Shown here: in pieces, positions 1 to 64,000 of the stretch | Layout of the letters: every line of letters starts with the position of its first letter | How positions within the stretch are numbered: position 1 is the stretch's first letter | NCBI GenBank assembly: GCA_963708175.1 | Contig: CAVPSD010000006.1 | Coordinates: 640,538 to 704,537, forward strand | Direction of reading: 5' to 3' | From: an uncultured Acidimicrobiales bacterium | GTDB lineage: Bacteria; Actinomycetota; Acidimicrobiia; Acidimicrobiales; DATKAS01 | DNA length: 64,000 nucleotides | Made by a program: the position numbers and the translations under genes | The notes under the pieces: model-generated | What the model was told of the DNA's origin: nothing | What the model saw: the letters and a program-made list of their open reading frames with translations, nothing else | The model's database searches: none

Positions 1-500
1 GCACTACCGCATTCGGGACTTTCCTGGACTCGAAGAGGTCTTTCAGGCGTCGCCACCAGGGCCCGCCCGCTCGTTCCCGCCTCTCCGTACTGCGGACACG
101 CACGGGCCCGCGTTGATGGCGATCGCGATGGTGGACATCTGCGGCTCCGGGCACACCATCCAACAGCTCGATGAACGCGAGGTGGTCGCGTTGAGTAAGC
201 AGTGGGTCACGTCGACGCGCCGCCTCGCTGAGGTGCATGGCGCGGCCGCTCTCAAGCTCTTGGGCGACGGATGTGTCGCTGCCTTCGAGGATCCCCTTGC
301 CTGCGTCGCGTTCGCCCAGGACTTCCGCGCATCTGCTGCCGCGGAAGGCTTCGAGATCAGGGCCGGGATCGACGTGGGCAGGGTCGAGCTCACCGACGGC
401 GAGATCATCGGGATGGCTGTGTACCGCGCCAGTGTGTTGGAGCGAGAGGCCGCACCCGGCCAGATCGCGTTGAGCCAGTTGGCGAGCGAGCTCGTCGGTG

Positions 501-2045
<1,545 letters not shown>

Positions 2046-2088
2046 GACGCGCCGAAAGTAGGGTCGTCGGCACACGACCGGGGGACCG

Positions 2089-3219
2089 ATGACAGACATC
2101 AAGGGCACGTGCGACCCGCGCTTCGAGAGCGTCAAGCAGGCGTTCGCGAGCAACTTCGACCAAGGGCTGGATGTCGGGGCGTCGGTGGCCGTCGTCCTCG
2201 AAGGTGAGCTCGTCGTCGACCTCTGGGGCGGCCATGCCGACGAGGCGAAGACCAAGCCGTGGGAGCGCGACACCATCATCAACGTCTGGTCCACGACCAA
2301 GACGATGACGGCGCTCTGTGCGCTGATGCTGGCCGACCGCGGTGAGCTCGACCTGCACGGCAAGGTTGCGACGTATTGGCCCGAGTTCGCGGCCAACGGC
2401 AAGGCGGACATCGAGGTGAGCCATCTGATGGCGCACTCGGCGGGTCTCTCGGGCTGGCAGGAGCCGATCGTGCCCGAAGATCTCTATGACTGGGAGAAGG
2501 CCACGTCGCTGCTTGCCGCGCAGGCTCCGCTCTGGGAGCCCGGCACCGCGTCCGGGTACCACGCGATCACGCAGGGCTACCTCGTCGGCGAGGTCGTGCG
2601 CCGCATCGCGGGCGAGTCAGTCGGCACGTTCTTCGCGAAGGAAGTCGCCGGGCCGCTCGGCGCGGACTTCCACATCGGCACACCGGCCGAGTGCGACGAC
2701 CGGATCGCGCTCGTGATCCCGCCGCCGCCGCTGCCGATCCCCGAGAACCCGAGCGAGATCATCCTCAAGACGTTCGCCAACCCGCCGATGGACGCCGCCC
2801 AGTCGTGGACTGTGCCCTGGCGCCGGGCGGAGATCCCGGCGGCCGGTGGCCATGGGAATGCTCGCTCGGTCGCGCTCGTGCAGTCGGCGCTGTCGTGCGG
2901 AGGCGAGGCGAACGGCGTGCGCCTCCTGTCCGCCAAGGGTTGTGAGGTCGCACTCGAGAAGCAGATCAGCGGCATCGACCTGGTGCTCGGGCTGCCGATC
3001 ACGTTCGGCATGAACTACGGGCTCAATTCCGCGGACCTGCCGATCAGCCCGAATCCCCGGGCCTGCTTCTGGGGAGGTTGGGGTGGCTCGATCATCGTGA
3101 ACGACCTCGACGCGCACATGTCCGTCGCCTATGTCATGAACCGGATGGGCGAAGGGACGATGGGCGACCCCCGTGGCCTCGGGATCGTCATGGGAGCGTT
3201 CGCCGGCCTCGCCTCCTGA
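2089..3219 (+). CDS. serine hydrolase, beta-lactamase/esterase (class C-like) family
   Basis: 376-aa ORF. S-x-x-K nucleophile motif STTK after WSTTK. The HLMAHSAGLSGW and YHAITQGYLVGE segments are typical of EstB/beta-lactamase-related esterases. Confidence 0.8.
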   Translation: MTDIKGTCDPRFESVKQAFASNFDQGLDVGASVAVVLEGELVVDLWGGHADEAKTKPWERDTIINVWSTTKTMTALCALMLADRGELDLHGKVATYWPEFAANGKADIEVSHLMAHSAGLSGWQEPIVPEDLYDWEKATSLLAAQAPLWEPGTASGYHAITQGYLVGEVVRRIAGESVGTFFAKEVAGPLGADFHIGTPAECDDRIALVIPPPPLPIPENPSEIILKTFANPPMDAAQSWTVPWRRAEIPAAGGHGNARSVALVQSALSCGGEANGVRLLSAKGCEVALEKQISGIDLVLGLPITFGMNYGLNSADLPISPNPRACFWGGWGGSIIVNDLDAHMSVAYVMNRMGEGTMGDPRGLGIVMGAFAGLAS

Positions 3220-3271
3220 CGTTTGCCGCGGCGCCATCTCGCGTTCACCTCGACCGATCAGACTCGGCGAG

Positions 3272-3628
3272 ATGACCGTGCGGGGTGTTTTCATCAACGC
3301 GAGGAAGACGAGGGAGGTCGCCGCCGGCGACACGATCTTCGTGCAGGGTGACGAGGGCGACTACATGTACGGCGTCGTCAGTGGTGAGGTCGAGCTGCGA
3401 GTCGGCGACCACACCGTCGAAAAGGCCGGCGAGGGCGACGTGTTCGGCGAGATGGCCCTGATCGACAAGTCGCCACGCGCGGCTACCGCGGTCGCGACCG
3501 CGGACACGGCTCTCGCGATGATCGATCAGCGCGAGTTCATGTTCCTCGTCCACGAGACGCCGATGTTCGCCCTCCAGGTGATGTCGTCACTCGCCGATCG
3601 CCTCCGCAAGCTCGACACCAACCTCTAG
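3272..3628 (+). CDS. cyclic nucleotide-binding domain protein (single domain, 118 aa)
   Basis: ORF 3173..3628 trimmed to ATG 3272 (MTVRGVF). cNMP-binding cassette GDVFGEMALID...RAATAVA (G-E...R-[ST]-A). Confidence 0.75.
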   Translation: MTVRGVFINARKTREVAAGDTIFVQGDEGDYMYGVVSGEVELRVGDHTVEKAGEGDVFGEMALIDKSPRAATAVATADTALAMIDQREFMFLVHETPMFALQVMSSLADRLRKLDTNL

Positions 3629-4008
3629 GAATGAGGCATCGCCCCGCCGGTGTGCGCGAACGTCTTGTTGACGATCTTCCACGCACCGTCGATGCGCGCC
3701 AGTGAGAAGTAGTCGACGAACGACACCTCTCCCCAGCAACCCTCCTCCGCAAGGGTCGCGACCGCGGCATCGCCCACCTGCTCGATCGAGGTGATCTCCG
3801 CCTTGTAGGTGCCCGCCACGTTCATCGGCGCCGAGGCCGCGATCTCGAAGAACTGCTGGATCGGCATGTCGAATCGGCTGCCCTCGACATGACCGAACAT
3901 CCGGGCGTCGTCGTGGAACGCCTCCTTGAGCTTGCCGGCGTCGCCGTCGGCGCTCCCGTCGACGTAGAGCTGGATCACCTGAGCGATCGCGTCACGATCC
4001 GCTGTCAT
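3625..4008 (-). CDS. NTF2-like / SnoaL-type small protein
   Basis: 127-aa ORF with ATGA overlap with the upstream PhyH gene (4005..4008). The IQLYVDG..FHDDARMFG..ARIDGAWKIVNKTF pattern fits the NTF2-like fold. No closer assignment. Confidence 0.6.
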   Translation of the reverse strand: MTADRDAIAQVIQLYVDGSADGDAGKLKEAFHDDARMFGHVEGSRFDMPIQQFFEIAASAPMNVAGTYKAEITSIEQVGDAAVATLAEEGCWGEVSFVDYFSLARIDGAWKIVNKTFAHTGGAMPHS

Positions 4009-4793
4009 GCCTGGACCTCCGTAGTGATGTAGCGACGGGGATGGCGGCCGTCAACGTAGCCGAGGAACGGCGGGTAGATGTTGTAGCCCAGAAGCTCCTG
4101 GAGGCGCTCGGGCAGGTCCGCTGCCACTGCCCTCGGCACGGCGAGCAGGTGCGTCTCCTGGGGACGGAGCCACGCGGCGACGTACTCGAGGATCACGCCG
4201 AGGCGCGGCGTAGAGGTGGTGTTGGCTCCCCCGCCGTGGAAGACCTTCCCGCCGTAGAAGATCACCGAACCCGCGGGCATCACGGCATCGACGACGGTGT
4301 CGCGGCGCTCGGGCGTGCGGTCCACCCATCGGTGGCTCCCAGGGACGATCCGCGTCGCGCCGTTCTCCACGGTGAAGTCGTCGAGCGCCCACATCGTGTT
4401 CAGGACGACATCCCGGAAGTCGCGCGGCAGGGGGTAGACGCTGGCGTCGTAGTGCAGGACCTGTGCGTTCTCGCCTGTACCGATCTGGATCCCGGTCGGC
4501 GCAGAGAGCTGGTAGTGGCCGAGCACACGATCGAGCACGCCGAGGAGCAATGGATTGATCGCGGCTTCGTCGAAGGCACGGGTCTTGGCGAAGAGCGCGT
4601 ACACCCGACGGGTGCTGAACCCTTCGAAGTCGTTGCGGCCGAAGGGCAGCTCGTCGACCACCTCCTTCAGCGACGCCTTGGCAGTCGCGACCTCATGGGA
4701 CGACAGCATCCCCTCGACGATGGCGTAACCATCCTCATCGAGAGCGCCGACCACGTCGTCGACGGTGACGGTGGACGCCTGGAAGCGGGTCAT
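4005..4793 (-). CDS. phytanoyl-CoA dioxygenase (PhyH) family Fe(II)/2-oxoglutarate oxygenase
   Basis: 262-aa ORF. Candidate facial triad H-x-D in VLHYDAS and distal His in KVFHGGGAN. ENGATRIVPGSH is characteristic of PhyH-family proteins. Confidence 0.8.
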   Translation of the reverse strand: MTRFQASTVTVDDVVGALDEDGYAIVEGMLSSHEVATAKASLKEVVDELPFGRNDFEGFSTRRVYALFAKTRAFDEAAINPLLLGVLDRVLGHYQLSAPTGIQIGTGENAQVLHYDASVYPLPRDFRDVVLNTMWALDDFTVENGATRIVPGSHRWVDRTPERRDTVVDAVMPAGSVIFYGGKVFHGGGANTTSTPRLGVILEYVAAWLRPQETHLLAVPRAVAADLPERLQELLGYNIYPPFLGYVDGRHPRRYITTEVQA

Positions 4794-4830
4794 CTCCCAT
4801 GCACCCTACGACCGCGGGTCAAGATGCGAC

Positions 4831-5799
4831 ATGGGCTGGGAGCAAGACGCCGAGGGTGTGCTCGTGGGTGGCCTCGAGCCGGTGGCCGAAATCCTGATCG
4901 TGGACTACGACCCGGGCTGGCCGGGACGGTTCGAGGACGAGCGCGCCCGCATCGACGCCGCCCTCGGCGACCACGCGTTGCGGGTCGAGCACATCGGCTC
5001 GACGTCCGTCCCGGGGCTCGCGGCCAAGCCGATCGTCGACATCCTCCTCGTCGTCGCGGACGTCGAGGATGATGCGGTGTTCGGCCCCGCGCTCGAGGCC
5101 GCCGGCTACGAGCTGCGGGTGCGCGAGCCCGATCACCGGATGTTCCGCACGCCGGCGCGAGATGTCCACGTGCACGTGTACGCGCAAGGGTCGCACGAGA
5201 TCGTCGACTACCTCGACTTGAGGGACTGGCTTAGAGAGGATGCCGAAGGCCGCGTCCGCTACACCTCGGTGAAGCGCTCGCTCGCCACGCAGTCGTGGCG
5301 CGACATGAACGAGTACGCCGACGCGAAGTCACCGGTCGTGAGCGACACGTTGAGGCGTGCCCGCGAGTGGCGGTGCAGCCGGCATCGCGCAGTGGTGCGC
5401 CGGCTCTTCGACGAGGTCTGGAACGGCCGGCAGCTCGGGCTCGTCGACGAGCTCTACGCGGCGGACGTCGTGTTCGACTACACGCCCTACGCACCCGTCG
5501 GGCACGGCCGCGAGACGATCCGCGAGTCGCTTCAGCGGGCATGGAGCGCGTTCCCCGACTATGACGAAGAGTTGCTGTCGCTGACCGCTGAGGGTTGGCG
5601 GGTCGCGATGCATCTGCGGATCACCGGCACCCAATCGGGTCAGTGGGGATCGTTGCCGCCGACGGGCAAGCGGCTCGAGTTCGAGGAGATGGCGGTGCTT
5701 CACTTCGACAGCGAGGGACGCGTCGCACATCAGCGGGGGATCGTCGACAACCTGAACGCGCTGCGTCAAGCGGGCGTCATCCCGACACCGCGGTCATGA
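4831..5799 (+). CDS. GrpB domain fused to SnoaL-like ester-cyclase domain
   Basis: ORF 4765..5799 trimmed to ATG 4831. The N-terminal half has GrpB signatures (YDPGWP, HIGSTSVPGLAAKPIVDI, HVHVY). The C-terminal half is SnoaL/ester-cyclase-like (RRLFDEVWNGR, YTPYAPVGHGRE, GIVDNLNALRQAG). Confidence 0.65.
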   Translation: MGWEQDAEGVLVGGLEPVAEILIVDYDPGWPGRFEDERARIDAALGDHALRVEHIGSTSVPGLAAKPIVDILLVVADVEDDAVFGPALEAAGYELRVREPDHRMFRTPARDVHVHVYAQGSHEIVDYLDLRDWLREDAEGRVRYTSVKRSLATQSWRDMNEYADAKSPVVSDTLRRAREWRCSRHRAVVRRLFDEVWNGRQLGLVDELYAADVVFDYTPYAPVGHGRETIRESLQRAWSAFPDYDEELLSLTAEGWRVAMHLRITGTQSGQWGSLPPTGKRLEFEEMAVLHFDSEGRVAHQRGIVDNLNALRQAGVIPTPRS

Positions 5800-6739
5800 A
5801 CCGGTCGAGCTCGTCGGGGATGTGGGGCCCCGCTGGCTGATAGGCGATCTCCGTCGCACCGGCGGCCTCGAGCGACGCGACGTGGTCGCGCCACTGGTCC
5901 GCCGAACGGGCGACGCCGAACATCGTCAACGTCTCCCCCGTGACGACGAGCCGGTCGCGCTCGTTCGCCTCGATCAGGTGGCCTTCGTGAAGCGCGAGGT
6001 GGCGTTCGTCCTCGGGGACGGCTTCGAGCGCGGCCACCCACTCGTCGCCCTTCGGCAGGGTGGCGGCGGCACCTCGGAGATGGAGAGCGTGGTAGATCAG
6101 CGCGGCTGCGTGGCCCGCGGCTTCCATGCACCGCTCGCTCCCTGGGTCCTCGTCGGGGTCGAGCACGGTCCCGAACGCAAGGATCGAGCATCTCTCGAAC
6201 CCATTGGTCGGCTGCGTCGCAAAGATCCCGTCGGCGAGATCACGGGCAACGGCTTCGCCCTTCGGGCCGCCGGTGCCGAGGATGATCGGGACCCGGATGG
6301 GCCGCGCCGCGCCAAACCCCGACGGGTGCAGCATTCGGATGCGCGCGCCCTCCCATGACGTCGTCTCGCCGGCAAGGAGCGCGATGACCACCTCCACGTA
6401 CTCACGCACATAGGACCACGGCAACGGCTTCTGCCCGAGCGTGAGGCGCCCGGTGAACCCGGATCCGAGTGCGAGGTTCACTCGGCCCGGTGCGATCTCG
6501 CAGAGGGTCCCGACAGCCGACGCCGTGACCATCGGATGACGCAGCGACGGGATGGCGACGCCCGGCCCGAGCTCGATCGTCGAAGTCCGCCGTGCGCACT
6601 CGGCGAGCGTCATCCACACGTCGGGATACAGCGCCGGCGAGTCGTAGAGCCACGCTCGGCGATAGCCGAGCTGTTCGGCCGCAGCCACGTGGTCGGGTGT
6701 AGCCATCGACGTTGCGAACGCGCACGAGATGTCGAGCAT
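5777..6739 (-). CDS. LLM-class (luciferase-like) flavin/F420-dependent oxidoreductase
   Basis: ORF 5777..6826 trimmed to ATG 6739 (MLDISCAF). There is a 1-nt TGATG overlap with the stop of the upstream gene. AEQLGYRRAWLYDSP and NLALGSGFTGR are typical of the LLM family. The cofactor is a family-level guess. Confidence 0.7.
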   Translation of the reverse strand: MLDISCAFATSMATPDHVAAAEQLGYRRAWLYDSPALYPDVWMTLAECARRTSTIELGPGVAIPSLRHPMVTASAVGTLCEIAPGRVNLALGSGFTGRLTLGQKPLPWSYVREYVEVVIALLAGETTSWEGARIRMLHPSGFGAARPIRVPIILGTGGPKGEAVARDLADGIFATQPTNGFERCSILAFGTVLDPDEDPGSERCMEAAGHAAALIYHALHLRGAAATLPKGDEWVAALEAVPEDERHLALHEGHLIEANERDRLVVTGETLTMFGVARSADQWRDHVASLEAAGATEIAYQPAGPHIPDELDRFMTAVSG

Positions 6740-7128
6740 CAGCGTGGCGATTCGAGCGCCGCGAGCATTGCGGGCGTGTCGATCGAGAAGTGCGCGGCGA
6801 CGGCCTTGCCCTCGCGGATCGTCCACCGGTGGACCTCGGGGATGTCGAACGGCGTGCCGTGGGCGACCGTCGTCCCCTTCGTGTGACCGACCTGGATCAC
6901 GTCGCCATCCGCCGTGAACATCTCATGGGTCGTGACCGCTGACTGGATCGCCCCGGTCAGCGCTCCGGCGAACGCGAGGAAGCCGGGATGCCCGACGTGG
7001 CGGCCGCCCCACGGCAGCCGATCGTCCTGGGTGATGACGCAGGACTCGTCGATGAGCTTGGCGAGCGTGTCCACGTCGCGGCCTGCCATGGCGGCGTAGA
7101 TCTGCTGCACGACTTCGATGTCCGACAT
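6739..7128 (-). CDS. SnoaL-like / NTF2-fold protein
   Basis: ORF 6739..7218 trimmed to ATG 7128 (MSDIEVVQQIYAAMAGRD). The N-terminal helix and C-terminal WTIREGKAVAAHFSID fit the SnoaL-like fold. Confidence 0.6.
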   Translation of the reverse strand: MSDIEVVQQIYAAMAGRDVDTLAKLIDESCVITQDDRLPWGGRHVGHPGFLAFAGALTGAIQSAVTTHEMFTADGDVIQVGHTKGTTVAHGTPFDIPEVHRWTIREGKAVAAHFSIDTPAMLAALESPR

Positions 7129-7153
7129 CGGAGCATCCTGACACCCGGGTGTG

Positions 7154-7167
7154 CGAACATATGTTCG
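7154..7167. promoter_or_regulatory. LexA/SOS box (GAAC-N4-GTTC palindrome) overlapping the dinB start codon
   Basis: CGAACATATGTTCG is a perfect 14-nt palindrome. Its core GAAC-N4-GTTC matches the Gram-positive/actinobacterial LexA operator. The central ATG (7161) is the dinB start. Confidence 0.6.
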
Positions 7168-8357
7168 TGCGGGCCGATGCCACGATCCTCCACGCCGATC
7201 TGGACTCGTTTTACGCATCAGTCGAGCAGCGCGACGACCCGTCGCTGAGGGGCAAGCCCGTCATCGTCGGCGGTGGCGTCGTGCTGGCCGCGAGCTACGA
7301 GGCCAAGGCCTTCGGGATCCACACGCCGATGGGCGGCCGGGAAGCGCGCCAGATGTGCCCGAACCTCATCGAGGTCTCACCCCGGTTCTCTGCGTACTCC
7401 GACGCGAGCAAAGCCGTGTTCGAGATCTTCAACGACACGACTCCCCTCGTCGAGGGGATCTCGATCGACGAAGCGTTTCTGGACGTGGGTGGGCTGCGCC
7501 GGGTGTCCGGCACGCCGACCCAGATCGCGATCCGGCTCCGCGACCGTGTGCAGGACGAGGTCGGCCTGCCGATCACCGTCGGTGTCGCCCGCACGAAGTT
7601 CTTGGCGAAGGTCGCGAGCCGCGTCGCCAAGCCCGATGGCTTGCTCGTCGTGCGGCCCGAGCGCGAGCTCGCGTTCCTGCATCCGCTGCCCGTCGAACGG
7701 CTGTGGGGCGTGGGCATCAAGACCGCCACCAAGCTGCACGACCGCGGCATCGACACGGTCGCCGACGTGGCACGCCTCGAGCAGTCAACGCTGATGTCGA
7801 TCCTCGGCCCTCACGCTGGTCGGCATCTCCACGCCCTCGCCCACAACTACGACCCCCGACCCGTCGAGGTCGGTCGGCGCCGGCGCTCGATCGGCTCGCA
7901 GCGAGCGATCGGGTGGCGCGCCAAGGCGCCCGGAGAGATCGAGGCGACCCTGGCGGGTCTGGTCGACAGGGTCACGCGCCGACTGCGCGTGGCCAATCGG
8001 GTCGGCCGCACAGTCGTGCTGCGCATGCGCTTCGAGGACTGGTCGCGCGCGACGCGCTCGCACACGATGGCGCGGCCGACCGCGCTCACCGAACCCATCC
8101 TCGAGACCGCGCGTGGCCTGCTCGCCGACGTGCAGCCCCTGATCGACGATCAGGGGCTCACGCTCATCGGCATCGCCGTGATGAACCTCGACGACGACGA
8201 TGCCGTGCAGCTGCCGCTCCCATTCGACCGCCGCACCGCGAGCCGCCTCGACGCCGCGCTCGACGAGGTGCGCGACAAGTTCGGGTCCGCCGCGGTGAGC
8301 CGAGCCGGACAGCTCGGCCACGACCCCGGGTTCGCGCCGCCCCTGCTGCCCGACTGA
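7161..8357 (+). CDS. dinB: DNA polymerase IV (Y-family translesion polymerase)
   Basis: MFVRADATILHADLDSFYASVEQRDDP, SIDEAFLDV and GVARTKFLAKVAS are Y-family hallmarks. An alternative GTG start lies at 7149. Confidence 0.85.
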   Translation: MFVRADATILHADLDSFYASVEQRDDPSLRGKPVIVGGGVVLAASYEAKAFGIHTPMGGREARQMCPNLIEVSPRFSAYSDASKAVFEIFNDTTPLVEGISIDEAFLDVGGLRRVSGTPTQIAIRLRDRVQDEVGLPITVGVARTKFLAKVASRVAKPDGLLVVRPERELAFLHPLPVERLWGVGIKTATKLHDRGIDTVADVARLEQSTLMSILGPHAGRHLHALAHNYDPRPVEVGRRRRSIGSQRAIGWRAKAPGEIEATLAGLVDRVTRRLRVANRVGRTVVLRMRFEDWSRATRSHTMARPTALTEPILETARGLLADVQPLIDDQGLTLIGIAVMNLDDDDAVQLPLPFDRRTASRLDAALDEVRDKFGSAAVSRAGQLGHDPGFAPPLLPD

Positions 8358-8382
8358 TCGGTGGCTGTGCCAGTGTCTCGGG

Positions 8383-9391
8383 ATGCGGGTCGGGACGGCG
8401 GTGGCGGTGCTGCTGTTTCTCGCGGCCTGCTCGGAGTCGTCCCTGTCGGCACCGACGACAGTGCCGGCGACGACGGCGGCCGTGACGACCAGGGCCACCC
8501 CAACGACCGCGGGCACCACGACGACGACCATCGCTGCGCCCGAGGTGGAGAGCGTCATCGACGTCGGCGGCACGCAGCTGCTCGGTCTCGCGGTGACGAG
8601 CGATGCCGTGTGGCCGGTGTCCTACGACGCAGGCACGATCAGCCGCGTCGATCCGACGACGAACGCGGTGACAACCGCATACGCCATCCCCGGCGCGGCA
8701 TCGGCGCTGAGCGTGGCCGATGCCGTGTGGGTAGCGAGCTACGGCGGGCCTCACTCCGTCGTCGCCATCGACGCCACGACGGGAGCCATGAAGGCAAGCG
8801 TCCAAGCGGGCGAGGTCTGCTGTGATCTCACGAGCGACGACGAGGGCGACGTGTGGGCGATCGATCCCGGCGGACGGGTGCTCGAGATCAGCGATGGCGG
8901 TGTGAGCAAAGGTCTGCCCGTCGACATCGACGCGGCGAAACGCGCACACCAACGTCGTTTACGCGGGCGGCAGCCTGTGGGTCTCGAGCGACACGACCGC
9001 GATGCATCGGATCGACCCGGTCTCCGGTGCGACCGTCGACGTGGACGTCGGCGGCGGCGTGCCGTTCGTCGTGCACGAGGGACTGGTCTGGGGCGCGTCA
9101 CCGACTGAGATCTGGGCCGTGGACCCGGCCTCGGGCCAGGTCGCGGAGCGCATCCCCATCGACGGCTCGACCGAGGTGCTCTCGTTGAACTTCGACGGCG
9201 ACGGCGACATCTGGGTCGGGATCCGGCGCGCGGGGAGAGTGGGCGCAGTGCTGCAGCTCGACCGGGCGAGCGGCACGGTGAAGACCGAGCTGCGCGATGT
9301 CGACATCCCGGCGCGCATCGAGTTCGGGTTCGGATCGATCTGGGTCACCGATTCGGGTGGCAGCTCGCTCTACCGCATCGCGCCAACGTGA
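8383..9391 (+). pseudogene. secreted lipoprotein with beta-propeller-like repeats, frameshifted (1 extra base near 8938)
   Basis: Lipobox LFLAACS and a Thr-rich linker, then repeats of the type VWVASYG / VWAIDPGG / LWVSSDT / IWAVDPASG / IWVTDSGG. Frame 1 (8383..) reads ..GLPVDIDAA. The sequence then continues in frame 2 as NAHTNVVYAGGSLWVSSDTTAMHRIDP.. (ORF 9002..9391). The junction is at an AAA run, 8938-8940. Confidence 0.6.
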
Positions 9392-9767
9392 TCTGCGAGG
9401 CTCACGCCGTGGATCTGAACCACATGAACCTGCGGGTCCGCGATGCCGTCGCTTGCCGCGACTTCTACGTCCAGCACTTCGGGTTCAGGCCGGCGTTCGA
9501 GGTCGACGACGGCTTCTTCGTCCGCAACGACGACGGCTTCCTCCTCGCGCTCGTGCCCGCCGATCCGCACACTGCGCTTCCCGAGGGCTTCCACATCGGG
9601 TTCAACGGCGCCGACGCGGACGAGGTGCTCGCCCGCCATCGCGAGCTGTCCACCGTGGGCGTGCAGACCACCGCGGTCGTCGGGACTTCCGCCCCGACGA
9701 GCAGTACGTGACCTTCCGCTGTTGGGACCCCGACGGCACCGAGATCGAGATCTTCTGGGAGCCCTGA
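9388..9767 (+). pseudogene. VOC/glyoxalase-family protein, frameshifted (1 base missing at GGG run 9682-9684)
   Basis: GTGA overlap with the upstream gene. VDLNHMNLRVRD..FYVQHFGF is VOC-like. The C-terminal DFRPDEQYVTFRCWDPDGTEIEIFWEP is in the -1 frame (tail of ORF 9297..9767). Confidence 0.6.
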
Positions 9768-9842
9768 GTGTGCCCGGCTTCCGACTCTCTGTCGCGAAGT
9801 GCGCCACTTCTGGCGCAGTTTGCGACACAGAGCCCGAGGGAC

Positions 9843-11244
9843 TCAGACAGAGGGGCGAGGGATCGGCCGGGTCGTCTCGTAGGCGCGAGCGGCACGCAGG
9901 ACGAGCGCGTCGGCGAACATCGGGCCGACGATCTGCATGCCGATCGGAAGGCCGTCAATGGTGAGACCGCATGGGATCGTGCACGCGGGTTGCTGGGTGA
10001 GGTTGAACGGATACGAGAACGGCGTCCAGCCGAGCATCGACTCGGGCGTCATGGGCGAGTGACCCGCGGGCCTCGCCTCGAACGCGGGCACGGCGACCGC
10101 CGGAGTGACGACGAGGTCGTAGCTCAGCATGAGCTGGCGCATCGTCGACCCGAGCTCGCCGCGCCGGAGCACGAGGCGTTGCACCTCGAGGTTGCTGAGC
10201 TCTGACCCGAGGCGAGCCTCGGCGGCGAAGTCGGGGTCGGTGACCTCCTGCTGCGCTGGGGTGAGCGTGTTCCACAACGTCCACGCTCCGGTGAACCACA
10301 AGCCGGTGGTGATCGGGAGCGGATCTTCGAACCCGGGATCCCGCTCCTCCACGCGCGCTCCCAGGGCCTCGAGCTGCTTGACGCCGGCGGCCACCGCGTC
10401 GGCGACCTCAGGATGCACCTTCGCATGGCCGAGCGTCGGCGAGTAGAGCACCCGGAGCCCGTCGATCCCGTCGTCGAGGCCATCGAGGTAGTCGGCCTCA
10501 TCGGGCGGCAGCGACGTCCAGTCGCGTGCGTCGGGCTGCTTGAGCACGTTCATCATCAGCGCCGCGTCGCGCACGCTCATGGTGTGCGGCCCGATGTGCG
10601 ACACCGTGCCGAACGGTGACAGCGGATGCGCGGGGACGCTGTCCGAAGCTCGGCTTCAGCCCGAAGTTTCCGCAGAACGCCGCAGGGATGCGCACCGACC
10701 CCGCGCCGTCACTGCCGATGCTCAGCGGCGCGAGGCCAGCGGCGACGGCGGCGGCAGTGCCACCGGACGAGCCGCCGCTTGTCTTGCTCGGGTCCCACGG
10801 ATTGCGCGTGATCCCCGTCATCGGCGAGTTGGTCTCGCCCTTGCAGCCGAACTCGGGAGTCGTGGTCTTGCCGACGAACACCGCGCCGGCCTCTCGCAGA
10901 CGCGCAACCGAGGGTGCATCGACATCCCAGGCCTGGTCGGGATCGACGGTGAAGCTTCCCCGTCGCGTGGGCCACCCGTGGGTCAGGAGCAGATCCTTGA
11001 TCGACGTGGGCACACCGTCGAGAGGACCCATCGGCTCGCCGCGCTGCCAACGCGCCTCACTCACACGAGCAGAAGCGAGCGCCGATTCCTCGTCGACGAG
11101 GCAGAACGCGTTGAGCGTCGGGTTGACGACCTCGATCCGCGCGAGCACGGCCCCGGTCACCTCGACCGGTGATGCCTGGCCCGTCCGGTAGAGATCGAGC
11201 AGCTCGGTTGCGCTGCGCTGGGTGAGATCAGAAGGGGTGCTCAC
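9843..11244 (-). pseudogene. amidase (amidase-signature family), frameshifted near 10640
   Basis: N-terminal part (ORF 10498..11394, GTG 11244) has GVPTSIKDLL, GGSSGGTAAAVAAG and GSDGAGSVRIPAAFCGNFGLKPSFG. The conserved continuation VPAHPLSPFGTVSHIGPHTMSVRDAAL is in another frame (ORF 9843..10604). Removing one base from ggaCAGcgt restores SFGRVP. Confidence 0.75.
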
Positions 11245-13043
11245 CAAAGGCGACGGCGCGACGCGAGGGCGAGGAGCCCGATGCCGCCGAGGACGCCCGC
11301 GATGCCGACCAGACCGAGCCCGGGCTGCGAGCCCGTGGCGGGCAGCGTCTCGCCGCCCGTCGTCGTGCTCGTCGTCGAGCCGCCGAGCTCGCACTGATCG
11401 GGCGCCGTGGTCGGCACGACCGTGGTGCCCGCCCCCGCAGCCGTCGTCGTCGTCACGATTGTCGTCGCCGTTGTCGTGGATGTGCCCGCGGTCGTCGACG
11501 TGGATGCCGTCGTCGACGTGGATGCCGTCGTCGACGTGGATGCCGTTGTCGACGTGGTGCTGCTCGTGGTCGTCGAGCTCGTGGTCGTCGAGCTCGTGGT
11601 CGTCGAGCTCGTGGTCGTCGTCGTGCTCTCAGTGCTCGACGTCGACGAACCGGAGGTCGTCGTGGTGGCGATCGTCGAGGACGGGCTCGTCGTGTTCACG
11701 ACGTTCACGAAGGTGACCGGCGGTGATGCCTGGAGCGGCTGCGGGCTCTCCGGTGGGCAGACGTCTGCCGCTTGCGTCGCCGAGAGCGCGCTGACTCCTC
11801 CAGGGCCCACCACATCGATCTTCTGGTTGTCGCCCGAGGACGACTCCTTCAGCTCGCATCGGGCTGGGACGGTGATCCCTGTGACCACGGTGCTCACTGC
11901 TCCGGTAGCGCCGGCAGGGATCACGAACGGCGGGATGGGCCCGTTCGGCTTGGAGCACACGATGTCGATCCGGATCTCACCTTGCTGCCCCGCGCCGTCA
12001 CCCTCGATCGACTTGACGACCGTCAAGTCCTGTGGACCGAAGAGCACCACTGTCTTGGTCACGTCGGTCACCGCGATGAGAGGGCCGGCCTGGATGATCG
12101 TCTGCGCGCCCAGGGTCGGTTGGTTCGTGGGCGGGATGAAGAGATAGACGGTGCCGCCGGGTTGCGACACCGTCGCCGTGACGGTGAGGGATATGGGTCC
12201 GGGCGAGTCGCCCTGCAACCAGACCTGTTGACCATCCGTGACCTCGAACGTGCTCCCGAGGCTCTGCGTGCCGTCTTCATCACCGAACGCATTCGCTCCC
12301 TCGCTGACGCGAGCGACCGCGGTCTGCCCGTTGGTGTGCACGACGAACGGCCCGACGACCGCGCTGACCCCGCCGGCCTTGGGCCCGTCGATCGTGACGT
12401 TCGGCGCCGGCGGAGCTGACAGTGGGCCGAGCTTGATGACGTTCGCGACGATCGCAGACACCGCGGAGTACAGCGGCGAAGTCGTCGACAAGACGTAGCC
12501 GTCGCTGAAGTACCAGATCGCGGCCTGCACCGCGGCGGCGCGTTGATTGGCGTCGAGGTTCGACGGCTCGTTCGTCGTCGGGAAGTACGACTGGAGCAAG
12601 CGAGCGACGTAGCCCACGTTCGGCACGTTCGCCTCGTTCCACTCTCCCGGCTTGTAGGGCCAGCCGACGTACGTCGGTGTGAGGAGGTCGATGCAGTAGC
12701 TGTCGAACTGGCTGCCCACGCCGGGACCCGAGGTCACCTCCATCCGAATCAGTCCCGCAAAGCCTTCGTCCTTCGCCGTCCATCCCTCCTGCGGGACGGT
12801 CGTCGGGTAGCCGACCAGTCGCGCTCCCTCCGTCAGCGTCGAGACATACCCCTGCACGCCTTGGCCAGCGCCCGTGTCGATGATCTTCACGGGCCCCGTC
12901 GTGAGTCCGCTGTCCTGTGGCGACGGGCTCGGCGGCGACGGCTGGACAGCGGCGTTCGCGAACGCGACCGAGGTCGCGAGGACCAACGTGGTCGCCACCC
13001 CCATCGCAGAGAGCACCGCGAGGAGTCTGCGGGGAGCGCGCAT
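11241..13043 (-). CDS. LPXTG-anchored surface protein with thioester (TQxA-type) adhesin domain and Thr/Ser-rich stalk
   Basis: Trimmed to ATG 13043. Signal peptide MRAPRRLLAVLSAMGVATTLVLATSVAFA. Cys in DSYCIDLL plus Gln in AAVQAAIWYF is a candidate Cys-Gln thioester pair. Ig-like middle region and T/S tandem-repeat stalk. C-terminal LPATG + hydrophobic helix + RRRLW. Confidence 0.75.
   Translation of the reverse strand: MRAPRRLLAVLSAMGVATTLVLATSVAFANAAVQPSPPSPSPQDSGLTTGPVKIIDTGAGQGVQGYVSTLTEGARLVGYPTTVPQEGWTAKDEGFAGLIRMEVTSGPGVGSQFDSYCIDLLTPTYVGWPYKPGEWNEANVPNVGYVARLLQSYFPTTNEPSNLDANQRAAAVQAAIWYFSDGYVLSTTSPLYSAVSAIVANVIKLGPLSAPPAPNVTIDGPKAGGVSAVVGPFVVHTNGQTAVARVSEGANAFGDEDGTQSLGSTFEVTDGQQVWLQGDSPGPISLTVTATVSQPGGTVYLFIPPTNQPTLGAQTIIQAGPLIAVTDVTKTVVLFGPQDLTVVKSIEGDGAGQQGEIRIDIVCSKPNGPIPPFVIPAGATGAVSTVVTGITVPARCELKESSSGDNQKIDVVGPGGVSALSATQAADVCPPESPQPLQASPPVTFVNVVNTTSPSSTIATTTTSGSSTSSTESTTTTTSSTTTSSTTTSSTTTSSTTSTTASTSTTASTSTTASTSTTAGTSTTTATTIVTTTTAAGAGTTVVPTTAPDQCELGGSTTSTTTGGETLPATGSQPGLGLVGIAGVLGGIGLLALASRRRLW
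11491..11622. repeat. in-frame tandem repeats inside the adhesin stalk (18-bp unit x ~4, then 15-bp unit x ~4)
   Basis: gtcgtcgacgtggatgcc at 11491, 11509 and 11527, with a degenerate copy at 11545. ctcgtggtcgtcgag at 11563, 11578 and 11593, with a partial copy at 11608. These encode TASTST / TTSST repeats on the minus strand. Confidence 0.85.
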
Positions 13044-13089
13044 CCGCGGAGTTTCCCACCAATCCGCTCGGGGCGCGAGACTGCGCACG

Positions 13090-14301
13090 ATGGCGTACAA
13101 CTCCACGGGCCGCGTCGTGCACGACGCGGACGCCCACATCATGGAGACGCCCGGCTGGCTCGTCGATCACGCCGATGCCGCGATCAGCGGTCGCATCGAG
13201 CCGCTGCGCTATTCGAGCGGCAACGAGCTGCGACAGACTGGCGATCCAGACGAGCAGCTTCGTGACCTCACGTCAGCGTTTGCCCGGCTCGCCGAGCGCC
13301 ACCGCTCGGACGAGTACCGGGCCAACGAAGCCGCCGAGATCATGAACCGAAAGAACTTCGCGGCGACGGGGTCGTTCCTTGCCGAGGATCGAGGCCGCGC
13401 GATCGACCTCCTCGGCTTCTCGAGCCAGCTCGTCTTCAACACGTTTCACAACCGGCGGCTTCGCGACTGGGAGCACTCTGGCGATCTCGAGCTCGCGCTC
13501 GGCGCGGCGCGCGCGCACAACCGCGGCATGGTCGACTTCTGCTCGGCGGATCGTCGCCTCTTGCCGACCTGCTACGTCCCCTTGTGCTCACTCGATGACG
13601 CCGCGTCGATGACGGACGAGGCGATCGCGATGGGCGCGGCAGCGTTGCTGATCGCGTCCAGTTGCCCACCGGGCCACTCGCCGAGCCACATCGGCCTCGA
13701 CGGCGTGTGGGCGCGCGCGCAGGAAGCCAGGATCCCGGTCGTCTTCCACGTCGGAGGTACGGGCGACCTGATCGACAAGAGCTACTTCAACAATGGGTTG
13801 CCCATCCCGCCCGACTTCCATGGCGGCGAGGAGAACTTCCGCTCGGTCGACTACATGGGCATCCCCCACCCGCCGATGCAGACCCTCGCCACGATGATCT
13901 TCGACGGCGTCCTCGAGCGGTTCCCCGGTCTGCGGATCGGTGTGATCGAGCAGGGCGCGATCTGGCTTCCGTCCTGGATGCGCCAGATGGAGGCCGCGTT
14001 CGACGCGTTCGCTCGGCACGAGGAGCGGCTGCGCGCGCTGTCGTTGCGCCCGAGCGAGTACGTGCGGCGCCAGGTGCGCGCCACGCCCTATCCGACGGAG
14101 GACGTCGGCTGGATCATCGAGGAGTCCGGCCCGGAGGTGTGCTTGTTCTCGAGCGACTACCCGCACGTCGAAGGCGGCCGTCGCCCGATCGAGCGTTTCG
14201 AAGCGTCCCTCGCTCACACCGACGAGGACGCCAAGAGGCGTTTCTACTGCGACAACTTCCTCGACCTCATGGGGAGCTCCGCGACAGCACTCGCTGCTTA
14301 G
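13090..14301 (+). CDS. amidohydrolase-2 (ACMSD-like metal-dependent hydrolase/decarboxylase) family protein
   Basis: ORF 12874..14301 trimmed to ATG 13090 (MAYNSTGRVVHDADAHIMET). The N-terminal D-A-H metal motif, VVFHVGG and SSDYPHVEG are typical of the Amidohydro_2 family. Confidence 0.7.
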   Translation: MAYNSTGRVVHDADAHIMETPGWLVDHADAAISGRIEPLRYSSGNELRQTGDPDEQLRDLTSAFARLAERHRSDEYRANEAAEIMNRKNFAATGSFLAEDRGRAIDLLGFSSQLVFNTFHNRRLRDWEHSGDLELALGAARAHNRGMVDFCSADRRLLPTCYVPLCSLDDAASMTDEAIAMGAAALLIASSCPPGHSPSHIGLDGVWARAQEARIPVVFHVGGTGDLIDKSYFNNGLPIPPDFHGGEENFRSVDYMGIPHPPMQTLATMIFDGVLERFPGLRIGVIEQGAIWLPSWMRQMEAAFDAFARHEERLRALSLRPSEYVRRQVRATPYPTEDVGWIIEESGPEVCLFSSDYPHVEGGRRPIERFEASLAHTDEDAKRRFYCDNFLDLMGSSATALAA

Positions 14302-15146
14302 CAGGCGTGGTCGCGGAGCCACTCGAGCGCCGCGGGCGCCGAGCGCAGGATCGAGATGTGCCCGTCCTCAGGTGAGAGCCGCAGCTCTGCCGATCGGCAC
14401 CGCTTGGCGAGCCACTCGCTGTGTGCGCAGGGCACAACGCGGTCTTTCCCGCCATGCACGAAGAGGGCCGGACACGCGATGTGCGCAGCATCGAAGCCCC
14501 ACGGCGAGACGTAGGCGAGATCGTCGGCGATCAGGCCGCCGGGCCCGGCCGCAACCGCCGGCGTGACGACACTGCCGAGCCACGACCACTCGCCAGCGAG
14601 GGCATCCAGGTCGGCGGGCATGAACTCGGGGTCGTATACGACTCCCGACTGCTCGTGTGCCTCCTTGGCGGCACGACCCTCGAGGGCGGCCGACAACGAC
14701 GCCACTCCCGACGCGGTCATCCCCGCGAACCAGTCGAGTCCCTCGGCTCCGAACGGCGCCAGGCCCGCAACGCTCACCACGCCGACGACTCGCTCCGGCA
14801 GCAGCGCGGCGCAGGCGAGGGCGTGCGGTCCGCCGCCGGAGTGGCCCATCACGGCGAATCGATCGATGCCGAGAGCATCTGCCACCGCGGAGACGTCGCC
14901 TGCCGCCGACGCAACGTCGCGGTCTGCATGGGGGGTCGATCCGCCGTAGCCGGGCCGGTCGTACGACATCCATCGGATGCCGAGGCGCTCGGCAGTCGCG
15001 AACAGCGGCTCCGGAGGCGCGCCGATGTTCGGTGTGCCGTGGTGCCAGAAGACAGCGAGCTTGCTCGCGGCATCGCCGCTCCCGCCGGCGTCGTATGCGT
15101 GGAGCACGCGTCCGTCGGGCAACCGCACCTCGAGCTCCGAGACCAT
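14298..15146 (-). CDS. alpha/beta-fold hydrolase
   Basis: Nucleophile elbow GHSGGG, FWHHGTP oxyanion region, C-terminal EDGHIS. Start set to ATG 15146 (MVSELEV), 7 nt after the stop of the upstream gene. The ORF-track start at 15188 would overlap that gene. Confidence 0.75.
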   Translation of the reverse strand: MVSELEVRLPDGRVLHAYDAGGSGDAASKLAVFWHHGTPNIGAPPEPLFATAERLGIRWMSYDRPGYGGSTPHADRDVASAAGDVSAVADALGIDRFAVMGHSGGGPHALACAALLPERVVGVVSVAGLAPFGAEGLDWFAGMTASGVASLSAALEGRAAKEAHEQSGVVYDPEFMPADLDALAGEWSWLGSVVTPAVAAGPGGLIADDLAYVSPWGFDAAHIACPALFVHGGKDRVVPCAHSEWLAKRCRSAELRLSPEDGHISILRSAPAALEWLRDHAC

Positions 15147-15153
15147 GGGCGGC

Positions 15154-15555
15154 TCAGCCGAATGCGGCGAGTCGCTGACGGAGCTCATTCACGCGGGCGC
15201 GCCATTCGTCGGCGGAGGGTGACTCGTCCCAGAGCTCAGCGAGCTCGGAGCCCTTACCAAGGACTCGATCGATCGCGCTTCGGGCCAGCGCCGCGTCGGT
15301 GCCGGTCGCGGCACCCGCGTGCACCGAAACCCACTCGGCAAGGTCGTCGGCGAGCCCGGACATGGGCGCTCCGAGCGCCGCGGCCACGATCTCGCTCGCA
15401 GCGATCGCGATGCTCGCATCCCGAGCGTCGAGATACGCGACATCCGGCAACCGGAGGACGGAACGTGCGCGCTCGAGGTCGGGAGCCTCGGTCAGGCTCC
15501 AGCACCAATCGCTCGCGTCGTCGTTCTCGAAGGGCCCGATGCCCCATGCGCCCAT
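15154..15555 (-). CDS. DUF4259-like small protein
   Basis: ORF 15154..16083 trimmed to ATG 15555 (MGAWGIGPFENDDASDW), the N-terminus I recognise for the DUF4259 family. 133 aa. Confidence 0.6.
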   Translation of the reverse strand: MGAWGIGPFENDDASDWCWSLTEAPDLERARSVLRLPDVAYLDARDASIAIAASEIVAAALGAPMSGLADDLAEWVSVHAGAATGTDAALARSAIDRVLGKGSELAELWDESPSADEWRARVNELRQRLAAFG

Positions 15556-15597
15556 TGCGGCCACCCTATGACGCGACGCCGCCTGGGAGCATGAGGC

Positions 15598-16125
15598 GTG
15601 CCCCGACCGACCCTCGTCGTTGTCAGCGGCCCGGCCGGCACCGGCAAGACGACGCTCGCGCACGAGCTCGCGGGTGCCATCGGCTGCCCGGTGATCTGCC
15701 GCGACGAGATCAAGGAAGGGATGGTGCGGACGGTCGGACCATTCGAGCCCACCCCGGGCGACGAGCTGACCAAGAGGACGCTTCCGGTGTTCTTCGACGC
15801 GATTCGGCTGATGCTCGAGAACGATGTGAGCCTCGTCGCCGAGGCTGCGTTCCAGCATCACGTGTGGGCGCCCCGCCTCGATGCCCTCGCGTCGATCGCG
15901 GACATCCGCATCGTGCAGTGCCACACCGATCTCGACACGATGCGCATCCGAGTCGAAGAGCGAGGCAACAGAGGTGCGCACGCCGATGACGCGTGGCTGC
16001 GCGAGTGGCCTGCCTCGGTCGAGGGCTTTCAGCGGTTGTCGCTCGACGCGCCGTCCATCGACGTCGACACCACGTCGGGCCACGAACCGCCGTTGGACCA
16101 GATCGTCGAGTTCCTCAACGTCTGA
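15598..16125 (+). CDS. P-loop ATPase/kinase (AAA_33 / zeta-toxin-like fold)
   Basis: Walker A GPAGTGKTT near the N-terminus, in a 175-aa single domain. The 3' end overlaps the convergent SDR gene by 11 nt. Confidence 0.6.
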   Translation: MPRPTLVVVSGPAGTGKTTLAHELAGAIGCPVICRDEIKEGMVRTVGPFEPTPGDELTKRTLPVFFDAIRLMLENDVSLVAEAAFQHHVWAPRLDALASIADIRIVQCHTDLDTMRIRVEERGNRGAHADDAWLREWPASVEGFQRLSLDAPSIDVDTTSGHEPPLDQIVEFLNV

Positions 16126-16831
16126 CCCCGCCGTCGGAGTGCAGCAGCTGCGCGTTGATCCAGCCGCCTTGCTCCGACAGGAGGAAGCTCACGAGGTTCG
16201 CGGTGTCCGAAGGAGTGCCGAGTCGTGGCTGCAGGTTCCTTTGGACGATGAGATCCCTCAGCTCATCGTCCATCCAGCCCGTGTCGTTCGGTCCGGGGTT
16301 GACGACGTTCGCTGTGAGGCCGAGATCTTTGAGCTCGACCGCAGCCGCGAGCACGATCCGGTCGAGGGCGCCCTTGCTCGATCCGTACGGCAGGTTGAAC
16401 GAGGTTGCATCGCTCGTGAGGGCGACGATCCGTCCGGCGCCCGCCGCAGAACGCGGGAACTGGCGTGCGAACGCTCGGATGAGAAGCCAGCTGGCGCGCG
16501 CGTTGACAGCGAAGTGGCGATCGAAGCTCTCGACCGTCGTCGACAGGATGTCCGAGTCGACGCTCTCGGCATGGCACATGACCATCGCGATGACCGGCCC
16601 GCCGCTCGCGAGCTCCTCGAACAGCGCGTCGGGCGCCACCGGATCGGTGAAGTCGACCTCGTGATCGGCCAGCGGCTGGTCGTCCGCGCCCCAATCCATA
16701 CGCGCGTCGTAGCGACGCCATCCGGTGGTGACGACTTGCCAGCCGTCGTCACGCAGTCGGTCTGCGATCGAGGCGGCGATGCCGGCCTTGCGGCCGACAC
16801 CGGTGACGATCACGCGGCGCGGATCGGTCAT
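16115..16831 (-). CDS. short-chain dehydrogenase/reductase (SDR)
   Basis: ORF 16115..17008 trimmed to ATG 16831 (MTDPRRVIVTGVGRKAGIA). Y-x3-K in YGSSKGAL and NVVNPGP. ATGA overlap with the upstream AlkB-like gene. Confidence 0.75.
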   Translation of the reverse strand: MTDPRRVIVTGVGRKAGIAASIADRLRDDGWQVVTTGWRRYDARMDWGADDQPLADHEVDFTDPVAPDALFEELASGGPVIAMVMCHAESVDSDILSTTVESFDRHFAVNARASWLLIRAFARQFPRSAAGAGRIVALTSDATSFNLPYGSSKGALDRIVLAAAVELKDLGLTANVVNPGPNDTGWMDDELRDLIVQRNLQPRLGTPSDTANLVSFLLSEQGGWINAQLLHSDGGVRR

Positions 16832-17532
16832 GCTCGACGCGAGCGCGAGCCCGGCATCCGGGGTCCGTCGCTGAACCGGCGGCCGTCGTAGTACGTCGGG
16901 TTCGTGTCGGGCCGACCGCGGCGGCTCGTCCACCGCCACGTCAGCGAGATGCGCGGCTGATCGACGCTCGGCGCCGCAGGCACTCCGTGCAGCCACTCGC
17001 GCTGACATGCCCCACCCATGATCAGCATGTCGCCCTCGCCCGGGGTGAGGATCACGTCGTCGGGGCTCGAGCCCGCGGGCACGCGCTCCACCGGTACGCC
17101 TCGCTCGAGCCTCGGCCGAAGCACGAACGGTCGGCGCGCGCCGAGGACGACGATCGCGATCACCGTGTCGTCGAGCCAGCGCATCTCACGGTCGCTGTGA
17201 AGACCTTGGAAGTCCTGGCCGTCCCGGTAGAGGATCGCCGCCACTCCCGTGAACGGCACGTGGAACCGGGCCCTCAAGTGGAGGTTGGTCTGACGCAAGA
17301 CCGGATAGGCGTCGTTGCGCACGCCCACGCCGAGCCGCTTCTCCGGCACGTACTTGTCGTAGCGGAGCACCTCGGTCTGCTGCCACGAGAGCGAGTCGTG
17401 CAGCTCGGCGAACACCGCAGCCGCGTTCCGCACGAAGCCCGGGACGAGCTCGACCCAGGAGGTCGACGGCAATGCGAGGCGCTCGACGGGCGCAGCACGG
17501 TCGATGCGCAGCTCGTCGGCGGGCACAGTCAC
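16828..17532 (-). CDS. AlkB-like Fe(II)/2-oxoglutarate-dependent dioxygenase
   Basis: H-x-D in GLHSDRE, second His in WLHGVP, Arg in RISLTWR. No in-frame ATG near the domain start, so GTG 17532 (VTVPADEL) is proposed. The longer ORF to 18129 is GC-shadow extension. Confidence 0.7.
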   Translation of the reverse strand: MTVPADELRIDRAAPVERLALPSTSWVELVPGFVRNAAAVFAELHDSLSWQQTEVLRYDKYVPEKRLGVGVRNDAYPVLRQTNLHLRARFHVPFTGVAAILYRDGQDFQGLHSDREMRWLDDTVIAIVVLGARRPFVLRPRLERGVPVERVPAGSSPDDVILTPGEGDMLIMGGACQREWLHGVPAAPSVDQPRISLTWRWTSRRGRPDTNPTYYDGRRFSDGPRMPGSRSRRA

Positions 17533-17598
17533 AGCGTCAAGTATCGCCTCAGGTGCAACGATTCGGGGCGGCTGGACGACTGGAGAGACGTGACCGGC

Positions 17599-18051
17599 AT
17601 GTCGCGCGAGCTGCAGGCCATCGAGGCCGTGTACAAGTCGTCGTGGCTGGCGCTCACGCGGCTCGCGTACCTGCTCGTCGGCGACCGCAGCGAGGCCGAG
17701 GACATCGTCCAGACGGTCTTCGTCACGGCCGCCTCCCGGTGGGAATCGATCGAGGAACCGGCCGCCTACTTGCGCAGAGCGGTGGTGAACCGGGCCCACG
17801 ACGTGCATCGCCGGTCGTTCAGGTCCGCGGCGACGACGCTCGCCCCGACCGGGGCCATCAGCGAGCCCGAGGTCGACGACGCCTGGAGGTTCGTGCAGGC
17901 GCTGCCGACCATCCAACGAGCGGTTGTCGTGCTCCGCTTCTACGAGGACCTGAGCCTGACGGACATCGGAGCGATGCTCGGCCGGCCAGCAAGCACCGTG
18001 CGCTCCGATCTTCGGCGGGCATTGACGACGTTGAGGGGGTCGATGGTGTGA
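17599..18051 (+). CDS. ECF-type RNA polymerase sigma factor
   Basis: ORF 16987..18051 trimmed to ATG 17599 (GTG 17590 also possible). Region 2 (AEDIVQTVFV, YLRRAVVNRAHD) and region 4 (LRFYEDLSLTDIGAMLGRPASTVRSDLRRA). Confidence 0.8.
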   Translation: MSRELQAIEAVYKSSWLALTRLAYLLVGDRSEAEDIVQTVFVTAASRWESIEEPAAYLRRAVVNRAHDVHRRSFRSAATTLAPTGAISEPEVDDAWRFVQALPTIQRAVVVLRFYEDLSLTDIGAMLGRPASTVRSDLRRALTTLRGSMV

Positions 18052-19205
18052 ACGACTTCGACGATCTCGATCAGCTCGAGCGCGACGTCGGCCACGCGCT
18101 ACGTACCGCACTGCGGCGGGGCGCCTCACAGATCAGGCCCGAAGACATGCCGCGGCTGGATTCGGGGGAAATCCTCATGGGCTACGTCACCTCTCCATCG
18201 CCCGAGAGGCCTCTTCGCGACGAGCACAGGCGTGCCCCGCGTCGCGGGGCGATGCTGATTGGTGCGCTGTCGGTCGCCGCGGCGGTCGTCGCCGTCGCGG
18301 TTCTCGACCGGCCGTCCCACCCAGCGCCACCGATCCAGTCGCCCACGACCACGTCCGCGCCTGCTCCGACCACGACCACGTCGCCGCCGGTGCCATACCC
18401 ATACAAATCACCCGTCTTCTTGTTCGACGTCGCTACTCGGACTCGGACGCCCCTGCCTTCCGGGCTCCTCGAGGGCTTCAGTCCCAGCGGCGGCTATGTG
18501 CCGTCGCCAGACGGTACGCGGGTCGCGGCCATCGGTTGCACCCCCGACACGTACCCGTGCGTGGTCCCTGACTCGATCGCCGTCGGCAACATCGACGGGA
18601 GCAACGTCCGCACGATCGCGCCTCCCGACGGCACGAGGCTGCTCGTGCCGGGACCCAGCTGGTCGCCTGACGGCACCAAGATCGTCTACCACGCCCGGGA
18701 CGACAGCACCGCCCTCATCGGAGAGCTCTTCATCGAAGACGTGGCGACCGGGGCCGGGATCCAGCTCACCCACCTCGAGCTGTTTTACTCTGGCGCGTTC
18801 CCCCTGTCGCCGACGTTCACCCCTGACGGCCAGAGTGTGCTGTTCATGCTTCCCAATTCTTCACGGATGAACGGCAGCGATGTGTGGTCGGTTCCCGTGA
18901 CTGGGGGTGAGCCCACACTCGTGATTGAGCACGCCGCGTGGCCCGCGCCTCTGCCCGACGGTAAGAGCATCGCGTACGTCTCAGAGTCCCTCAGTGACAT
19001 CTGGGTTGCGAGCAGGAACGATCCGGGCTCGGCTCGACCCGTGATCTCCACGGCGGCCCCCGTCTTCGGCCTGTGGGCCTCGCCCGACGGGACCAAGCTC
19101 CTCTGTGGCGGGGTCGTCGTCGACATCGGCACCGGTGCGGTGCACTCCGTCCCAAACGGTGGAAGCGCCGCGTGGCTCGACAATGAGACGCTCATCCTTA
19201 GCTAG
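18048..19205 (+). CDS. membrane-anchored anti-sigma-like protein with periplasmic PD40/TolB-type beta-propeller
   Basis: GTG 18048 overlaps the sigma stop (GTGA). One TM helix MLIGALSVAAAVVAVAVL and a Pro/Thr linker. PD40-like repeats SPDGTRVAA, SWSPDGTKIVY, TFTPDGQSVLF, PLPDGKSIAY, WASPDGTKLL. Confidence 0.65.
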   Translation: MNDFDDLDQLERDVGHALRTALRRGASQIRPEDMPRLDSGEILMGYVTSPSPERPLRDEHRRAPRRGAMLIGALSVAAAVVAVAVLDRPSHPAPPIQSPTTTSAPAPTTTTSPPVPYPYKSPVFLFDVATRTRTPLPSGLLEGFSPSGGYVPSPDGTRVAAIGCTPDTYPCVVPDSIAVGNIDGSNVRTIAPPDGTRLLVPGPSWSPDGTKIVYHARDDSTALIGELFIEDVATGAGIQLTHLELFYSGAFPLSPTFTPDGQSVLFMLPNSSRMNGSDVWSVPVTGGEPTLVIEHAAWPAPLPDGKSIAYVSESLSDIWVASRNDPGSARPVISTAAPVFGLWASPDGTKLLCGGVVVDIGTGAVHSVPNGGSAAWLDNETLILS

Positions 19206-19534
19206 TGATGCCGCCAGAATGCCGGGGTGCCGCTCCTGCTGTGCGACTTCGACGACACCCTCGTCTCCGCCCCGACTTCTTCCACTGATCATCGACCCTT
19301 AGGCCTTGACGACTCGGTGGAGACGTTTCGAGCGCGCTACCACCGCGGCTACCTGACGACGTTCCAATGTGCGATCAGCCCGTAGATCGAGATGAAGGCG
19401 ACGAGCGCGGGCACGAATGCGAGGACGCGTAGAACGCGACACCTGCGGCGACGAGCGTGAGGTTGTGCTCTTTGATGCGCCCCGAGAGCCCCGAGGCCAT
19501 CGACCGCATCCGAGCCATCCGCGAGGATCGCGCC

Positions 19535-19945
19535 ATGACCGAAGCGCGAACCAGTGGTCAGCTCCTCCGATACGTGTACGAGGAGGTGTCCCGCGGCAAC
19601 CCCAAGCCCCTCGTCGCTGCCCTCGCCGACGACGTGTCGTGGACGATCATCGGCACCACTCCCCTCTCCGGGACCTATCGGGGCAAGCAGGCCGTGCTCG
19701 ATGGTCTCTTCGGCGGCCTGCGACAGCGACTCGCGACCCCCGTCGTGTTCTCGGTCGATCGCGTCATCGAGGAGGGCGAATGGGCCGTCATGACCGCTCG
19801 CGGCACCGCGACCAGCGCCCGGGGTGGCCCGTACAACAACACCTATTGCATCGTCGCCCACGTCGTCGACGGACGCTTCGTCGAACTGACGGACTACGTC
19901 GACACCCAGCTCATCGTGCGGACGCTCTTCGACACCGCCGATTGA
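19535..19945 (+). CDS. SnoaL-like / ketosteroid-isomerase-like protein
   Basis: ORF 19457..19945 trimmed to ATG 19535 (MTEARTSGQLLRYVYEE). DDVSWTIIG..GTYRGK and YCIVAHVVDGRFVELTDYVD fit the SnoaL_2 pattern. Confidence 0.65.
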   Translation: MTEARTSGQLLRYVYEEVSRGNPKPLVAALADDVSWTIIGTTPLSGTYRGKQAVLDGLFGGLRQRLATPVVFSVDRVIEEGEWAVMTARGTATSARGGPYNNTYCIVAHVVDGRFVELTDYVDTQLIVRTLFDTAD

Positions 19946-19948
19946 GCG

Positions 19949-21166
19949 CTACTCGATGCGCAGACCGCTGATCGCGCGTGCGATGACGAGGCGCTGGATC
20001 TCGGAGGTGCCCTCGAAGATCGTGTAGATCTTCGCGTCGCGGTGCCAGCGCTCGACGGGATACGCACGCGTGTACCCGTAGCCGCCGAGGATCTGGATCG
20101 CCTCTTCGGTCACCTTGACCGCGACCTCGCCCGCCTTCAGCTTCGACATGGAGCCTTCCCCGGCGACGAACGGCTTGCCGTTGCGGCTCATCCACGCGGC
20201 GCGCCACACGAGCAGACGAGCGGCGTCGATCTCGGTCTTCATGTCGACGAGCTTGAACGCGATGCCCTGGTTCATGATGATCGGCTTGCCGAACGCGTGG
20301 CGCTCCTTCGCGTAGTCCAGCGAGAACTCGTACGCGGCGCGTGCGATGCCGAGTGCCTGCGCGGCGACTGCCGGACGGGTCGCCTCGAACGTCGCCATCG
20401 CCGGCTGCTTGGCACCGGTGCGACCAGCCTCACGGGCCTTCGCGAGCTTGGCGTCGAGCTTCTCTTTTCCACCGAGCAGGCAGCGGCCCGGGACACGGAC
20501 GTCGTCGAGCACGACCTCCGCCGTGTGGCTCGCACGGATGCCGTGCTTCGCGTACTTCTGCCCCTGCGACAGTCCCTTCGTGCCCGGCGGGACGATGAAG
20601 CTCGCTTGACCTCGGCCCTTCAGCGCCGGGTCGACAGTTGCGACGACCACGTGCACGTCGGCGATCCCACCGTTCGTGATCCACGCCTTCGTGCCGTTGA
20701 TGACCCACTCGTCGTTTGCCTCGTCGTAGACGGCTCGGGTGCGCAGCGAGGAGACGTCCGACCCTGCGTCAGGCTCGCTCACACAGAAGGCACCGAGCTG
20801 GATCTTGTCGGCGGTGCCGTAGCACTGGGGCACCCACTCCATGACCTGTTCCGGGGTGCCGTTGCCGGAGATGCCGGCCGCGGCGAGGGCGGAGCCGAAG
20901 ATCGCGAGCCCGATGCCCGCGTCGCCCCACCACAGTTCCTCGAGACAGACCGGGAGGGTGAGGCCCGTCGGGTCGGCGAACGTGTTCGCCATGAAGTCGA
21001 AGCTGTAGAGGCCGATGTTCGCGGCCTCCTGGACGATGGGCCACGGGAACTCCTCCCGCTCATCCCAGTCGTGTGCTGCGGGACGGACGACGTCCTCAGC
21101 GAAGTCGTGAACCCACTTCTGCAGCTGCAGCTGGTCTTCGTTGAGCTCGAGGGAGAAGTCGGTCAT
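19949..21166 (-). CDS. acyl-CoA dehydrogenase
   Basis: 405-aa ORF with ATG start. CVSEPDAGSD, WITNGG and the C-terminal YTIFEGTSEIQRLVIAR are classic ACAD motifs. Confidence 0.9.
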   Translation of the reverse strand: MTDFSLELNEDQLQLQKWVHDFAEDVVRPAAHDWDEREEFPWPIVQEAANIGLYSFDFMANTFADPTGLTLPVCLEELWWGDAGIGLAIFGSALAAAGISGNGTPEQVMEWVPQCYGTADKIQLGAFCVSEPDAGSDVSSLRTRAVYDEANDEWVINGTKAWITNGGIADVHVVVATVDPALKGRGQASFIVPPGTKGLSQGQKYAKHGIRASHTAEVVLDDVRVPGRCLLGGKEKLDAKLAKAREAGRTGAKQPAMATFEATRPAVAAQALGIARAAYEFSLDYAKERHAFGKPIIMNQGIAFKLVDMKTEIDAARLLVWRAAWMSRNGKPFVAGEGSMSKLKAGEVAVKVTEEAIQILGGYGYTRAYPVERWHRDAKIYTIFEGTSEIQRLVIARAISGLRIE

Positions 21167-21227
21167 GCGTCCAAGTTACCCAGCGGTAACAACGAACTGC
21201 AACTCATGGACGGGGAAAGAATCAGTC

Positions 21228-21674
21228 ATGGCTGGCGGTACCCCTGACCTGCGGATGCTCAATCTGATCGTGCGCGACATGGCCTCGTCCGTCGAGTTCT
21301 ACCGGCGCCTCGGCGTGACGGTGCCGGAGGGCGAGGCCGCCACTGGTGTGCACGTGCAGCTGCAGATGCCCAGCGGGTTCAGCCTCGAGCTCGACACTGG
21401 CGAGTCGGCGGCGTGGTGGCACGCGGGATGGCGGGCCGACCCTGGCAGCGCCGCGGTCGTCGTCTGCTTCTCCCTCGCGACCCGCGACGCGGTTGACGCG
21501 ACGTACGCGGACCTGACCGGCGCCGGCTACGTCGGCCGGCAGCCGCCGTTCGACGCGTTCTGGGGCGCGCGCTGGGCGATCGTCGCCGACCCCGACGGCC
21601 ACGACATCGGGTTGATGAGCCCCATGGACGACGCGCGGCGGTCATGGCCGCCGACGCCATCGCCGGAGCCGTGA
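21228..21674 (+). CDS. VOC/glyoxalase-family protein
   Basis: ORF 21141..21674 trimmed to ATG 21228. LNLIVRDMASSVEFYRRLG and WAIVADPDGHDIGLMSP. Confidence 0.65.
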   Translation: MAGGTPDLRMLNLIVRDMASSVEFYRRLGVTVPEGEAATGVHVQLQMPSGFSLELDTGESAAWWHAGWRADPGSAAVVVCFSLATRDAVDATYADLTGAGYVGRQPPFDAFWGARWAIVADPDGHDIGLMSPMDDARRSWPPTPSPEP

Positions 21675-21702
21675 GCCAGTCCCGGACGATCGGGGGGGCG
21701 GG

Positions 21703-22917
21703 TCAGAGGTCGCTGAGGGCGGCGGGAACGTCGGAAGGCGAGGGCTGCTCGTGCAGCGTCAGCACGAGTCCGAGCGCGGCGGCGGTGATCCCCGCGCCGA
21801 CGACGTAGGGGGCGCCGACACCGACGTGCTGGAACAGCGCGCCGGCCATCGCGGGGCCGACGACGCGGCCCAAGCCGCCTGCCATCTGCTGCAAGCCGAG
21901 CGCGCCGCCGCGGCGCGCGATCGGTGAGCGCCCCGCGACGATCGACGCGAGCGTCGGCGTCATGAGGCCCTGCCCGACGATGAGCGCAGCGAGCGCGAGC
22001 ACGAGCACCGGCCATTCGAGCGCAACCGCCAGCAGGAGCAGCCCCACGATGTTGAGCGCTAGGCCGCCGCGCAGCGTCCCGAGCGGGCCTAGGCGCGACA
22101 CCACGGGATGCACGAGACCGACCTGGACGAGGACGAGGAACAGCCCGATGCCCGCGAACACCGCCCCGGTCGAGCTGAGCGTCAGGTCGAAGCGCGCTTG
22201 GCCGAAGAGGGCGAACGTCGCCTCGAAGCCGGCGAACGCACACGTCGCGACGAACCCGCACAACGCGAGGCGCCACAAGTCGCCCCGCACCTGAGCACTG
22301 AGCTTTTCGCCCCGTTGGCGGCGATTCGACGTCGATTCGCCCCCCATGGGGGCGGTCTCGGGGAGGCGGCGGATCGCGACGAGAGCGTTCGCGAGCGCGA
22401 CGCACCCCGCCAAGTAGAACGGGACGTGCGGGCCGCCGAGCGCAGCGAGCGCGCCGAGCGCCGGCCCTGCGACGAACCCGACGCCGAATGCCGCGCTGAG
22501 CAGACCGAGCAGACGCGGCCGCTCCGATGGTTCCGCGACGTCCGCGACCGCGGCCTGCGCAACGGACACGCTCGCGCCCGAGCCGCCGTCGACGAGCCGA
22601 CCGAGGAAGAGCATCGGCAGCGAACCCGCCGCGCCGGTGATGAAGCTGCCCGCGGCGGTGCCGAACAGCGAGATGAGGATGACCGGCTTGCGCCCGACGC
22701 GGTCGGAGATGCGACCCCACACGGGCGCGAGCAACAGCTGCGCGACGGAGAACGTCGACAACAGGATCCCGACGGTCGTGGCGCTCGCGCCGAACCGCTC
22801 TGCGTAGAGCGGGAGGATCGGCAGGACGATGCCGAAGCCGACGAGATCGAGCGCGACGGTCGTCCAGATCGTGCCGAACCCGGGCGGGAGCGGCTTGCGC
22901 TCGCTGCGCTGGGTCAC
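21703..22917 (-). CDS. MFS transporter
   Basis: 404 aa, about 12 predicted hydrophobic helices, MFS loop motif GRISDRVGRKPV. GTG start. Confidence 0.85.
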   Translation of the reverse strand: MTQRSERKPLPPGFGTIWTTVALDLVGFGIVLPILPLYAERFGASATTVGILLSTFSVAQLLLAPVWGRISDRVGRKPVILISLFGTAAGSFITGAAGSLPMLFLGRLVDGGSGASVSVAQAAVADVAEPSERPRLLGLLSAAFGVGFVAGPALGALAALGGPHVPFYLAGCVALANALVAIRRLPETAPMGGESTSNRRQRGEKLSAQVRGDLWRLALCGFVATCAFAGFEATFALFGQARFDLTLSSTGAVFAGIGLFLVLVQVGLVHPVVSRLGPLGTLRGGLALNIVGLLLLAVALEWPVLVLALAALIVGQGLMTPTLASIVAGRSPIARRGGALGLQQMAGGLGRVVGPAMAGALFQHVGVGAPYVVGAGITAAALGLVLTLHEQPSPSDVPAALSDL

Positions 22918-22935
22918 ACGCGACTCACGGGCGGT

Positions 22936-24300
22936 TCACGCGCGGCGCACGAGCGTGCCGCCCGGGGTGTCCTCCACGATCCAGCCCTCCGCTTGGAGCT
23001 GGTCGCGAATCGCGTCGGCGCGCGCGAACTCCCTGGCGGCACGAGCGCTGTCCCGCTCGGCCGCGAGCGCGGCGACCCCTGCCGGCACGTCGCCGGTGTC
23101 GCCGTGAAGCACGAGGCCCACGGCTTCGCAGATCGCATCCACCGCCCCGACCAGCGGGCCTGCCGTCGCCACGTCACCGGAGTCGAGCGCGACGTTCACC
23201 CGACGCACGCTGTCGAACAAGAGGGCCATGGCTGCGGGCGTGTCGAGGTCGTCGTCCATCGCGGCGCGAAACCGTTGGATCGTCTCGGGATCCGCGGCGT
23301 GGAAGCCGGGGATCTCGGCCGCGACTCGGCGGGCGAACGCATCGAGGCCCGCAAGCGAGCGCTCGGCACGGTCGGTGGTGTCCTTGCTGATCTCGAGCGG
23401 CGACCGGTACTGGGACTGCAGCACGAGCAGGCGGTACGCCCGCTGGTCGACCCTCTCGACAAGGTCGAGCAGGTTCGTGAAGTTCCCGAGCGACTTCGAC
23501 ATCTTCTCTCCGCCGACCTCGACGAACCCGTTGTGCACCCAATGCCGCGCGAACGGCTTCCCCAGCGCGACCGCCTGAGCGCGCTCGTTCTCGTGATGGG
23601 GGAACGCGAGGTCCTGCCCGCCGCCGTGGATGTCGAAGCCCTCGCCGAGGAGATCGAGCGACATCACGACGCACTCGGTGTGCCAACCGGGACGTCCGGC
23701 GCCCCATGGCGACTCCCAGGAGGGCTCACCCGGCTTCGCCAGCTTCCACAGCACGAAGTCGGCGGGCGAGCGCTTCTCCTCGCCGACGAGGGAACGCTCG
23801 CCGCCACCGGCCCGCATGTCCTCGAGCGACTGGTGCGCGAGCAGGCCGTAGCCCTCCACGGTCTCCACCGAGAGGTACACGCCGTCACTCGTGATGTAGG
23901 CGTGGCCTCGGTCGACGAGCTCGGAGACGAGAGCGATCATCTCGTCCACGTATGCGGTCGCGTGCGGGTCGAGTGTCGGTCGCTTCACGCCGATCGCGTC
24001 CATCCCCTGGTACCACACCGCCTCGCACTTCACCGCGATCTCCTCGGGCGTACGTCCCTCGCGGTTCGCCCGATCGATGATGTGATCGTCGATGTCGGTG
24101 ATGTTGGAGACGTAGCGGACCTCGAGGCCCGTCCATTCGAGGTAGCGGCGTAGCACGTCGAACACGAGCGAGAACCGACCGTGGCCGAGGTGCGGAGGGC
24201 CGTACACCGTCGGACCACACACGTACATGCCCACCTTGCCCGGCTCGCGCAACGCGAGCTCGCGGACAGTGCCGGAGGCGGTGTCGTGGAGGTGGATCAC
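22936..24300 (-). CDS. cysS: cysteine--tRNA ligase
   Basis: HIGH motif (PPHLGHGR), KMSKS ([10 protein letters not shown]), WHTEC zinc site. The C-terminal anticodon-binding region ending [17 protein letters not shown] argues for CysS rather than MshC. Start set to GTG 24300 ([10 protein letters not shown]). An ATG at 24354 is the alternative. Confidence 0.85.
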
Positions 24301-24352
24301 GGGGGGAACGGTAGCGGGAGGCCCAGGGCCCACCCGGTAGCGTTTCCCCACC

Positions 24353-26884
24353 ATGAGCGCTCCCGAGAAGCCCACACTCGACGGTCTCGAGGAGCGATGG
24401 GCCGCGGTCTGGGAGCGTGACGGCACCTACCACTTCGATCGCACGAAGACCCGCGAGCAGATCTTCTCGATCGACACCCCACCCCCGACGGTCAGCGGCG
24501 CGCTCCACCCCGGCCACGTGTGCAGCTACAGCCAGACCGACATGGTCGCGCGCTATCGCCGCATGCGCGGGCACGAGGTCTTCTACCCGATGGGATGGGA
24601 CGACAACGGCCTGAACGTCGAGCGGCGCGTCCAGCTCACCTACGGCGTCACCTGCGACCCGTCCCTCCCCTACGACCCCTCGTTCGTCGCGCCAGAGGCG
24701 CCCGCGAAGCAGCCCATCCCGATCTCGCGACCCAATTTCGTGGCGCTGTGCGGCGAGCTCACCGAACAGCTCGAGCAGGCCTACTTCGAGCTCTGGACAC
24801 GCGTTGGCCTCTCGGTCGACTGGCGGCAGACCTACACGACGATCGGCACGAAGGCGCGCCGCATGTCGCAGCGGGCCTTTCTCGGGCTCCTGCGCGACGG
24901 GCACGCACACCTCGCCGAAGCACCCACGTTGTGGGACGTCGACTTCAAGACGTCGGTCGCGCAGGCCGAGCTCGAGGACCGCGAGCGGCCTGGTGCGTAT
25001 CACCGCATCGGGTTCAAGAAGACGAGCGGCGGTGAGCAGGTCTACGTCGAGACGACGCGCCCCGAGCTGATCGCGGCGTGCGTCGCGCTCGTGGCCCATC
25101 CCGACGATGCGCGCTACAAGCCGCTCTTCGGGACGACCGTCCGCTCACCGCTGTTCCACGTCGAGGTTCCCGTCGTCGCGCACGACCTCGCCGATCCCGA
25201 GAAGGGCTCGGGCATCGCGATGATCTGCACGTTCGGTGACACGACCGACGTCATCTGGTGGCGCGAGCTCGGACTTCCCGTCCGCTCGATCGTCGGCCGC
25301 GACGGCCGGATCGTCCCCCATCCGCCTCAAGGCGTCGAGGCGGACGGCGCGTGGGCGGAGATCGCGGGCCGCACGGTCTCGCAGGCCCAGACGCGGATGG
25401 TCGAGATGCTCACCGAGTCGGGCGACATGGTCGGTGAGGCGAAGCCGATCACGCATCCGGTGAAGTTCTGGGAGAACGGCAACCGTCCGCTCGAGATCGT
25501 CACGAGCTGGCAGTGGTTCATCAAGTACCCGCCGGCGGAGGCGCTGCTGGCTCGGGGCCGCGAGCTGCGCTGGTTCCCCGATTTCATGCGGGTCCGGTAC
25601 GAGAACTGGGTCAACGGCCTGGCCGGCGACTGGAACATCACCCGTCAGCGGTTCTTCGGCGTGCCGTTCCCAGTCTGGTATCCGTTGCTCGACGACGGCA
25701 CCGTCGATCGCGCACAGCCGATCGTCCCGAGCGAGGAGCGTCTCCCCGTCGATCCGTCGACGGACTGCCCGGACGGCTACGACGAGTCACAGCGTGGCCA
25801 GCCCGGAGGCTTCGTCGGCGATCCCGACGTGATGGACACTTGGGCGACCTCGTCGATCTCGCCACACATCATCTCCGGATGGGTCGACGACCCCGATCTC
25901 TTCGCGCGTGTCTTCCCGATGGACATGCGGCCGCAGGCTCACGAGATCATCCGCACGTGGCTCTTCTACAGCGTCGTCCGGTCACAGATCATGCACGGCA
26001 CGCTCCCGTGGCACGACGCGGCGATCTCGGGTTTCGTCCACGACCCCGATCGCAAGAAGCTCTCGAAGTCGAAGGGGAATGCCGAGGACGACCCCAACAG
26101 CCTGCTCTCGCAGTTCGGCTCGGATGCGATCCGCTATTGGGCAGGCAACGGCCGCCCGGGTCAGGACATCTCGCTCGACAAGAACCAGATGAAGGTGGGG
26201 CGCCGCCTCGCGATCAAGCTGCTCAACGCGAGCAAGTTCGTGCTCGGGCTCACCGCGGACGAGGTGAGCGAAACCGCGGTGACCCACGCGCTCGACCGGG
26301 CGATGCTCGCGGGCTTGGCCGACCTCGTCGACCAGGCGACCAGCGCGTTCGAGGTGTACGACTACGCCCGCGCGCTCGAGCGCACCGAGACGTTCTTCTG
26401 GAGCTTCTGCGACGACTACCTCGAGCTCGTGAAAGGCCGGGCCTATGGCGCCGCCGGCTCCGAGGCCGCGGCATCGGCGAACGCTGCGCTGCGACTCGCG
26501 TTGTCCACGCTGCTGCGGCTGTTCGCTCCGATCCTTCCGTTCGTCACCGAGGAGGTCTGGTCCTGGTGGCAGCAAGGCTCCATCCATCGCTCGTCGTGGC
26601 CCGACGCGGCCTCGATGCGCGCGGTCGCGGCGGACGGCGATCGGCGCGTTGCCGAGGTGACCGGCGAGGTCCTCGGCGCAGTGCGGAAGGCGAAGTCCGA
26701 GGCGCAACGCTCGATGCGCGCGCCCGTCGACCGCGTCGTGGTCCGCGACACCGCCGAGCGTCTCGCCGCGCTGCAGCTTGCGATCGACGACCTCAAGGAA
26801 GCGGGCTCAGTGCGCGAGCTCGTGCTCGAGGCGAGCGACGACGCTCCCGGCGTCGAGGTCGCGCTCGCGGACGACGCCGCCTGA
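24353..26884 (+). CDS. valS: valine--tRNA ligase
   Basis: 843 aa. PPTVSGALHPGH (HIGH-type), KLSKSKGN (KMSKS), class Ia editing-domain layout. Divergent from cysS with about 52 bp between starts. Confidence 0.85.
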   Translation: MSAPEKPTLDGLEERWAAVWERDGTYHFDRTKTREQIFSIDTPPPTVSGALHPGHVCSYSQTDMVARYRRMRGHEVFYPMGWDDNGLNVERRVQLTYGVTCDPSLPYDPSFVAPEAPAKQPIPISRPNFVALCGELTEQLEQAYFELWTRVGLSVDWRQTYTTIGTKARRMSQRAFLGLLRDGHAHLAEAPTLWDVDFKTSVAQAELEDRERPGAYHRIGFKKTSGGEQVYVETTRPELIAACVALVAHPDDARYKPLFGTTVRSPLFHVEVPVVAHDLADPEKGSGIAMICTFGDTTDVIWWRELGLPVRSIVGRDGRIVPHPPQGVEADGAWAEIAGRTVSQAQTRMVEMLTESGDMVGEAKPITHPVKFWENGNRPLEIVTSWQWFIKYPPAEALLARGRELRWFPDFMRVRYENWVNGLAGDWNITRQRFFGVPFPVWYPLLDDGTVDRAQPIVPSEERLPVDPSTDCPDGYDESQRGQPGGFVGDPDVMDTWATSSISPHIISGWVDDPDLFARVFPMDMRPQAHEIIRTWLFYSVVRSQIMHGTLPWHDAAISGFVHDPDRKKLSKSKGNAEDDPNSLLSQFGSDAIRYWAGNGRPGQDISLDKNQMKVGRRLAIKLLNASKFVLGLTADEVSETAVTHALDRAMLAGLADLVDQATSAFEVYDYARALERTETFFWSFCDDYLELVKGRAYGAAGSEAAASANAALRLALSTLLRLFAPILPFVTEEVWSWWQQGSIHRSSWPDAASMRAVAADGDRRVAEVTGEVLGAVRKAKSEAQRSMRAPVDRVVVRDTAERLAALQLAIDDLKEAGSVRELVLEASDDAPGVEVALADDAA

Positions 26885-27814
26885 TCAGCCAGGCGGCGGC
26901 GTGGACGGCGACGCGGTGGCGCCCGCGTAGATGCCGGCCGCGTCGAGCCCGTCCTTGAGGTGCACGCGCATCCTGCGCTGTGCCTCCCACTGGCTTCCGG
27001 GCTTCGTCCGGGCGGTGACCCGGATCGTCATGTGGTCGGGAGAGAGCGCCTGCACGCCAACGACCTTCGGCGGCGCGAGGAGCAAGGGGGCGATCGCGTC
27101 GTCCTTCGCCGCTTCGTCGGCGAGCCGCCCGACGACCTCGATCGCCCTCGTCGCGCTCACCTTTGACGTCACCTCCACGTCGAGGACGGCGGTCGAGTAC
27201 TCGGAGGACTTGTTCCCGAGGACTCGGATGTCGCCGTTCGCGATGTGCCACAACGTCCCCTGGCCGTCGCGGAGATCCGTGACGCGGATCGAGACCCGCT
27301 CGACCACTCCTTCCTGATCGCCGATCGTGACCGTGTCGCCGACGCCGAACTGGTTCTCGACGAGCATGAGGAAGCCAGCGAGGTAGTCCTTCACGATCTG
27401 CTGCGCGCCGAAGCCGAGCGCGGCACCGACGAACGCACTGCCGATGGCGAGCGCTCGCACATCCACACCGAGGATCGCGAGCACCCACATGGCGCCGAGG
27501 ACCAGCACCGCGCCACGGACCGTGCTCGCCGAGACCGTCGCGAGCGTGTTCGCGCGCTGCTCGAGCGCTTCCGGTGCTTCCGGCGTGAGCGGGTTCCTTC
27601 CGCTGAGCCTCACGAAGTTCGTCATGGCCCGCTTCGTGAGGCGTTTCAGCAGCCAGGCGAGCACGAACGTGACGACGATCGCGATGAGGATCTGCAGTGG
27701 CTTGTCGACGAGCCAGTTCGCCGCCTTCGCGAGCGCTTCGTTGTGCGTGTTGTTCCAGACCCACTCGCAGGTCGTGCCGGGATCTTCGCCGCACGCGCTC
27801 GTGAGGTCGGCCAC
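26885..27814 (-). CDS. mechanosensitive ion channel (MscS family)
   Basis: 309 aa. TM helices followed by the conserved FGVGDTVTIGDQEGVVERVSIRVTDLRDGQGTLWHIANG beta-domain. The stop abuts the valS stop (0-nt spacer). Confidence 0.85.
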   Translation of the reverse strand: MADLTSACGEDPGTTCEWVWNNTHNEALAKAANWLVDKPLQILIAIVVTFVLAWLLKRLTKRAMTNFVRLSGRNPLTPEAPEALEQRANTLATVSASTVRGAVLVLGAMWVLAILGVDVRALAIGSAFVGAALGFGAQQIVKDYLAGFLMLVENQFGVGDTVTIGDQEGVVERVSIRVTDLRDGQGTLWHIANGDIRVLGNKSSEYSTAVLDVEVTSKVSATRAIEVVGRLADEAAKDDAIAPLLLAPPKVVGVQALSPDHMTIRVTARTKPGSQWEAQRRMRVHLKDGLDAAGIYAGATASPSTPPPG

Positions 27815-27864
27815 GTCAAGCGACGTTACTCAGGCGGCACAGGACAACTCGCTACCGTGACGCG

Positions 27865-28974
27865 GTGGCCGCCAAGCAAGAGCCGCCGATGCCGACGCGG
27901 GTGGTCGCGATCAACGCCGCCATCGACGACACGCGCACCACCGGCACTGTCGCGACGCCGAGTCGCCGCAAGCTGATCATCCGCATCGCGATGCTGTCGG
28001 TCACCGCCTTCTCGCTCTACTTGCTCTTCCCCGCCCTAGTCTCGGTGCTCGGTTCATGGAAGGACCTCGAGCGGGTCAACCCGGGTTGGTTCGTCGCGGT
28101 GCTGTGCACCGAGAGCTTGAGCCTGATCTGCTTCTGGAACCTCCAACGAATCGCGTTGCGCACGAAGGCGTGGTTCTCCGTCGCAACCTCACAGCTCGCG
28201 AGCGGGGCGATGACCAGCATCATCCCTGCCGGACAAGCGGCCGGCGCGGCGCTCCAGTTCAAGATGCTCACCACCGCCGGAATCGACGCCGCCACCGCCG
28301 GTTCGTCGATCACTGCGCTGTCGTTGCTCACGACCGGCACTGTCCTCGCGCTCCCCATCCTCGCCCTGCCCGCAATCCTCACCGGCACCACGGTGCCCTC
28401 CGGCCTCGCACAGGCCGCGTGGATCGGCGCGATCGCGTTCGTGCTGCTCGCGCTCGGGGCCGCATGCCTCCTGATCTTCGTCAAGCCCCTCGAGGTCGTC
28501 GGCTCGGTGATCCAACGCGTTCGAAACCGGTTCGAACGCAAGAAGGCACCCCTCACGGACCTCCCCCTTCGGCTCGTGCGTGAGCGCGACCTCATCCGCC
28601 AAACGTTGGGCTCGCATCTCGGCGCCGCCGTGCTGAGCGCGGTGGGACGGTCGCTGTTCGACTACCTCACGTTGCTCGTCGCGCTGCGGGCTGTGGGAGC
28701 GAGCCCGGACCCGACCCTCGTGCTCCTCGCCTACGCCGCGGCTCAGATCCTCAGCATGATCCCGATCACGCCGGGAGGTCTCGGCTTCGTCGAGGCCGGC
28801 CTGACCGCGACCCTCGCGCTCGCGGGCGTCAGCGGCGGTGAAGCGGTGCTCGCCACGCTCATCTACCGGTTGGCGTCGTACTGGTTGCCGATGCCGAGTG
28901 GTCTCGTCGCCTATCTGCTGTTCCGTCGCCGCTATCAGACGGGGAAGGTCGGCCGGCCAGTGCCGGCGACCTGA
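27865..28974 (+). CDS. flippase-like / lysylphosphatidylglycerol-synthase TM-region family (UPF0104) membrane protein
   Basis: 369 aa, polytopic. The C-terminal ITPGGLGFVEAGLTATL motif is characteristic of the LPG_synthase_TM family. Confidence 0.65.
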   Translation: MAAKQEPPMPTRVVAINAAIDDTRTTGTVATPSRRKLIIRIAMLSVTAFSLYLLFPALVSVLGSWKDLERVNPGWFVAVLCTESLSLICFWNLQRIALRTKAWFSVATSQLASGAMTSIIPAGQAAGAALQFKMLTTAGIDAATAGSSITALSLLTTGTVLALPILALPAILTGTTVPSGLAQAAWIGAIAFVLLALGAACLLIFVKPLEVVGSVIQRVRNRFERKKAPLTDLPLRLVRERDLIRQTLGSHLGAAVLSAVGRSLFDYLTLLVALRAVGASPDPTLVLLAYAAAQILSMIPITPGGLGFVEAGLTATLALAGVSGGEAVLATLIYRLASYWLPMPSGLVAYLLFRRRYQTGKVGRPVPAT

Positions 28975-28975
28975 C

Positions 28976-29548
28976 GTGCTCGAAGCGTTCCTCATCAGCT
29001 TTGGAGTGATCTTCGTCGCCGAGCTCGGCGACAAGAGCCAGCTGATGGCGCTCGGCTTCGCCACGCGCTATCCCGCGGTCTCGGTCTTGATCGGGATCAC
29101 GTTGGCGACGGCGATCGTCCACCTCCTGTCGGTCGGCATCGGAGCGGTGATCGGGTCTGCGCTGCCCGATCGCGCGATCCAGGCGGTGTCGGGTCTCGCG
29201 TTCCTCGGCTTCGCGCTCTGGACCCTGCGGGGCGACGACCTCACCGCGGGTGACAAGGAGAGAATCGCGCAATCCCAGGGTTCAGTGATCCTCACCGTCG
29301 GTGGGCTGTTCATGCTGTCCGAGCTCGGCGACAAGACGATGCTCGCCACCGTCACACTCGCGACCGAGCACGGCCTGTTCGGCACGTGGCTCGGCTCGAC
29401 CGTAGGCATGGTGGCCGCCGACGCGATCGCGATCGTCGTCGGTCGGATTGCCGGCGATCGCCTCCCTGAGCGCGCCATCCGCATCGGCGCGGCCGTGCTG
29501 TTCGCGCTCATCGGGATCGCGTCTCTCGTCGAGGCCGCGATCGGATGA
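28976..29548 (+). CDS. GDT1/TMEM165 (UPF0016) family cation transporter
   Basis: Two E-x-G-D-K-[ST] motifs (AELGDKSQ, SELGDKTM). ORF 28838..29548 trimmed to GTG 28976 (VLEAFLISFGVIF), 2 nt after the upstream stop. Confidence 0.75.
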   Translation: MLEAFLISFGVIFVAELGDKSQLMALGFATRYPAVSVLIGITLATAIVHLLSVGIGAVIGSALPDRAIQAVSGLAFLGFALWTLRGDDLTAGDKERIAQSQGSVILTVGGLFMLSELGDKTMLATVTLATEHGLFGTWLGSTVGMVAADAIAIVVGRIAGDRLPERAIRIGAAVLFALIGIASLVEAAIG

Positions 29549-29590
29549 CCGCGATCGAGTGACCGCGAACCCCACCTGTACCCTGGGCCG

Positions 29591-31126
29591 GTGCGACGGA
29601 CGGCGGTGCTCATCGGGCTCCTCGCCACCGCCACGATCGCCATCTCGTGCGGCTCGAACGCGACGCCCGCGGCCGCTCCCTCGACGAGCGACCCGACGAC
29701 TTCGGCGGCGGTCGCGACGTCGACGCCCGCGGATCCGTCGTTCCCCGCGGGCACACAGCACCTGCACTTCGAGTTCGGTCCGGTCGACGTGCAACCGGGA
29801 CAGAACTCGATCGAGTTCTCGAAGGGGCAGATCCCGAAGCCCGACGTCGACGGATGGATCTTGCGCATGGCAGCGAACCTCAGGCGCGAGGACGGCAGCG
29901 TCCCGCCCGTCGACGTCATCCACCTCCATCACGGCGTCTGGTTGAACGCGTCGCGGAAGGACAGCACCTTCCCGACGTTCCCCGAGCGGTTCTTCGCTGC
30001 CGGCGAGGAAAAGACGACCACGGAGTTCGCGCCTGGCTACGGCTACGCGTATCGCGCGACCGACCGCTGGGCGCTGAACTACATGCTCCACAACCTCACG
30101 CCGACCGGCGAGAAGATCTGGATCACCTACGACCTCGACTTCCTGCCGTCGTCCCAGGACGCCGCGGCCGCCATCATCGGAGCTCGACCGGTGTGGCTCG
30201 ACGTCGAGAACGGCAGCAGCTATCCGGTGTTCGACGTCATCCGCGGAACGGGCACGAACGGCACGTTCACCTATCCCGACGACGCGACCGACCCCTACGA
30301 CGGAGCGCCGCCGAAGAACGAGTGGACGGTCGACATCGAAGGCGTGCTCGTCGGCACCGGTGGCCACCTGCATCCCGGTGGGCTGCACGACGACCTCTGG
30401 CTCGACCGCGCCGGCCAGACCGCGCACCTCTTCAAGTCCGACGCGAGGTACTTCGAGCCCGCGGGGGCGGTGTCTTGGGACGTCGCGATGACGGTGACCA
30501 ACCCGACGTGGAATGTCACGGTGCACCCGGACGACGTGCTCCGCGTGTCGGCGACGTACGACTCGGCGCGGGCGTCGTGGTACGAGTCCATGGGGATCAT
30601 GGTCGTGTGGATGGCGAACGGGGCGAGCGGAGGCGCCGACCCGTTCGTGACGCCGGTCGACGAACCCGGTCACCTCACGCACGGCCACCTGCCCGAGAAC
30701 GACCACCACGGCGGCCAGAACGCGACACTTCCCGACGTGACCGCGCTGCCGACGAACCCCGCGACGGGGCCGATCCACATTTCCTCGTTCTTCTACGCCT
30801 CCGGTGACATGCGCACGGGCGGTGACTTGCCGAGCGTCAAGCATGGAGAGCCGCTCACGTTCATCAACGACGACTCGCCGGTCGGTCCGGGCATCTGGCA
30901 CTCGATCACCGCGTGCAAGGCGCCATGCAACCTCGAGACGGGGATCGCGTATCCGATCGCGGACGCGGACATCCCCTTCGACTCCGGCCAGCTCGGCACC
31001 CAAGGCGTTCCGACCACCGGCAGCATCGAGTGGTCGACGCCCACCGACCTCCCCGCGGGCACGTACACCTACTTCTGCCGGATCCACCCGCTCATGCGCG
31101 GCGGCTTCGTCGTGACGGAGGGCTAA
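29591..31126 (+). CDS. secreted copper lipoprotein: PHM/DBH-like two-copper monooxygenase-like region fused to amicyanin-like cupredoxin domain
   Basis: Lipobox IAISCGS. The His/Met pattern H113-H114 ... H167 ... H259-x-H261 ... M334/M337 parallels the CuH/CuM ligand order of peptidylglycine alpha-hydroxylating monooxygenase. C-terminal type-1 Cu ligands are H437 and C496-x2-H499-x2-M502 (YFCRIHPLM). The function is inferred only. Confidence 0.55.
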   Translation: MRRTAVLIGLLATATIAISCGSNATPAAAPSTSDPTTSAAVATSTPADPSFPAGTQHLHFEFGPVDVQPGQNSIEFSKGQIPKPDVDGWILRMAANLRREDGSVPPVDVIHLHHGVWLNASRKDSTFPTFPERFFAAGEEKTTTEFAPGYGYAYRATDRWALNYMLHNLTPTGEKIWITYDLDFLPSSQDAAAAIIGARPVWLDVENGSSYPVFDVIRGTGTNGTFTYPDDATDPYDGAPPKNEWTVDIEGVLVGTGGHLHPGGLHDDLWLDRAGQTAHLFKSDARYFEPAGAVSWDVAMTVTNPTWNVTVHPDDVLRVSATYDSARASWYESMGIMVVWMANGASGGADPFVTPVDEPGHLTHGHLPENDHHGGQNATLPDVTALPTNPATGPIHISSFFYASGDMRTGGDLPSVKHGEPLTFINDDSPVGPGIWHSITACKAPCNLETGIAYPIADADIPFDSGQLGTQGVPTTGSIEWSTPTDLPAGTYTYFCRIHPLMRGGFVVTEG

Positions 31127-31136
31127 CCGTCAGCTC

Positions 31137-32132
31137 GTGACGGCGATTGCGCTCGTCGGGGCGTTCGCGCTCGCCCTCACGATGGGGATGGCAGCCGCGG
31201 GCAACGCGAGCGCAAACCTGGTCGACGCCCGCCTGGGGAGCCCGCGGTCGATCTTCGCGCTCTCGTTCTTCTCCCACCTCGCCGGGGCGATCCTCTCGGG
31301 AACCGCGGTGGCGAGCGTGGTCCTCGGCGCGATCCGCGTCACCGACGCCGATGCGCCGACCGTCCTCGCCGCAGGCACCGTCGCCGCAGTGGGGTTGCTC
31401 GTCGTCGCGTTGCGTGTGGGCATCCCGCTGAGCGCAGGCGTCGTGCTCGTCGGCGCACTCGCCGGCGCAGCGTGGGCCGGCGCTGGAGCGGACGCCGTCG
31501 TGTGGGGCGGCCTTCACGGGATCAAGCCGTACGGCGTCATCGGCGCGGCTCTTGCGATGGTCGTCGGCCCGGCGCTCGGCGTGACGGCCGCGTTCGCAGG
31601 CCGCCGCCTCGCGCGCCGCGGGCTGCGCAATGCCTCGCAGCGCGCCCGGGCGCCTCTCGACGTCACGCTCTGGATCACCTCGGGCTTGGTCGGCATCGCT
31701 GACGGAACCAACGACGGGCAGAAGGCAATGGCGATCGTGGCCGGCGCGCTCGTCGCCCGCGGCTCGATCGAGCCGGGCGAGATTCCGATGTGGGTGCGGG
31801 TGACCGTCGGCCTGGTGCTTGCGCTCGGGACCGTGCTCGGCGTTCGCGTGCTGCGAACCGTCAGCCGTCGTCTGTATCGCAGCCGGTCGCTCGACGCGGT
31901 GACCGCGGAGACGTCGTCGGCCGCGGTGATCCTCGCGTCGTCGTTCGTCGGCGCGCCCGTGAGCACGACTGCGGTGGTGACGTCCGGCGTCGTCGGCGCG
32001 GGACTGGCGACGCGGCCGCGCCATGTCGGCTGGGGAACGGTCGCCCGCATCGCGATCGCCTGGGCGATCGCCCTCCCTGCCAGCATGGCCGCCGGCGCGC
32101 TCATGTTCGCTCTGCTCGACGCCGTCACCTGA
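31137..32132 (+). CDS. inorganic phosphate transporter, PiT family
   Basis: 331 aa, polytopic. C-terminal PVSTTAVVTSGVVGAG...WGTVARIAIAWAIALPAS matches the PiT signature. The N-terminal GANDxxN motif is diverged (GNASANL). Confidence 0.7.
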   Translation: MTAIALVGAFALALTMGMAAAGNASANLVDARLGSPRSIFALSFFSHLAGAILSGTAVASVVLGAIRVTDADAPTVLAAGTVAAVGLLVVALRVGIPLSAGVVLVGALAGAAWAGAGADAVVWGGLHGIKPYGVIGAALAMVVGPALGVTAAFAGRRLARRGLRNASQRARAPLDVTLWITSGLVGIADGTNDGQKAMAIVAGALVARGSIEPGEIPMWVRVTVGLVLALGTVLGVRVLRTVSRRLYRSRSLDAVTAETSSAAVILASSFVGAPVSTTAVVTSGVVGAGLATRPRHVGWGTVARIAIAWAIALPASMAAGALMFALLDAVT

Positions 32133-32153
32133 CCGGGAACGTGGGGGGACGGG

Positions 32154-32795
32154 GTGCGCGAGGCTGAGCCTGTGGCGAACCGGCTGCCGTGGTTCCTGTC
32201 AGGCGAGCCCGACGTGCTCACGTTGTTCGACGCGCAGGTGGAGGCGACGGTCATCGGGATACGGGCGTTCGCGGCGTGGGCTGCGAGCGGGGACGACGAG
32301 CACGCGCATGCCGTGCGCGACGCGGAGCACCGCGCCGACCGCGCCCGCCGCGCTCTGGCGGACGGGTTGCGCAAGGCGCTTGTGACCCCCCTGGATCCCG
32401 AGGACCTCTACACGATGTCCGAGCGGCTCGACGCGGTGCTCAACGGCGCGAAGAACACGGTGCGCGACGCCGATGCGCTCGGCTGGAAGCCCGACCAGTC
32501 GGCGAGCGAGATGGCCTCACACGTGCTCGACGGCACCGAGCACCTCGCGCGTGCGTCGAGAGCCATCCGCAACGATCCCGACGGCGCGAGCAAGGAGGCG
32601 GACGCAGCCACCCACTGCTCGCGTCTGGTCGAGAAGTCCTATCGAGCTGCGATCGTCGCCCTTCGCTCGGAACCGGCGGAGGAACCGCTCGCGATCGTCA
32701 CGACCTACGAGGCCTACCGGTCATTGCTCGCGATCTCGGACGCGATCGTGCACGTCGCGCACCGAATCTGGTACTCGGTGCTGAAACTCAGCTAG
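32154..32795 (+). CDS. DUF47 (PhoU-like, PiT-associated) protein
   Basis: 213 aa, helical. HAVRDAEHRADRARRAL...TPLDPEDLYTMSERLDAV is typical of DUF47, which is normally paired with PiT. Confidence 0.7.
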   Translation: MREAEPVANRLPWFLSGEPDVLTLFDAQVEATVIGIRAFAAWAASGDDEHAHAVRDAEHRADRARRALADGLRKALVTPLDPEDLYTMSERLDAVLNGAKNTVRDADALGWKPDQSASEMASHVLDGTEHLARASRAIRNDPDGASKEADAATHCSRLVEKSYRAAIVALRSEPAEEPLAIVTTYEAYRSLLAISDAIVHVAHRIWYSVLKLS

Positions 32796-32801
32796 GTCGC
32801 G

Positions 32802-33728
<927 letters not shown>

Positions 33729-33887
33729 GAGTACTCCTGGCGAGGGGTGTTGAAAGGTCAGGTCCAAGCCGAGGGGGAAACACGGCTCGCAGGCTCATTG
33801 ACGCTATGAGGTCAACAAGAGTTCCCAGCGTGGCGCGCGTCACCCCCCGTTTGCAACCCCGAAAGGCGTCTGTTACCCAACTGTGAC

Positions 33888-33927
33888 CGAAAAGTCCAGG
33901 TCACGCGCGGATCGGCTCTCACCTGGA
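33888..33927 (-). terminator. possible intrinsic terminator downstream of the aminotransferase operon
   Basis: Minus strand: tccaggt-N19-acctgga (7-bp stem, 33895..33927) followed by cttttcgg. Lies about 40 nt after the stop at 33966. The loop is long and the U-tract short. Confidence 0.3.
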
Positions 33928-33965
33928 CCTGTCCGGTCCGGGCCGAGCCGATCCGGGCGAGCCCG

Positions 33966-35315
33966 TCAGGCGAGCCAGGCGGCGGTTCGGTCCAGGACCT
34001 GGCTGAGGCGGGTCGCGAGATCGTCGAGCTCCTCCGTCTGGCAGATCAGTGGTGGGGCGATGACCAACATGGTGGCCCCCCGGTCGTCCGGGCGGATGTG
34101 GAGACCGGCCTCCCGGATGAACCGGGCGAGCTCACCGCCGAGGAGCCCGGCCGACTGCTCGGCGCTCAGGTCCCGGCCCTCGGACCGGCTCGCCATGAGC
34201 TCGAAGGCGTAGAAGTAGCCCATCCCGCGGGTCTCCTTCACGACGTCGTAGACGTCGTGGAGCTCGCGGACCCGGTTTGCCAGGTGGCCCTGGTGGGCGA
34301 CCACGTTCTCGATCACGTGCTCGTCACGCATCGCCGTCAGGTTCGCAACAGCGACCGCGGTGGCGACGGGATGTCCCCCGAACGTCGAGCCGTGCACGAA
34401 GCTTCCGAGCGGGGATGCCGCGATCTCGTCGACGACCTTGTTCGTCGCGATCACGCCGCCCAGGGGCGCGTACGCCGAGGTCACCCCCTTGGCGAACGTC
34501 AGCAGGTCGGGCACCACGCCGAACAGCTCGCTGCCGAACCACGCGCCGAGCCGGCCGTAGCCATTGATCACCTCGTCGGCGCAGAGAAGGACCCCGTACT
34601 TGTCGCAGATGCGTCGCAGCTCGGGCCAGTAACCGTCGGGAGGCACGAGGGCTCCACGTCCGTTCTGCACGGGCTCGGCGATGACCATCGCCATGGTGTC
34701 GGGGCCCTCCTCGAGGATCGTCTCCTCGACCGCACGTGCGCGATCCAGACCCTCTTCCCTCGTGTTGGCGTGAAGCGTGTTGGGCACATTGCGCACGCCG
34801 TCCCAGAGCATCGGGAGGAACGGGGCGCGCAGGCGAGGCACTGCCGTGATCGAGAGCGCGCCGAGTGTCGTGCCGTGGTACGCCCAGTCGCGCGAGATCA
34901 CCTTGTAGCGGCCTTCGTCTCCGCGAGCGACGTGGTAGTTGCGGGCGAGCTTCGCTGCGGACTCGACCGCCTCTGACCCCGAGCTCACGAAGAACACATG
35001 CTCGAGGTCGCCGGGTGCGAGCTCCGCGATGAGCTCCGCGGCCTCGATCGACGGCGGGCTCACCACACCCCAGTTCGTCGTGAAGGCGAGGGTCTCCATC
35101 TGCTTCGCCGCGACCGCGCCGAGGTCGGCGCGCCCGTGTCCGATCTGCACGCAGAACAGGCCGCTCAGGCCGTCGAGCACCTGCCGTCCGGCGTCATCCC
35201 AGAGGTAGGCGCCGTCCCCGCGCACGAACACAGGAAGCTGCGGGCTCTGCCACGCCTCGGCCTTGGTGAAATGCGGGATGAGGTGGCGCCGAGCCGCGTC
35301 CCGGATGTCGCTCAT
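33966..35315 (-). CDS. class-III (omega) aminotransferase, PLP-dependent
   Basis: ORF 33966..35771 trimmed to ATG 35315 (MSDIRDAARRHLIPHF), with ATGA overlap with the upstream PhyH gene. SGSEAVESAAKLAR, DEVINGYGRLG, and PLP-Lys in LLTFAKGVTS. Confidence 0.85.
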   Translation of the reverse strand: MSDIRDAARRHLIPHFTKAEAWQSPQLPVFVRGDGAYLWDDAGRQVLDGLSGLFCVQIGHGRADLGAVAAKQMETLAFTTNWGVVSPPSIEAAELIAELAPGDLEHVFFVSSGSEAVESAAKLARNYHVARGDEGRYKVISRDWAYHGTTLGALSITAVPRLRAPFLPMLWDGVRNVPNTLHANTREEGLDRARAVEETILEEGPDTMAMVIAEPVQNGRGALVPPDGYWPELRRICDKYGVLLCADEVINGYGRLGAWFGSELFGVVPDLLTFAKGVTSAYAPLGGVIATNKVVDEIAASPLGSFVHGSTFGGHPVATAVAVANLTAMRDEHVIENVVAHQGHLANRVRELHDVYDVVKETRGMGYFYAFELMASRSEGRDLSAEQSAGLLGGELARFIREAGLHIRPDDRGATMLVIAPPLICQTEELDDLATRLSQVLDRTAAWLA

Positions 35316-36151
35316 GACGAGAACCCCCGATCCTGTGGGCCGTGCAAGGCCTCCATCGGATCCTGCAGATCGCCGAAGTAGCCGAGTGCGTACGCGCCAC
35401 GCCGGTACCCGATGAGCTTTGCGAGCTCGGGATCGAGGGTGCGGGCGACATCCGGCGGGCACGCCAGGTACTGGTTCTCCTCCTGGCGAAGCCACGAGAG
35501 CGTGTAACCGACGTTGATGCCGAGTCGCCGACCATCCGAGCGGTTCGCGCCGCCCCCGTGGTACACGGACCCGACGTACACGAACACCGATCCCTTCGGC
35601 ATCTCCGCGGGCACCGTCTCGTCGTACTGAGGCCGCAGCTTGTCCTCCCACTTGTGACTGCCGGGGATGACCCGGGTCGCGCCGTTCTCCTCCGTGAAGT
35701 CCGTCATCGCCCACATCACGTGGCACTCGACTTCGTAGCCCGAGGGGAACGGGAAGAAGTCGAAGGCCCACTGGTCGCGGTGCACGAGCTGGCCGGGCTC
35801 GCCGGGCCCGATGTCGATCACCTGCGTGAGGTGCAGCTGGTAGCTCGTCGCGTGATCGCCGAGCACGCGGTCGAGCGCACCGAGGACGAGAGGATGCGCG
35901 GCGAGCGGCCGGAACGAGGGCGAGCGGGCGATCATGCTGCCGGTACGGCGGGTGCGGTGGCCGCTGAAGTCGTCGGGGCCCATCGGCGTCACCTCGATGA
36001 ACGGAGTCATCTCGCGGTGGATGTCATCCATCACGTCCGGGCTGACGAGCTCGGACACGGTGACGCATCCGTCCTCCGCGAGGACCGTGACGACGTCGTC
36101 GGTTGACGCACTCGCATCGAGCGTTTGCACCGCTCGGAGATCGGTCGACAT
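35312..36151 (-). CDS. phytanoyl-CoA dioxygenase (PhyH) family oxygenase
   Basis: 279 aa. QLVHRDQ (H-x-D), ENGATRVIPGSHKW, VYHGGGAN. Translationally coupled to the aminotransferase. Confidence 0.8.
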   Translation of the reverse strand: MSTDLRAVQTLDASASTDDVVTVLAEDGCVTVSELVSPDVMDDIHREMTPFIEVTPMGPDDFSGHRTRRTGSMIARSPSFRPLAAHPLVLGALDRVLGDHATSYQLHLTQVIDIGPGEPGQLVHRDQWAFDFFPFPSGYEVECHVMWAMTDFTEENGATRVIPGSHKWEDKLRPQYDETVPAEMPKGSVFVYVGSVYHGGGANRSDGRRLGINVGYTLSWLRQEENQYLACPPDVARTLDPELAKLIGYRRGAYALGYFGDLQDPMEALHGPQDRGFSS

Positions 36152-36249
36152 CCGCCCAGCCTATGGGCGCCGAAGAGCCTGCAGGATTTGAGAAGGGTGC
36201 GGATTGCCCCTATTGCAGGCGACTTGCAACAACCATAAGGTCGGTGCCG

Positions 36250-36930
36250 ATGCACATCCCCGATGGATTCATCGACGGACCCACCTCTGTCGCGGGCGGT
36301 GCCGTCGCCATCACCGGTCTCGCGGTCTGCCTCCGGAAGGCGTCCGAGACGATGGAGGACAAGCAGGTCCCCCTTGCCGGCCTCACCGCCGCGTTCGTCT
36401 TCGCCGTCCAGATGCTCAACTTCCCCGTCGCCAGCGGCACGAGCGGACACCTGCTCGGAGGTGTGCTCGCCGCGGTCCTCGTCGGGCCGTGGGTCGGAAC
36501 CTTGTGCGTGTCGGTCGTGCTCACCGTGCAGTGCCTGCTTTTCGCCGACGGAGGCATCAGCGCGCTCGGCCTCAACATCATCAACATGGCGATGATCGGC
36601 GCGTTCGGCGGTTACGCCGCCTTCTTCCTCGTCAAGAAGGTCGTGGCGAAGACGAAGGGCGGTGTCACATTGGCGGCCGGCATCGCTGCCGGTTTCGCGC
36701 CCGTGCTCGCGGCCATCGCGTTCACCGTCGAGTACGCGATCGGCGGCAACGACGCCGCTTCGGTCGGCACCGTGGCGGCCGCGATGATCGGGGTGCACAT
36801 CCTGATCGGGATCGGAGAGGGCGTCATCACGGCGATGGCGGTCGGCTCGGTGCTGGCCGTCAGACCGGACCTCGTGTGGGGCGCGAAGGATCTGACGACA
36901 CGGGCGTCGATGGAAGTGGCAGTCGCATGA
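36250..36930 (+). CDS. cbiM: ECF-type cobalt/nickel transporter substrate-capture subunit CbiM
   Basis: ORF 36103..36930 trimmed to ATG 36250. The N-terminus MHIPDGF is the invariant metal-binding start of CbiM/NikM. Polytopic. Confidence 0.85.
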   Translation: MHIPDGFIDGPTSVAGGAVAITGLAVCLRKASETMEDKQVPLAGLTAAFVFAVQMLNFPVASGTSGHLLGGVLAAVLVGPWVGTLCVSVVLTVQCLLFADGGISALGLNIINMAMIGAFGGYAAFFLVKKVVAKTKGGVTLAAGIAAGFAPVLAAIAFTVEYAIGGNDAASVGTVAAAMIGVHILIGIGEGVITAMAVGSVLAVRPDLVWGAKDLTTRASMEVAVA

Positions 36931-37244
36931 AACGCCGCATCGCGGTGTTCGTCGCGGCCGGGCTCGTGGTGGCGCTCGGCCTCGCGTTCTTCGTGAGCCC
37001 GTACGCGAGCTCGCAGCCCGACGGCCTCAACAAGGTGGCTGCGGAGAAGGGATTCGACTCGAGCGCAAGAGATCACAGCCTCGACGACAGCCCCCTCGCG
37101 GGATACAGCGTCGAAGGCGTGGGCAACGGCAAGCTCAGCAAGGGCCTGTCCGGGATCATCGGAGTCGCGCTCACCTTCGCCGTCGGGTATGGCGTGCTGA
37201 CGCTCGTCCGGGTCTCACGCCGTCGGCGTGCTGTCACCACGTGA
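36927..37244 (+). CDS. PDGLE-domain protein (CbiN-equivalent small membrane subunit)
   Basis: ATGA overlap with cbiM. MKRRIAVFVAAGLVVALGLAFF...SSQPDGLNKV, plus a C-terminal TM helix. Confidence 0.7.
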   Translation: MKRRIAVFVAAGLVVALGLAFFVSPYASSQPDGLNKVAAEKGFDSSARDHSLDDSPLAGYSVEGVGNGKLSKGLSGIIGVALTFAVGYGVLTLVRVSRRRRAVTT

Positions 37245-37999
37245 GCGGCAACCACCACCTCTACGTCCCCGGCGCGTCGCCGATTCACCGGCTCGCGCCC
37301 CAGTGCAAGCTCGCGGCCGCCGTCCTGTACGTGCTCGCCATCGTCGCCACGCCCAGAGAGGCGTTCGGCGCGTTCGCGGCCTTTGCCGCCATCCTGGTTG
37401 TGCTGACCTTCGTCGCGCGGGTGCCGCTGACGTTCCTGCTGCGGCGGCTCGTGATCGAACTGCCCTTCCTCGCGTTCGCGCTGCTCCTGCCGGTCTTCGG
37501 GCAGGGCGAGCGCGTCGAAGTTCTCGGTGTGTCGCTCTCCGTTGCCGGCCTTTGGGGGATGTGGAACATCCTCGTGAAGGCGACGCTCGGTGTTGCGACA
37601 ACCGTCCTCATGGCGGCCACCACGCCGGTGCCCGACCTCTTGCACGGGCTCGAGCACCTGCGACTGCCCAAGGTCTTCGTCGGCATCTGTGGGTTCATGA
37701 TCCGCTACGCGGACGTGATCACGTCCGAGCTCCACCGCATGCGCGTCGCTCGCGTGTCCCGCGGCGCCGATCCGAGGTGGCTGTGGCAAGCGCGGGCGAC
37801 GGCGGCGTCGGCGGGCACGCTGTTCATCCGCTCGTACGAACGCGGTGAGCGCGTGTACCTCGCGATGGCGTCACGGGGCTACGCCGGATCGATGCCGATG
37901 GTCGAGGATCACGCCGCCCCTGCCGACCAGTGGGTCGTGACCCTCGCGCTCCCGTTCGTGGGTGCGCTGATCGCCACTGCTGCCTGGGTGGTGACGTGA
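37241..37999 (+). CDS. cbiQ: ECF transporter transmembrane (T) component CbiQ
   Basis: 252 aa. Overlaps the upstream stop. Arg-rich coupling helix region (ELHRMRVARVSRG) typical of CbiQ/EcfT. Confidence 0.75.
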   Translation: MSGNHHLYVPGASPIHRLAPQCKLAAAVLYVLAIVATPREAFGAFAAFAAILVVLTFVARVPLTFLLRRLVIELPFLAFALLLPVFGQGERVEVLGVSLSVAGLWGMWNILVKATLGVATTVLMAATTPVPDLLHGLEHLRLPKVFVGICGFMIRYADVITSELHRMRVARVSRGADPRWLWQARATAASAGTLFIRSYERGERVYLAMASRGYAGSMPMVEDHAAPADQWVVTLALPFVGALIATAAWVVT

Positions 38000-38739
38000 C
38001 GTTTCCCGCGCTCGAAGTACGGGGCGTGACCTTCGCCTACCCGGACGGGCATCAGGCGCTCTTCGGGGTCGACCTCAGCATCGGCGAGGGTGAGCGCGTC
38101 GCGCTGCTCGGGCCGAACGGCGCCGGCAAGACAACGCTCGTCCTCCACCTCAACGGGATCCTCGACGGAGGAGCCGGGGAGGTGCGCGTGGCGGGCATCC
38201 CGGTCACGAAGCCGAACCTCCACGAGATCCGCCAGCGCGTCGGCATCGTCTTCCAGGATCCCGACGATCAGCTGTTCATGCCGACCGTGCACGACGACGT
38301 CGCGTTCGGCCCGGCGAACTTCGGAGTCCGCGGGGCCGAGCTCGAGACGCGCGTGGACGAGGCGCTCACCGCAGTTGGCATGGAGGCGTTCGGGTCCCGG
38401 GCCCCGCATCACCTGAGCTTCGGGCAACGCCGCCGGGTGGCCGCGGCAACGGTGCTGGCAATGCATCCGAGCATCCTCGTGCTCGACGAGCCTTCGTCGA
38501 ACCTCGACCCCATGGCCCGCCGCGAGTTCGCGGACATCGTGAAGGGCCTCGGCCTCACCACGCTGATGGTCACCCACGATCTCCCCTACGCGCTCGAGCT
38601 GTGCCCCCGCGCGCTCGTGATGAACGACGGCCGCATCGTCGCCGACGGCACCACGCGCGAGGTGCTGGCAGACACGGAGCTGATGCGCGCCAACCGCCTC
38701 GAGCTGCCCTACGGGTTCGATCCCGCGTTCACCCGGTAG
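37996..38739 (+). CDS. cbiO: ECF transporter ATPase CbiO
   Basis: GTGA overlap (GTG 37996, VTFPALEV). Walker A GPNGAGKTT, signature LSFGQRRR, Walker B ILVLDEP. Confidence 0.85.
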   Translation: MTFPALEVRGVTFAYPDGHQALFGVDLSIGEGERVALLGPNGAGKTTLVLHLNGILDGGAGEVRVAGIPVTKPNLHEIRQRVGIVFQDPDDQLFMPTVHDDVAFGPANFGVRGAELETRVDEALTAVGMEAFGSRAPHHLSFGQRRRVAAATVLAMHPSILVLDEPSSNLDPMARREFADIVKGLGLTTLMVTHDLPYALELCPRALVMNDGRIVADGTTREVLADTELMRANRLELPYGFDPAFTR

Positions 38740-38811
38740 CGGCCGCACGTCTTTACAGACTTCTCAGCCACGTCACAGAAGGCTCCGAGGGATGCGGCGC
38801 AGGATCAGTGC

Positions 38812-39639
38812 ATGGCTGCAGAGATCTCCTCCGCAGAAGGCCGTCCCCATCACCCTCGCCCCGACCGGTCGGCGACGCCCGCCGTGGACATCGCGCTGCC
38901 GGTTCACAACGAGGAACGCACCTTGGCCGCGAGCGTCGAGCGCCTCCACGAGCACCTCAGCGAACACTTCCCCTACTCGTGGCAGATCACGATCGTCGAG
39001 AACGGCAGCACTGACCGCACCCCTGGGGTCGCCGAGCGGCTCGCCGGCGAGGTGCGCGAGGTCCGCGTCGTCTCGATGGCGACGCCGGGACGAGGCGGCG
39101 CGTTGCGCCGGGTGTGGTCCGAGAGTGCGTCGGAGGTCCTCGCGTACATGGACGTCGACCTCTCGACCGATCTGTCGGCACTGACGGCTCTCGTCGCTCC
39201 GCTGACCTCGGACGACGCGGACATCGCGATCGGCTCAAGGCTCTCCCCGCAGTCGCACGTGCTTCGCTCCGCGAAGCGTGAGGTGCTCAGCCGCGGCTAC
39301 ATGGCCGTGCTGCGGGCCGCGTTCCATCCTCCGTTCCACGACGCGCAGTGTGGCTTCAAGGCTCTGCGCGCCGATGCGGCCGCCATCCTCCTCCCCCTCG
39401 TCGAGGACGACGGATGGTTCTTCGACACAGAGCTGCTGCTGCTCGCGTGCCACCTCGACCTTCGGCTTCACGAGGTGCCCGTGGCGTGGATCGAGGACAC
39501 AGACAGCCGCGTTCGCATCGCATCGACGGTGTGGCACGACCTGCACGGCGTCGCCCGGATGCACCGCCGCCTCCGCGCCAGTGCGATCACCCGCGTTCGA
39601 CCCACTCCCAACCGTCATGTGACCGAGCACGCCGCATGA
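38812..39639 (+). CDS. family-2 glycosyltransferase (polyprenol-phosphate sugar synthase-like)
   Basis: 275 aa. DIALPVHNEE, ENGSTDRT, MDVDLS (DxD), CGFKALR are typical of GT2 DPM1-like enzymes. Confidence 0.8.
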   Translation: MAAEISSAEGRPHHPRPDRSATPAVDIALPVHNEERTLAASVERLHEHLSEHFPYSWQITIVENGSTDRTPGVAERLAGEVREVRVVSMATPGRGGALRRVWSESASEVLAYMDVDLSTDLSALTALVAPLTSDDADIAIGSRLSPQSHVLRSAKREVLSRGYMAVLRAAFHPPFHDAQCGFKALRADAAAILLPLVEDDGWFFDTELLLLACHLDLRLHEVPVAWIEDTDSRVRIASTVWHDLHGVARMHRRLRASAITRVRPTPNRHVTEHAA

Positions 39640-39649
39640 CCGCGTCGTC

Positions 39650-41698
39650 GTGAGCATGACCCTGGTCGCCGCCCCTCCGGTGACCGAGGAGGCCACGCCC
39701 GTCGAGCGCCTGCCCGGGACCCCCACTCCTGTGCGGCTCGCGCTCGGCGGCGTGGTCAGCATCGCCTTCGTCTTGAACTGCTGGGCGCTGTCGCGGAACG
39801 GCCTCGGCAACACCTACTACTCAGCGGCAGTTCGCAGCATGACCGCGAGCTGGCGCAACTTCTTCTTCGCGGCCTTCGACCCGGGCGGCTTCATCACCGT
39901 CGACAAGCCGCCGGTCGCGCTCTGGTTCCAGGCGATGAGCGTCCGGATCTTCGGGTACTCGAGCTGGTCGCTCCTGCTGCCCTCCGCCCTCGCCGGCACG
40001 GCGTCGGTCGCGCTCCTCTTCTCGATCGTGCGGCGCCACTTCGGCGCGGTCGCGGCGACGATCGCTGCGCTCGTGCTCGCAGTGAGCCCAGTGAGCGTTT
40101 CGGTGAACCGGCTCAACCTCCCCGAGCCGTTCATGATCCTGTTCCTGGTCGCTGCCGCGTGGGCCGTGCTGCGATCGCTCGACGCCGCACGGCCCCTCGT
40201 CTGGTTGGCCGTGGCCGGGGGGTTCGCCGGCCTCGCGTTCAACACGAAGACCCTCGCCGCCGCGATCGCGTTTCCCGCGTTCGGCCTCGCGGTGCTCTTC
40301 GGCTCTGCGACATGGAGAGCTCGCATCGTTCGCGGCGCGGTCCTTGCTGGCGTGGCCGCGGCCGCGTCGCTCTGGTGGGTCGTCGTCGTCGACGCGGTCC
40401 CGGCGACCATGCGCCCCTACGTCGGCGGCAGCAAGGACAACACCGAGCTGAACCTGCTGATCGGCTACAACGGCCTCGGCCGGGTCGACGGCGACGGTCA
40501 GCTCGGACCGAGTGGTCGTGTCGGTGGTCTCGGCGGAGCCGGCGGGGTGTTCGGCGGCCAACCCGGCAAGCTGCGCCTGCTGAGCGATGCAGTGGGTTCG
40601 CAGATCGGATGGCTGTTGCCCCTCGCGGTCGGCGCAACCGGGTTGACGATCTGGACGTACCGCAAGCGGCGGCACCGCCTGGCCGCGGTGATCCTGTGGA
40701 GCACCTGGTTCTGGCTCTACGCGATCGTGTTCAGCGAGGCGAAGGGCATCTTCCACTCGTACTACACGTCCGCGATGGCGCCCGCCGTGGGCGCGCTGGT
40801 GGGAATCGGCGCGGTCGCAGCGTCCCGGGCGATCCGTCGCAACGCTGCGGTCGCGTTCGCCGTTGCCGCGGTGGTCGCGTTGACGGTCGCGACCCAACGG
40901 TTGATCACGAACCGGGCACCGCACTTCCACGCCTGGGCGCCGACCGCGATGACGGTGGTCGTGTCGATCGGCATCGCCGCGCTGTTCGTCACCGCGTTCG
41001 TCAGCCGAATCCGCCGCTTCGTCGGCGTCTCACTCCTCGTGATGCTCGGCGGGCTGCTCATCGCTCCCGCAGCGTGGGCGACGAGCGAGATGACGACCCA
41101 GGCGCTGAACGCCACGCTTCCGCAGGCGGGACCGCGCATCGGCGCGTCGGGCTCCACATTCGGATCGGCGGCGTTCAGCCCGGACGAGGGTCTCGCCGGG
41201 TTCTTGATCGAGGAGGCGTCGGGCGAGCGGTGGCAGCTCGCGACCACGAGCGCGATGACGGCGTCGGGGCTGATCGCCCAGAACGACTTGTCGGTGATGG
41301 CGATGGGTGGCTTCCTCGGCAGTGACCCTGCGACCTCGGTCGCGAAGGTCGCCGACCTCGTGAACAAGGGTGAGCTGCGGTTCTTCCTCGCCGGCGCCGG
41401 CATCGTGCCTCGCTTCGCCACGGGCTTCGCCGGCCCCCCTCCGGTCGGGCTCCAAGGGCCGGCCTCGCTACCGCAGCCCAGCGCAGGGCGTCCCGGCACT
41501 GCGCCCGGCCCGGTCCCCGGAGGCTTCGGCGGCCAGCGCTTCCTCAGGGCCAACCCAGCCTCGACGGTCGTCGCCGCGGTGGAGCAGGTGTGCACGCCCC
41601 TCACCTACACGTCCACGGGCGGACGCCTCCCGAACACCTACGACAATCGCGTGTACGACTGCCGAGGGTTCGGAGACGAACTGGCGGCGCTCGGCTAA
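39650..41698 (+). CDS. family-39-like glycosyltransferase (ArnT/PMT-type polytopic membrane enzyme)
   Basis: 682 aa. N-terminal YYSAAVRSM...AFDPGGFITVDKPPVALW loop (DxD/E-like) and more than 10 TM helices, plus a soluble C-terminal domain. Starts 11 nt after the GT2 stop. Confidence 0.7.
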   Translation: MSMTLVAAPPVTEEATPVERLPGTPTPVRLALGGVVSIAFVLNCWALSRNGLGNTYYSAAVRSMTASWRNFFFAAFDPGGFITVDKPPVALWFQAMSVRIFGYSSWSLLLPSALAGTASVALLFSIVRRHFGAVAATIAALVLAVSPVSVSVNRLNLPEPFMILFLVAAAWAVLRSLDAARPLVWLAVAGGFAGLAFNTKTLAAAIAFPAFGLAVLFGSATWRARIVRGAVLAGVAAAASLWWVVVVDAVPATMRPYVGGSKDNTELNLLIGYNGLGRVDGDGQLGPSGRVGGLGGAGGVFGGQPGKLRLLSDAVGSQIGWLLPLAVGATGLTIWTYRKRRHRLAAVILWSTWFWLYAIVFSEAKGIFHSYYTSAMAPAVGALVGIGAVAASRAIRRNAAVAFAVAAVVALTVATQRLITNRAPHFHAWAPTAMTVVVSIGIAALFVTAFVSRIRRFVGVSLLVMLGGLLIAPAAWATSEMTTQALNATLPQAGPRIGASGSTFGSAAFSPDEGLAGFLIEEASGERWQLATTSAMTASGLIAQNDLSVMAMGGFLGSDPATSVAKVADLVNKGELRFFLAGAGIVPRFATGFAGPPPVGLQGPASLPQPSAGRPGTAPGPVPGGFGGQRFLRANPASTVVAAVEQVCTPLTYTSTGGRLPNTYDNRVYDCRGFGDELAALG

Positions 41699-41713
41699 CT
41701 AGCCTCCGACCGG

Positions 41714-42772
41714 ATGACCGCAGTCGGCGGCGCGATCAGCTTGGTCGGCCTCGAGAAGCGATTCGGAGACCACCTCGCCGTCGACCACATCGACCTCGAC
41801 ATCCGCGGGGGCGAGTTCTTCTCGTTGCTCGGACCGTCGGGATGCGGGAAGACGACGACCCTGCGCATGATCGGAGGCTTCGAGCGACCGACATCGGGGC
41901 AGGTCTTGATCGACGGTGCGGACGTGAGCGGATCGCCGCCCGAACGCCGGCCCGTGAACACCGTCTTCCAGAGCTACGCGCTGTTCCCCCATCTCACCGT
42001 GCGCGACAACGTGGCATTCGGCCTCCGGTTCGGGGACGCCTCGAAAGACGACGCTCGCCGTCGCGTCGACGAGGTGCTCGCGACGGTGCGCCTCACGGGC
42101 TTCGACAAGCGCAAACCCCATCAGCTGTCGGGCGGACAGCAGCAGCGCGTCGCCCTCGCTCGCGCTCTGGTGCTGCGCCCACGAGTGCTGTTGCTCGACG
42201 AGCCGCTCGGCGCACTCGACGCGAAGCTTCGCAAGGCATTGCAGCTCGAGCTGGTCGCTCTGCAACGTGAGGTCGGCATCACGTTCGTCTACGTCACCCA
42301 CGACCAGGAAGAGGCGCTCACGATGAGCGACCGCCTCGCGGTCATGGACAGCGGCCGCATCGAGCAGTGCGGCACGCCTCGGGAGGTGTACGAGCAACCG
42401 TCGTCGGTGTACGTGGCCGACTTCCTCGGCGTCACGAACCTCATCCATGCGCACGGGCACGGCGACGGGCGCTGCACCATCGGCGAGCAGACGATCGTCG
42501 CCGGCGACGGGGCTCTTGACGTGAGCGGCCCAGTGCGGCTCATCGTGCGACCGGAACGCGTCAGCCTCGACGGAGAGTCGGGCAGCGCGCTCGCGGGTCG
42601 CGTCGAGCGCCTCGTCTACGTCGGCGCGACGACCCAGGTGATCGTGGGGCTGCCGACCGGTGACACCATGCAGGTGCTCGTGGCGAACGACGGCCGCCGC
42701 AGCCTTCCCCCCGAGGGCTCGACGGTGACCCTGCGCGTGCTCCCCGAAGCAGTCCGGGTGATCAGCGCCTGA
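41714..42772 (+). CDS. potA: polyamine-type ABC transporter ATP-binding protein
   Basis: Walker A GPSGCGKTT, FQSYALFPHLTVRDNVAFGL, LSGGQQQRVALARAL, LLLDEP, C-terminal TOBE-like domain. Confidence 0.8.
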   Translation: MTAVGGAISLVGLEKRFGDHLAVDHIDLDIRGGEFFSLLGPSGCGKTTTLRMIGGFERPTSGQVLIDGADVSGSPPERRPVNTVFQSYALFPHLTVRDNVAFGLRFGDASKDDARRRVDEVLATVRLTGFDKRKPHQLSGGQQQRVALARALVLRPRVLLLDEPLGALDAKLRKALQLELVALQREVGITFVYVTHDQEEALTMSDRLAVMDSGRIEQCGTPREVYEQPSSVYVADFLGVTNLIHAHGHGDGRCTIGEQTIVAGDGALDVSGPVRLIVRPERVSLDGESGSALAGRVERLVYVGATTQVIVGLPTGDTMQVLVANDGRRSLPPEGSTVTLRVLPEAVRVISA

Positions 42773-42779
42773 GCGCCGG

Positions 42780-42837
42780 GCGGGATTGTCGAGCGAAGCG
42801 AGCAGGAGCCAGCCGAAGCGAAGCGGAGGATGGCGAC
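42780..42837. repeat. intergenic 57-58-nt repeat, copy 1
   Basis: cgggattgtcgagcgaagcgagcaggagccagccgaagcgaagcggaggatggcgac, identical to copy 2. Lies between the convergent potA and potC stops. Confidence 0.9.
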
Positions 42838-42855
42838 CAGGGCTCAGCGCCAGTC

Positions 42856-42874
42856 GGCGGCGCACTGCGCCGCC
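42856..42874. terminator. GC hairpin centred between the twin repeats (possible bidirectional terminator)
   Basis: ggcggcgc-act-gcgccgcc: perfect 8-bp G/C stem with a 3-nt loop. No U-tract on either strand. Confidence 0.3.
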
Positions 42875-42887
42875 GGGCGGCGGACTC

Positions 42888-42945
42888 GCGGGATTGTCGA
42901 GCGAAGCGAGCAGGAGCCAGCCGAAGCGAAGCGGAGGATGGCGAC
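42888..42945. repeat. intergenic 57-58-nt repeat, copy 2
   Basis: Perfect direct copy of 42780..42837, 51-nt spacer, ends 15 nt before the potC stop. Confidence 0.9.
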
Positions 42946-42959
42946 GAGGAAGGCTGAGC

Positions 42960-43853
42960 TCACACGATTTCGAGGTCGGCGACGGTGCGCAGCGCGCTGG
43001 TCGACGCGTCTTCGTCACCCGAGCGGCGGCGCATGCCGCGCATCACGGTGAAGACCAGGATCAGCGCGCCCACGGTCGCGACGAGGATGCATGTGGCGAG
43101 CGCGTTGAGCGCCGGCGTGCTGCCGCCGCGGATCGATCCGTAGAGCTTGACCGGCACAGTCTCGGAGCTGGCGCCGTTCGAGAGAAATGCCGACACGACG
43201 AAGTCGTCGATCGAGGTCGCGAAGACGATCACGGCGCTGGCGATGACCGCCGGCGCGAGAAGTGGCAGCAAGATCAACCGAACGGCCTGCAATGGCGACG
43301 CACCCAGATCGCGGGCCGCCTGCTCGAGGTCAGGGCCGATGGTGAGCAACCGGCTCCGCGTGATGATCACCACATAGGAAAGCGAGAGCGTCACGTGGCC
43401 GATCAGCTGCGCAGGTCGCCCGAGGCTGATCGCGTCGAACAGGTTGGTGAACACCAGGAAGAGCGAGGTCCCGATCACGATCTCAGGCGTGACCAGTGGG
43501 ATCAGCATCCCGACTCGGGTGGCCCGCGCCGTCCGGGACCGCCAGCGCACCATGCCGACGGCGAGCGCGACACCGAGTGGAGTCGCAACGCAGATCGTGA
43601 GCGCGGCGAGGATCAACGAGTTCGTGAGGGCGTGGTGCAGGGTCGGGTCATTGCGCACCGACAGGTAGGGATCGGTCCAGTACCAGCGCAGCGAGAAGCC
43701 CTGCCAGACAGAGCGGCTGCGGCCGGAGTTGAACGAGAACAGCACTGCGACCGCTACGGGTGCGAGTGACCACACGACGTAGAGCCACGTGATGGCGACC
43801 AGTGCCCGCGGACGACCCCACGGGTTCGCGATCCACATGCGGAGCCGGCTCAT
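42960..43853 (-). CDS. potC: polyamine-type ABC transporter permease
   Basis: ORF 42960..44492 trimmed to ATG 43853 (MSRLRMWIANPW), with ATGA overlap with the upstream permease. EAA-type loop LEQAARDLGASPLQAVRLILLP. Confidence 0.75.
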   Translation of the reverse strand: MSRLRMWIANPWGRPRALVAITWLYVVWSLAPVAVAVLFSFNSGRSRSVWQGFSLRWYWTDPYLSVRNDPTLHHALTNSLILAALTICVATPLGVALAVGMVRWRSRTARATRVGMLIPLVTPEIVIGTSLFLVFTNLFDAISLGRPAQLIGHVTLSLSYVVIITRSRLLTIGPDLEQAARDLGASPLQAVRLILLPLLAPAVIASAVIVFATSIDDFVVSAFLSNGASSETVPVKLYGSIRGGSTPALNALATCILVATVGALILVFTVMRGMRRRSGDEDASTSALRTVADLEIV

Positions 43854-44773
43854 CGCTCGAGCTCCCGTTGCGCCCTGGCCGTCACCCAGACGTAGTACGC
43901 CATGAGCACGAGCAGCATCGCCGACAGGATGAGCACCAGCGACGCGCCCACCTGCTTCTGCGTCGAGTTCTGTATGTAGAAGGTGATCTGGTTGCCGATC
44001 ATCGAGGTCTTCGGCGACCGCGAGAGCAGGTCGGTCGTGTAGTAGTCGCCGAACATCGGCAACGCGACGATGACGGCCGCGGCGATGCACCCCTGCTTGC
44101 TGAGCGGCAGCGTGACGCGGAAGAACGCCGAACGCGCGGTCGCGCCGGCGTCGCGCGCGGCCTCGAGCAGCCGTGGATCGATGCGATCGAGACTGGCGTA
44201 GAGCGGAAGGATCAAGAACGGGATGTACCCGTACACGAGCCCGAGCACGACGGTGACGGGGTTCGCGTCGAGGAAGTTGCGGGGACCCCCGAAGATCGGG
44301 AACGCCTCGAGGAACCGGTTGACCCAACCGTCGGCACTCAGCAGGTTGACCCACGCGAGCATCCGCATGAGGTAGCTGACCCAGAAGGGCAGGACGAGCA
44401 ACGCCAACAGCAGCGCACGCCGTCGACCCGCGTGGCGTGCCAGGTAGTAGGCGACCGGGTACCCGATGAGGAAGCAGAGCGCGACCGCGCACGCGACATA
44501 GAGGATCGTGCGCTCGAACGGTGCCCGCAGATCACCGGTGAGGACGCGAGACAGGGTGTCGTTGAACGCGGTGAAGTCCCACTGCAGCGGGTTCCACTCG
44601 GGCTGCGCGGTGAGGAAGATCGGGTCGGTCGTGCCGAAAGCGACGCCGGCCACGGCGTAGAAGGGGATGAAGAAGAAGGCGAGCAGCCATGCCGTACCGG
44701 GAAGCGTGAAGCCTCCCCAGAGGAACCCGAGCTCGTTCGGCCGGGTCAGCCTCCGGCGTTGAACTTGCTCCAC
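43850..44773 (-). CDS. potB: polyamine-type ABC transporter permease
   Basis: 307 aa, GTG start. LEAARDAGATARSAFFRVTLP EAA loop. Six TM helices. Confidence 0.75.
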   Translation of the reverse strand: MEQVQRRRLTRPNELGFLWGGFTLPGTAWLLAFFFIPFYAVAGVAFGTTDPIFLTAQPEWNPLQWDFTAFNDTLSRVLTGDLRAPFERTILYVACAVALCFLIGYPVAYYLARHAGRRRALLLALLVLPFWVSYLMRMLAWVNLLSADGWVNRFLEAFPIFGGPRNFLDANPVTVVLGLVYGYIPFLILPLYASLDRIDPRLLEAARDAGATARSAFFRVTLPLSKQGCIAAAVIVALPMFGDYYTTDLLSRSPKTSMIGNQITFYIQNSTQKQVGASLVLILSAMLLVLMAYYVWVTARAQRELER

Positions 44774-45958
44774 GCGTCCTCGAGCTTGGCCTCGGTCTCA
44801 CGCGGCAGGGCGAGGATGAAGATGCCCTGGGCGAAGTCCTCGTCGGTCACCAACGTGTTCGTGAGGTTCTCGGGGATGATCTCGGCGGCGAGCACCTTGT
44901 CGGCCTCCATCCCCTGCACCACGCCCTGGTAGCCGGTGAACGCGAAGTTCGTGAGCGCGTTGTCGGTGTCCATCAGCATGTCGAGGAAGAGGTGCGCGAG
45001 CACCGGATGCTCCGCGTCCTTCAGGATCGCGCTCGAGGTCGGTGCCGACGACGGTGACGTCCTTCGCGGGGCGCCAGTAGCCGAGCACCGAAGGCTCCAC
45101 GCCGTCGGGCAGATAGCCCGTGGCGAGCACCATGTCGCCCGACCAGGCCTGGTTGATCTTCGCCTCGCCGGCAGGCAGCTTCTCGTAGGCGACGATGTCG
45201 ACCTTCACGTTCGAGTCGTCGACGAGACGCTGCAGCTCCGCGGCGGCCGACGCGAGGTCGTCGTCGCTGGGCGTGTTGATGTTCGTCTTACCCAGCTTGA
45301 GCATCGCCATCGCGAATGCGTCACGCGAGTCGTTGAGGATGCCGACCTCGCCCTTCCATTTCGGATCCCACAGTGCGTCCCATCCCTGCTGGTCCATCGT
45401 CGCCGGGTCGATCGCGTCGGTGCGGAAGCCGATGCCGGTGGTGAACACCGTGTAGGGGATTCCGTAGTGCAGCCCTTGGTCGAAGAACGGGTTCGCGGCA
45501 CTCGGCAGCAGGTTGCCGACGTTCGTGAGGTAGGTCTTGTTGAGCGGCTGGATGAGCTTCGCTCCGACGTACTTCGGCAGCTGGTCGATGCCGATCGACA
45601 GGATCAGGTCGACCTTCAGCGCGCCCGACGAGATCCTCGAGAGAAGCTCGGGGCCGTTTTCGTAGGTGGAGATGGAGACGTCGACGCCGTACTTCTCCTT
45701 GAATGCATCGACGAGCTCGGGCGAGACGAAGTCGGCGTAGTTCGCGATGTTGAGCGTGCCGCTCTCGGGGCTGAGGCCGTCGGCGATCGCCGGGTTGTCG
45801 TCGTAGATCGGCAGCGTGACGGGTTTGTCCGGGGTGGCGATCTGCGTAGCCACCTCGGTGTCGACGTTGGCACTCGAGTCGTCGCTGCCGCACGCAGCGA
45901 TCACCACGACGGCGGCTGCGGCACCGAGGAGCGTGCGACGGGAGAACGGCGCGGCCAT
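44746..45958 (-). pseudogene. potD: polyamine-type ABC transporter substrate-binding lipoprotein, frameshifted (extra base near 45034)
   Basis: Twin-Arg/lipobox N-terminus RRTLLGAAAAVVVIAACGS. ORF 44798..45958 reads to ..VTVVGTDL. The conserved SAILKDAEHPVLAHLFLDMLMDTDNAL...KFNAGG* continues in another frame (ORF 44746..45003). The junction is gac ctc G agc gcg. Confidence 0.75.
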
Positions 45959-46042
45959 GATCGAGCGAGCCTAGGGGCCGGAACAGACCTGTCGGGCGGC
46001 GGGAGCGAAAGCTGAACGACGAGTCAGGACTACGCTCTGCCC

Positions 46043-47670
46043 ATGGCAGAGCTCGCCGATGCGATCGTGATCGGCGGCGGGCACAACGGCCTCGTCGCCG
46101 CCGGCTTCCTCGCCAAGGCCGGGCTGCGCCCGATCGTGCTCGAAGCCCGCGACGGTCATCGGTGGCGCAGCCATCACCGAGCAGCCGTGGGGGCCCGACT
46201 TCAAGGTCACCGCGCTGTCATACGTCATGAGCCTGATGCCGCGACGCGATCATCGACGGGCCTCGACCTCGAGCGGCACGGCTACAAGGTGTACCCGATG
46301 GGCCCGTCGTACTCGCCGCTGCCCGACGGGCGGCGCCGTGCACATGAGCGAGGACCCTGCGGACCGCTTCGAGTCGGTCGCCAAGTTCTCCAAGCGCGAC
46401 GCCGAAGCGCTGCTCGAGTACGACGCCTGGCTCGAGGGCATCGCCGAGGTGCTCGGACCGCTGCTCACCGCGGTGCCGCCGAAGCTCGGCTCGAAGCGGC
46501 CGCGCGACCTCGTCGACCAGCTGCGGACTGGCGTGGCGGCTGCAGGGTCTCGACGTGCGCACCGCGGCCGACGTCGACGCGGCTGTTCACGATGTCGATC
46601 GCGCGACCTGCTGCGCGAGTGGTTCGAGACGCGACGCGGTGCAGGCGATGATGGCGGTCAACGGCATCATCGGCACGTGGGCCGGGCCCGAGGAACCGGG
46701 CACGGCATACGTGATGCTCCACCACTCGATCGGTGACGTCGGCGCCGGGCCGACCTCGAGGCGTGGGGCTACCCGCACGGCGGCATGGGCGCGGTGAGCG
46801 ACGCGATCCGCCGCGCGCCGAGTCGCTTCGGCGCGACGGTGCGCACGAGCGCCCCGGTCGAGCGGGTGCTCGTGCGCAACGGCGGGTCGTACGGCGTGGC
46901 CCTCGCCGACGGCGACGAGATCGACACCGACCTGGTCGTCACTGCGATCCACCCGCAGATCCGCTTCCTCCGCCACCTCGACGCCAGCGAGCTGCCCGAC
47001 GACTTCGTGCGCCGCATCCGCAACTGGCAAGACCGCAGCGGCACCGTGAAGGTGAACCTCGCGCTGTCGCGAGCTGCCCGACTTCTCGTCGCGATCCCGG
47101 CTCACACCAGCAGCCGCACCACACCGGCGCGATCGAGCTGGCCCATCGCTCGACTACCTCGAGCACGCGTTCCAAGCAGGCGGTGAGCGGCGCGCCAGCG
47201 ACCCGCCCGTTCAGCGACGGCTGCATCCCCTCGACGTGATCGCACGATCTGTCCCGCCGGGCACGCACGTGATGAGCCTCTTCACGCAGTGGGTGCCGCA
47301 GACGTGGAGCGACGAGCCGCACCCGCGACGAGCTCGAGGCGTACGCCGATCGGGTGATCGACGGCTACGACGAGCTGGCGCCCAACTTCCGACGTCGATC
47401 ATCCACCGCCAGGTGATCGGGCCGTACGAGATGGAGCACACCTACGGCCTCATCGGCGGCAACATCTTCCACGGCGAGCTCAGCGTCGACCAGCTGTTCC
47501 ACAACCGCCCGGCGCCGGGGTACGCCGACTTCCGCCCCCCGATCGCCGGCCTCTACCAGGCGCACTCGGCCACGCACGGCGGTGGCGGCGTCACCGGCAT
47601 CCCCGGCTGGCAGGCCGCGCGGGCCGCACTCGCCGATCAGCGGGCCGCGCGGTGGAGAATCAAGCGATGA
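46043..47670 (+). pseudogene. CrtI/phytoene-desaturase-like FAD-dependent oxidoreductase, multiply frameshifted (copy 1)
   Basis: Starts DAIVIGGGHNGLVAAGFLAKAG (Rossmann GxGxxG). Conserved segments alternate between all three frames more than ten times. Ends ..GGGVTGIPGWQAARAALADQ..*. ATGA overlap with the next gene. Confidence 0.75.
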
Positions 47671-48874
47671 CGACGCGGCGGCCCGCCCCCATCGACCCGG
47701 CGGCGCTCGACCGCGTGCTCGCGCCGTTCGGCCACAGCCACATGCTGCCGCGGGAGGCCTACGTCGACGAGGCCGTGCTCGCGTGGGAGCGCGAGGCACT
47801 TCTTCGAGGGTGGATGGGTGTGCGCGGCCGCGTCACGGACCTGCCCGAGCCCGGCAGACCAGCGCGCACTGTCGGCCGGCGGCGCCGGGCGTGCTGCTCA
47901 CGCGTGACCGCGACGGCGTGCTCCACGCCTTCGCCAACGTCTGCCGCCACCGCGGCCACGAGCTGCTCCCGTGCGCGGGGCGACAGTCGTCAACACGAGT
48001 GTCGTCGACAAGGCTGTCGTGCAGTGCCCGTACCACGCGTGGAGCTACGAGCTCGACGGCCGCCTGCGCCTCGCGCCACGGTTCGACGGCGGACGAACTT
48101 CGATCCGTCGAGCGGTCGCGCTGCTGCCGGTCCGGTCACGCCGAGTGGGGCGGCTGGCTGTTCGTGAACGTGTCCGGCGACGCCGCCGGCCCTTCGACGA
48201 GCACCTCGGCGTCTCTCGCCGGCGCAGCTCGCGAACTGGGAGTGCGAGCGCCTGGTCGTCGCCGCCACCCATCACTACGAGCTCGCCGGCGAACTGGAAG
48301 ATCGCGGTCGAGAACTACCACGAGTGCTACCACTGCCCGCTCATCCACCCCGAGCTGCGCGGGTGTCGCCCGCCCGACGTCGGGCGACAACTCGACGAGG
48401 GCCCGGCGCGTGGGTCGGCGGCACGATGGACCTGCGCCGACTGCGCGTCGACGATGTCGCTCAACGGCGAGTCGGGCGGAGTGGCGCTGCCGCGGGCTCG
48501 ACCGCCGAGCAGCGGCGCCAGGTGCTCTACCTCAAGGTGTTCCCGAACCTGCTGGTCAGCCTGCACCCCGACTACGTGATGACCCATCGGATCGAGCCGG
48601 TGTCCGCCGGCGCGCACGACGGTCGAGTGCCAGTGGCTCTTCGCGCCCGAGGCCGCGAGCGTCCCGACTTCGACCCACCTACGCCGTCGACTTCTGGGAC
48701 CTCACGAACCGCCAGGACTGGGCCGCGGTCGAGTCGGTGCAGCGGGGACTTTCGCATCCCTCGTTCGTGCCGGGCGTGCTTGCGGAGCAGGAGAGCGACG
48801 TCTACCGCTTCGTCACGATGGTGGCGCGCGGCTACCGCTGCGAGCCGATCAGGGGCGGAGCGGTACCGCGCTGA
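47667..48874 (+). pseudogene. Rieske [2Fe-2S] oxygenase alpha subunit (choline-monooxygenase-like C-domain), multiply frameshifted (copy 1)
   Basis: Rieske motifs CRHRGHEL and CPYHAWSY are found in different frames. WKIAVENYHECYHCPLIHPEL and the C-terminal DFWDLTNRQDWAAVESVQRG are in yet other frames. Confidence 0.7.
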
Positions 48875-49448
48875 CGCCGAGCAGCGACGCGGTGGCGCGG
48901 CGCGCCTGTCCGAGCGACGCCGCACGCCGGCTCGAGGTCAGCGCGACCTGCACGCCGAGGCCGTCGATCAACGCAGCGATCACCGCGGCCATCTCGGCTG
49001 CGTCGCCTTCACTGAACACACCGCTGTCCATGCCCTCCTGGACGACGGCTTCGAGGACGGCACGCCAGCGGTCGTCCAGCTGACGCCACGTACGCCGCAG
49101 CACGGGCGAGCGCAGCGCCTCCCCCCACGAGTCGATCCACATCGCCCACGACGCGCGTGTGCTCGGTCCGACGCCGGCGACGAGGAGCGCGTCGATGCGA
49201 TCGACGGGCGACGAGGGTGAGTCCGCGATCGCGTCGAGGTCGTCGAGCTCGTTTCGTGAGGCGAACGCGAACGCCTCGGCGAGCAGCGCGTCCTTGGACC
49301 CGAAGTGGTACACGACGAGCGGCGGCGAGATGCCCAGCCGGTGGGCGACGTCGCTCATGCGGGTGTTGGCGAAACCCCGCTCGCGCAGCACCTCACACGT
49401 GGCCCCGAGGATCTCCTCGCGCCGAGCCTCCCCCTTCGGCCGCGGCAT
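48849..49448 (-). CDS. TetR-family transcriptional regulator
   Basis: ORF trimmed to ATG 49448 ([49 protein letters not shown] is the TetR HTH). 1-nt TGATG overlap with the upstream accessory gene. Confidence 0.85.
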   Translation of the reverse strand: MPRPKGEARREEILGATCEVLRERGFANTRMSDVAHRLGISPPLVVYHFGSKDALLAEAFAFASRNELDDLDAIADSPSSPVDRIDALLVAGVGPSTRASWAMWIDSWGEALRSPVLRRTWRQLDDRWRAVLEAVVQEGMDSGVFSEGDAAEMAAVIAALIDGLGVQVALTSSRRAASLGQARRATASLLGVSAVPLRP

Positions 49449-49696
49449 CAGGCGGCCGTGACCCCGTCGGCCGCAAGCATGTCCTCGAGCGCGTGCACCC
49501 ACGCCTCGTAGTAGGGCATGTCATCCGGATGGGCGGCGATTGCCGCGATGAGATGCGGGCGGAAGTGCTCCCACGCCTGGCCGGTGCTGTCGAGGTAGGC
49601 GGCCACCATCCCGAACGCCCGGCTCTCCCAGGGTGCCCCGAACACGAGCTCACCGTTCTTGCGCGGCACCTCGCTCGGGAGGTCGCCCTTGGTCAC
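49448..49696 (-). CDS. nitrile hydratase accessory (activator) protein
   Basis: GTG 49696 overlaps the alpha-subunit stop (GTGA). [37 protein letters not shown] matches the NHase accessory-protein family. 82 aa. Confidence 0.7.
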
Positions 49697-50308
49697 CGGA
49701 CCACGCCGATCATGTGGTCTCGCGTGACGAGAGTCGGCGAGCTCGTCCTCCGACCGGCCGTCGACGGCGTCGGGCACGAGCGGCAGGACGAGGTAGCGGA
49801 TCTCGGCGCTCGAATCCCACACCCGCAGCTCGACGTCGTCGTCGAGAGTCGTCCCGAACTCTGCCAGGACCGCACGGGGTTCGCGCACGACTCGCGACCG
49901 ATACTCGGGGCTCTTGTACCAGCGCGGCGGGAGGCCCAGCACGGGCCACGGGTAGCACGAGCACAGCGTGCAAACGACGACGTTGTGGACGGTGGGCGTG
50001 TTCTCGAGGGCGACGATGTGCTCACCCTCGGCGCCGCCGAAGCCGAGCTCTGCGATCGCCGCTGTCGCGTCGTCGAGCAGGCGCTCGCGGTACGCGGGGT
50101 CGACCCAGGCGCGGGCGACGACCTTGGCACCGTTCATCGGCCCGAGGTCGTGCTCGTAGGCCTCGACGACCGCATCGATCGCGTCACTGGTGACGAGACC
50201 GCGTTCGACGAGGAGCGACTCGATGGCGGCGACGCGGTTCTCGACGTCCGTGAGCGGCGCGGGGTGGTGCCCATGGTCGTGATCGTGGTCGCCGTGCTCG
50301 TCGCTCAT
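49693..50308 (-). pseudogene. nthA: cobalt-type nitrile hydratase alpha subunit, frameshifted near the 3' end (extra base at about 49732)
   Basis: Metal claw [10 protein letters not shown] (CTLCSC is the Co type). The His-rich N-terminus is [15 protein letters not shown]. After ..SEDELAD the conserved [12 protein letters not shown] is in the +1 frame, so the ORF track shows an alpha::accessory fusion (49448..50326). Confidence 0.8.
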
Positions 50309-50943
50309 TCGAGGTAGGTCTCCCACAGGTCGATGTACAGCGTGCCCGGTTCGGCATCGGCGCCCCAGAGATCGTGCATTGCGAAGGCAACGGTGTAGAG
50401 CGCCTCGGGCTCACCCTCGCCCATGGTGTGCGGCAGCGGCCACCCGCCGTGCATGGCGACGACCGTGCCGGTGACGCCGCGGACATAGCGCGGGCACCGG
50501 TGATGGTGCGCGGGAGCCATCCTCCGGACGGTCACGCGCTGACCGCTCGCGAACCGCGGGCTGACGCTCGCGACGGGGTCGTCGCGTGGGGAGGTCAGCG
50601 CGCGCACGAGCCCCGCGGCACGATCAGGGTTGGCGGTGGGCGCGACCTCGACGGGCCGTTCGATGCGGTCGTCGATGTCGGCGACCGCGAGAGTGCCCGC
50701 CGCGACGAGACCTCGCTCGAGCGAGAACGCCCAACGCTCGAAGTAGCTCGCCGCGAGGTACGCCGCCGGCGGCATCGCCTCGATGTTCGGGCGCACCCCT
50801 CCGGCCCGGAGCCCGGCGGTGTTCATCATGAGGGCGAACGTGCGACCCTCCCACCGCTCGCGGAACACCGGTTCGTCGTCCTCGAGGAGGGCAGCGACCG
50901 ACCCGAACCCGTGCATCCCACCCATGTCGTGGGCTCCATCCAC
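50305..50943 (-). CDS. nthB: nitrile hydratase beta subunit
   Basis: ORF 50305..51117 trimmed to GTG 50943 ([14 protein letters not shown], the canonical beta N-terminus). ATGA overlap with alpha. Confidence 0.85.
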
Positions 50944-51004
50944 ATTGGTCACCCTACGCGAGCCCGGTAGGCTGAACGACGGTTCAGGATCCGCCGGAGG
51001 TGAC

Positions 51005-52637
51005 ATGGCCACGATCGCCGAACAGCTCGGCGAGATCGGGTTGCCGGAACCGATCAGTGCGCTCGCCGCACGGGAGTGGGACGCAGTGGTCGTCGGCGGC
51101 GGCCACAACGGACTCACGTGCGCGGCCTACCTCGCCCGAGGCCGGCAAGCGCGTGCTGGTGCTCGAGCGGCGCGAGCGGCTCGGCGGCGCGTGCACGCTC
51201 GAGCGACCGTTCCCCGACAGCCGCTACGTCGTCAGCCCGTGCGCGTACGTCGTCGGCCTGCTCGACCAGGTCGTGATCGACGAGCTCGACCTCGCGCCGC
51301 CGCGGGCTCGAGGTCTTCGTGGCCGATCCGAACCTCTGGGCGCCGTTCCCCGACGGCGACGTCGTTCGCGCAGTGGAACGACGACGCGAAGACGCAGGCG
51401 AGCCTCGACGCGCTCGGCCTCTCGCGCGCACGACATCGAGGGCTACTGGGCCTACGAGCAGGTCTTCGACGAGATGCGCCAGCGCCTGCGCACCCGCGGC
51501 CGCGACAGCCTGGATCGGCGAGTCGCCCACGCGCGACGAGCTCGAGGCGATGCTCGGCCACGACCAGTGGATGATCGACATCCTGTTCGACGCGTCGATC
51601 GCCGAGGTGCTCGACCACTACATCGACGATCAGCGCCTGAAGGACGCGCTGTACGGCCAGGGCGTGATCGGCGCGTACGCCGGCCCGCGCGACTGGGGCA
51701 CGGCGTCGGTCAAGCTGATGCACTACCAGGGCGACCTCGGCGGGCAGGGCCCGGTGTGGGGCTACGTCAAGGGCGGGATGGGGGTGATCAGCTTCGCCAT
51801 CGCCGAGGCCGCGGTGGAGGCCGGCGCGGTGCTGGCCTGCGGCGTCGAGGTGGCCGAGATCGTCCCGGGCGAGGGCGTCCGCCTGGAGGGCGGCGAGCTG
51901 ATCCGAGCGTCGCACCGTCGTCTGCAACGCCGACCCGAAGCGGGCGCTGACGATGCTCGGCGCTCCGGGACGCGGTGCCGGCCGCGTACCGGTCGCCGCC
52001 TCGAGGACGTGGCAGGTCCGCAGCCCGGTCGTGAAGTTCAACGCCGCGCTCACCCGCCTGCCGACCGTTCCCGGCCGCCGACGGCGCGACGTGGCCGTAT
52101 CACGTCGATGATCTCGGTGACCCACGGGCTCGACGCCGCGCAAGCAGGCGTTCGAGGACTGCCGGCCGGCCGCGCCAACGTCGGCTACGGCGAGGTGTAC
52201 TTCCAGACCGGCTACGACCCGACGCCCGCGCCCGAAGGGCCGGCACCTGATGAGCGTGTTCGGGCAGTACGCGCCGTACACGCTGCCGACGGCTCGACGT
52301 GGGACGACACGCGCGACGGCGTCGCGCGGCAGTTCGTCGACCTGATCGGCGACGTTCGCGCCCGACATCGAGGACTGCATCGAGCACTGCGAGGTGCTCG
52401 GCCGCCCCGGACATCGAGGCGCGCGTCGGGCTCACCGGCGGGCACATCTTCCAGGGCGAGACGATGCCCGACCAGATGTGGGAGCACCGCCTCACGGCGC
52501 GCACGCCGATCCCCGGCTTCTACTTCTGCGGCGCCGCGACCCATCCCGCCGGCTCGGTCATCGCGCTCAACGGCCGCAATGCGGCCATGGCCCTGCTCGT
52601 GGACGACCTACCAAAGGGAGTCGGCGAGCGCGCGTAG
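51005..52637 (+). pseudogene. CrtI/phytoene-desaturase-like FAD-dependent oxidoreductase, multiply frameshifted (copy 2)
   Basis: WDAVVVGGGHNGLTCAAYLA at the N-terminus. Later conserved blocks (DQWMIDILFDASIAEVLDHYIDDQRLKDALYGQGVIGAYAGP.., ..TGGHIFQGETMPDQMW..FYFCGAATHPAGSVIALNGRNAA) lie in different frames. Confidence 0.7.
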
Positions 52638-53693
52638 CAGGAGCTGGTGCACGTGAGCCACGCCCTTCTCGTGCTCGGGCGACAGCCTCCCCCGCGGGTC
52701 GAGGCCGCCGTCGTAGCTGCGCTGGACCCGCTCGCAGATGTCGAGGTCCTGCTCGCCGACCGCGAGCGCGGCTTCGTGATCGGCCTTGCGGCGGGCGTCA
52801 CCGACCTCGGACGTCCAGTAGCGGTGGTAGTCGACGCGTGACGTGCGCGGGCCGAGCGGCGTGACGATCAGCGCGTGGAAGTAGCTCGGGAAGACGCTCA
52901 CCATCAGGTTTGGGAAGATGGTGAAGTAGAGGCCGGACATGAAGGGCTCGTCCGCGTGCGATGCCGCGACTTCCTCCCATCCGGGCTTGATGCGGTCGGC
53001 CGCGAGCACGACCATGCCCTCCACTTCGATCGGATAGTCCCAGCCCGTGCCCCCGAGCTGCGGATGGATGAACGGCGTGTGGAAGTTCTCGGAGTAGTTC
53101 TCGACGAGCAGCTTCCAGTTGAACGAGCGCACGACGTGCTCGGTGAGGCCGGGCTCCATCGTCTCGACGGCGCACGGATCGATCGCGTCGGCGAGGGGCC
53201 CGAGGTCGAGCGGCGGCGCTTCGAGGTCTGGGTTGACGAACAGGAAGCGCGACCACGTGGCGACCTGCACGGGGAAGAGCGAGGAGTCGGCGAGGTCGAA
53301 GCCTGGGGCGCCGGTCATCCCACGTGCCTTCGAGAGGCGTCCGTCGAGCTGATAGATCCACGCGTGGTACGGGCACTGCAGCACTCGCACCTGACCCGTG
53401 CCCTCCGCGACCGGCGAGCCCCGATGGCGGCACACGTTGAGGAAGCCGTGCAACGTGCCCTTCGCGTCCCTCGTCACGAGCACAGGGATCTCGCCGCCGA
53501 CGAGAGCGGTGGTGAACGAGCCCGGTGCGGCAACCGAGTCGGTGGTGCCGACACACGACCACCCGTGCCGGAACACCGCGTCGACCTCGGTGTGGTGATG
53601 ATCGGTGTCGCCGTACCAGCGCACCGGAAGTGTGGTCGCGCGGAGCAGGGGAACGCCGAGCCGCAACCGCACCTCGTCTCGCAACGATCCCAC
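52608..53693 (-). CDS. Rieske [2Fe-2S] oxygenase alpha subunit (choline-monooxygenase-like C-domain), intact (copy 2)
   Basis: 361 aa, GTG start. CRHRG...CPYHAW Rieske motif. NWKLLVENYSENFHTPFIHP mononuclear-iron region. The 3' end overlaps the convergent oxidoreductase by 30 nt. Confidence 0.8.
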   Translation of the reverse strand: MGSLRDEVRLRLGVPLLRATTLPVRWYGDTDHHHTEVDAVFRHGWSCVGTTDSVAAPGSFTTALVGGEIPVLVTRDAKGTLHGFLNVCRHRGSPVAEGTGQVRVLQCPYHAWIYQLDGRLSKARGMTGAPGFDLADSSLFPVQVATWSRFLFVNPDLEAPPLDLGPLADAIDPCAVETMEPGLTEHVVRSFNWKLLVENYSENFHTPFIHPQLGGTGWDYPIEVEGMVVLAADRIKPGWEEVAASHADEPFMSGLYFTIFPNLMVSVFPSYFHALIVTPLGPRTSRVDYHRYWTSEVGDARRKADHEAALAVGEQDLDICERVQRSYDGGLDPRGRLSPEHEKGVAHVHQLLLRALADSLW

Positions 53694-53705
53694 GGCTCCA
53701 GCCTC

Positions 53706-55143
53706 TCAGGCGTAGGAGGGGTGCGCGCGGGCCGAATGCCGATCGTCGAGCGCGGACACCGCCTCGGCGAAGCGCTCGACGTTGGCGACGAAGCGCCGAG
53801 CGTCGCTGTCGGTGTGCTGCACCGACAGGGTCCACTGCTCGCTCTTGCCCCAGGGCGGAAGGAAGACGCCGCCGTTGTGCTGGAAGAGCCAGTGGCAGTG
53901 GGAGAGCTCGGTGTCGACAGCAAGGAACTCGCGGTAGTGGCGCACCGGGGTCGGGTGGAACACGAGACACCCCTTCGCCCCGAACCGATGCCCGTACGCG
54001 GACACGCCGTTCTCGGCGCACGCGGTGAGGGCTCCTTGCATCATCTGCGCGCCCAGCTCGTCGATGCGCGCGTACGCCGTTGGGGTGAGCACCTCGGTGA
54101 GCGTGGCGCGAGCCGCAGCCATCGTGAGCGGGTTTCCGTTGAACGTGCCGACCTGGTCGTAGCGGCCGTCTGCGATCGCCGACATGACCGCTTCGGTGCC
54201 ACCGATCGCACCGCAGGGCAGGCCACCCGCGAGCGCCTTCGCGAGGCAGACGATGTCCGGGGTGACCCCGGAGATACCGGTGACGCCGGCGGGACCCGTG
54301 GTCAGGCCGGTCTTCACCTCGTCGAACGCGAGGAGGACGCCGTGCTTGCGGGTCAGCGCGCGGACCCCCTCCAAGTAGCCGGGCAGCGGCGGGATGATCC
54401 CCGCGTTCATCATCATCGGCTCGATGATCACGCCTGCGATCTGACCGTCGAGCTCGGTGAGGACCCGCTCGAGCACCGCGAGGTCGTTGAAGGGAACGAC
54501 AGTGGCGAGGTCAATCATCGCCTGGGGGATGCCGCTGCCCGCGGCGACGCTCGCGGGTCGCTCGTACGGACCGACCTCGTCGAAGCCGTGGAACATCGAC
54601 ACCATCACCGCGTCGTGATGACCGTGGTAGCTGCCTTCGATCTTCACGATGCGATCGCGGCCCGTGATCGCGCGCATGAGATGGATCGCGTCCATCGTTG
54701 CCTCAGTGCCGCTGTTCCCGAAGCGCCAGAGGGGAAGGCCGAACCGTTGCGCGAGGTTCTCGGCGACGACGACCGCGTCGTCGGTCGGCTGCGCGAAGTG
54801 CGACCCGAGCGCGATCCGCCGCTGCACCGCCTCCGACGATCGCCGGATGGGCGTGGCCGACGAGCATCACGCCGTAGCCGCCATGCAGGTCGACGTACTC
54901 CGTGCCGTCGACGTCCCAGATCCTGGAGCCGTGGCCGTGGCTGACCCACACCGTGCCTGGCCTGCTGATCATCCAGCTCGAAGTCGCCCCACCCGCGAGC
55001 ACCCCTTTCGCTCGCGCGGTGCGGGCGGCGGACGCCGGTTGACGGGCGATGAAGACCCGCTCTTCCCGCTCGATCAGGTCATCGAGCGACATCTCCGAAA
55101 GCTGTGACTCCGAAACCCTCGCGGCATCAGCGAGGAGTGCCAT
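53706..55143 (-). pseudogene. class-III aminotransferase (glutamate-1-semialdehyde aminomutase-like), frameshifted (extra base near 54833)
   Basis: The N-terminal 103 aa (MALLADAARV..GYGVMLVGHAHPAIV) are in one frame. EAVQRRIALGSHFAQPT...FDEVKTG...CLAKALAGG (PLP-Lys) is in ORF 53706..54827. The junction is atc gtc G gag gcg. Confidence 0.75.
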
Positions 55144-55164
55144 GGGAACCAACCCCTGTCGCCT

Positions 55165-55201
55165 GACTGACTCATCAGTCGAGACTGACTGATTGGTCAG
55201 T
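55165..55201. promoter_or_regulatory. two operator-like palindromes sharing GACTGACT half-sites in a divergent promoter region
   Basis: GACTGA-ctca-TCAGTC (55165..55180) and ACTGAC-tgattg-GTCAGT (55184..55201). GACTGACT occurs at 55165 and 55183. The segment is locally AT-richer, between the divergent aminotransferase and M15 genes. Confidence 0.45.
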
Positions 55202-55229
55202 ATAAACACAGGCGGGCGCGCCCGGGAAG

Positions 55230-55247
55230 CCCCCCCCCCCCCCCCCC
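55230..55247. repeat. C18 homopolymer tract
   Basis: 18 consecutive C residues (counted by hand from the numbered lines), 25 nt upstream of the M15 peptidase GTG start at 55273. Confidence 0.9.
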
Positions 55248-55272
55248 ACACGCGCGCCCGTACGCTTCCCAG

Positions 55273-56039
55273 GTGGCTCGCCGGCTCAAGCTCGCGGGGG
55301 CTGCGCTCGCGGCGCTGCTTCTCGCCGGTTGCGTGCACCCCCGCCCGGACTGGTTGGGCACGCGGCCGCTCCCGCTTCGGCCGGACGGGCTCGGTGAGAT
55401 CCAGCCGACCCCGCCCGAGCTGGTCGACCGCCAGCTCGTGTCGATCGACTACCTGCCGCCTCCGGCGTCCGACACGTTCGAGTCGTCGATCGAGATGGTG
55501 CCCGCGGAGGTGGTCGCTCGATCCACGTACACGCGGGCGTGCCCGGTCGCGCTCGAGGACCTCCGCTACGTGAAGGTGTCGTTCTTCGGGTTCGACCGGA
55601 AGTTCCACACCGGTGAGCTGCTGATCCACGAAGTCGCGGCCGCACCGATCGTCGAGGTGTTCCGCAAGCTGCACGCGGCTCGCTTTCCCATCGAGGAGAT
55701 GCGAATCCCCGATCCCGCACTGGCGAACGCCGCGCCCACGGGCGATGGCAACGACACGGTCGCGTTCGCGTGCCGTCCGGTCGTGACGTCGACGCAGACG
55801 TGGTCGCAGCACGCGTTCGGCTTGGCGATCGACATCAACCCGTTCCAGAACCCGTACGTGAAGGGCGACATCGTGATCCCCGAGCTGGCGTCGTCCTATC
55901 TCGCCGCGGCAGCGTTCGTCCGGGGATGATCGAGCCGAATGACGTCGTGGTGAAGGCGTTCACGTCGATCGGCTGGAAGTGGGGCGGCAGCTGGAGCTCG
56001 CTGAAGGACTTCCAGCACTTCTCCGCCAACGGCAAGTAA
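55273..56039 (+). pseudogene. M15-family (VanY/LAS-type) D-Ala-D-Ala carboxypeptidase-like lipoprotein, frameshifted (1 base missing near 55900)
   Basis: Lipobox LLLAGC. Zinc motif SQHAFGLAID (H-x6-D) and the distal His in DFQHFS. The C-terminal RRGSVRPGMIEPNDVVVKAFTSIGWKWGGSW..* lies in the -1 frame (ORF 55770..56039). Confidence 0.7.
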
Positions 56040-56104
56040 CGCTTCGCCGATTCTCTTGGTGCTGGCGTGCCGTATCGAGTGAGAAACACCAAGAAATCGA
56101 GCCG

Positions 56105-56549
56105 TCAGCGGCGGCGGATCTTGGTGCGGCGGATGTCGAGGCGCTCGCCGGTGGACTCGTCGACGACGACGGGATGGATCTCGTCGCCGGTCTCACGGTC
56201 GACGAGGCGGACGGGGGGCAGCTCGCCGTCAGGCCAGAGCCAGTCCTCGCCCCATCGCCACATCGCCGCGAGGACATCCCAGAACGCGCGGCCCTTGTCG
56301 GTGAGGCGGTACTCGTAGCGTGGCGGATGCTCCTCGTACGCCACGCGGTCGAGCATCCCTTCGTCGACCAGTCGATCGAGCCGCGCCGCGAGCACCGCGC
56401 GCGGGATGCCGAGGTCCGCGATGAAGTCGTCGAAGCGTTTGCACGCCGGCGAACGCGTCGCGCAGCACGAGCGGCGTCCACCAGTCGCCGATGAGGTCGG
56501 TGGTCCGAGCGATCGGGCACGGCCACTCGTCGAAGCGCGTGCGGCGCAC
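56105..56549 (-). pseudogene. HxlR-family transcriptional regulator, frameshifted (extra base at about 56441)
   Basis: CPIARTTDLIGDWWTPLVLRDAFAGV is in one frame, then KRFDDFIADLGIPRAVLAARLDRLVDEGMLDRVAYEEHPPRYEYRLTDKG in the next (ORF 56105..56395). GTG 56549 lies 2 nt after the upstream stop. Confidence 0.7.
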
Positions 56550-56551
56550 CG

Positions 56552-58812
56552 TCAGGCCACCGCCTCGACCCGAGCCCGCACGTGCTTGTGCCACGGAGTG
56601 CCAGCGAGCCAGTCGCGGTCGTGCCGCGACGTGAGCTCGTTCGGCGCCACGCCGTGCGATCGGCCGTCTGTCGGGCGAGGTGAGCCCGAGGCCGTTCGGC
56701 AGGCTCACGTGGCCGGGCTGCATGCATCGGTGACCTCGACCGGCGCTTCGATCGATACCGCGCCGGGTCATGACGCGCACGCGCCCACCGCTCCTCCACG
56801 CCGACGGTCGCGGCGTCGTCGGGGTTGATGCGCAGCGCGCTGCCGCCGTCCTTCTTCCGCCAGGCGGGGTCGCGGAAGATCGTGTTGGCCGTCGACGATG
56901 CGCCGCTCGCCGGCCGAGAGCACGAACGGGAACTCGGCGTCGGCGAGGCACCTCGTCGGCGAGCGACGAGAGCTCCTCGAGCAGCTCGGGGATCACGAGG
57001 TTGATCTTGCCGTCGGCGTGTATCGAGCCGCTTCCAGGTCTCGTCGTACTCGTCGACTGTGAAGACGACGCCCGACGCGGTTCGCGAGGATCGCGTCGAA
57101 CAGCGCGTCGCCGGCTGGCCATCGAGCCCGCTCGTCGCACCGACTCGGGATAGGTCATGAAGCACGTCTGCGCGAGGCCCCACACCGCAGCCGCGCCTTC
57201 TCGGCCCTCGCCGAGCGTCGGGCCGAGCGTCTCGTAGAGCACGACCGGCGCGAGCCGGCGCGAGGTGCGGCTGCTCGACCATGGCGTCGAGAAAGGCGTC
57301 CGCGTACGCGCCGCGCCCCATTGCGCGCCGCAGCGTGCAGGCCGGCGACGTCGTCGTCGGTGAACGCGCCGAGCGCGCGCACGAGCCGGCGTGGATCTCG
57401 GGCTCCGGCAGCGTGCCGGGCAGCGGCTCGAGGATCGGCGCGCGCAGCTGGAAGACGTTCTCCGGGAACTCGAGCGTGAAGAACGTCGCCTCCCACTTCT
57501 CGTACTGGGACGAGGCCGGCAGGACGTAGTCCGCGCGGCGCGCGGTCTCGGTCAGGGCGACGTCGATCACCACGACGCAGCTCGAGCGCGTCGAAGCGCC
57601 TCGCGCATGCGCTGGCTGTCGGCGAGCGAGTGGACCGGGTTCGTCGCTCTCGACGATCATCGCCCGGAAGCGCTCGGGATGGTCGGTGAGGATCTCGTCG
57701 GGGATCGACGTTGCACGGGATGAGCCCGGTGATGATGCGGTGACCGCCGACCGGGCTGCGCCGTCGCCGCCGCCCTTGCCGCCACCGCCGAGGCCCGCCA
57801 TGCGCGTGTGGATGTTCATCCCGCCCGGCTTCGCGAAGTTGCCGGTGAGCAGGTAGAGCGAGCTTCTCGAGGTAGGAGTTGAGCGTGCTGTGCGGCGCCT
57901 GCTGGATGCCGAGGTCCTCGTAGATCGACGACGCTCGCGGCGCGGGCGATGCGGCGCGCGACCGCCCGCACGTCCTCCTCGGCTCACACCGGCGCGTCGC
58001 GCACGAGTCCGCGATCGGCACCGTCGCGAGATGGGCGCGCAGCTCGTCAGCCGTTGCGCGTGCGTCGGCCAGCGAAGCCGTGGTCGAGCAGGACCTCCTC
58101 GACCAGGACGCGAGCAGCGCGCGCGAGGCAGCAACGCGTCGGTGCCCGGACGCACCTGCAGATGGATAGTCGGCCAGCTCCGCCGTCTCGGTGCGGCGCG
58201 GGTCGATCACGATGAGCGCCCGCTCGGGATCGTTGACGATCGCCTTCAGCACGGTGCGCGCCCGCGGGAACCCGTGCGACTGCCACGGGTTCTTGCCGAC
58301 GAACACGGCGACCTCGGCGTGCTCGTAGTCGCCGGTCGTGTGGCAGCGCGGGCCGCCCGAAGAGCTGACCGTCGACCCAGAACTCGCCCGTCTTCTCCTG
58401 CGCGAGCGCGTTCGAGCGTGTAGATCGAGCCGAGCGCGCTGCGTGTCGCGCGCGCCGTAGGCGCCGCCGAGGTGGTTCCCCTGCCCGCCGCCGCCGTAGT
58501 AGAAGATCGACTCGCCGCCGTGGGCGTCGCGGATCGTCGCCGAGCCGTTCGCGCGACCTCGGCGATCGCGGTGTCCCAGTCGATCTCCTCGAACGTGCCG
58601 TCGGCGCGCCGCCGCAGCGGCGTCGTCAGGCGGTGCCGGCCGTTCTGGTAGTGGTCGAGCCGCAGCGCCTTCTCGCACGTGTAGCCCTGCGAGGCCGGGT
58701 GGGCCTTGTCGCCGCGCACCCGCGTCGAATGCGCCGGCCGTCGAGGCTGCACCTCGATGCCGCAGTTGACGCTGCAGAGGATGCACGCGGTCTGGTGCCA
58801 GTCGTCGCTCAC
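56552..58812 (-). pseudogene. molybdopterin-dependent oxidoreductase (formate-dehydrogenase/nitrate-reductase superfamily), multiply frameshifted
   Basis: GTG 58812 is preceded by GGAGG 6 nt upstream. N-terminal Fe-S motif CILCSVNCG...RVRGDKAHPASQGYTCEK. Internal blocks (GGESIFYYGGGGQGNHLGG, VAVFVGKNPWQSHGF, VVVIDVALTETARRADYVLPASSQYEKWE) and the C-terminal NELTSRHDRDWLAGTPWHKHVRARVEAVA* are scattered over three frames. Confidence 0.75.
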
Positions 58813-58849
58813 GCGGAACCTCCGTTCGGGGCGAGTTCTGTAGTTGAAC

Positions 58850-59524
58850 TTACTCCCGATCGCGAGGATCGTCCACGAAACCGACCGATTTGTGGCTCCC
58901 GTCGCACAGGGGCTTGCGGTCGGAGGCGCCGCATCGACAGAGGGCAACCCGGTTGCGGCGTTGCAGCTCGCCCTCCTCACCGACGTCCACCGGGATGCCG
59001 CCGGTCACCCACAGCGGGCCGTTCACCATCACGCCGATCTCGGCAAGGAGCCGAGGTTCGTTGTCGGTCGAGCCGCCGTCGATCGAATAGCTGATCGCAC
59101 CCGAGGGGCACCGCTCGACCATCGCGACCAGCATCGAGCGAACGGTCGTGTCGTCGGTCTTGCGAACCATCTTCCAGACGTTCGTGATCGTCGTCCCGCA
59201 GAACCCCGCGTGCACACAGACGTTGCGGTCGTCGAAGAGCGTCACCCCCGTGCCCGGATACTCGGTCGGCTGGCGCTCCCGCCGAGCATCATCGGCTTCG
59301 AAGCCGACCCGCAGATGCGAGCCATCGCAGAACGGCTTGCGCGCCGACTGCCCGCACCGGCAGAGCGCGTAGCGCTCCTTGTGACCGATCTCGGGCCCGA
59401 CTTCCCATGCGATCGGCTCCCCGAGCTCGGTCTCGACCTGGGCCTTGGCGACGACGGGCACGTCGCCGACGACCGCGTACGGCCCGTTCGGCCGCACCGT
59501 GATGCGGGGCTCGACCGGAGACAT
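58850..59524 (-). CDS. CDGSH iron-sulfur domain protein (CDGSH - ferredoxin-like mono-cluster - CDGSH)
   Basis: Two CDGSH motifs (CRCGQSARKPFCDGSH, CRCGASDRKPLCDGSH) flank a C-x-H-x2-C ... CP segment (VCVHAGFCG...ERCPSGAI). Confidence 0.85.
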   Translation of the reverse strand: MSPVEPRITVRPNGPYAVVGDVPVVAKAQVETELGEPIAWEVGPEIGHKERYALCRCGQSARKPFCDGSHLRVGFEADDARRERQPTEYPGTGVTLFDDRNVCVHAGFCGTTITNVWKMVRKTDDTTVRSMLVAMVERCPSGAISYSIDGGSTDNEPRLLAEIGVMVNGPLWVTGGIPVDVGEEGELQRRNRVALCRCGASDRKPLCDGSHKSVGFVDDPRDRE

Positions 59525-59561
59525 CGAGCCCGACCGTACCCCTGTATCCCCGCCGACACGG

Positions 59562-60635
59562 TCAGAGGGCGGAGACGGGCTCCTCGCCGTTGGCCTTCAG
59601 CACCTCGTTCAGGATCGCGAGGTCGAAGAGGCCCGTGAGGTCAGGGACCTCTTCGAGCAGCCCGACGTCGTACGCGTCGGCTGCCGACTGCTGCACGGAC
59701 GACGCAACGGGATCGTTCGTGAATGTGAGGTTCCCGAATGCCGGGCCGAGCACACCGTCCGCGATCTTGTTCCCCGTGATCGACTCGATCTGCTCGTTCG
59801 CGATCTGCTCGGCCTCGTCGGGGTTCGCCGAGATGAACGCCTCGGTGGCGATCTGCGCCTCGATGAGCGTCTTCACGACGTCGGGATGTTCGTCGAGGAA
59901 CTTCTTGCTCACGATGAGCTCAGTGGTGGCGAACTTGCCGTCGGGCCAGAGGTCGCGCTCGTCGACGAGCACCTTGCCGCCACCCTCGACGACGAGGCGC
60001 GTCGCCCAGGGTTCGGGCACCCAGGCGCCCTGCACGGTGTCGGCCTTGAACGCCTCGAGGGTCTGGGAGTTCTCCTGCGGATGGATCGACACGTCGCCGC
60101 CGCCGGTCGTGTCCACGCTGAGGCCGTTGTCCTTCAGATACGCGCGCAGCGCGACGTCCTGCGTGTTGCCGAGCGAGGGCGTCGCGAGCACCTTGCCCTT
60201 CAGATCTTCGGGACCCTCGATGTCCGGCTTCACGACCAGCGCCGCGCCACCTGACGTCGCGCCGGCGACGATGCGCAACGCCTCGCCGTTCGACTTCACA
60301 TAGCCGTTGACGGCGGGGTTCGGGCCGATGTACCCGGCGTCGATCGCACCGGCGAACAAGGCCTCGATCTCCTCGGTGCCGGCACCGAAGATCGACGTCT
60401 CCAGCTCCACGTCCGAGCCGAGCGTCTCGGCGAACGTGCCGTTCCCCACGCCGACGAGAGGCGTCGCGTGGGTGATGTTGGCGAAGTACCCGAGGCGGAG
60501 CGTGGTGGCTTCGCCCCCACTGTCGCCGCCGCCCTCGGCTGCGCCCGCTGAGCCCCCGTCGTCCCCACACGCGGCCGTGAGCAGGGCGAACACGAGCAAC
60601 AGCGGCAGCAAGAGGAGCGGTCGGCGGCGGTCCAT
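59562..60635 (-). CDS. ABC transporter substrate-binding lipoprotein (NitT/TauT, aliphatic-sulfonate/nitrate-type family)
   Basis: Trimmed to ATG 60635, with GGAG 9 nt upstream. Lipobox LLTAACG. LRLGYFANITHATPLVG and TPSLGNTQDVALRAYL are typical of the NMT1/SsuA-like family. No permease or ATPase is adjacent. Confidence 0.7.
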   Translation of the reverse strand: MDRRRPLLLLPLLLVFALLTAACGDDGGSAGAAEGGGDSGGEATTLRLGYFANITHATPLVGVGNGTFAETLGSDVELETSIFGAGTEEIEALFAGAIDAGYIGPNPAVNGYVKSNGEALRIVAGATSGGAALVVKPDIEGPEDLKGKVLATPSLGNTQDVALRAYLKDNGLSVDTTGGGDVSIHPQENSQTLEAFKADTVQGAWVPEPWATRLVVEGGGKVLVDERDLWPDGKFATTELIVSKKFLDEHPDVVKTLIEAQIATEAFISANPDEAEQIANEQIESITGNKIADGVLGPAFGNLTFTNDPVASSVQQSAADAYDVGLLEEVPDLTGLFDLAILNEVLKANGEEPVSAL

Positions 60636-60723
60636 GGGTGTAATCTCCATAAAGTTGATCGGATTAGTCAGGTATTTCTACTCCGCGCCGCGCCGCTTCT
60701 GCAAGGGGTCGGTGACGCCCGGC

Positions 60724-62049
60724 CTACCAGCCCGTGACGGGGAGGAGATCGGGAAGGTTGCCGGCGCCGTCGATCGGCATCGCCATCAGGCCGCTGAGCA
60801 CGTCGATGTCGTCGCGCAGCTCGGCTTCTTCGAGCAGCGCCTCCGAACACGCAACGACATCGAGGTCGAGCGTGCTGCGGATCCAGAGCACGCGCCCCTG
60901 CGCCGGCGAGCGCAGACCGATGAGCGGCAGGACGGCGTCGATGATCTCGCCGTCGGTCTCGTAGTCGACCGGGAGCATCGCCGCCGGGACGTCGCCCGCG
61001 GTCAGCGCGTTGAGCCGGGTGACCGCGACGTCCATCTCACGCAGGATGCGGCTGCGGCAGAACTCCGCGAACCCGACACCGACCGCGTTGCCGTGCGTCT
61101 CCTCGGTCAGGTTGCGGGCGGCGATGTACCGCACACGCAGGTCGCGAGCCGGGTCGGCGACGTGCAGCGCATCCTTCCGGCCGACGACCGTCGGGTCGAG
61201 ACCGGTGCCGCTGATGTTCTTCCCGATCTGGTCGATCAGGAGGAGATCGACGTCGGTGAACGGCAGCGTCGCCATCCACCGGTTCGAGTCTGCGAGCAGC
61301 TCGGGCTCCACATCACGCATCGATTCGGCAGAGATCGCCTCGACCCGCGCCGTCTGCTCGTCGCCGCGCTCGATGAGCGCGAGCCCCGCGAGGATGTTCC
61401 CCTTCTCGATGACGACGGGCATCACATCGTCGATGACGTCCATCCACCCGAGCTCGAACATCGCGCGGTGGTACAGCGCGGCACCCTCCAGCTTGCCGAG
61501 GCCGATCGTGGCCATCTTCGCCAGCCCGCTCTCCACCGGCCCCGTGAACATCGTGTGCGTCTTGACCCGGTTGACGACGACGACGTGATCGGCCTCGCTC
61601 GCCGCTCGGCTGTAGAGGATCGGGAACCCGAGCTTCGACTCGGCGAGGGTCACGACGTCCATGCGGGCATCGATCGGGCAGCCGCACGACTCGGGTGTGA
61701 TGCCGAACGACGCGAGCAGCTCGGTCTGTCCTTCGGGCGTCCCGCCGCCGTGGCTCCCCATCGCCGGGACGATGAAGGGCTCGGCACCCAATGTGCGCAT
61801 GTGCTCGACCGTCGCCGCCACGGCGACGGCGATGTTGGCGATGCCTCGGCTTCCTGCGGTGACTGCGACCCGGTCACCCGGCTTCACCCGCGTCCCGAGA
61901 CCGAGCGCGGACAGTGCCTCGTGCACTCTCGCGGCGACGTCGGTGACGATCGGTCCGCGCACCGACTGACGAGCCAGGAAGAACGACGGCAGAACTCGGG
62001 CGATCGCGGGATCGTATCGCCGTAGCCTCGCCGTCGTGCTGAGGGACAC
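60724..62049 (-). CDS. LarA-N-terminal-like (DUF2088-type) domain protein, function unknown
   Basis: 441 aa. KPGDRVAVTAGSRGI, PAMGSHGGG, VNRVKTHT resemble the lactate-racemase N-terminal-domain family as I recall it. The assignment is tentative. GTG start 62049 overlaps the divergent PhyH start by 14 nt, so the true start may be internal. Confidence 0.4.
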   Translation of the reverse strand: MSLSTTARLRRYDPAIARVLPSFFLARQSVRGPIVTDVAARVHEALSALGLGTRVKPGDRVAVTAGSRGIANIAVAVAATVEHMRTLGAEPFIVPAMGSHGGGTPEGQTELLASFGITPESCGCPIDARMDVVTLAESKLGFPILYSRAASEADHVVVVNRVKTHTMFTGPVESGLAKMATIGLGKLEGAALYHRAMFELGWMDVIDDVMPVVIEKGNILAGLALIERGDEQTARVEAISAESMRDVEPELLADSNRWMATLPFTDVDLLLIDQIGKNISGTGLDPTVVGRKDALHVADPARDLRVRYIAARNLTEETHGNAVGVGFAEFCRSRILREMDVAVTRLNALTAGDVPAAMLPVDYETDGEIIDAVLPLIGLRSPAQGRVLWIRSTLDLDVVACSEALLEEAELRDDIDVLSGLMAMPIDGAGNLPDLLPVTGW

Positions 62050-62828
62050 CGACCGCGCGCACTTCGACGAGCGGGGTTACGTTCGCGTGCGCGGTGCCTT
62101 CGGCTCGGACGAGGCCGACGCGATGCGCGATGTCGTGTGGGCCGCGCTCGCCCGCGACGGAATCCTCCGCGCCGACCCCACGTCGTGGACCAACGAGACG
62201 CCGTCCCACCTGCAGTCACTCAAAGGAAGCGATGTGTTCAACGCCATCGGCAGCGATCGCACCCTGCAAGCCATCGACGACGTCGTCGGTGTCGGTCGGT
62301 GGAGCCAGCCGTCGGACTGGGGCGCGTACTTCCTGTTGTTTCCCACCCGGCGACCGTGGTCAGTGCCGTGGAAGGCCTGGCACCTCGACCACGACTACAC
62401 CGGACCGCTCTCCCCTGTCGACGGCCTGAAGGTGCACTCGATGTTCGGTGACGTCGCTCCCCGAGCGGGAGGCATGACGATCGTCGCCGGGTCACACCGC
62501 TTCGTGGCTCTCCACTTCGCTGACCATCCACCGCGCGCCGGGAGCGAAGGCCGCGCAGATCCGCAAGCACCTGATGCAGAGCAACGACTACCTCCGCGAG
62601 CTGGGCACCGATCCCGGTGAGGGCGACGAGAACGCGCGCATCGCTCGCTTCGTCGACTCGGTCGAGGCGGTGAACGGCGTGCCGCTTCAGGTCGTCGAGC
62701 TCACCGCGACCGCAGGCGACGTGATCCTGATCCACCCGTTGGTGCTGCACACACGCCCGACGAACGCGGGCACGCAGCCGAGGTTCCTGCTGAACAAGGA
62801 CCTTTATCTCACTGGCCGGGCTGCATGA
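62036..62828 (+). pseudogene. phytanoyl-CoA dioxygenase (PhyH) family oxygenase, frameshifted (extra base at about 62543)
   Basis: FDERGYVRVRGAF, WHLDHD (H-x-D), GGMTIVAGSH in ORF 62036..62620. AKAAQIRKHLMQSNDYL...VILIHPLVLHTRPTN continues in ORF 62574..62828. The junction is gcc ggg A gcg aag. Confidence 0.7.
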
Positions 62829-63768
62829 TCGAGAGCGGGTTCGCGGTCCCCTCGGCGTAGATGCCCTCGGGGTCGGAGCGCACGAGCTCGTCGAGCCGAT
62901 GAGCGTCGTCCCCGACGAGGATCCGCCACTTGCCCGCTTTCACCGCGTCGAGGATCACCGTCGCGGCCTGGGCAGCGGACACTGGCGCCATTGACTTGAA
63001 GCCCTCCCCCAGCATCTTCATCATCCCGCGGATGTCGTCGTCGCTCATGCCCTGCGTCGGCATGCCGCGCTTGCCCATCTCGACGCGGGCCAAGGCGAGG
63101 TCGTCGGCGGTCATGTCTTCGGGCTCGGGACCGCCCAGGACGCGGCGGCTGTTCGAGACGATGTCGGTTCCGATGTGGCCGGGCATCACGACCGCGACCT
63201 TCACGTGCGGGGCATTCACGCGGAAGTCCTCGATGAGGGCTTCGGAGAAGCCCTTCACCGCGAACTTCGCGGCGGAGTAGGCCGTGTGCGGGTTGCCGGG
63301 GCCGAGCGACGCCCAGAACCCGTTCACGCTGCTCGTGTTGATGAGGTAGCCGTCGTCGCTCGCGACGAGCAGCGGGACGAAGGCGCGGCAGCAGTTGTAG
63401 ACGCCGCTCCAGTCGATCCCGAACACGCGGTCCCACTCTTCGCGCTTGCCCGCAACGAACGAGCCGCCACCGCCGATGCCGGCGTTGTTGAACAGCAGGT
63501 TGATGTGATCGGTGTCGTGCTGTGCCACGACCTCGTCGCGGAAGCGCTCGACCTGCGCCGCGTCGGCGACGTCGCAGAGGTGCGAGGTGACCCGGACGCC
63601 CGGCTTGGCCTCGTTCTCGGCGCGCTTGACCGTCTCGGCCAGGGTGTCTGGGATCACGTCGCACGCGGCGACGGAGCACCCTTGCGTTGCGAGCTGCACG
63701 ACGAGCTCGCTGCCCATGCCCGTGCCGCCGCCGGTGACGACTGCGATCAGACCCTCGAACGACTCCAC
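62809..63768 (-). CDS. short-chain dehydrogenase/reductase (SDR)
   Basis: 319 aa. GTG 63768 with GAGGGGG 5 nt upstream. TGGGTGMG cofactor motif, NNAG, YSAAK. Confidence 0.85.
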   Translation of the reverse strand: MESFEGLIAVVTGGGTGMGSELVVQLATQGCSVAACDVIPDTLAETVKRAENEAKPGVRVTSHLCDVADAAQVERFRDEVVAQHDTDHINLLFNNAGIGGGGSFVAGKREEWDRVFGIDWSGVYNCCRAFVPLLVASDDGYLINTSSVNGFWASLGPGNPHTAYSAAKFAVKGFSEALIEDFRVNAPHVKVAVVMPGHIGTDIVSNSRRVLGGPEPEDMTADDLALARVEMGKRGMPTQGMSDDDIRGMMKMLGEGFKSMAPVSAAQAATVILDAVKAGKWRILVGDDAHRLDELVRSDPEGIYAEGTANPLSIMQPGQ

Positions 63769-63810
63769 GATGACCCCCTCGGCTCGAAGGCCGAACCTTA
63801 CCGAGAGCGA

Positions 63811-63877
63811 TCAGCGGGGGTCGACACTGCCGCGCTCAGCGGCGGTCGACACTGCCGCGCTCAGCGGCGATCGACAA
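63811..63877. repeat. 25-bp tandem repeat (2.6 copies) spanning the stop codon of the upstream minus-strand gene
   Basis: tcagcggGggtcgacactgccgcgc (63811), tcagcggCggtcgacactgccgcgc (63836), tcagcggcgAtcgacaa (63861, partial). Confidence 0.85.
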
Positions 63878-64000
63878 GGAACGGGAATCGCGTCCGGGTG
63901 TCACTCACGACGGACGGGTCGACCTCGGCGACCAACACCCGCTCGCGGTCGTCGCCGACGGCCGCCTCTTCGCCGAAGGGGCCGATGATCGCGCTGTCCC
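63861..64000 (-). CDS. carbon-nitrogen hydrolase (nitrilase superfamily) protein, C-terminal fragment (gene continues beyond the window)
   Basis: The minus-strand translation of 64000..63861 reads DSAIIGPFGEEAAVGDDRERVLVAEVDPSVVSDTRTRFPFLVDRR*, resembling the C-terminus of CN-hydrolase family proteins. Only about 46 codons are visible. Confidence 0.45.
   Translation of the reverse strand, partial: DSAIIGPFGEEAAVGDDRERVLVAEVDPSVVSDTRTRFPFLVDRR

Follow-up and report, generated by a model that had tools for sequence, protein, structure and literature searches.

In the 64-kb stretch of DNA analysed here (the window), an open frame of an Acidimicrobiales-like actinobacterium had been read, from the sequence alone, as coding for an LPXTG-type adhesin with a thioester domain (TED), and its presence in what looked like an environmental actinobacterium had raised the question of its target. 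The locus also raises the question of whether this protein belongs to a known TED family, and which of its residues would form the thioester bond. The open frame covers 11241..13142 on the reverse strand. The ATG at 13043, which yields a protein of 600 aa (ORF list), was preferred over the upstream ATG at 13142, as the N-termini of homologs align to the Met at 13043. The hydropathy of the N-terminus, MRAPRRLLAVLSAMGVATTLVLATSVAFA/NA, resembles that of a signal peptide, composed of MRAPRR, a hydrophobic core and AFA/ANA, in agreement with the signal peptide proposed before. A promoter and terminator scan of positions 9600-13500 gave nothing that exceeded shuffled expectation. The features of the locus, with the evidence used to place them, are as follows.

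11241..13043, reverse strand: coding sequence of the TED surface protein, 600 aa (ORF list, homolog N-termini, 153 homologs)
12951..13043, reverse strand: signal peptide, residues 1 to ~29-31 (sequence reading and hydropathy)
12399..12893, reverse strand: TED head lobe, residues 51-215, β-barrel strands and a three-helix subdomain (Pfam PF08341, AF2 pLDDT 93, Foldseek)
12687..12698, reverse strand: YCID, the [YFL]CΦζ motif, residues 116-119, with C117, the predicted thioester Cys, at 12693-12695 (conservation, PMC4450167)
12513..12530, reverse strand: VQAAIW, the TQxxΦW helix motif with Q173 and W177 (conservation, model, PMC4450167 and PMC6194298)
12138..12398, reverse strand: insert rich in β-strands, residues 216-302, following helix α3 and preceding strand P (AF2 model, Foldseek)
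12036..12137, reverse strand: returning segment, residues 303-336, bearing AQTII (motif, homolog conservation)
12093..12107, reverse strand: AQTII, the ΦQζΦΦ motif, residues 313-317, with Q314 at 12102-12104 (conservation, motif)
11694..12035, reverse strand: DUF5979/CnaB-like stalk domain, residues 337-450 (custom HMM, residue conservation, PMC12617251)
11421..11693, reverse strand: Thr/Ser-rich low-complexity region, residues 451-541 (composition; counterpart in 7/7 closest relatives)
11491..11557, no strand assigned: 18-bp tandem repeat, 3.7 copies, encoding (TSTTAS)n (TRF score 127, 97% match)
11562..11620, no strand assigned: 15-bp tandem repeat, 3.9 copies, encoding (SSTTT)n (TRF score 118, 100% match)
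11379..11420, reverse strand: conserved VVPTTAPDQCELGG segment after the repeats, with C551 (both Cys motifs in 8/8 clade members)
11244..11345, reverse strand: cell-wall sorting signal, consisting of LPATG (11331-11345), a hydrophobic segment and RRRLW (sequence; the only such signal in the window)
11241..11244, reverse strand: GTGA, in which the adhesin TGA (11241-11243) overlaps the amidase GTG (11242-11244) (sequence)
9843..11244, reverse strand: amidase-signature gene in two frames, outside the adhesin system (Pfam Amidase, tblastn, DNA)

An ordinary member of a widespread family

With the Pfam TED model (PF08341) the protein scored 39.2 bits (cutoff 22; E = 9.7e-10), whereas the NCBIfam model TQXA_dom remained below its cutoff (27.5 versus 30.4). 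We found 153 homologs, nearly all of which combine a TED with DUF5979, and several of these carry names such as 'thioester domain-containing' or 'Cys-Gln thioester bond-forming surface protein'; the TED and DUF5979 family has thus already been named by annotation pipelines. Together with the match of the structural model to solved TEDs described below, this bears out the reading of the gene as coding for a thioester-domain LPXTG-type surface protein. The nearest relatives are soil Acidimicrobiales MAGs with 50-55% identity, the best one at 55%. Searches of the PDB at the sequence level, with the single protein and with two family profiles, returned no TED and no match, and among JGI metagenome contigs, screened for close relatives, a single distant match with 29% identity was obtained. 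The family is common in the genomes of Arthrobacter, Streptomyces, Solirubrobacterales and Acidimicrobiales, and a TED in an environmental actinobacterium is no surprise. The adhesin is an ordinary member of a known and widespread Gram-positive TED family that is abundant in Actinomycetota.

Fold of the thioester domain and the predicted bond-forming glutamine

The AF2 model of the protein, covering residues 31-455, reached a pLDDT of 88, and a separate model of the head lobe a pLDDT of 93; the latter spanned residues 45-218, thus excludes Q314, and bears on the fold alone. When the full model was compared with the PDB using Foldseek, the Class II TED of SaTIE (6fx6) was found with a probability of 1.00, 5a0g with 0.99 and Cpa with 0.96. 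For the head-lobe model, the best 24 PDB matches were all TEDs, with probabilities of up to 0.96 and TM-scores of 0.41-0.48, and no other fold gave a credible match. The TM-scores were modest overall (0.40-0.48, with E-values of about 1e-2 to 3e-4). What sets Class II TEDs apart is an inserted β-sandwich of ~75 residues, which separates α3 from strand P (PMC6194298), and the Cys-to-Gln spacing of solved members is 171 and 204 residues, compared to 129-153 in Class I (PMC4450167, PMC6194298). In our model, eight strands over residues 217-294 (~78 residues) lie between α3 and GGTVYLF/AQTII. Judged by this β-strand insert and by a spacing of 197 residues from C117 to Q314 (182-209 among homologs), the modelled domain fits a Class II TED. 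The Ig-like domains mentioned in the sequence-only reading can accordingly be named more precisely as this Class II-type β-sandwich insert and the CnaB-like DUF5979 domain that follows it.

The thioester had originally been placed between the Cys of DSYCIDLL, which begins at residue 114, and the Gln of AAVQAAIWYF, which begins at residue 170. Both motifs are indeed present, and in the AF2 model the YCID Cys is located at a strand end, VQAAIW in a long helix, and AQTII next to a strand, so that all three segments match published TED motifs together with their secondary-structure contexts. C117 was kept in all 110 homologs covering this position, and Q173 as well as W177 in 115 of 115. The Val of VQAAIW was regarded as a variant of the canonical Thr, but it is the clade consensus (111/115). 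A second invariant glutamine, Q314, was kept in 109/109 homologs covering the position, in a family motif that reads AQ[KRT][LI][IV].

The choice between the two glutamines is decided by what is known from other TEDs. The invariance of Q173 would favour it as the partner of C117, and the name of the NCBI model, 'TQXA domain', invites this pairing. However, the bond-forming Gln resides in a separate ΦQζΦΦ β-strand motif and not in the TQxxΦW helix (Walden 2015, Miller 2018; PMC4450167, PMC6194298). In all solved TEDs it is found on β-strand Q, 129-204 residues past the Cys (PMC4450167, PMC6194298), whereas Q173 is only 56 residues away from C117 and located in a long helix of our model. Moreover, the helix Gln and Trp merely hydrogen-bond the Cys backbone, and their mutation leaves the bond intact (PMC4450167, PMC6194298); within the TQxxΦW motif no residue is universally conserved (PMC4450167). 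Q314, on the other hand, holds both the expected position and the expected motif. Because published TEDs form their bond via the ΦQζΦΦ Gln, Q173 was rejected as the partner, and a thioester between C117 and Q173 is extremely improbable. Based on motif, spacing, conservation and topology, the predicted thioester pair is most likely C117 and Q314. This matters in practice, as C-to-A and Q-to-A mutants or mass spectrometry planned on the earlier pairing would target the wrong Gln.

Stalk, predicted cell-wall anchoring and the amidase junction

The domain following the TED was matched by a custom HMM, for which the first DUF5979 copy of each of 26 homologs was used; the match spans residues 339-415 with E = 1.3e-23, but only 76 of the 111 model positions. 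The final third of the domain has diverged, and Pfam PF19407 (DUF5979) gave no match to the adhesin at E <= 1. DUF5979 has been classed as CnaB-like with a Lys/Glu/Asn triad, mapped onto the CnaB-like domain of Cpa (PMC12617251). K344 is present in 101/108 homologs and E400 in 102/105, and N447 lies within a clade-conserved F-x-N-x-V motif (7/7), whose last strand was modelled at a pLDDT of about 55. K344, E400 and N447 thus form a probable, putative isopeptide triad, as judged from residue conservation. Q424 lies in 'SATQAA', placed by MAFFT beneath the canonical TNTY/TDTY; it was considered as the partner for an unusual Lys-Gln isopeptide and rejected in favour of N447, because F-x-N-x-V is conserved after an inserted Cys/Pro-rich loop and the strand count matches. 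The domain also holds a conserved cysteine pair, C363/C396.

Between this domain and the sorting signal, the 90 residues from 451 to 540 include 47 Thr and 25 Ser. The tandem repeats that encode part of this region had been described as perfect, which holds for the 15-bp unit; the 18-bp unit is present as well, with a slightly imperfect match (97%). The Thr-rich region is conserved in the clade, yet changes fast. It is flanked by two clade-specific cysteines. C429 (codon at 11757-11759) belongs to a DUF5979 loop, whereas C551, its candidate partner, is located in the conserved VVPTTAPDQCEL segment just ahead of LPATG, and the motifs of both occur in 8/8 clade members. It is conceivable, but rather unlikely, that a C429-C551 disulfide closes the probably O-glycosylated repeats into a loop of ~120 residues, instead of a simple linear stalk. 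If so, repeat copy number would alter a glycan 'brush' and not the reach of the thioester head, which would be a novel construction for the portion of a TIE (thioester, isopeptide, ester domain) adhesin that lies closest to the wall.

The C-terminus reads as LPATG, the hydrophobic stretch SQPGLGLVGIAGVLGGIGLLALAS and RRRLW, exactly as reported earlier, and LPATG is found in 8/8 clade members; the score with Pfam Gram_pos_anchor was below threshold (16.2 bits versus a cutoff of 20). Neither a motif scan nor tblastn with the sortase of a relative (best E = 1.2) revealed a sortase in the 64-kb window, in line with the previous statement that it holds none. In 5/5 of the closest genomes, a class E sortase gene is located ~9.6 kb upstream of the orthologous gene. 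Class E sortases are associated with LAxTG rather than LPxTG signals.

The sub-threshold scores with several curated models and the lack of a sortase in the window would also agree with a TED-related domain whose binding is non-covalent, or which has lost the capacity for thioester formation, in a protein attached to the cell by nothing but its C-terminal membrane segment. We consider this quite improbable: the bond residues and the helper Gln and Trp are strictly kept at only 30-60% identity, suggesting that the chemistry has been retained, and LPATG in every clade member, with class E sortase in the genomes of relatives, argues against retention by the membrane segment alone. A different reading is that the protein is a pilus tip adhesin like Streptococcus pyogenes Cpa, polymerised by a pilus-specific sortase and not displayed as a monomer. 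Cpa likewise pairs a TED with a DUF5979-type CnaB domain (PMC12617251), and Cpa structures were among the Foldseek matches. However, the 64-kb window holds no second LPXTG-type ORF, pilin or sortase, the neighbourhoods in relatives lack pilin and class C sortase genes, and the sole linked sortase in these relatives is of class E, the housekeeping type, which makes a pilus tip adhesin very unlikely. We think it quite likely that the gene product is a secreted, sortase-type cell-wall-anchored protein of the TIE family.

The overlap of the adhesin stop codon with the amidase start had been noted as possibly coincidental, and this caution was justified. The overlap is real, and the amidase N-terminus read from the GTG at 11242-11244 aligns with that of an intact homolog (L080). 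The amidase gene itself is broken into two frames by one inserted nucleotide near 10638-10641; residues 1-185 and 187-445 of the Pfam Amidase model match two separate ORFs, and tblastn placed the two parts in frames -2 and -3. In relatives, the amidase gene lies ~8.5 kb away on the opposite strand with a catalase gene ahead of it, and a functional adhesin-amidase operon was for that reason rejected. Since the overlap is not conserved and the amidase is frameshifted, a functional link between the two genes is unlikely; the junction with this frameshifted gene is specific to the lineage.

Proposed architecture and comparison with known systems

Read from its N-terminus, the wall-anchored TIE-family protein would begin with a Sec signal peptide and a short linker rich in Pro, continue with a Class II-like TED and one CnaB-like DUF5979 domain, and end with a repeat-encoded Thr/Ser spacer and the LPATG signal. 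Three parts would make up its TED, namely the head lobe of residues 51-215, the β-sandwich insert of residues 216-302, and residues 303-336, which return as the P/Q segment. By analogy with the family, C117 of YCID and Q314 of AQTII would form an internal thioester after folding, with loss of ammonia, while Q173 and W177 of the VQAAIW helix would hydrogen-bond the Cys backbone beside the bond. A target nucleophile, for example a primary amine, may then attack the thioester, by which the target would become covalently joined to Q314. In the DUF5979 domain, a K344-N447 isopeptide, with E400 as catalyst, and a C363-C396 disulfide probably add stability, and the Thr/Ser region, probably O-glycosylated, would keep the head at a distance from the wall. 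Cleavage between the T and G of LPATG and linkage of the adhesin to peptidoglycan would be the task of a housekeeping sortase, whose gene is expected in another part of the genome. With this gene, the TED/TIE adhesins gain a member of the Acidimicrobiales type, which matters little past a correct annotation, namely Q314 as the predicted partner, the Class II type, and the lineage-specific nature of the amidase junction. It also illustrates that putatively covalent adhesins are common in soil actinobacteria, and their targets are a question for the family as a whole and not specific to this locus.

With the Class II TEDs of BaTIE, SaTIE (6fx6) and EfmTIE86 the adhesin shares the [YFL]CΦζ, TQxxΦW-type and ΦQζΦΦ motifs, a similar Cys-to-Gln spacing (197 versus 171-204), and a β-strand insert of ~75-78 residues between α3 and the Gln-bearing strand pair (PMC6194298). 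Also shared with the Class II TIE proteins is the domain order, with the TED at the N-terminus, a CnaB-type domain behind it, and an LPATG signal (PMC6194298). The best Foldseek probability was obtained with 6fx6, yet sequence similarity to any solved TED is undetectable. Compared to these TIE proteins, the adhesin carries a Val instead of Thr in the helix motif, has a single isopeptide-type domain, with the remainder of the spacer being Thr/Ser low-complexity sequence, and comes from an Acidimicrobiales-like actinobacterium and not from a Firmicute.

The N-terminal 415 residues resemble those of the actinobacterial TED/DUF5979 family of Arthrobacter, Streptomyces, Nocardioides and Solirubrobacterales, with the same invariant residues at 30-45% identity. 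Most members of this family contain 2-4 tandem DUF5979 domains and no Thr-rich region, whereas the Acidimicrobiales subclade has one DUF5979 domain with a remodelled C-terminal third, the extra Cys pair C429/C551, and the repeat-encoded Thr-rich segment. Finally, S. pyogenes Cpa (Spy0125; 2xic/4bug), which is also a structural match of the adhesin model, likewise has, C-terminal to a TED, a CnaB domain of the DUF5979 type, which bears a Lys/Glu/Asn isopeptide triad, putative in our protein (PMC12617251). In contrast, the TED of Cpa belongs to Class I and is nested within a two-TED protein of the pilus tip; a pilus sortase carries out the assembly, and the target is host tissue.

A thioester-domain surface protein and its predicted bond

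The ORF list confirmed a minus-strand open reading frame at 11241..13142, and its ATG at 13043, with which the starts of the closest homologs align, gives a product of 600 amino acids, to which all residue numbers below refer. The N-terminus (MRAPRR, a hydrophobic core and AFA/ANA) looks like a Sec signal peptide. All motifs quoted in the sequence-only reading were found in this frame: DSYCIDLL from residue 114 (Cys = C117), AAVQAAIWYF from residue 170 (Gln = Q173), LPATG and RRRLW. On the plus strand, an Amidohydro_2 gene is divergent from the adhesin gene: its ATG (13090) is only 46 bp away from the adhesin start codon (13043, minus strand), and a consensus scan covering both starts found no sigma-70-like promoter.

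The identification as a thioester-domain LPXTG surface protein held. In the HMM search proposed earlier, Pfam PF08341 (thioester domain, TED) matched residues 116-203 with 39.2 bits against a gathering score of 22, and NCBIfam TQXA_dom scored 27.5, below its cutoff of 30.4. Residues 1-451 retrieved 153 homologs from a large protein collection, nearly all with precomputed TED and DUF5979 (PF19407) annotations, from sources including Arthrobacter, Streptomyces, Nocardioides, Actinocorallia, Baekduia and Solirubrobacteraceae, where they are named 'thioester domain-containing protein', 'Cys-Gln thioester bond-forming surface protein', 'TQXA domain-containing protein' or 'DUF5979 domain-containing protein'. 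In GTDB contigs (one genome per species), a search with no more than two conserved peptide patterns yielded 218 relatives, the best five of which are Acidimicrobiales MAGs (50-55% identity). A preprint describes TEDs as common throughout Firmicutes and Actinobacteria (bioRxiv 10.64898/2026.02.05.703941), and the adhesin is a further member of this known, widely annotated family; the useful outcomes are a corrected bond partner, assignment to Class II and a demoted link to the amidase.

In TEDs, the bond-forming residues lie in [YFL]CΦζ and weak ΦQζΦΦ motifs, both in the context of β-strands (C and Q); TQxxΦW stands apart as an α-helical motif whose Gln and Trp hydrogen-bond the Cys backbone and are non-essential for bond formation (Walden et al. 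2015, PMC4450167; Miller et al. 2018, PMC6194298). The earlier pairing of C117 with Q173 was checked for homologs lacking either residue; in the family alignments C117 is kept in 110/110 sequences covering it and Q173 in 115/115, as is W177 (115/115). The pairing itself was abandoned, since according to these papers the Gln of the helical motif is no bond partner, and instead a second Gln, Q314, is invariant (109/109 covering sequences) in the motif AQ[KRT][LI][IV] (AQTII in the window protein), which fits ΦQζΦΦ. In an AlphaFold2 model of residues 31-455 (pLDDT 88.2, pTM 0.76), C117 closes a β-strand, Q173 lies within a 17-residue helix and Q314 directly precedes a β-strand. From motif, conservation and topology, we infer that the thioester would join C117 to Q314. 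The 'V-for-T variant' of the TQxA motif was correctly read as Val at position 172, but it is no oddity: Val occurs in 111 of 115 sequences and Thr in 4, thus Val is the clade norm.

The amidase junction

The adhesin stop codon TGA (11241-11243) does overlap a GTG (11242-11244) as GTGA, and an intact amidase homolog aligns starting five codons past this GTG, therefore the proposed amidase start is reasonable. In the relatives, the TED gene (plus strand) is followed by a block of ~10 kb running from aldehyde dehydrogenase through β-lactamase-family and DinB-family, DUF6923 and glyoxalase-family genes to the amidase, which is on the opposite strand; in the only locus showing the upstream neighbour of the amidase (L080), a catalase gene precedes it. 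In the window, this block lies at about 500-11230, inverted relative to the adhesin gene, which adjoins the amidase start, and the relatives' upstream genes, from sortase through MFS transporter, are absent. The adhesin is thus at a synteny breakpoint (window about 500-13043 compared with L001-L005, the five closest Acidimicrobiales genomes, and L080 and L081), and because of this different layout and the missing genes, the overlap is a lineage-specific junction and not a conserved adhesin-amidase operon, in agreement with the earlier caution that it may be coincidental. Block proteins are mostly ~75-92% identical to those of the relatives, and the adhesin only 52-59% (head lobe 59-70%, β-sandwich 41-52%, repeat region 40-48%); such divergence is typical of fast-evolving surface proteins.

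The amidase gene (9843..11244, minus strand) is split by one extra base near 10638-10641 ('cagc' versus a single Arg codon in homologs), which lies outside a homopolymer run and may mark a true pseudogene instead of an error in sequencing. Elsewhere in the window, 48852-51126 (minus strand) encodes a nitrile hydratase β subunit (Pfam), with an adjoining ORF in which the metal-binding motif of the α subunit, VCTLCSC, occurs (about 49969), and a TetR regulator beside these genes; together with the amidase they suggest nitrile/amide catabolism, though 39 kb apart. A 525-amino-acid ORF at 29549-31123 (plus strand) has coding-like GC3 and no Pfam match at E <= 1e-4, with a C-terminus (YFCRIHPLMRGGF) that looks like the copper site of a cupredoxin.

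Repeat region, cell-wall anchor and sortase

Features of the repeat region, and sortase genes of relatives
11491-11557, 18-bp tandem repeat, 3.7 copies, 97% match (Tandem Repeats Finder)
11562-11620, 15-bp tandem repeat, 3.9 copies, 100% match (Tandem Repeats Finder)
11757-11759, minus strand, C429 in '..TQ..VCP', 8/8 clade members
11391-11393, minus strand, C551 in 'VVPTTAPDQCEL', 8/8 clade members
L003:3-1202 and the first 100-400 nt of L001, L002, L004 and L005, class E sortase upstream of the adhesin ortholog
L011:9282-9596 (Dormibacteraeota MAG), class E sortase directly upstream of the adhesin ortholog

Residues 451-540 contain 47 Thr and 25 Ser per 90, and the proposed Thr/Ser stalk is indeed encoded by 18-bp and 15-bp tandem units, of which only the 15-bp one is perfect, as both had been called. 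All seven closest relatives have a Thr-rich region in the same place, where both the tandem unit (12 to 48 bp) and the number of copies differ, thus the region is conserved as a feature while its sequence turns over quickly. It is flanked on both sides by C429 and C551, a pair specific to the Acidimicrobiales subclade of the adhesin and its sole feature that we could not place in known descriptions; if a C429-C551 disulfide formed, the 'stalk' would become a closed loop. The window also encodes a PMT_2/YkcB-like membrane glycosyltransferase (39623-41695, plus strand, Pfam E = 5e-27), a type of enzyme that could O-glycosylate secreted Thr/Ser-rich proteins, although any connection with the adhesin is speculative.

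The C-terminal anchor is present as described: LPATG from residue 567, kept in 8/8 clade members, leads into a hydrophobic stretch of 24 residues and then RRRLW, and no other ORF in the window has a sorting-signal-like C-terminus. The reported lack of a sortase in the 64-kb window was borne out by a TLxTC-type motif scan (none in a plausible ORF) and by tblastn with a relative's sortase (best E = 1.2). In 5/5 closest Acidimicrobiales genomes, a sortase gene (Pfam Sortase E = 3.4e-33; class E sortase 161.9 bits versus cutoff 160) lies on the same strand as the orthologous adhesin gene and ~9.6 kb upstream of it, seen in 4/5 loci only as its 3' end within the fetched flank; the window lacks a counterpart of this region. 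Of note, the adhesin genes of L003, L004, L005, L080 and L081 shift frame part-way (around 11200-11400), which explains the odd His/Asp/Arg-rich C-termini of the database homologs P0001, P0002 and P0004. Beyond the shift, the new frame runs intact through the Cys motifs and the Thr-rich region, then LPATG and the hydrophobic segment, to the stop codon, and the shifts are probably long-read assembly errors.

Proposed mechanism and comparison with known systems

The adhesin would be exported by Sec, C117 and Q314 would form the thioester spontaneously, and a nucleophile on the target would attack it and become covalently joined to Q314. The CnaB-like domain and the Thr/Ser spacer would hold the head away from the wall, where a housekeeping sortase would link LPAT to peptidoglycan. 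The SfbI TED targets fibrinogen Aα Lys100 (PMC4450167), and a Class II TED adhesin is reported to be needed if conjugation in B. subtilis is to be efficient (PMC8092201), which makes a bacterial cell surface as plausible a target as a host.

The Foldseek match of highest probability to the full model was 6fx6, the Class II SaTIE TED (1.00), with CpTIE (0.99), a cross-linked Mobiluncus adhesin (0.98) and Cpa (0.96) among the others. A model of the head lobe only (residues 45-218, pLDDT 93.1) had TEDs as its top 24 matches, with modest structural scores (probability <=0.96, TM 0.41-0.48, E ~1e-2), and sequence searches of the PDB, family profiles included, detected no chain. The Cys-to-Gln spacing of 197 residues (family range 182-209) is in line with that of solved Class II TEDs (SaTIE 171, EfmTIE86 204; PMC6194298), compared with 129-153 in Class I (CpTIE, Cpa, SfbI, PnTIE; PMC4450167). 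The defining element of Class II is a β-sandwich of seven strands and ~75 residues, inserted between α3 and strand P, which delivers the Gln on a P/Q hairpin (PMC6194298). Our model places eight strands (residues 217-294) after the last helix and ahead of the conserved GGTVYLF...AQTII segment. Given this placement and the 6fx6 match, the first of the 'Ig-like domains' proposed earlier is best read from the model as part of the TED, its Class II insert, and not as a separate domain.

Pfam PF19407 (DUF5979) did not match the adhesin, and a custom HMM for the first DUF5979 domain, made with 26 homologs, matched residues 339-415 (E = 1.3e-23, only the first 76 of 111 model positions aligned). C363 and C396 are kept family-wide and probably form a disulfide. 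DUF5979 is CnaB-like and was mapped to the bottom domain of Cpa (survey PMC12617251); where that domain has the isopeptide triad Lys610/Glu680/Asn715, the adhesin has the candidate triad K344 (101/108 homologs), E400 (102/105) and N447, the last in an F-x-N-x-V motif in 7/7 readable clade members.

Follow-up and report, generated by a model that had tools for sequence, protein, structure and literature searches.

The window, the whole stretch of 64,000 nucleotides analysed here, carries on its forward strand a gene for a 511-amino-acid lipoprotein, the features of which are collected in Table 1. A second GTG lies in frame at 29606 and a start at this codon matches the 506-aa database entry P0001. 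The 511-residue protein has only four cysteines (20, 442, 446 and 496), histidines at positions 111, 113, 114, 167, 259, 261, 364, 437 and 499, among others, and methionines at positions 165, 334, 337 and 502. Checked against the translation of the open reading frame, every His, Met and Cys cited in the original prediction sits where it was said to be. The lipobox and the Thr/Ser/Pro linker that it had described are also present: A-I-S-C20 fits the PROSITE-type pattern, which is found in 34 of 49 homologs, and leads into a Thr/Ser/Pro/Ala-rich stretch, with residues 1-38 disordered in the AlphaFold2 model (pLDDT <50). Judging by its sequence, the product is an extracytoplasmic, lipid-anchored protein with an export signal. 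Export by the Tat route was considered as a trait of the family and dropped, since a twin-arginine (RR) motif occurs in only 7 of the 49 homologs.

Table 1. Features of the lipoprotein gene and its product, with coordinates in the window
Feature	Position	Strand	Basis or remark
Whole gene	29591..31126	+	511-aa lipoprotein; GTG start; stop 31124-31126; >4,700 homologs
Signal peptide with lipobox A-I-S-C20	29591..29650	+	Sequence reading
Flexible tether rich in Thr/Ser/Pro/Ala, residues 21-50	29651..29740	+	pLDDT <50 for residues 1-38; conservation absent
Predicted PHM-like domain 1, residues ~51-195, with CuH-like site	29741..30175	+	Foldseek; strand-by-strand match to PHM domain 1
H111-L-H113-H114 motif	29921..29932	+	H113/H114 correspond to PHM H107/H108; H111, an additional conserved His, is Met in a few members
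M165-L-H167	30083..30091	+	H167 corresponds to PHM H172; M165 at the PHM Q170 position
Predicted PHM-like domain 2, residues ~196-345, with CuM-like site	30176..30625	+	Foldseek; hhalign; alignment on secondary structure and sequence
H259-L-H261, corresponding to PHM H242-x-H244	30365..30373	+	hhalign, secondary structure plus sequence, secondary structure only; 99.6% conserved
M334, corresponding to PHM M314 within one residue	30590..30592	+	Alignments on secondary structure plus sequence and on secondary structure only; 98% conserved
Linker between domains, residues 346-385; its motif L-T-H-G-H-L-P-E-N contains the conserved H364 (codon 30680-30682)	30626..30745	+	H364 98% conserved
Predicted amicyanin-like type-1 copper cupredoxin, residues ~386-511	30746..31123	+	NCBIfam, PDB profile search, Foldseek, conservation
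Type-1 copper (T1Cu) ligand codons	H437 30899-30901; C496 31076-31078; H499 31085-31087; M502 31094-31096	+	

The family to which this protein belongs is large and strongly constrained. It lies outside Pfam coverage, numbers more than 4,700 homologs and is present in at least 582 species genomes; its members are mostly from Acidimicrobiia, where the carriers encountered here are almost only genomes of uncultured organisms in soil, freshwater and marine samples. Cultivable carriers include strain IMCC26256 (CP011489.1) and Ilumatobacter. Besides the putative metal ligands discussed below, about 45 further positions are conserved to at least 97% over 283 homologs (36-82% identity), which suggests a specific substrate pocket. 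The query gene itself is found near genes for GDT1, PiT, PhoU_div and an LPG-synthase-type membrane protein. The order GDT1, gene, PiT, PhoU_div is retained only in five close relatives, and a conserved operon was rejected: the three homolog loci compared on long contigs have no neighbours in common, and in a clustering of neighbours over 84 loci the commonest family reached at most 16. PhoD, PiT, PhoU-like, PPK2 or sulfatase genes lie near 12 of 80 loci (7 of 75 without syntenic relatives), an association with the phosphate regulon that was judged too weak to build on. Among the neighbouring genes of the examined loci no conserved partner was found that would indicate a substrate or an electron donor.

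PHM and DBH are noncoupled binuclear copper monooxygenases, described in Pfam by PF01082 (Cu2_monooxygen) and PF03712 (Cu2_monoox_C). The original prediction had suggested their fold for the main part of the exported protein and had named profile-HMM searches as well as structure prediction followed by Foldseek as ways to check it. The structural route bore the claim out, returning PHM/DBH and then amicyanin as PDB matches. The AlphaFold2 model of the protein has a pLDDT of 86.9 and a pTM of 0.84, and in a Foldseek search against the PDB ranks 1-29 are all PHM or human DBH, with E values of 1e-8 to 2e-6, probability 1.00 and ~340 aligned columns that span both sub-domains (TM 0.5-0.58 normalised to PHM, at ~10% identity). 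The strand order of the core agrees with that of PHM, in a tandem two-domain beta-sandwich of the PHM/PNGase F type. Vicilins and capsid proteins also appear among the matches, at E~1e-4. When a PHM model was used as the query for control, DBH came out at 1e-18 to 1e-20, and unrelated folds reached E values of 2.6e-5 at best, with a TM of at most 0.25; the score of the lipoprotein falls between the true homologs and the unrelated beta-sandwiches of this control. The assignment of residues ~50-345 to a two-domain PHM/DBH beta-sandwich is thus supported by a high-confidence prediction.

The profile-HMM route, on the other hand, went against expectation. A Pfam scan of the query up to E=10 gave no match, Cu2_monooxygen N/C included, the latter was also absent from a Pfam scan of 42 divergent relatives, and neither Pfam nor NCBIfam assigned any domain to the core of the query. 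Sequence and profile searches of the PDB returned amicyanin only, at the C-terminus. With hhalign, the family gave nothing against a single PHM sequence; against a profile of 35 PHM sequences the alignment was collinear but insignificant (E 0.006-0.02, probability <6%) and remained so even with an 85-sequence family profile. The likeness is therefore one of fold and ligands, not of sequence family. Moreover, the PHM alignment contains invariant cysteines and the core of the query contains none, so that the conserved disulfides of PHM are missing from it.

The correspondence of the proposed copper ligands was examined residue by residue. hhalign places H259 and H261 on PHM H242 and H244, and H167 on H172. 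An alignment scored on secondary structure and BLOSUM puts PHM H108, H172, H242 and H244 exactly on H114, H167, H259 and H261, while in the secondary-structure-guided alignment PHM H107 adjoins H113 and M314 lies one residue off M334. With secondary structure only, H172, H242, H244 and M314 are at most one residue off (two under the strictest gap setting), and the His-His pair is on the same strand, in a register which without sequence information is uncertain by up to 4 residues. In the 283 homologs these residues are nearly invariant (H113 99.6%, H114 100%, H167 100%, H259 99.6%, H261 99.6%, M334 98%), which goes beyond a chance pattern. The ligand order originally read by eye thus holds, with the six residues on equivalent strands or turns, and the positional equivalence of a CuH-like set (H113, H114, H167) and a CuM-like set (H259, H261, M334) with the ligands of PHM is supported. 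The conservation expected of all listed ligands is borne out at 98-100% for these six and for the T1Cu set, but not for M337, which had been offered as an alternative counterpart of M314: it is Met in only 221 of 282 homologs and therefore no credible ligand. Conversely, H111, M165, H364 and the C442/C446 pair, all absent from the original prediction, are conserved as strongly as the listed ligands. At position 111 His is replaced by Met in rare homologs, an exchange typical of Cu(I) ligands. Since H111, M165 and H364 have no ligand counterpart in PHM, the real metal sites may differ from those of PHM.

At the C-terminus, the amicyanin-like cupredoxin that had been proposed can be recognised in the last ~125 residues, with the short C-x2-H-x2-M loop and amicyanin as its Foldseek match (1sfd, 2qdv, 2gb2 and 1aaj; E 7e-5 to 2e-4, probability 1.0, TM 0.54-0.66, 24% identity). 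A profile search of the PDB finds amicyanin for this domain at E~1e-3. The NCBIfam amicyanin model (TIGR02657) gives E=0.005 and 17.3 bits, against a curated cutoff of 110.2, so that the domain does not qualify as an amicyanin equivalog. C496, H499 and M502 align with amicyanin C92, H95 and M98, whereas H437 was assigned by co-conservation and not by the HMM alignment; the four are conserved to 98-99% in the 283 homologs. In the few members with a degenerate C-terminal domain the T1Cu ligands are usually lost together. Fold and ligand set support the view that this domain is an amicyanin-like type-1 copper cupredoxin fused to the predicted PHM-like core. It contains an insertion of ~35 residues that houses the conserved C442-x3-C446 pair. 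Some family members have no cupredoxin at all, and a built-in donor is therefore not obligatory; H364 of the linker is retained in these as well.

A signal for the core came from a single Pfam entry, SURNod19 (PF07712), known from plants and fungi as SURNod19/MtN19. The relative P0278 scores 25.7 bits against it, just above the cutoff of 25, and three other relatives give sub-threshold matches (E 0.012-0.11) that are collinear: positions 275-369 of the profile fall on domain 2, and 27-67 on domain 1. The query itself gives no match to PF07712, and the annotation occurs in just 2 of 120 relatives of P0278; P0421 is also annotated PF07712. A tblastn search with P0278 of plasmids for annotated bacterial Nod19 genes gave no match, the "MtN19" of a paper on Pseudomonas syringae proved to be the name of a vector, and the literature search found no structural assignment for Nod19. 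Nod19 proteins have ~400 aa (PMC3882225), compared with 511 aa for the query, and share with the core of its family this weak profile signal. At the level of sequence profiles a distant relation, not membership, is what these borderline data suggest. In plants, Nod19 is regulated together with Cu/Zn-SOD by the copper-responsive miR398 (PMC3882225).

How might such a protein work? What the analysis shows is an export signal, a fusion of domains, the predicted fold and the equivalent position and conservation of the ligands; we infer copper occupancy, a direction of electron flow, an O2 chemistry and an extracellular substrate. We consider it probable that the protein is a three-copper, lipid-anchored redox enzyme outside the cytoplasm, in which T1Cu feeds the CuH-like site of a PHM/DBH-type core. 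Domain 1 would carry a CuH-like site for electron transfer (H113, H114 and H167, to which H111 and/or M165 probably add), domain 2 a CuM-like site where O2 is activated (H259, H261 and M334), and the C-terminal domain a type-1 blue copper (H437, C496, H499 and M502). Single electrons would pass from a membrane-proximal donor to T1Cu and from there to the CuH-like site, a role played by ascorbate in the animal enzymes; O2 bound at the CuM-like site could then hydroxylate or oxidise an extracellular substrate. Given the fold and the ligands, a monooxygenase function with T1Cu in place of ascorbate is plausible.

The same architecture could also be run in reverse, with the PHM-like core oxidising a substrate and the electrons leaving via T1Cu for the respiratory chain. 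The cupredoxin would then serve as an outlet, as amicyanin does for methylamine dehydrogenase; amicyanin, a physiological electron acceptor, is indeed the closest relative of the C-terminal domain, the lipid anchor puts the protein at the membrane surface, and in 10-11 of ~80 loci heme A synthase (CtaA) is encoded upstream. This linkage, however, concerns less than 15% of the loci, the neighbour clustering over 84 loci revealed no conserved cytochrome or quinol-linked partner nearby, and a His2Met site of the CuM type is known only as O2-activating, as established for PHM, DBH and TBM, which makes reverse flow unlikely.

We give somewhat less credence still to a role in copper handling, as a cuprous oxidase or a periplasmic copper buffer (cf. 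CopI or CueO-type proteins) whose T1Cu and His/Met sites bind or oxidise Cu(I). Many His and Met residues are conserved, the His/Met exchange at position 111 would fit, the linker of the query is rich in His (H361, H364, H366, H372 and H373), and the borderline relative SURNod19 shares its miR398 control with Cu/Zn-SOD (PMC3882225). Yet of the linker histidines only H364 is conserved, no cop/cus/csoR-type neighbours were seen at the examined loci, and the ~45 highly conserved non-ligand positions suggest a specific substrate pocket.

An enzyme of the NirK or multicopper oxidase (MCO) type, where T1Cu feeds a type-2 site that reduces nitrite, NO or O2, is very improbable. HxH motifs bear a superficial likeness to those of MCOs, and the Foldseek matches include 6hbe, a NirK of Thermus (E 2e-6), and 9cck, a Nitrosopumilus MCO that has a cupredoxin at its C-terminus (E 2e-4), but their TM is 0.16-0.20 and they involve no more than the cupredoxin domain. 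At the examined loci nir/nor genes are absent from the neighbourhood. C496 is flanked by F495 and R497 (F-C-R), with no His beside it, and therefore cannot form the Cys-His bridge found in NirK and MCOs; together with a core fold that is not that of a cupredoxin, this led us to reject both readings. Least probable of all, and hardly to be entertained, is a binding or structural protein without catalysis, which would have no more than its beta-sandwich in common with PHM/PNGase F and use its His for structure or another metal: sequence-level homology to PHM is not significant and jelly rolls recur in unrelated proteins, such as the vicilins and capsid proteins mentioned above, but the six ligand positions all agree with those of PHM and are essentially invariant, both domains match in order with TM >0.5 as against ≤0.25 for analogues, and a core joined to a redox-active T1Cu domain is more in keeping with redox chemistry.

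If a T1Cu-fed, PHM/DBH-type oxygenase is indeed at hand, it would be of interest beyond Acidimicrobiia. To our knowledge, all characterised noncoupled binuclear copper monooxygenases (PHM, DBH and tyramine beta-monooxygenase) are eukaryotic and fed by ascorbate, and the literature search found no characterised bacterial fusion of a PHM-like core with a cupredoxin. The passage of electrons across the solvent gap of ~11 A between the coppers of these enzymes remains a matter of debate. A bacterial relative with a covalently attached T1Cu would provide a soluble and probably easily expressed model, where the entry of electrons can be traced optically at the blue-copper band. It would also be evidence for a fold much more ancient than the neuroendocrine enzymes and of far wider distribution, and would add a new extracellular oxidative activity to Acidimicrobiia. 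Should the borderline SURNod19 link be true, a plant and fungal stress/nodulin family under copper-responsive microRNA control would obtain its first mechanistic hypothesis. A wider proposal, which we advance tentatively and with more doubt than confidence, is that Acidimicrobiia and their relatives carry widespread, previously unrecognised, ascorbate-independent three-copper monooxygenases outside the cytoplasm, an ancient bacterial branch of PHM/DBH with fused blue copper as donor, in a lineage that includes Nod19/MtN19 as copper oxygenases.

Compared with PHM and DBH, the predicted core has the same two-domain beta-sandwich in the same domain order, His-His...His in domain 1 and His-x-His...Met in domain 2 on equivalent strands or turns, and an extracytoplasmic location akin to the extracytoplasmic or lumenal one of these enzymes. 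It differs from them by an identity of only ~10%, with no Pfam match and insignificant hhalign scores, by the missing disulfides, by three further conserved residues (H111, H364 and M165, the last of which occupies the place of PHM Q170), and by its fused T1Cu domain and lipid anchor; in addition, PHM and DBH are eukaryotic, whereas the query is bacterial (Acidimicrobiia) and without DOMON or PAL partner domains. Amicyanin, the type-1 copper protein of methylotrophs, shares with the C-terminal domain the cupredoxin fold, the upstream His ligand and a nearly identical C-x2-H-P-[FL]-M-R-G loop (YFCRIHPLMRG in the query, YHCTPHPFMRG in amicyanin). Amicyanin is, however, a free carrier and not a domain of a larger enzyme; the domain of the query has the ~35-residue insertion with C442-x3-C446, scores 17 bits against a cutoff of 110, and has no methylamine dehydrogenase (mau) genes nearby. 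The three-domain copper nitrite reductases and MCOs with an extra cupredoxin (6hbe, 9cck) are secreted enzymes in which, as proposed for the query, a fused T1Cu wires electrons to a catalytic copper. Their catalytic domains are cupredoxins with type-2 or trinuclear sites and a Cys-His bridge, whereas in the query the predicted catalytic core is PHM-like and the Cys has Phe and Arg as its neighbours.

The best-supported reading of the protein is a lipid-anchored extracytoplasmic three-copper enzyme, in which a core of the peptidylglycine alpha-hydroxylating monooxygenase/dopamine beta-hydroxylase (PHM/DBH) type is joined to an amicyanin-like type-1 copper domain. All the residues named in the original prediction (H113, H114, H167, H259, H261, M334, M337, H437, C496, H499 and M502) are present where it had placed them, and its by-eye interpretation proved essentially correct. 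The N-terminus closes, as described there, with the lipobox A-I-S-C20, followed by a low-complexity Thr/Ser/Pro/Ala stretch; residues 1-38 are disordered in the structure model (pLDDT <50). Of 49 homologs, 34 have a lipobox; the twin-arginine motif of this protein is shared by only 7 of them and is no family trait.

Coordinates of the family gene, conserved residues and related loci
Feature	Window or homolog locus	Position	Strand	Remark
Family gene	window	29591-31126	+	GTG start; encodes 511 aa
Alternative in-frame GTG	window	29606		start of database entry P0001 (506 aa)
H111	window	29921-29923
M165	window	30083-30085
H364	window	30680-30682		linker after domain 2
C442-x3-C446	window	30914-30928		cupredoxin insertion
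LPG-synthase-type membrane protein ORF	window	27865-28974
GDT1-family ORF	window	28838-29548
Phosphate-acquisition genes	window	31137-32795
Phosphate-acquisition genes	L085	5359-6921
Phosphate-acquisition genes	L087	10351-13548
Phosphate-acquisition genes	L001	5063-6523
Five tandem paralogs	L084	2007-9900	same	523, 515, 514, 525, at least 494 aa; 9.9-kb contig
Family gene split into two ORFs	L083, L035	about 6000-7400		both close relatives

An AlphaFold2 model built on an alignment of 49 sequences has high confidence (mean pLDDT 86.9, pTM 0.84), and it is this predicted structure that points to the PHM/DBH fold for the core. In a Foldseek search of the PDB, ranks 1-29 are all rat PHM crystal forms or human DBH (4zel), with E-values of 1e-8 to 2e-6 and probability 1.00. 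These matches span about 340 aligned columns over both sub-domains at about 10 % identity, with TM-scores normalised to PHM of 0.46-0.58 for most entries, and the two-domain arrangement was found in no solved protein besides PHM and DBH. Amicyanins rank below them (E 7e-5 and weaker, TM 0.54-0.66, 20-24 % identity), in agreement with the cupredoxin proposed for the C-terminus. For calibration, rat PHM was modelled likewise (pLDDT 93.5) and submitted to the identical search. It retrieved PHM crystals at E ~1e-58, DBH, a true homolog of 25 % identity, at 1e-18 to 1e-20, and the best unrelated beta-sandwiches at E >=2.6e-5 with TM <=0.25. The match to PHM is therefore well clear of the fold-analogue background, and far more distant than that between PHM and DBH.

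Ligand equivalence was judged by three indirect alignment tests, for which the PHM sequence was checked against PDB chain 1SDW_A and its ligand numbering reproduced. In the first, a profile of 85 N-domain sequences was aligned with one of 35 metazoan PHM sequences, and the score is statistically weak (E 0.02 overall, 0.006-0.007 per sub-domain, and worse, 0.017 and 0.43, for crossed sub-domain pairings). Despite this the alignment is collinear across 228 columns, and sets H259-x-H261 on PHM H242-x-H244, H167 on H172 and the family's “GDvL” on PHM “GDIL”. When the two DSSP strings were combined with BLOSUM62 and ligand information was withheld, H114, H167, H259 and H261 fell exactly under PHM H108, H172, H242 and H244, H113 was contiguous with H107 (replaced by Ala in the mutant chain that was aligned) and M334 lay one residue off M314. 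With DSSP alone, H167, H259, H261 and M334 come within 0-1 residue of their counterparts, an offset that grows to 2 residues under the strictest gap setting. The two adjacent His occupy the same strand as in PHM, in a register uncertain by 4 residues because the query strand is longer. Main-strand order agrees throughout between the two models. The database protein labelled rat PAM (P0121, 312 aa) is an H107A mutant PDB chain and not the wild type, which matters when the His-His motif is aligned automatically.

Conservation across 283 family sequences of 36-82 % identity to the query bears out nearly all the proposed ligands: H114 and H167 are kept in 100 %, H113, H259 and H261 in 99.6 %, M334 in 98 %, and the type-1 set H437, C496, H499 and M502 in 98-99 %. 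M337, which had been offered together with M334, is variable. Four further features are conserved like the proposed ligands: H111 (275 His, 5 Met), M165 (which takes the place of PHM Q170, two residues ahead of H167), H364 and the C442-x3-C446 pair.

For the core, no family could be assigned from sequence. The Pfam scan of the query returned zero matches even at E<=10, so that the expected Cu2_monooxygen and Cu2_monoox_C domains did not appear, nor did they in any of 42 divergent relatives. NCBIfam gave a weak amicyanin match (residues 489-508, E=0.005, 17 bits vs a cutoff of 110), and among PDB sequences the query or a 49-sequence family profile found amicyanins alone, over the C-terminal ~50 residues (E~1e-3). 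The sole Pfam family with any signal among relatives is PF07712 (SURNod19/MtN19). P0278, a relative with all ligands and the cupredoxin, reaches 25.7 bits, just above the cutoff of 25; P0421 is also annotated PF07712, and three more relatives give collinear sub-threshold matches. We take the relationship, on these sequence matches, to be real but remote. The function of Nod19 proteins of plants and fungi is not known (PMC9632046). The copper-responsive miR398b has Nod19 as a validated target in common bean, where Nod19 and Cu/Zn-SOD are co-regulated (PMC3882225). Searches of a full-text literature collection with few subscription journals turned up no structure assigned to Nod19.

The family is large, with >4,700 clusters at 90 % identity matching the full-length protein and 1,667 representatives at 50 % identity matching the N-domain profile at E<=1e-3. 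Two conserved peptide motifs are shared by at least 582 species-representative genomes, nearly all of them MAGs from Acidimicrobiia/Actinomycetota; the complete genome of strain IMCC26256 also has them. Source annotations read only “plastocyanin” or “hypothetical protein”. The cupredoxin is retained in 34 of the 42 divergent members. Architectural variants (recorded among P0290, P0418, P0440 and P0245/P0272/P0320/P0337) include several proteins of ~390-430 aa that have no cupredoxin and keep the core ligands and H364; a 1,211-aa member with an added PQQ-type beta-propeller and Pfam Copper-bind domain; and two members with RTX (HemolysinCabind) repeats. Paralogy, most extensive in the tandem array of the table, suggests diversified substrate specificity in some lineages. 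Two or three paralogs also lie on other contigs of about 9.6-11.4 kb, and some reference genomes carry two dispersed copies (L018 and L030, L020 and L026). For the split genes, a frameshift, a pseudogene or an error in long-read assembly are possible explanations.

The gene behaves like an independent unit, and its context thus names neither substrate nor electron donor. In the window it is flanked by a GDT1-family cation transporter on one side and by PiT phosphate transporter and PhoU-like genes on the other, an order kept in five close relatives only. Over 84 loci even the commonest neighbour, SDR, is seen only 16 times, followed by YceI-like (12-13) and CtaA (10-11). Phosphate-related genes (PiT, PhoU-like, PhoD, sulfatase/AlkP-type, PPK2) lie near 12 of 80 reference loci, and near 7 of 75 when the five syntenic relatives are left out; this may exceed expectation, and is at most a weak lead and not convincing. 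The LPG-synthase-type and GDT1-family ORFs overlap by about 135 bp; the true GDT1 start is probably further downstream, as its Pfam match begins at residue 53.

In the proposed mechanism, the core would bind copper in one CuH-like and one CuM-like site, and the type-1 domain would act as a built-in electron port, feeding O2 activation and substrate hydroxylation. The analysis itself shows the fold, the equivalent and conserved ligands, the domain fusion and the export signal, and from these copper occupancy, electron-flow direction, O2 activation and hydroxylation are inferred. Less likely alternatives are electron flow in the opposite direction, from the core through the cupredoxin to the respiratory chain, and a role in copper handling. 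NirK- or multicopper oxidase-like chemistry is disfavoured: NirK and one such oxidase do appear in the Foldseek list, at TM <=0.20 over the cupredoxin domain only, but the fold differs and the Cys-His bridge is absent. A non-catalytic beta-sandwich is disfavoured as well, since six invariant ligands coincide and a redox domain is present.

No characterised bacterial fusion of a PHM-like core and a cupredoxin was found in the full-text collection searched, which holds few subscription journals, so an earlier description is possible. The likeness to PHM and DBH is one of fold and ligands, without membership of their sequence family. PHM has no ligand counterpart for H111, M165 or H364, nor does anything in the PHM or amicyanin ligand sets match these or C442-x3-C446; an additional metal site, a relay for electrons or a disulfide are possible roles for these residues. 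The PHM disulfides are absent since the core has no cysteine. Together with the extra conserved residues, this absence suggests that the metal sites may be elaborated relative to PHM. The catalytic scaffold is a recognisable one; what appears new is its fusion to an electron-transfer domain, the additional conserved ligands, the occurrence in bacteria and a membership covered by no curated family.

Follow-up and report, generated by a model that had tools for sequence, protein, structure and literature searches.

Dense frameshifts in four redox genes of an uncultured Acidimicrobiales bacterium are very probably long-read consensus errors

The window, that is the whole 64,000-nucleotide stretch analysed here (contig CAVPSD010000006.1 of an uncultured Acidimicrobiales bacterium), carries a gene island in which four genes are heavily frameshifted. 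Three are encoded on the plus strand: a CrtI-like FAD/NAD oxidoreductase, CrtI 1 (46043..47670; Amino_oxidase, NAD_binding_8), a ring-hydroxylating oxygenase alpha-like protein, Rieske 1 (47667..48874; Rieske, Ring_hydroxyl_A), and a second CrtI-like FAD/NAD oxidoreductase, CrtI 2 (51005..52637). The fourth, a molybdopterin-dependent oxidoreductase, MoOx (56552..58812; Molybdop_Fe4S4, Molybdopterin, Molydop_binding), lies on the minus strand. Codon-usage Viterbi segmentation and a GC3 frame plot placed dense same-strand frame switching only at 46.02-48.85 kb (+), 50.94-52.61 kb (+) and 56.1-58.87 kb (-). Frameshifts were counted by frameshift-aware dynamic-programming alignment of protein to DNA against intact orthologs at other loci (given below as L numbers). 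CrtI 1 contains 14 insertions and 3 deletions from 46154 to 47397 (reference: the intact L018 ortholog), and Rieske 1 contains ~17-18 events from 47799 to 48679 (references L001, L002 and L018), namely ~14 insertions and 3 deletions, or 13 and 5 with a second reference. CrtI 2 contains 16 insertions and 1 deletion from 51140 to 52403 (references L001, L018 and, for the C-terminal part, L003), with two possible further insertions directly upstream at 50948 and 50962. MoOx, which has 84% amino-acid identity to an Illumina-assembled ortholog, contains 28 insertions and 3 deletions from 56657 to ~58746. The alignment thus gives ~17 shifts each in CrtI 1, Rieske 1 and CrtI 2 and 31 in MoOx; the first-pass annotation, made from the sequence alone, had recognised the many frame hops but put them too low, at more than ten. 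Moreover, what it read as two opposite shifts around CGIEVQ, LDGRRIRR and VRGDKAHP in MoOx are really three +1 insertions (58748, 58729, 58724) that sum to +3. A four-way DNA alignment with L001, L002 and L003 showed matching window-private indels, with the three references in agreement.

Overall, the four genes carry ~82-85 events in 6.7 kb (~12.5 per kb), whereas the interleaved genes carry ~6 in 7.8 kb (~0.8 per kb; binomial p = 5e-22). The patchiness described in the first-pass annotation therefore stands, neighbours being ~16-fold sparser in indels, and is stronger than had been estimated. Ortholog alignment also bears out most of the neighbours that it named as clean: no frameshifts were found in the TetR/BetI-type regulator (TetR; 48852..49448, -), nitrile hydratase (NHase) beta (50308..50943, -), a second oxygenase alpha-like gene, Rieske 2 (52611..53693, -; against four references), or the CDGSH iron-sulfur protein (58853..59524, -). 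The NMT1-like solute-binding protein (SBP; 59565..60650, -) is free of them in its body, with a single ambiguous event at its N-terminal end, near 60640. The LarA-like gene, which had no match in a Pfam search, keeps an uninterrupted coding frame as judged by codon-usage segmentation rather than by ortholog comparison.

It is not the case, however, that all neighbours are intact. The class-III aminotransferase (53709..55095, -) has one +1 insertion at 54834 that splits its Pfam profile over two frames, the M15-family D-Ala-D-Ala carboxypeptidase-like gene (55282..56036, +) has one 1-nt deletion near 55901, and the HxlR-like small regulator (56108..56549, -; orthologs 147 aa) has one +1 insertion at 56441. 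Nitrile hydratase alpha, which is read through into a beta-N-like accessory protein (49451..50308, -), leaves its frame for 34 nt (49697-49730) and has a private insertion that the alignment puts at 49735, suggesting two compensating indels. Just upstream of the 46.0-kb patch, a PotD-like solute-binding protein (44749..45961, -) has one insertion near 45034 and perhaps another, of 2 nt, near 45239. Far from the island, an amidase (9861..11259, -) lies in two frames (Pfam positions 1-171 and 185-445) with an isolated break near 10644. Every gene between 11.3 and 45.0 kb had been thought to read through cleanly, but an ECF sigma-70 factor there (17533..18185, +) has its region 4 cut at 31 of 50 profile positions by an isolated frame switch near 17983.

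The spectrum of the indels in the four genes is strongly skewed. Insertions outnumber deletions by ~72-75 to 10 (p = 2e-13), that is ~88% insertions or a ratio near 7:1, and most events are of 1 nt. The inserted bases (C 20, G 15, A 6, T 4) follow background composition; 31 of 45 lie in runs of length 1 and none of the 45 in runs of 3 or more, and the spacing of indels is roughly exponential. The ~85 shift sites have no common slippery or homopolymer context, and none is conserved in any ortholog: L001, L002, L003, L018 and L080 read straight through. Bacterial pseudogenes typically show a deletion bias and mixed indel sizes, and the textbook Nanopore error is the homopolymer deletion. Homopolymer-driven Nanopore error can be ruled out here, since the inserted bases lie outside runs.

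The indels, private to the window sequence, are not accompanied by evolutionary decay. After frame correction there is no in-frame stop in the ~2,200 corrected codons of the four genes, whose amino-acid identity to orthologs (0.77-0.86) equals that of the neighbours. Window-private amino-acid changes amount to 0.07-0.10 in the frameshifted genes against 0.05-0.115 in most clean genes, and the ratio of amino-acid to synonymous-codon difference is 0.55-0.76 against 0.27-0.71. The comparison of indels with substitutions and stops that the first-pass annotation had proposed thus yields no stops and no surplus of amino-acid change. Taken with the insertion bias, this argues that we are not looking at gene decay. 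The earlier premise that old pseudogenes should have lost their amino-acid signal is too strong; what is decisive is how few substitutions there are relative to indels.

The closest relatives of the window (L001, L002 and L018) are Microflora Danica (MFD) Acidimicrobiales MAGs. MAGs of that project are Nanopore-only, assembled with Flye --meta --nano-hq and one round of Medaka (PMC12313526). L002 has insertions and deletions in MoOx (16/2), CDGSH (3/0), SBP (4/0) and another gene (7/0), the insertions again being non-homopolymer, and no frameshifts in Rieske 2, NHase beta or TetR. Dense frame-switch patches are present in both L002 and L018, which are Nanopore loci, and absent from all 10 Illumina loci examined, and the Illumina-assembled L003 and L080 have no frameshifts in any shared gene. 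The indels of the window bear the signature of errors seen in related MAGs that are known to be Nanopore-only. The sites of the patches vary among MAGs, CrtI 1, CrtI 2 and Rieske 1 being intact in L018, L001 and L002. The insertion bias outside homopolymers departs from the textbook Nanopore error, and its recurrence was demonstrated in L002 only.

The exact CDGSH protein is also found on an NCBI/ENA contig of 832,004 bp, a length that would suit a long-read origin, and on a Logan contig (1,050 bp) from run ERR12036778. The members of its 90% cluster (L080-L083) share only ~83% DNA identity with the window. The databases searched held no near-identical independent assembly of the four genes (best 84-91%): full-length corrected MoOx found nothing above 84%, and a 150-aa fragment over five shift sites nothing above 91%. 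The Rieske 2 protein had no exact match, and three more window proteins, looked up exactly with chosen start sites, were absent from the collection.

Every test points to these patches being neither dead genes nor new biology but an artefact of assembly or polishing. On sequence evidence, the four genes are very probably intact in the organism and their frameshifts consensus errors of a long-read-only metagenome assembly. For the window, whose sequencing technology we infer, the most likely route is Nanopore reads with metaFlye and Medaka and no short-read polishing. Of the options offered by the first-pass annotation, locally poor consensus in unpolished long-read patches is supported by the indel spectrum, the lack of decay, the patches in L002 and L018 and the intact Illumina orthologs. 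The isolated frameshifts in the amidase, sigma factor and aminotransferase support the same reading. Three stretches of 1.3-2.5 kb would have stayed at roughly single-read accuracy, with 1-nt insertions scattered at random at ~1.1% and deletions at 0.15%, and the remaining contig would have been polished to ~0.1-0.8 indels per kb. The patches would be spots where polishing found no usable or homogeneous read support, either from low or zero uniquely mapped coverage or because reads of co-occurring relatives were collapsed or cross-recruited at unusually conserved genes; both routes would place patches within gene cores.

All six patch edges lie 66-234 nt inside gene ends, a closer fit to gene outlines than would be expected of low coverage at random. 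The objection that random errors of sequencing ought to ignore gene boundaries fails for metagenome consensus errors, which can be gene-shaped because they track coverage, read mappability and the collapse of sequence common to populations. We infer, with only partial support, that patch placement may be due to read collapse or cross-recruitment at unusually conserved genes. Identity to distant Acidimicrobiales is 78-82% for CrtI 1 and CrtI 2, 53-56% for Rieske 2 and 41-46% for TetR, and MoOx retains 72-75% across phyla; each of the three long-read MAGs has frameshifts in MoOx (window 31, L002 18, L001 3). Rieske 1, at 59-65% in distant relatives, is not unusually conserved. Conservation thus fits three of the four genes, and misfits Rieske 1 and the well-conserved aminotransferase with its single frameshift. 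Confusion between island paralogs (CrtI 1/2, Rieske 1/2) is unlikely, the CrtI paralogs matching over 99 nt only, at ~76% DNA identity.

A different artefact, in which raw long reads were used to bridge gaps between contigs assembled from short reads or by a hybrid method, or the consensus came from low-pass PacBio data, is improbable. Errors that are random, outside homopolymers and mostly insertions are the classic mark of PacBio CLR reads, and the error type here resembles them, yet a matching signature is seen in L002, which has a documented Nanopore-only pipeline. The patches are slightly richer in GC (0.71-0.72 against 0.66-0.70), and Illumina coverage often drops at high GC; however, the GC-rich parts of the window at 31-32 kb (0.728) and 22-23 kb (0.719) are clean, and GC content as the sole cause is ruled out by such equally GC-rich parts. 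Two of the frameshifted genes have island paralogs, but these are only ~75% identical in DNA. Moreover, the isolated indels in the otherwise good sequence argue against Illumina-grade accuracy there.

Genuine recent pseudogenisation, in which a single catabolic island lost the function of four genes that have since gathered many indels, is very unlikely. It would account for a load limited to particular genes with patch edges inside gene bounds, and the region around CrtI 1 (41.75-47.64 kb) does vary between species, being missing from L001 and L002. However, 17-31 indels per pseudogene should bring several-fold more substitutions, stops and a deletion bias of mixed sizes. What is found instead is no stop, no surplus of private change, an unchanged non-synonymous/synonymous proxy and mainly 1-nt insertions. 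Decaying pseudogenes such as those of Mycobacterium leprae share with the window genes multiple frameshifts and recognisable residual homology, but the window genes lack stops and relaxed constraint and have a 1-nt insertion-biased spectrum. Other Nanopore MAGs show this signature too, in different genes, and Illumina assemblies never do; unrelated genes across the window also carry isolated frameshifts. These observations contradict the other option of the first-pass annotation, a recent, selective inactivation of one pathway.

It is highly improbable that the organism's DNA really carries the inserted bases, through a gene-targeted, insertion-biased mutational process or a very recent burst of one that struck four conserved redox genes with +1 insertions before substitutions accumulated. 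In a milder variant of this reading, the patches would faithfully record several diverged alleles that coexist or recombine among sympatric Acidimicrobiales and were collapsed into one consensus. Expression of the genes by programmed frameshifting, transcriptional slippage or RNA editing would fit the amino-acid signal being fully kept between shifts, but is effectively refuted by the lack of a common context at the ~85 sites and of shifts there in orthologs, and we know of no bacterial system that decodes dozens of shifts per gene.

The consensus-error reading puts the window beside Nanopore-only MAGs of the Microflora Danica type, with which it shares the great length of the contig, gene calls that are truncated or in fragments, intact Illumina orthologs and the error signature. 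For metaFlye on Nanopore soil data, the reported share of full-length proteins is just 56.8%, and regions with zero coverage over 1 kb or more number 44 per 100 Mb (PMC13087279). Such zero-coverage or unsupported regions, benchmarked for metaFlye and metaMDBG, defeat polishing since no reads, or only ambiguous ones, map to them; the window patches may likewise be kilobase stretches beyond polishing. Unlike the commonly described pattern of scattered homopolymer deletions, the errors here are mostly non-homopolymer 1-nt insertions, concentrated ~16-fold in three patches of 1.3-2.5 kb.

The significance of these patches would lie in a data-quality warning rather than in biology. For this contig, a molybdoenzyme, a Rieske oxygenase and both FAD oxidoreductases would wrongly pass for broken in gene calls, reconstructed pathways and tallies of pseudogenes, and the warning extends to similar long-read-only MAGs; frame-corrected proteins from alignment are preferable for use. 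If the patches do mark conserved genes common to co-occurring populations, they would offer a useful diagnostic of consensus collapse and would still be an artefact. Gene-shaped error patches are a practical clue for assembly quality control, and the density of frame switches in codon usage flags them without recourse to reads.

At ~69% GC the window carries long spurious ORFs in all frames, and we therefore relied on coding-frame signals and homology rather than on ORF length. Frames were detected by GC3 frame plot, three-frame translation and, over the whole window, codon-usage Viterbi segmentation. By segmentation, dense same-strand frame switching is limited to three stretches, at 46.02-48.85 kb (+), 50.94-52.61 kb (+) and 56.1-58.87 kb (-), with single-frame coding in the genes that separate them. 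Four genes are affected. CrtI-like 1 (46043-47670, +) and CrtI-like 2 (51005-52637, +) have Pfam matches to Amino_oxidase/NAD_binding_8, Rieske 1 (47667-48874, +) matches Rieske and Ring_hydroxyl_A, and the molybdopterin oxidoreductase (molybdoenzyme; 56552-58812, -) is assigned Molybdop_Fe4S4, Molybdopterin and Molydop_binding domains from its homologs. The protein signal at 46043-47670, which the first-pass annotation had described as jumping between frames, does so in both the GC3 frame plot and the three-frame translation. The outermost shifts lie 66-234 nt inward of the gene ends and the adjoining genes are clean; the patches look gene-shaped.

Reference loci came from a search of the intact Rieske 2 protein (52611-53693, -) against one genome per species, which yielded syntenic Acidimicrobiales loci. 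L001 and L002, from Microflora Danica MAGs, and L003, from an Illumina-assembled soil MAG, share ~83% DNA identity with window positions 47.6-60.7 kb and are roughly equidistant among themselves, while L018, from a further Microflora Danica MAG, matches 42.9-55.5 kb and includes the CrtI-like 1 ortholog. The segment at 41750-47640, holding ABC-transporter permeases, a PotD-like SBP and CrtI-like 1, is an insertion/deletion difference among related species, being present in L018 and missing from the syntenic L001 and L002. All reference ORFs were run against the window with a frameshift-tolerant protein-to-DNA aligner based on dynamic programming. In DNA alignments, non-multiple-of-three gaps cluster exactly in the three stretches against every reference, and most are supported by all three references and are thus private to the window.

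Frameshift-aware alignment counts 14 insertions and 3 deletions in CrtI-like 1, ~14 and 3 in Rieske 1, 16 and 1 in CrtI-like 2, and 28 and 3 in the molybdoenzyme; after frame correction all four show 0.77-0.86 amino-acid identity to orthologs. Near the molybdoenzyme N-terminus, what had been read as two opposite shifts is actually three +1 insertions inside 25 nt. Frameshift density is ~12.6 per kb in these four genes compared with 0.77 per kb in their neighbours (binomial p = 5e-22), and the patchiness reported by the first-pass annotation is real. Its list of intact genes holds for TetR (48852-49448, -), NHase beta (50308-50943, -), Rieske 2 and CDGSH (58853-59524, -), each with 0 frameshifts, and for the SBP (59565-60650, -), with 0-1. 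Small corrections are needed for other neighbours: the aminotransferase, an M15 peptidase and an HxlR-like gene have one frameshift each, at 54834, 55901 and 56441 respectively, and NHase alpha and its beta-N-like accessory (49451-50308, -) read through as a single ORF of 286 aa that contains a 34-nt frame excursion (49697-49730). This read-through probably reflects a pair of indel errors that compensate each other rather than a true fusion.

The island at 48852-56036 encodes a nitrile hydratase (beta, alpha and accessory), a BetI-type TetR regulator, two Rieske oxygenase alpha-like proteins, two FAD oxidoreductases and a class-III aminotransferase. It resembles a conserved catabolic cluster, predicted to act on a nitrogen-containing compound.

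Two explanations had been offered for the patches, recent selective inactivation of particular genes or a locally poor consensus. Bacterial indel-to-substitution ratios and deletion bias are such that pseudogenes with 17-31 indels are expected to show obvious substitutions, stops and relaxed constraint. Here, ~88% of indels in the four genes are insertions (p = 2e-13 against 1:1), mostly of one base. The inserted bases match the background in composition; no run of 3 or more holds any of them, and 31 of 45 are in runs of length 1. Indel spacing is roughly exponential (mean ~ standard deviation), and alignments show simple extra bases amid otherwise conserved columns. After frame correction there are 0 in-frame stops in any of the four genes. 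In three-way comparisons, window-private amino-acid change is 0.07-0.10 in these genes versus 0.05-0.115 in most clean genes, and lower still in three of the best-conserved clean genes. The ratio of amino-acid to synonymous-codon differences is 0.55-0.76 versus 0.27-0.71. Neither measure gives a decay signal; pseudogene decay is very unlikely, and selective inactivation is contradicted.

Microflora Danica long-read MAGs rest on Nanopore data alone, with Flye (--meta --nano-hq) assembly followed by one round of Medaka polishing (PMC12313526). With the same aligner, the L002 molybdoenzyme shows 16 insertions and 2 deletions. Other L002 genes have 3/0 (CDGSH), 4/0 (SBP), 2/0 (HxlR) and 7/0 (a cobalt-transport gene), while its Rieske 2, NHase beta and TetR are free of frameshifts; private insertions of L002 are likewise non-homopolymeric. 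The L001 molybdoenzyme has 3 insertions and 0 deletions, and Illumina L003 has no frameshifts anywhere. When frame switches were scanned without a reference, dense patches appeared only in the window and the Nanopore loci L002 (5756-6597 and 19226-20168) and L018 (2851-4708), where they fall in genes other than those hit in the window, and in 0 of 10 Illumina loci. The molybdoenzyme is intact in L080, a JGI Illumina contig. Patch positions vary among MAGs: across L018, L001 and L002 both CrtI-like genes and Rieske 1 are intact. Database searches found no near-identical independent assembly. The window CDGSH protein is identical to one encoded on an 832,004-bp NCBI/ENA contig, whose size points to long-read assembly. 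In published benchmarks of metaFlye on Nanopore soil data, only 56.8% of proteins are full-length, and each 100 Mb contains 44 regions of 1 kb or more that are unsupported (PMC13087279).

Taken together, the lack of a decay signal, the patches in Nanopore relatives, the intact Illumina orthologs and isolated frameshifts elsewhere in the window argue for a locally poor consensus. The patches are very probably an artefact, a biological interpretation is rejected, and the four genes should be treated as intact.

As to why an artefact would be gene-shaped, we infer that the patches may be sites polished without homogeneous read support. Collapse or cross-recruitment of reads at conserved genes could be the cause, and has partial support. 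In distant Acidimicrobiales the orthologs of both CrtI-like genes retain 78-82% identity, against 53-56% for Rieske 2 and 41-46% for TetR, pointing to exceptional conservation or perhaps to lateral spread. This CrtI-like pattern concerns loci L004, L006, L009-L011 and L018, and the two CrtI-like proteins are only ~33% identical to each other. The molybdoenzyme, the gene frameshifted in all three long-read MAGs (the window, L002 and L001), is 72-75% identical across phyla, to proteins annotated from Binatia, Planctomycetia, Deltaproteobacteria and others. Its many truncated copies of ~200-260 aa on 0.2-1.6 Mb ENA contigs fit collapse or cross-recruitment but are suggestive only, as they come without a denominator. 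Contrary to such a cause, Rieske 1 does not stand out in conservation, and the aminotransferase, although well conserved, has just one frameshift. In close relatives the molybdoenzyme always adjoins a two-domain CDGSH protein and an NMT1-like binding protein.

The isolated frameshifts distant from the island are in an amidase (9861-11259, -), whose Pfam match is split near 10644, and in an ECF sigma factor (17533-18185, +), whose match is truncated in region 4 near 17983. Evidence is weak for a possible frame change near 8935 (+) in a beta-propeller-repeat protein. Lastly, 11262-13076 (-) encodes a large secreted protein whose C-terminus bears an LPxTG-like sorting signal (LPATG, then a hydrophobic tail), and in which a repetitive stretch at 11440-11727 is wrongly assigned to the opposite strand by the codon model.

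Follow-up and report, generated by a model that had tools for sequence, protein, structure and literature searches.

Does this locus encode a nitrile hydratase (NHase) alpha subunit covalently joined to its own metallochaperone, or does a single surplus base make two ordinary genes look like one? The question arises in a 64,000 nt stretch of a contig from an uncultured Acidimicrobiales bacterium (hereafter the window; genome GC content is 69%), for which a first-pass annotation had described a minus-strand NHase operon in the order beta, alpha, 82-aa accessory protein and TetR regulator, linked by ATGA, GTGA and TGATG overlaps. It had also offered two readings of the open reading frame (ORF) spanning alpha and the accessory gene: an error in an ordinary, complete cassette, which we favour, or a real covalent alpha-chaperone fusion, which proved to be unconserved. 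Inspection of the sequence and profile searches both bear out the gene order and the overlaps (Table 1), and the locus is an ordinary, complete Co-type NHase cassette of beta, alpha, a small beta-like accessory protein and TetR. Co-NHases are alpha2beta2 enzymes that hydrate nitriles to amides, and the same function would be expected here.

Table 1. Coordinates of the NHase cassette and of neighbouring features in the window.
Feature	Position	Strand	Remarks
CbiM / PDGLE / CbiQ / CbiO-type ECF cobalt-uptake genes	36250..38733	+	intact; same syntenic neighbourhood
Rieske oxygenase gene	47667..48868	+	16 private frame-breaking indels by strict count (~19 by looser count), concentrated at 47.79-48.67 kb
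TetR-family regulator, BetI-type C-terminal domain	48849..49448	-	199 aa; PF00440 + PF13977; syntenic with L001 TetR
NHase accessory gene (activator / self-subunit-swapping chaperone type)	49448..49696	-	82 aa; PF21006
Displaced alpha C-terminus, 12 residues + TGA stop	49693..49731	-	frame differs from that of the main part of alpha
Frameshift site, stretch G-A-C-T holding one extra base	49732..49735	-	neither homopolymer nor slippery site
NHase alpha subunit, in-frame part	49736..50308	-	residues 1 to ~191/192; VCTLCSCY Co-type metal site; HD-rich N-terminal tail
NHase beta subunit	50305..50943	-	GTG 50943 to TGA 50305; 212 aa; intact; PF21006 + PF02211
FAD-dependent oxidoreductase gene	51005..52613	+	15 private frame-breaking indels by strict count (~16 by looser count), nearly all +1 insertions

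The four genes are tightly packed, with the alpha start (ATG 50308-50306) overlapping the beta stop (ATGA), the accessory start (GTG 49696) overlapping the alpha TGA (GTGA) and the TetR start (ATG 49448) overlapping the accessory stop (TGATG). The beta subunit is collinear with that of the relative L001 over positions 1-212 in a single frame (82% identity). It exceeds the curated cutoff of TIGR03888 in a profile search (174 bits vs 152), and the presence of this partner next to alpha supports the assignment of the latter as an NHase alpha subunit. The accessory protein matches PF21006 (beta N-terminal-like) with 43 bits against a cutoff of 21.5, and scores 44.7 bits against TIGR03889, for which the cutoff is 46. 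Its gene lies directly 3' of the Co-type alpha and is found in all close relatives. Cobalt insertion and Cys oxidation of Co-NHase have been reported to proceed via an alpha-accessory complex by self-subunit swapping (PMC7193024). The ECF cobalt-uptake genes encode proteins with 80-89% identity to those of L001, each in one frame by tblastn, and contain the Pfam domains PDGLE, CbiQ and ABC_tran. The earlier statement that no amidase is adjacent holds within ±10 kb of the cassette; a frame-broken amidase-signature gene is located 38 kb away, at ~9.84-11.39 kb. Neither Rfam families nor tRNA genes were found when the window was scanned for them.

The NHase claw reads C-T-L-C-S-C-Y, in which Thr and Tyr are typical of Co-type and Ser and Thr of Fe-type enzymes. 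The first-pass annotation had called alpha Co-type based on its CTLCSC claw, and this assignment stands: the metal-site segment is identical to that of Co-type PDB chains, and among solved structures Co-type chains score 281-296 bits as against ~213 bits for Fe-type chains. The N-terminus is rich in His and Asp. As written, the sequence contains no complete alpha chain ending in LVTRD.MIGV in one frame; such a chain is present after deletion of one base. The chain repaired in this way covers positions 2-183 of 184 of PF02979 (292 bits) and the fused ORF positions 2-173 (269 bits), both against a cutoff of 27. In its repaired form the sequence scores 297 bits against TIGR01323 (cutoff 250). As the first-pass annotation had suggested, we aligned alpha to characterised Co-type chains, and the repaired version matches 2dpp, 1v29, 3qxe and 1ire end to end.

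The distance from the alpha ATG at 50308 to its TGA at 49693 is 616 nt, or 3n+1, and alignment to seven relatives identifies a 1-nt insertion that is private to the window. The claim that one extra base at about 49732 displaces the alpha C-terminus is thus confirmed, and can be refined in that the base is not uniquely assignable within the stretch G-A-C-T (49735-49732): removal of the T gives ELAD-LVTRD, and removal of the G gives ELAT-LVTRD, the form present in the closest homologues. A frame tracker based on composition alone, using no homologues, placed the frame switch at 49731. The accessory gene shares its frame with the N-terminal part of alpha, resulting in a single ORF (49448..50326, minus strand) of 292 aa from an upstream GTG or 286 aa from the ATG. 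The latter form is made up of 192 residues from alpha, 12 read out of frame and 82 from the accessory protein, exactly as counted in the first-pass annotation, and the 12-residue linker is the alpha tail read out of frame. No in-frame junction of complete domains was found in the fused ORF, in which alpha is without 12 conserved residues. No difference from 13 orthologues was seen in the alpha tail, in its TGA stop or in the accessory start that overlaps it. That an alpha::accessory ORF appears at all is due to the GTGA overlap, because a +1 insertion anywhere close to the alpha stop shifts reading into the frame of the accessory gene.

Orthologous loci mostly have an unbroken alpha gene. The closest homologues share 88-91% identity and are 203-212 aa long, intact orthologous alpha subunits range from ~193 to 216 aa overall, and in ~195 related loci alpha is intact in one frame. 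Alpha and accessory are separate in those relatives whose gene calls were seen, including L001, in which they are called as genes of 208 and 83 aa (tblastn identity of the accessory 81%). Natural fusion had been predicted to show as orthologues fused in the same way without the LVTRD motif in the other frame, and none was found. Frame-broken alpha genes occur in 5 of 34 MFD long-read metagenome-assembled genomes (MAGs), in none of 43 other genomes and in 1 of 78 JGI contigs, an excess in long-read MAGs with a Fisher p of ~4e-4 if the JGI contig L122 is not counted as broken. Each of the broken copies has its indel at a different position and in a different context, and the independent shifts show some concentration in the final ~27 codons. 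In L122, a short-read-type contig, the same alpha tail is put out of frame by a deletion of 2 nt. An exact DNA pattern with the extra base made optional had 0 matches in metagenome contigs, a protein-based scan for conspecific sequence reached 91% identity at best with none conspecific, and exact look-ups of the fused ORF (from both starts), of beta and of the intact neighbour PhyH returned no identical entry.

The genes flanking the cassette are heavily disrupted. In the ~19 kb of the window alignable to relatives we counted 68 private frame-breaking (non-3n) indels, 58 of which are insertions and 10 deletions; 50 of the insertions are of 1 nt, and 10 of these 50 extend a neighbouring base. 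Their density is 9-18 per kb in three patches (47.79-48.67, 51.0-52.6 and 56.43-58.75 kb) and 0-0.4 per kb elsewhere. On both sides, the dense patches begin ~1.1-1.4 kb from the alpha site, which lies between and not inside them, the alpha insertion being the sole private frame-breaking indel in the 2.1 kb of the four cassette genes. The homologue-free frame tracker detected 61 frameshift-like switches, 50 of them in 46-59 kb and 1 in 12-40 kb, when run with a loose switch penalty; a stiff penalty merged the dense patches into "non-coding" sequence. Private indels dominated by insertions in the same way also occur in relatives, but in other genes, with +1 insertions accounting for 12 of 14 and 13 of 17 in L007, and L059 has 18 private indels in the same block.

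Bacterial pseudogenes are known for a deletion bias, opposite to the excess of insertions found here. After removal of the indels, the Rieske oxygenase gene has 391 codons, no stops and a dN/dS of 0.16-0.18, and the FAD-dependent oxidoreductase gene 533 codons, no stops and a dN/dS of 0.19-0.21, compared to 0.12-0.18 for divergent pairs of relatives; the corrected products of both genes share 81-84% amino acid identity with relatives. The flanking genes are not decayed pseudogenes because they are stop-free with normal dN/dS once the indels are removed, and we rejected decay on this basis together with the ratio of insertions to deletions, a test which is powerless for alpha itself with only 12 codons downstream of the shift. 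The idea that the insertions represent both alleles of a wobble-site SNP placed side by side found no support, as their distribution over the junctions between codon positions 3 and 1, 2 and 3, and 1 and 2 is 12:7:8, that is, random. The patchy, insertion-dominated indels around the cassette are not evolutionary.

We conclude, with a probability of roughly 0.87, that the alpha::accessory fusion is an artefact in which a long-read consensus error has added one base to an ordinary Co-NHase cassette. The alpha insertion probably belongs to the same error class as the neighbouring indels. The closest relatives of the window are MAGs of the MFD-LR catalogue, which were obtained from Nanopore data only by Flye assembly with one round of Medaka (PMC12313526), and going by these relatives the window is likely to have been assembled in a similar way. 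The surplus base at 49732-49735 most likely arose as a consensus error when long (Nanopore-type) metagenomic reads were assembled; in the organism, alpha would most likely be a normal 204-aa protein with the conserved 12-residue tail, and translational coupling would allow the accessory protein to start at its own GTG as a separate product.

A real and recent frameshift, which would deprive alpha of its 12 C-terminal residues and extend it into the 286-aa alpha::accessory chimera, appears unlikely. Under that reading the NHase would most likely be inactivated, its gene being either a pseudogene at an early stage or a minor strain variant caught in the consensus. The base is after all present in the sequence and outside the dense indel patches, the 2-nt deletion in the L122 tail suggests that such lesions may arise naturally, and every bacterial genome contains some frameshifted genes at low frequency; moreover, a very recent mutation would look identical to an error because only 12 codons lie downstream. 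However, the insertion is of the same class (+1, non-homopolymer) as ~50 nearby non-evolutionary insertions, long-read MAGs show a strong excess of broken alpha genes, and there is no downstream decay, with tail, stop and overlap all intact. The intact tail and stop also bear on a functional natural fusion, in which alpha would have evolved covalently tethered to its own metallochaperone, since they would not be preserved out of frame if the fusion were under selection. We regard this reading as very improbable, and non-conservation has already refuted it in large part: set against the intact one-frame alpha genes of related loci are a few broken ones, each different. Tethering after alpha is tolerated in principle, as indicated by an active engineered beta-alpha-P14K version of the P. 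putida Co-NHase (PMC4709657), but engineered versions keep a complete alpha, whereas here 12 residues that are invariant in 13 orthologues become an out-of-frame linker. Further fused ORFs do exist in databases, namely P0001, P0038 and the sole in-frame fusion found, P0083, a singleton from the SRR6266849 assembly; yet P0001 and P0038 come from loci rich in split genes, their shifts are at sites other than that of the window, both keep an intact alpha tail out of frame, and P0038 has a second shift within the accessory gene.

Programmed +1 ribosomal frameshifting or transcriptional slippage, by which one mRNA would give normal alpha as well as an alpha-accessory fusion, would be permitted by the GTGA frame relation and might account for the loose clustering of independent shifts towards the alpha end. 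It is nevertheless the least credible of the explanations considered, as GCC GAC T CTC contains no slippery codon pair, homopolymer run, stop or hungry codon, the extra base is found in no orthologue, and the other broken copies differ in position and context. Equally hard to credit as the natural fusion is its most specific form, namely a genuine extra base and a 286-aa alpha(1-192)::linker::accessory protein that is produced and functions as a cis-tethered metallochaperone, maturing the NHase without free activator. If it were true, the recurrent +1 shifts close to the 3' end of alpha in the related genomes L002, L003 and L052 and the in-frame P0083 would represent repeated evolution of tethering. 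A real fusion would provide a natural experiment on cobalt delivery, self-subunit swapping versus a cis-acting chaperone, and would mean that alpha tolerates the loss of its conserved C-terminus. Under the consensus-error reading, the cassette adds only one more Co-type NHase sequence from soil Acidimicrobiales, and the value of the case is cautionary: the window and related public MAGs hold many such errors, and at GTGA or ATGA gene junctions in long-read-only metagenomes a +1 error late in the first gene of the pair can create a plausible-looking "fusion protein".

The cassette resembles known Co-NHase operons (P. putida NRRL-18668 with P14K, R. rhodochrous J1 L-NHase with NhlE, Pseudonocardia thermophila and Geobacillus/Bacillus) in its order beta-alpha-activator (PMC7193024), its VCTLCSCY site and its small beta-subunit-like activator, here also with a cobalt ECF transporter nearby. 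It differs from them in an alpha gene split over two frames by one base, an HD-rich alpha N-terminal tail of variable length, a BetI-type TetR, no amidase within ±10 kb and an uncultured Acidimicrobiales host. As in the engineered P. putida (beta-alpha)-P14K (Xia et al., 2016, PMC4709657), the activator follows straight after the alpha C-terminus in one polypeptide. Unlike the ORF in the window, the engineered protein includes beta, alpha and P14K in full and has demonstrated activity (PMC4709657), whereas the predicted ORF is without the last 12 residues of alpha, has an out-of-frame linker and leaves beta separate. Eukaryotic fused NHases of the Monosiga brevicollis type are likewise single polypeptides with a His-rich segment (PMC7193024), but join beta to alpha and are conserved across eukaryotic lineages, while the apparent fusion in the window joins alpha to the accessory protein, is confined to this one sequence and is unconserved. 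The closest parallel to the private, insertion-dominated frame-breaking indels in conserved genes is provided by errors in the Nanopore MAGs of MFD-LR, a catalogue whose authors inspected it for Nanopore-associated errors (PMC12313526). Those errors were tied to long homopolymers, low GC and lower coverage (PMC12313526), whereas the sequence here has 69% GC and 10 of its 50 single-base insertions extend a neighbouring base.

Four tightly coupled genes on the minus strand (48849-50943) make up the nitrile hydratase (NHase) cassette. The alpha gene measures 616 nt (3n+1) between its ATG and the TGA at 49693 inclusive, and its frame runs through ...RSEDELAD and 12 out-of-frame residues directly into the 82-aa gene, because the GTG of the latter, in the GTGA overlap, shares that frame. 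The ORF so formed is listed at 292 aa (286 aa counted from the ATG), and the 192 + 12 + 82 residues computed in the first-pass annotation are exact; its description of a cassette of overlapping genes with a frameshifted alpha fused to the accessory gene is confirmed. The conserved 12-residue alpha tail can be read in the neighbouring frame (49731..49693), and a composition-only frame tracker also calls the switch at 49731. The extra base is any one of G-A-C-T at 49735-49732: deleting T gives ELAD-LVTRD, and deleting G gives ELAT-LVTRD, the form in the closest homologues. Downstream, the 12 codons, the stop and the overlapping start are all perfectly preserved, and we saw nothing able to promote recoding at the site.

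Features of the window and its frame-breaking indels (length not a multiple of three) absent from aligned relatives
Feature	Position	Strand	Detail
NHase beta	GTG 50943 to TGA 50305	-	212 aa
NHase alpha	start ATG 50308	-	ATGA overlap with beta stop
82-aa gene	GTG 49696 to TGA 49448	-	GTGA overlap with alpha stop
TetR	ATG 49448, end 48849	-	199 aa; TGATG overlap
CbiM/PDGLE/CbiQ/CbiO ECF-type cobalt uptake cluster	36250-38733	+	intact; conserved neighbourhood of NHase
Amidase-signature gene (PF01425)	9843-11394	-	split into two ORFs
Rieske oxygenase	47.79-48.67 kb		18 private indels per kb
FAD oxidoreductase	51.0-52.6 kb (51005-52613)		9 private indels per kb
HxlR and molybdopterin oxidoreductase	56.43-58.75 kb		14 private indels per kb
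Clean	33.9-41.3 kb		0.1 private indels per kb; one 8-nt insertion at 33925
Clean	52.6-54.7 kb		0 private indels per kb
Clean	58.8-60.2 kb		0 private indels per kb
Four cassette genes	48.68-50.94 kb		0.4 private indels per kb; alpha base only

In profile searches beta matches PF21006 and PF02211 (TIGR03888, 174 bits; cutoff 152), and the repaired alpha covers positions 2-183 of the 184 in PF02979 (292 bits; TIGR01323, 297 bits, cutoff 250), as against positions 2-173 only (269 bits) for the fused ORF. The 82-aa protein matches PF21006 (beta N-terminal-like) and scores 44.7 bits with TIGR03889 'nitrile hydratase accessory protein', slightly below the cutoff of 46, while the regulator combines TetR_N with a BetI-type C-terminal domain. 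Among solved structures, the best matches to alpha are without exception cobalt-type enzymes (4ob1, 2dpp, 1v29, 3qxe and 1ire; 238-296 bits), the ten highest reaching 280-296 bits versus ~213 bits for iron-type chains; the 13-residue metal-site segment is identical to that of cobalt-type chains, and alignments to the solved chains extend through LVTRD.MIGV. Once repaired, the cassette belongs by sequence to the family of Co-type NHases, its putative activator being of the self-subunit-swapping type, and it should work as they do. The nearby cobalt uptake cluster fits a cobalt-dependent enzyme; on the 1.5-Mb contig L001, from an Acidimicrobiales MAG, only ~5 kb separate it from the cassette.

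In alpha, the His/Asp-rich N-terminal tail (50263-50308) differs in length among the close relatives P0002, P0006, P0012 and P0016 through in-frame repeat gain and loss, and is lost in P0020; it may plausibly be connected with metal binding. The sole amidase candidate found in the window, 38 kb from the cassette, carries a GGSSGG motif and is frame-broken too (10498-11394 covers PF01425 positions 1-185, and 9843-10604 covers 187-445). A ~5.9-kb segment (41750-47640), shared with the related loci L077 and L005 and absent from L001, L006 and L007, encodes an ABC importer (ATPase with TOBE domain, two permeases and solute-binding protein) and a FAD oxidoreductase paralogue, itself frame-broken.

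The alpha subunits retrieved with the fused ORF are 193-216 aa long, and those nearest to it share 88-91% identity and end in the conserved 12-residue tail; in L001, where the neighbourhood is the same, alpha and the accessory protein (208 and 83 aa) are called as two separate genes. Among the 80 loci of a genome scan the closest all come from MFD Acidimicrobiales MAGs; none of these is the genome of the window itself, the highest DNA identity being ~83%. The MFD MAGs are Nanopore-only Flye assemblies with one Medaka polishing round (PMC12313526). Two related proteins, P0001 and P0038, are also alpha::accessory ORFs, with linkers consisting of the alpha tail read out of frame; their shifts begin at different residues, P0038 has a second shift within the accessory gene, and split genes abound at their loci (L002, L003). 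Across all loci, these two and L052, L059, L077, L080 and L082 have a frame-broken alpha, and all are MFD long-read assemblies. By source, it is broken in 5/34 MFD MAGs and 0/43 other genomes of the genome scan, and in one of 78 JGI metagenome contigs (L122).

In L122 (Ga0075431_100033765, non-MFD) a 2-nt deletion at ~3540-3560 lies within LVT/RDHMIGVVR. Of ~10 independent frameshifts in alpha across all loci, six lie within the final ~27 of its 204 codons. This mild clustering may partly be an artefact of how loci were found; a GC-rich context prone to errors, or a higher tolerance of lesions near the 3' end, could also account for it. In P0083 (SRC, SRR6266849_1989869), a singleton 280-aa protein known from protein sequence alone, alpha stops at ...TEAEL and the accessory protein continues in frame (DLPRRNGEVAFDAPW...) with no LVTRD tail at all; no other candidate for a true in-frame fusion of alpha and accessory protein was found.

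Comparison of L001 proteins with the window (tblastn) found many genes collinear and intact, and both cassette-flanking genes in several frames. Base-level alignment of ~19 kb with up to seven relatives identified 68 strictly window-private, frame-breaking indels, 58 insertions (50 single-base) versus 10 deletions; just 10 of those 50 repeat the base next to them. Insertions make up ~85% of the patch indels; most add one base outside any homopolymer, and the genes that they interrupt are otherwise well conserved. A homologue-free tracker called 61 frameshift-like switches, of which 46-59 kb holds 50, 8.4-11.7 kb seven and 12-40 kb only one; further patches lie at ~46000-47350 and 8400-11700, with long clean stretches between patches. 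The patches may stem from locally low coverage, from a mixture of strains or from cross-mapping of relatives. The molybdopterin oxidoreductase gene heavily broken at 56.5-58.8 kb is also split in L001, the 'intact' reference, into three called genes (1446-3683).

With private indels removed, the FAD oxidoreductase (533 codons) and Rieske (391 codons) genes have no internal stop, 81-84% identity to relatives and dN/dS of 0.16-0.21; divergent relative pairs give 0.12-0.18 for the same genes, and clean neighbouring genes are comparable. At least 15 real indels per gene should bring many stops and a large nonsynonymous excess, and bacterial pseudogenes show a deletion bias, opposite to the 6:1 insertion excess. 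Given the lack of stops, the low dN/dS and the insertion excess, the flanking-gene indels are not evolutionary. An origin of the insertions from two alleles written side by side finds no support, as their codon positions are random (12:7:8). Insertion-dominated private indels also occur in relatives, but in different genes (PMT_2 and Cbi genes in L007; the L059 copies of FAD oxidoreductase, beta and alpha in L059), and the pattern tracks assembly, not gene.

We consider the extra alpha base most likely a consensus error (probability about 0.87), because, as a +1 insertion outside any homopolymer, it belongs to the dominant class of the ~50 demonstrably artefactual events, because the sequence downstream is intact and because no feature promotes recoding. 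The sequencing technology of the window is judged here from its relatives. The weak point of the error reading is that the insertion stands isolated between patches, inside none, the nearest artefactual insertions beginning ~1.1-1.4 kb to either side; this position favours a real, recent inactivating mutation, which the shared class and the preserved downstream sequence nonetheless make unlikely. Very unlikely, even taken jointly, are a programmed frameshift, for which the site offers no recoding feature and the alpha-breaking events, compared at base level across loci, have each their own position and context with no common site, and a functional fusion, which has an active engineered precedent for an activator placed after alpha (PMC4709657) but would lose 12 conserved alpha residues. 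All broken alphas keep an intact tail and stop out of frame; orthologues sharing a fused frame free of any LVTRD remnant, which the first-pass annotation took as the mark of a natural fusion, were not found. The interpretation in the first-pass annotation is thus upheld in part: of its two alternatives, the indel context favours error over natural fusion, and the alpha::accessory fusion is almost certainly not a real feature.

The engineered precedent, a beta-alpha-P14K fusion of P. putida, retains a complete alpha and therefore does not rescue a reading in which 12 residues are lost. Natural eukaryotic NHase fusions join beta to alpha rather than alpha to activator (PMC7193024), unlike the window ORF. 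What underlies the apparent fusion is a Co-type NHase cassette of the ordinary kind, with the same beta-alpha-activator order as the usual Co-type arrangement (PMC7193024).
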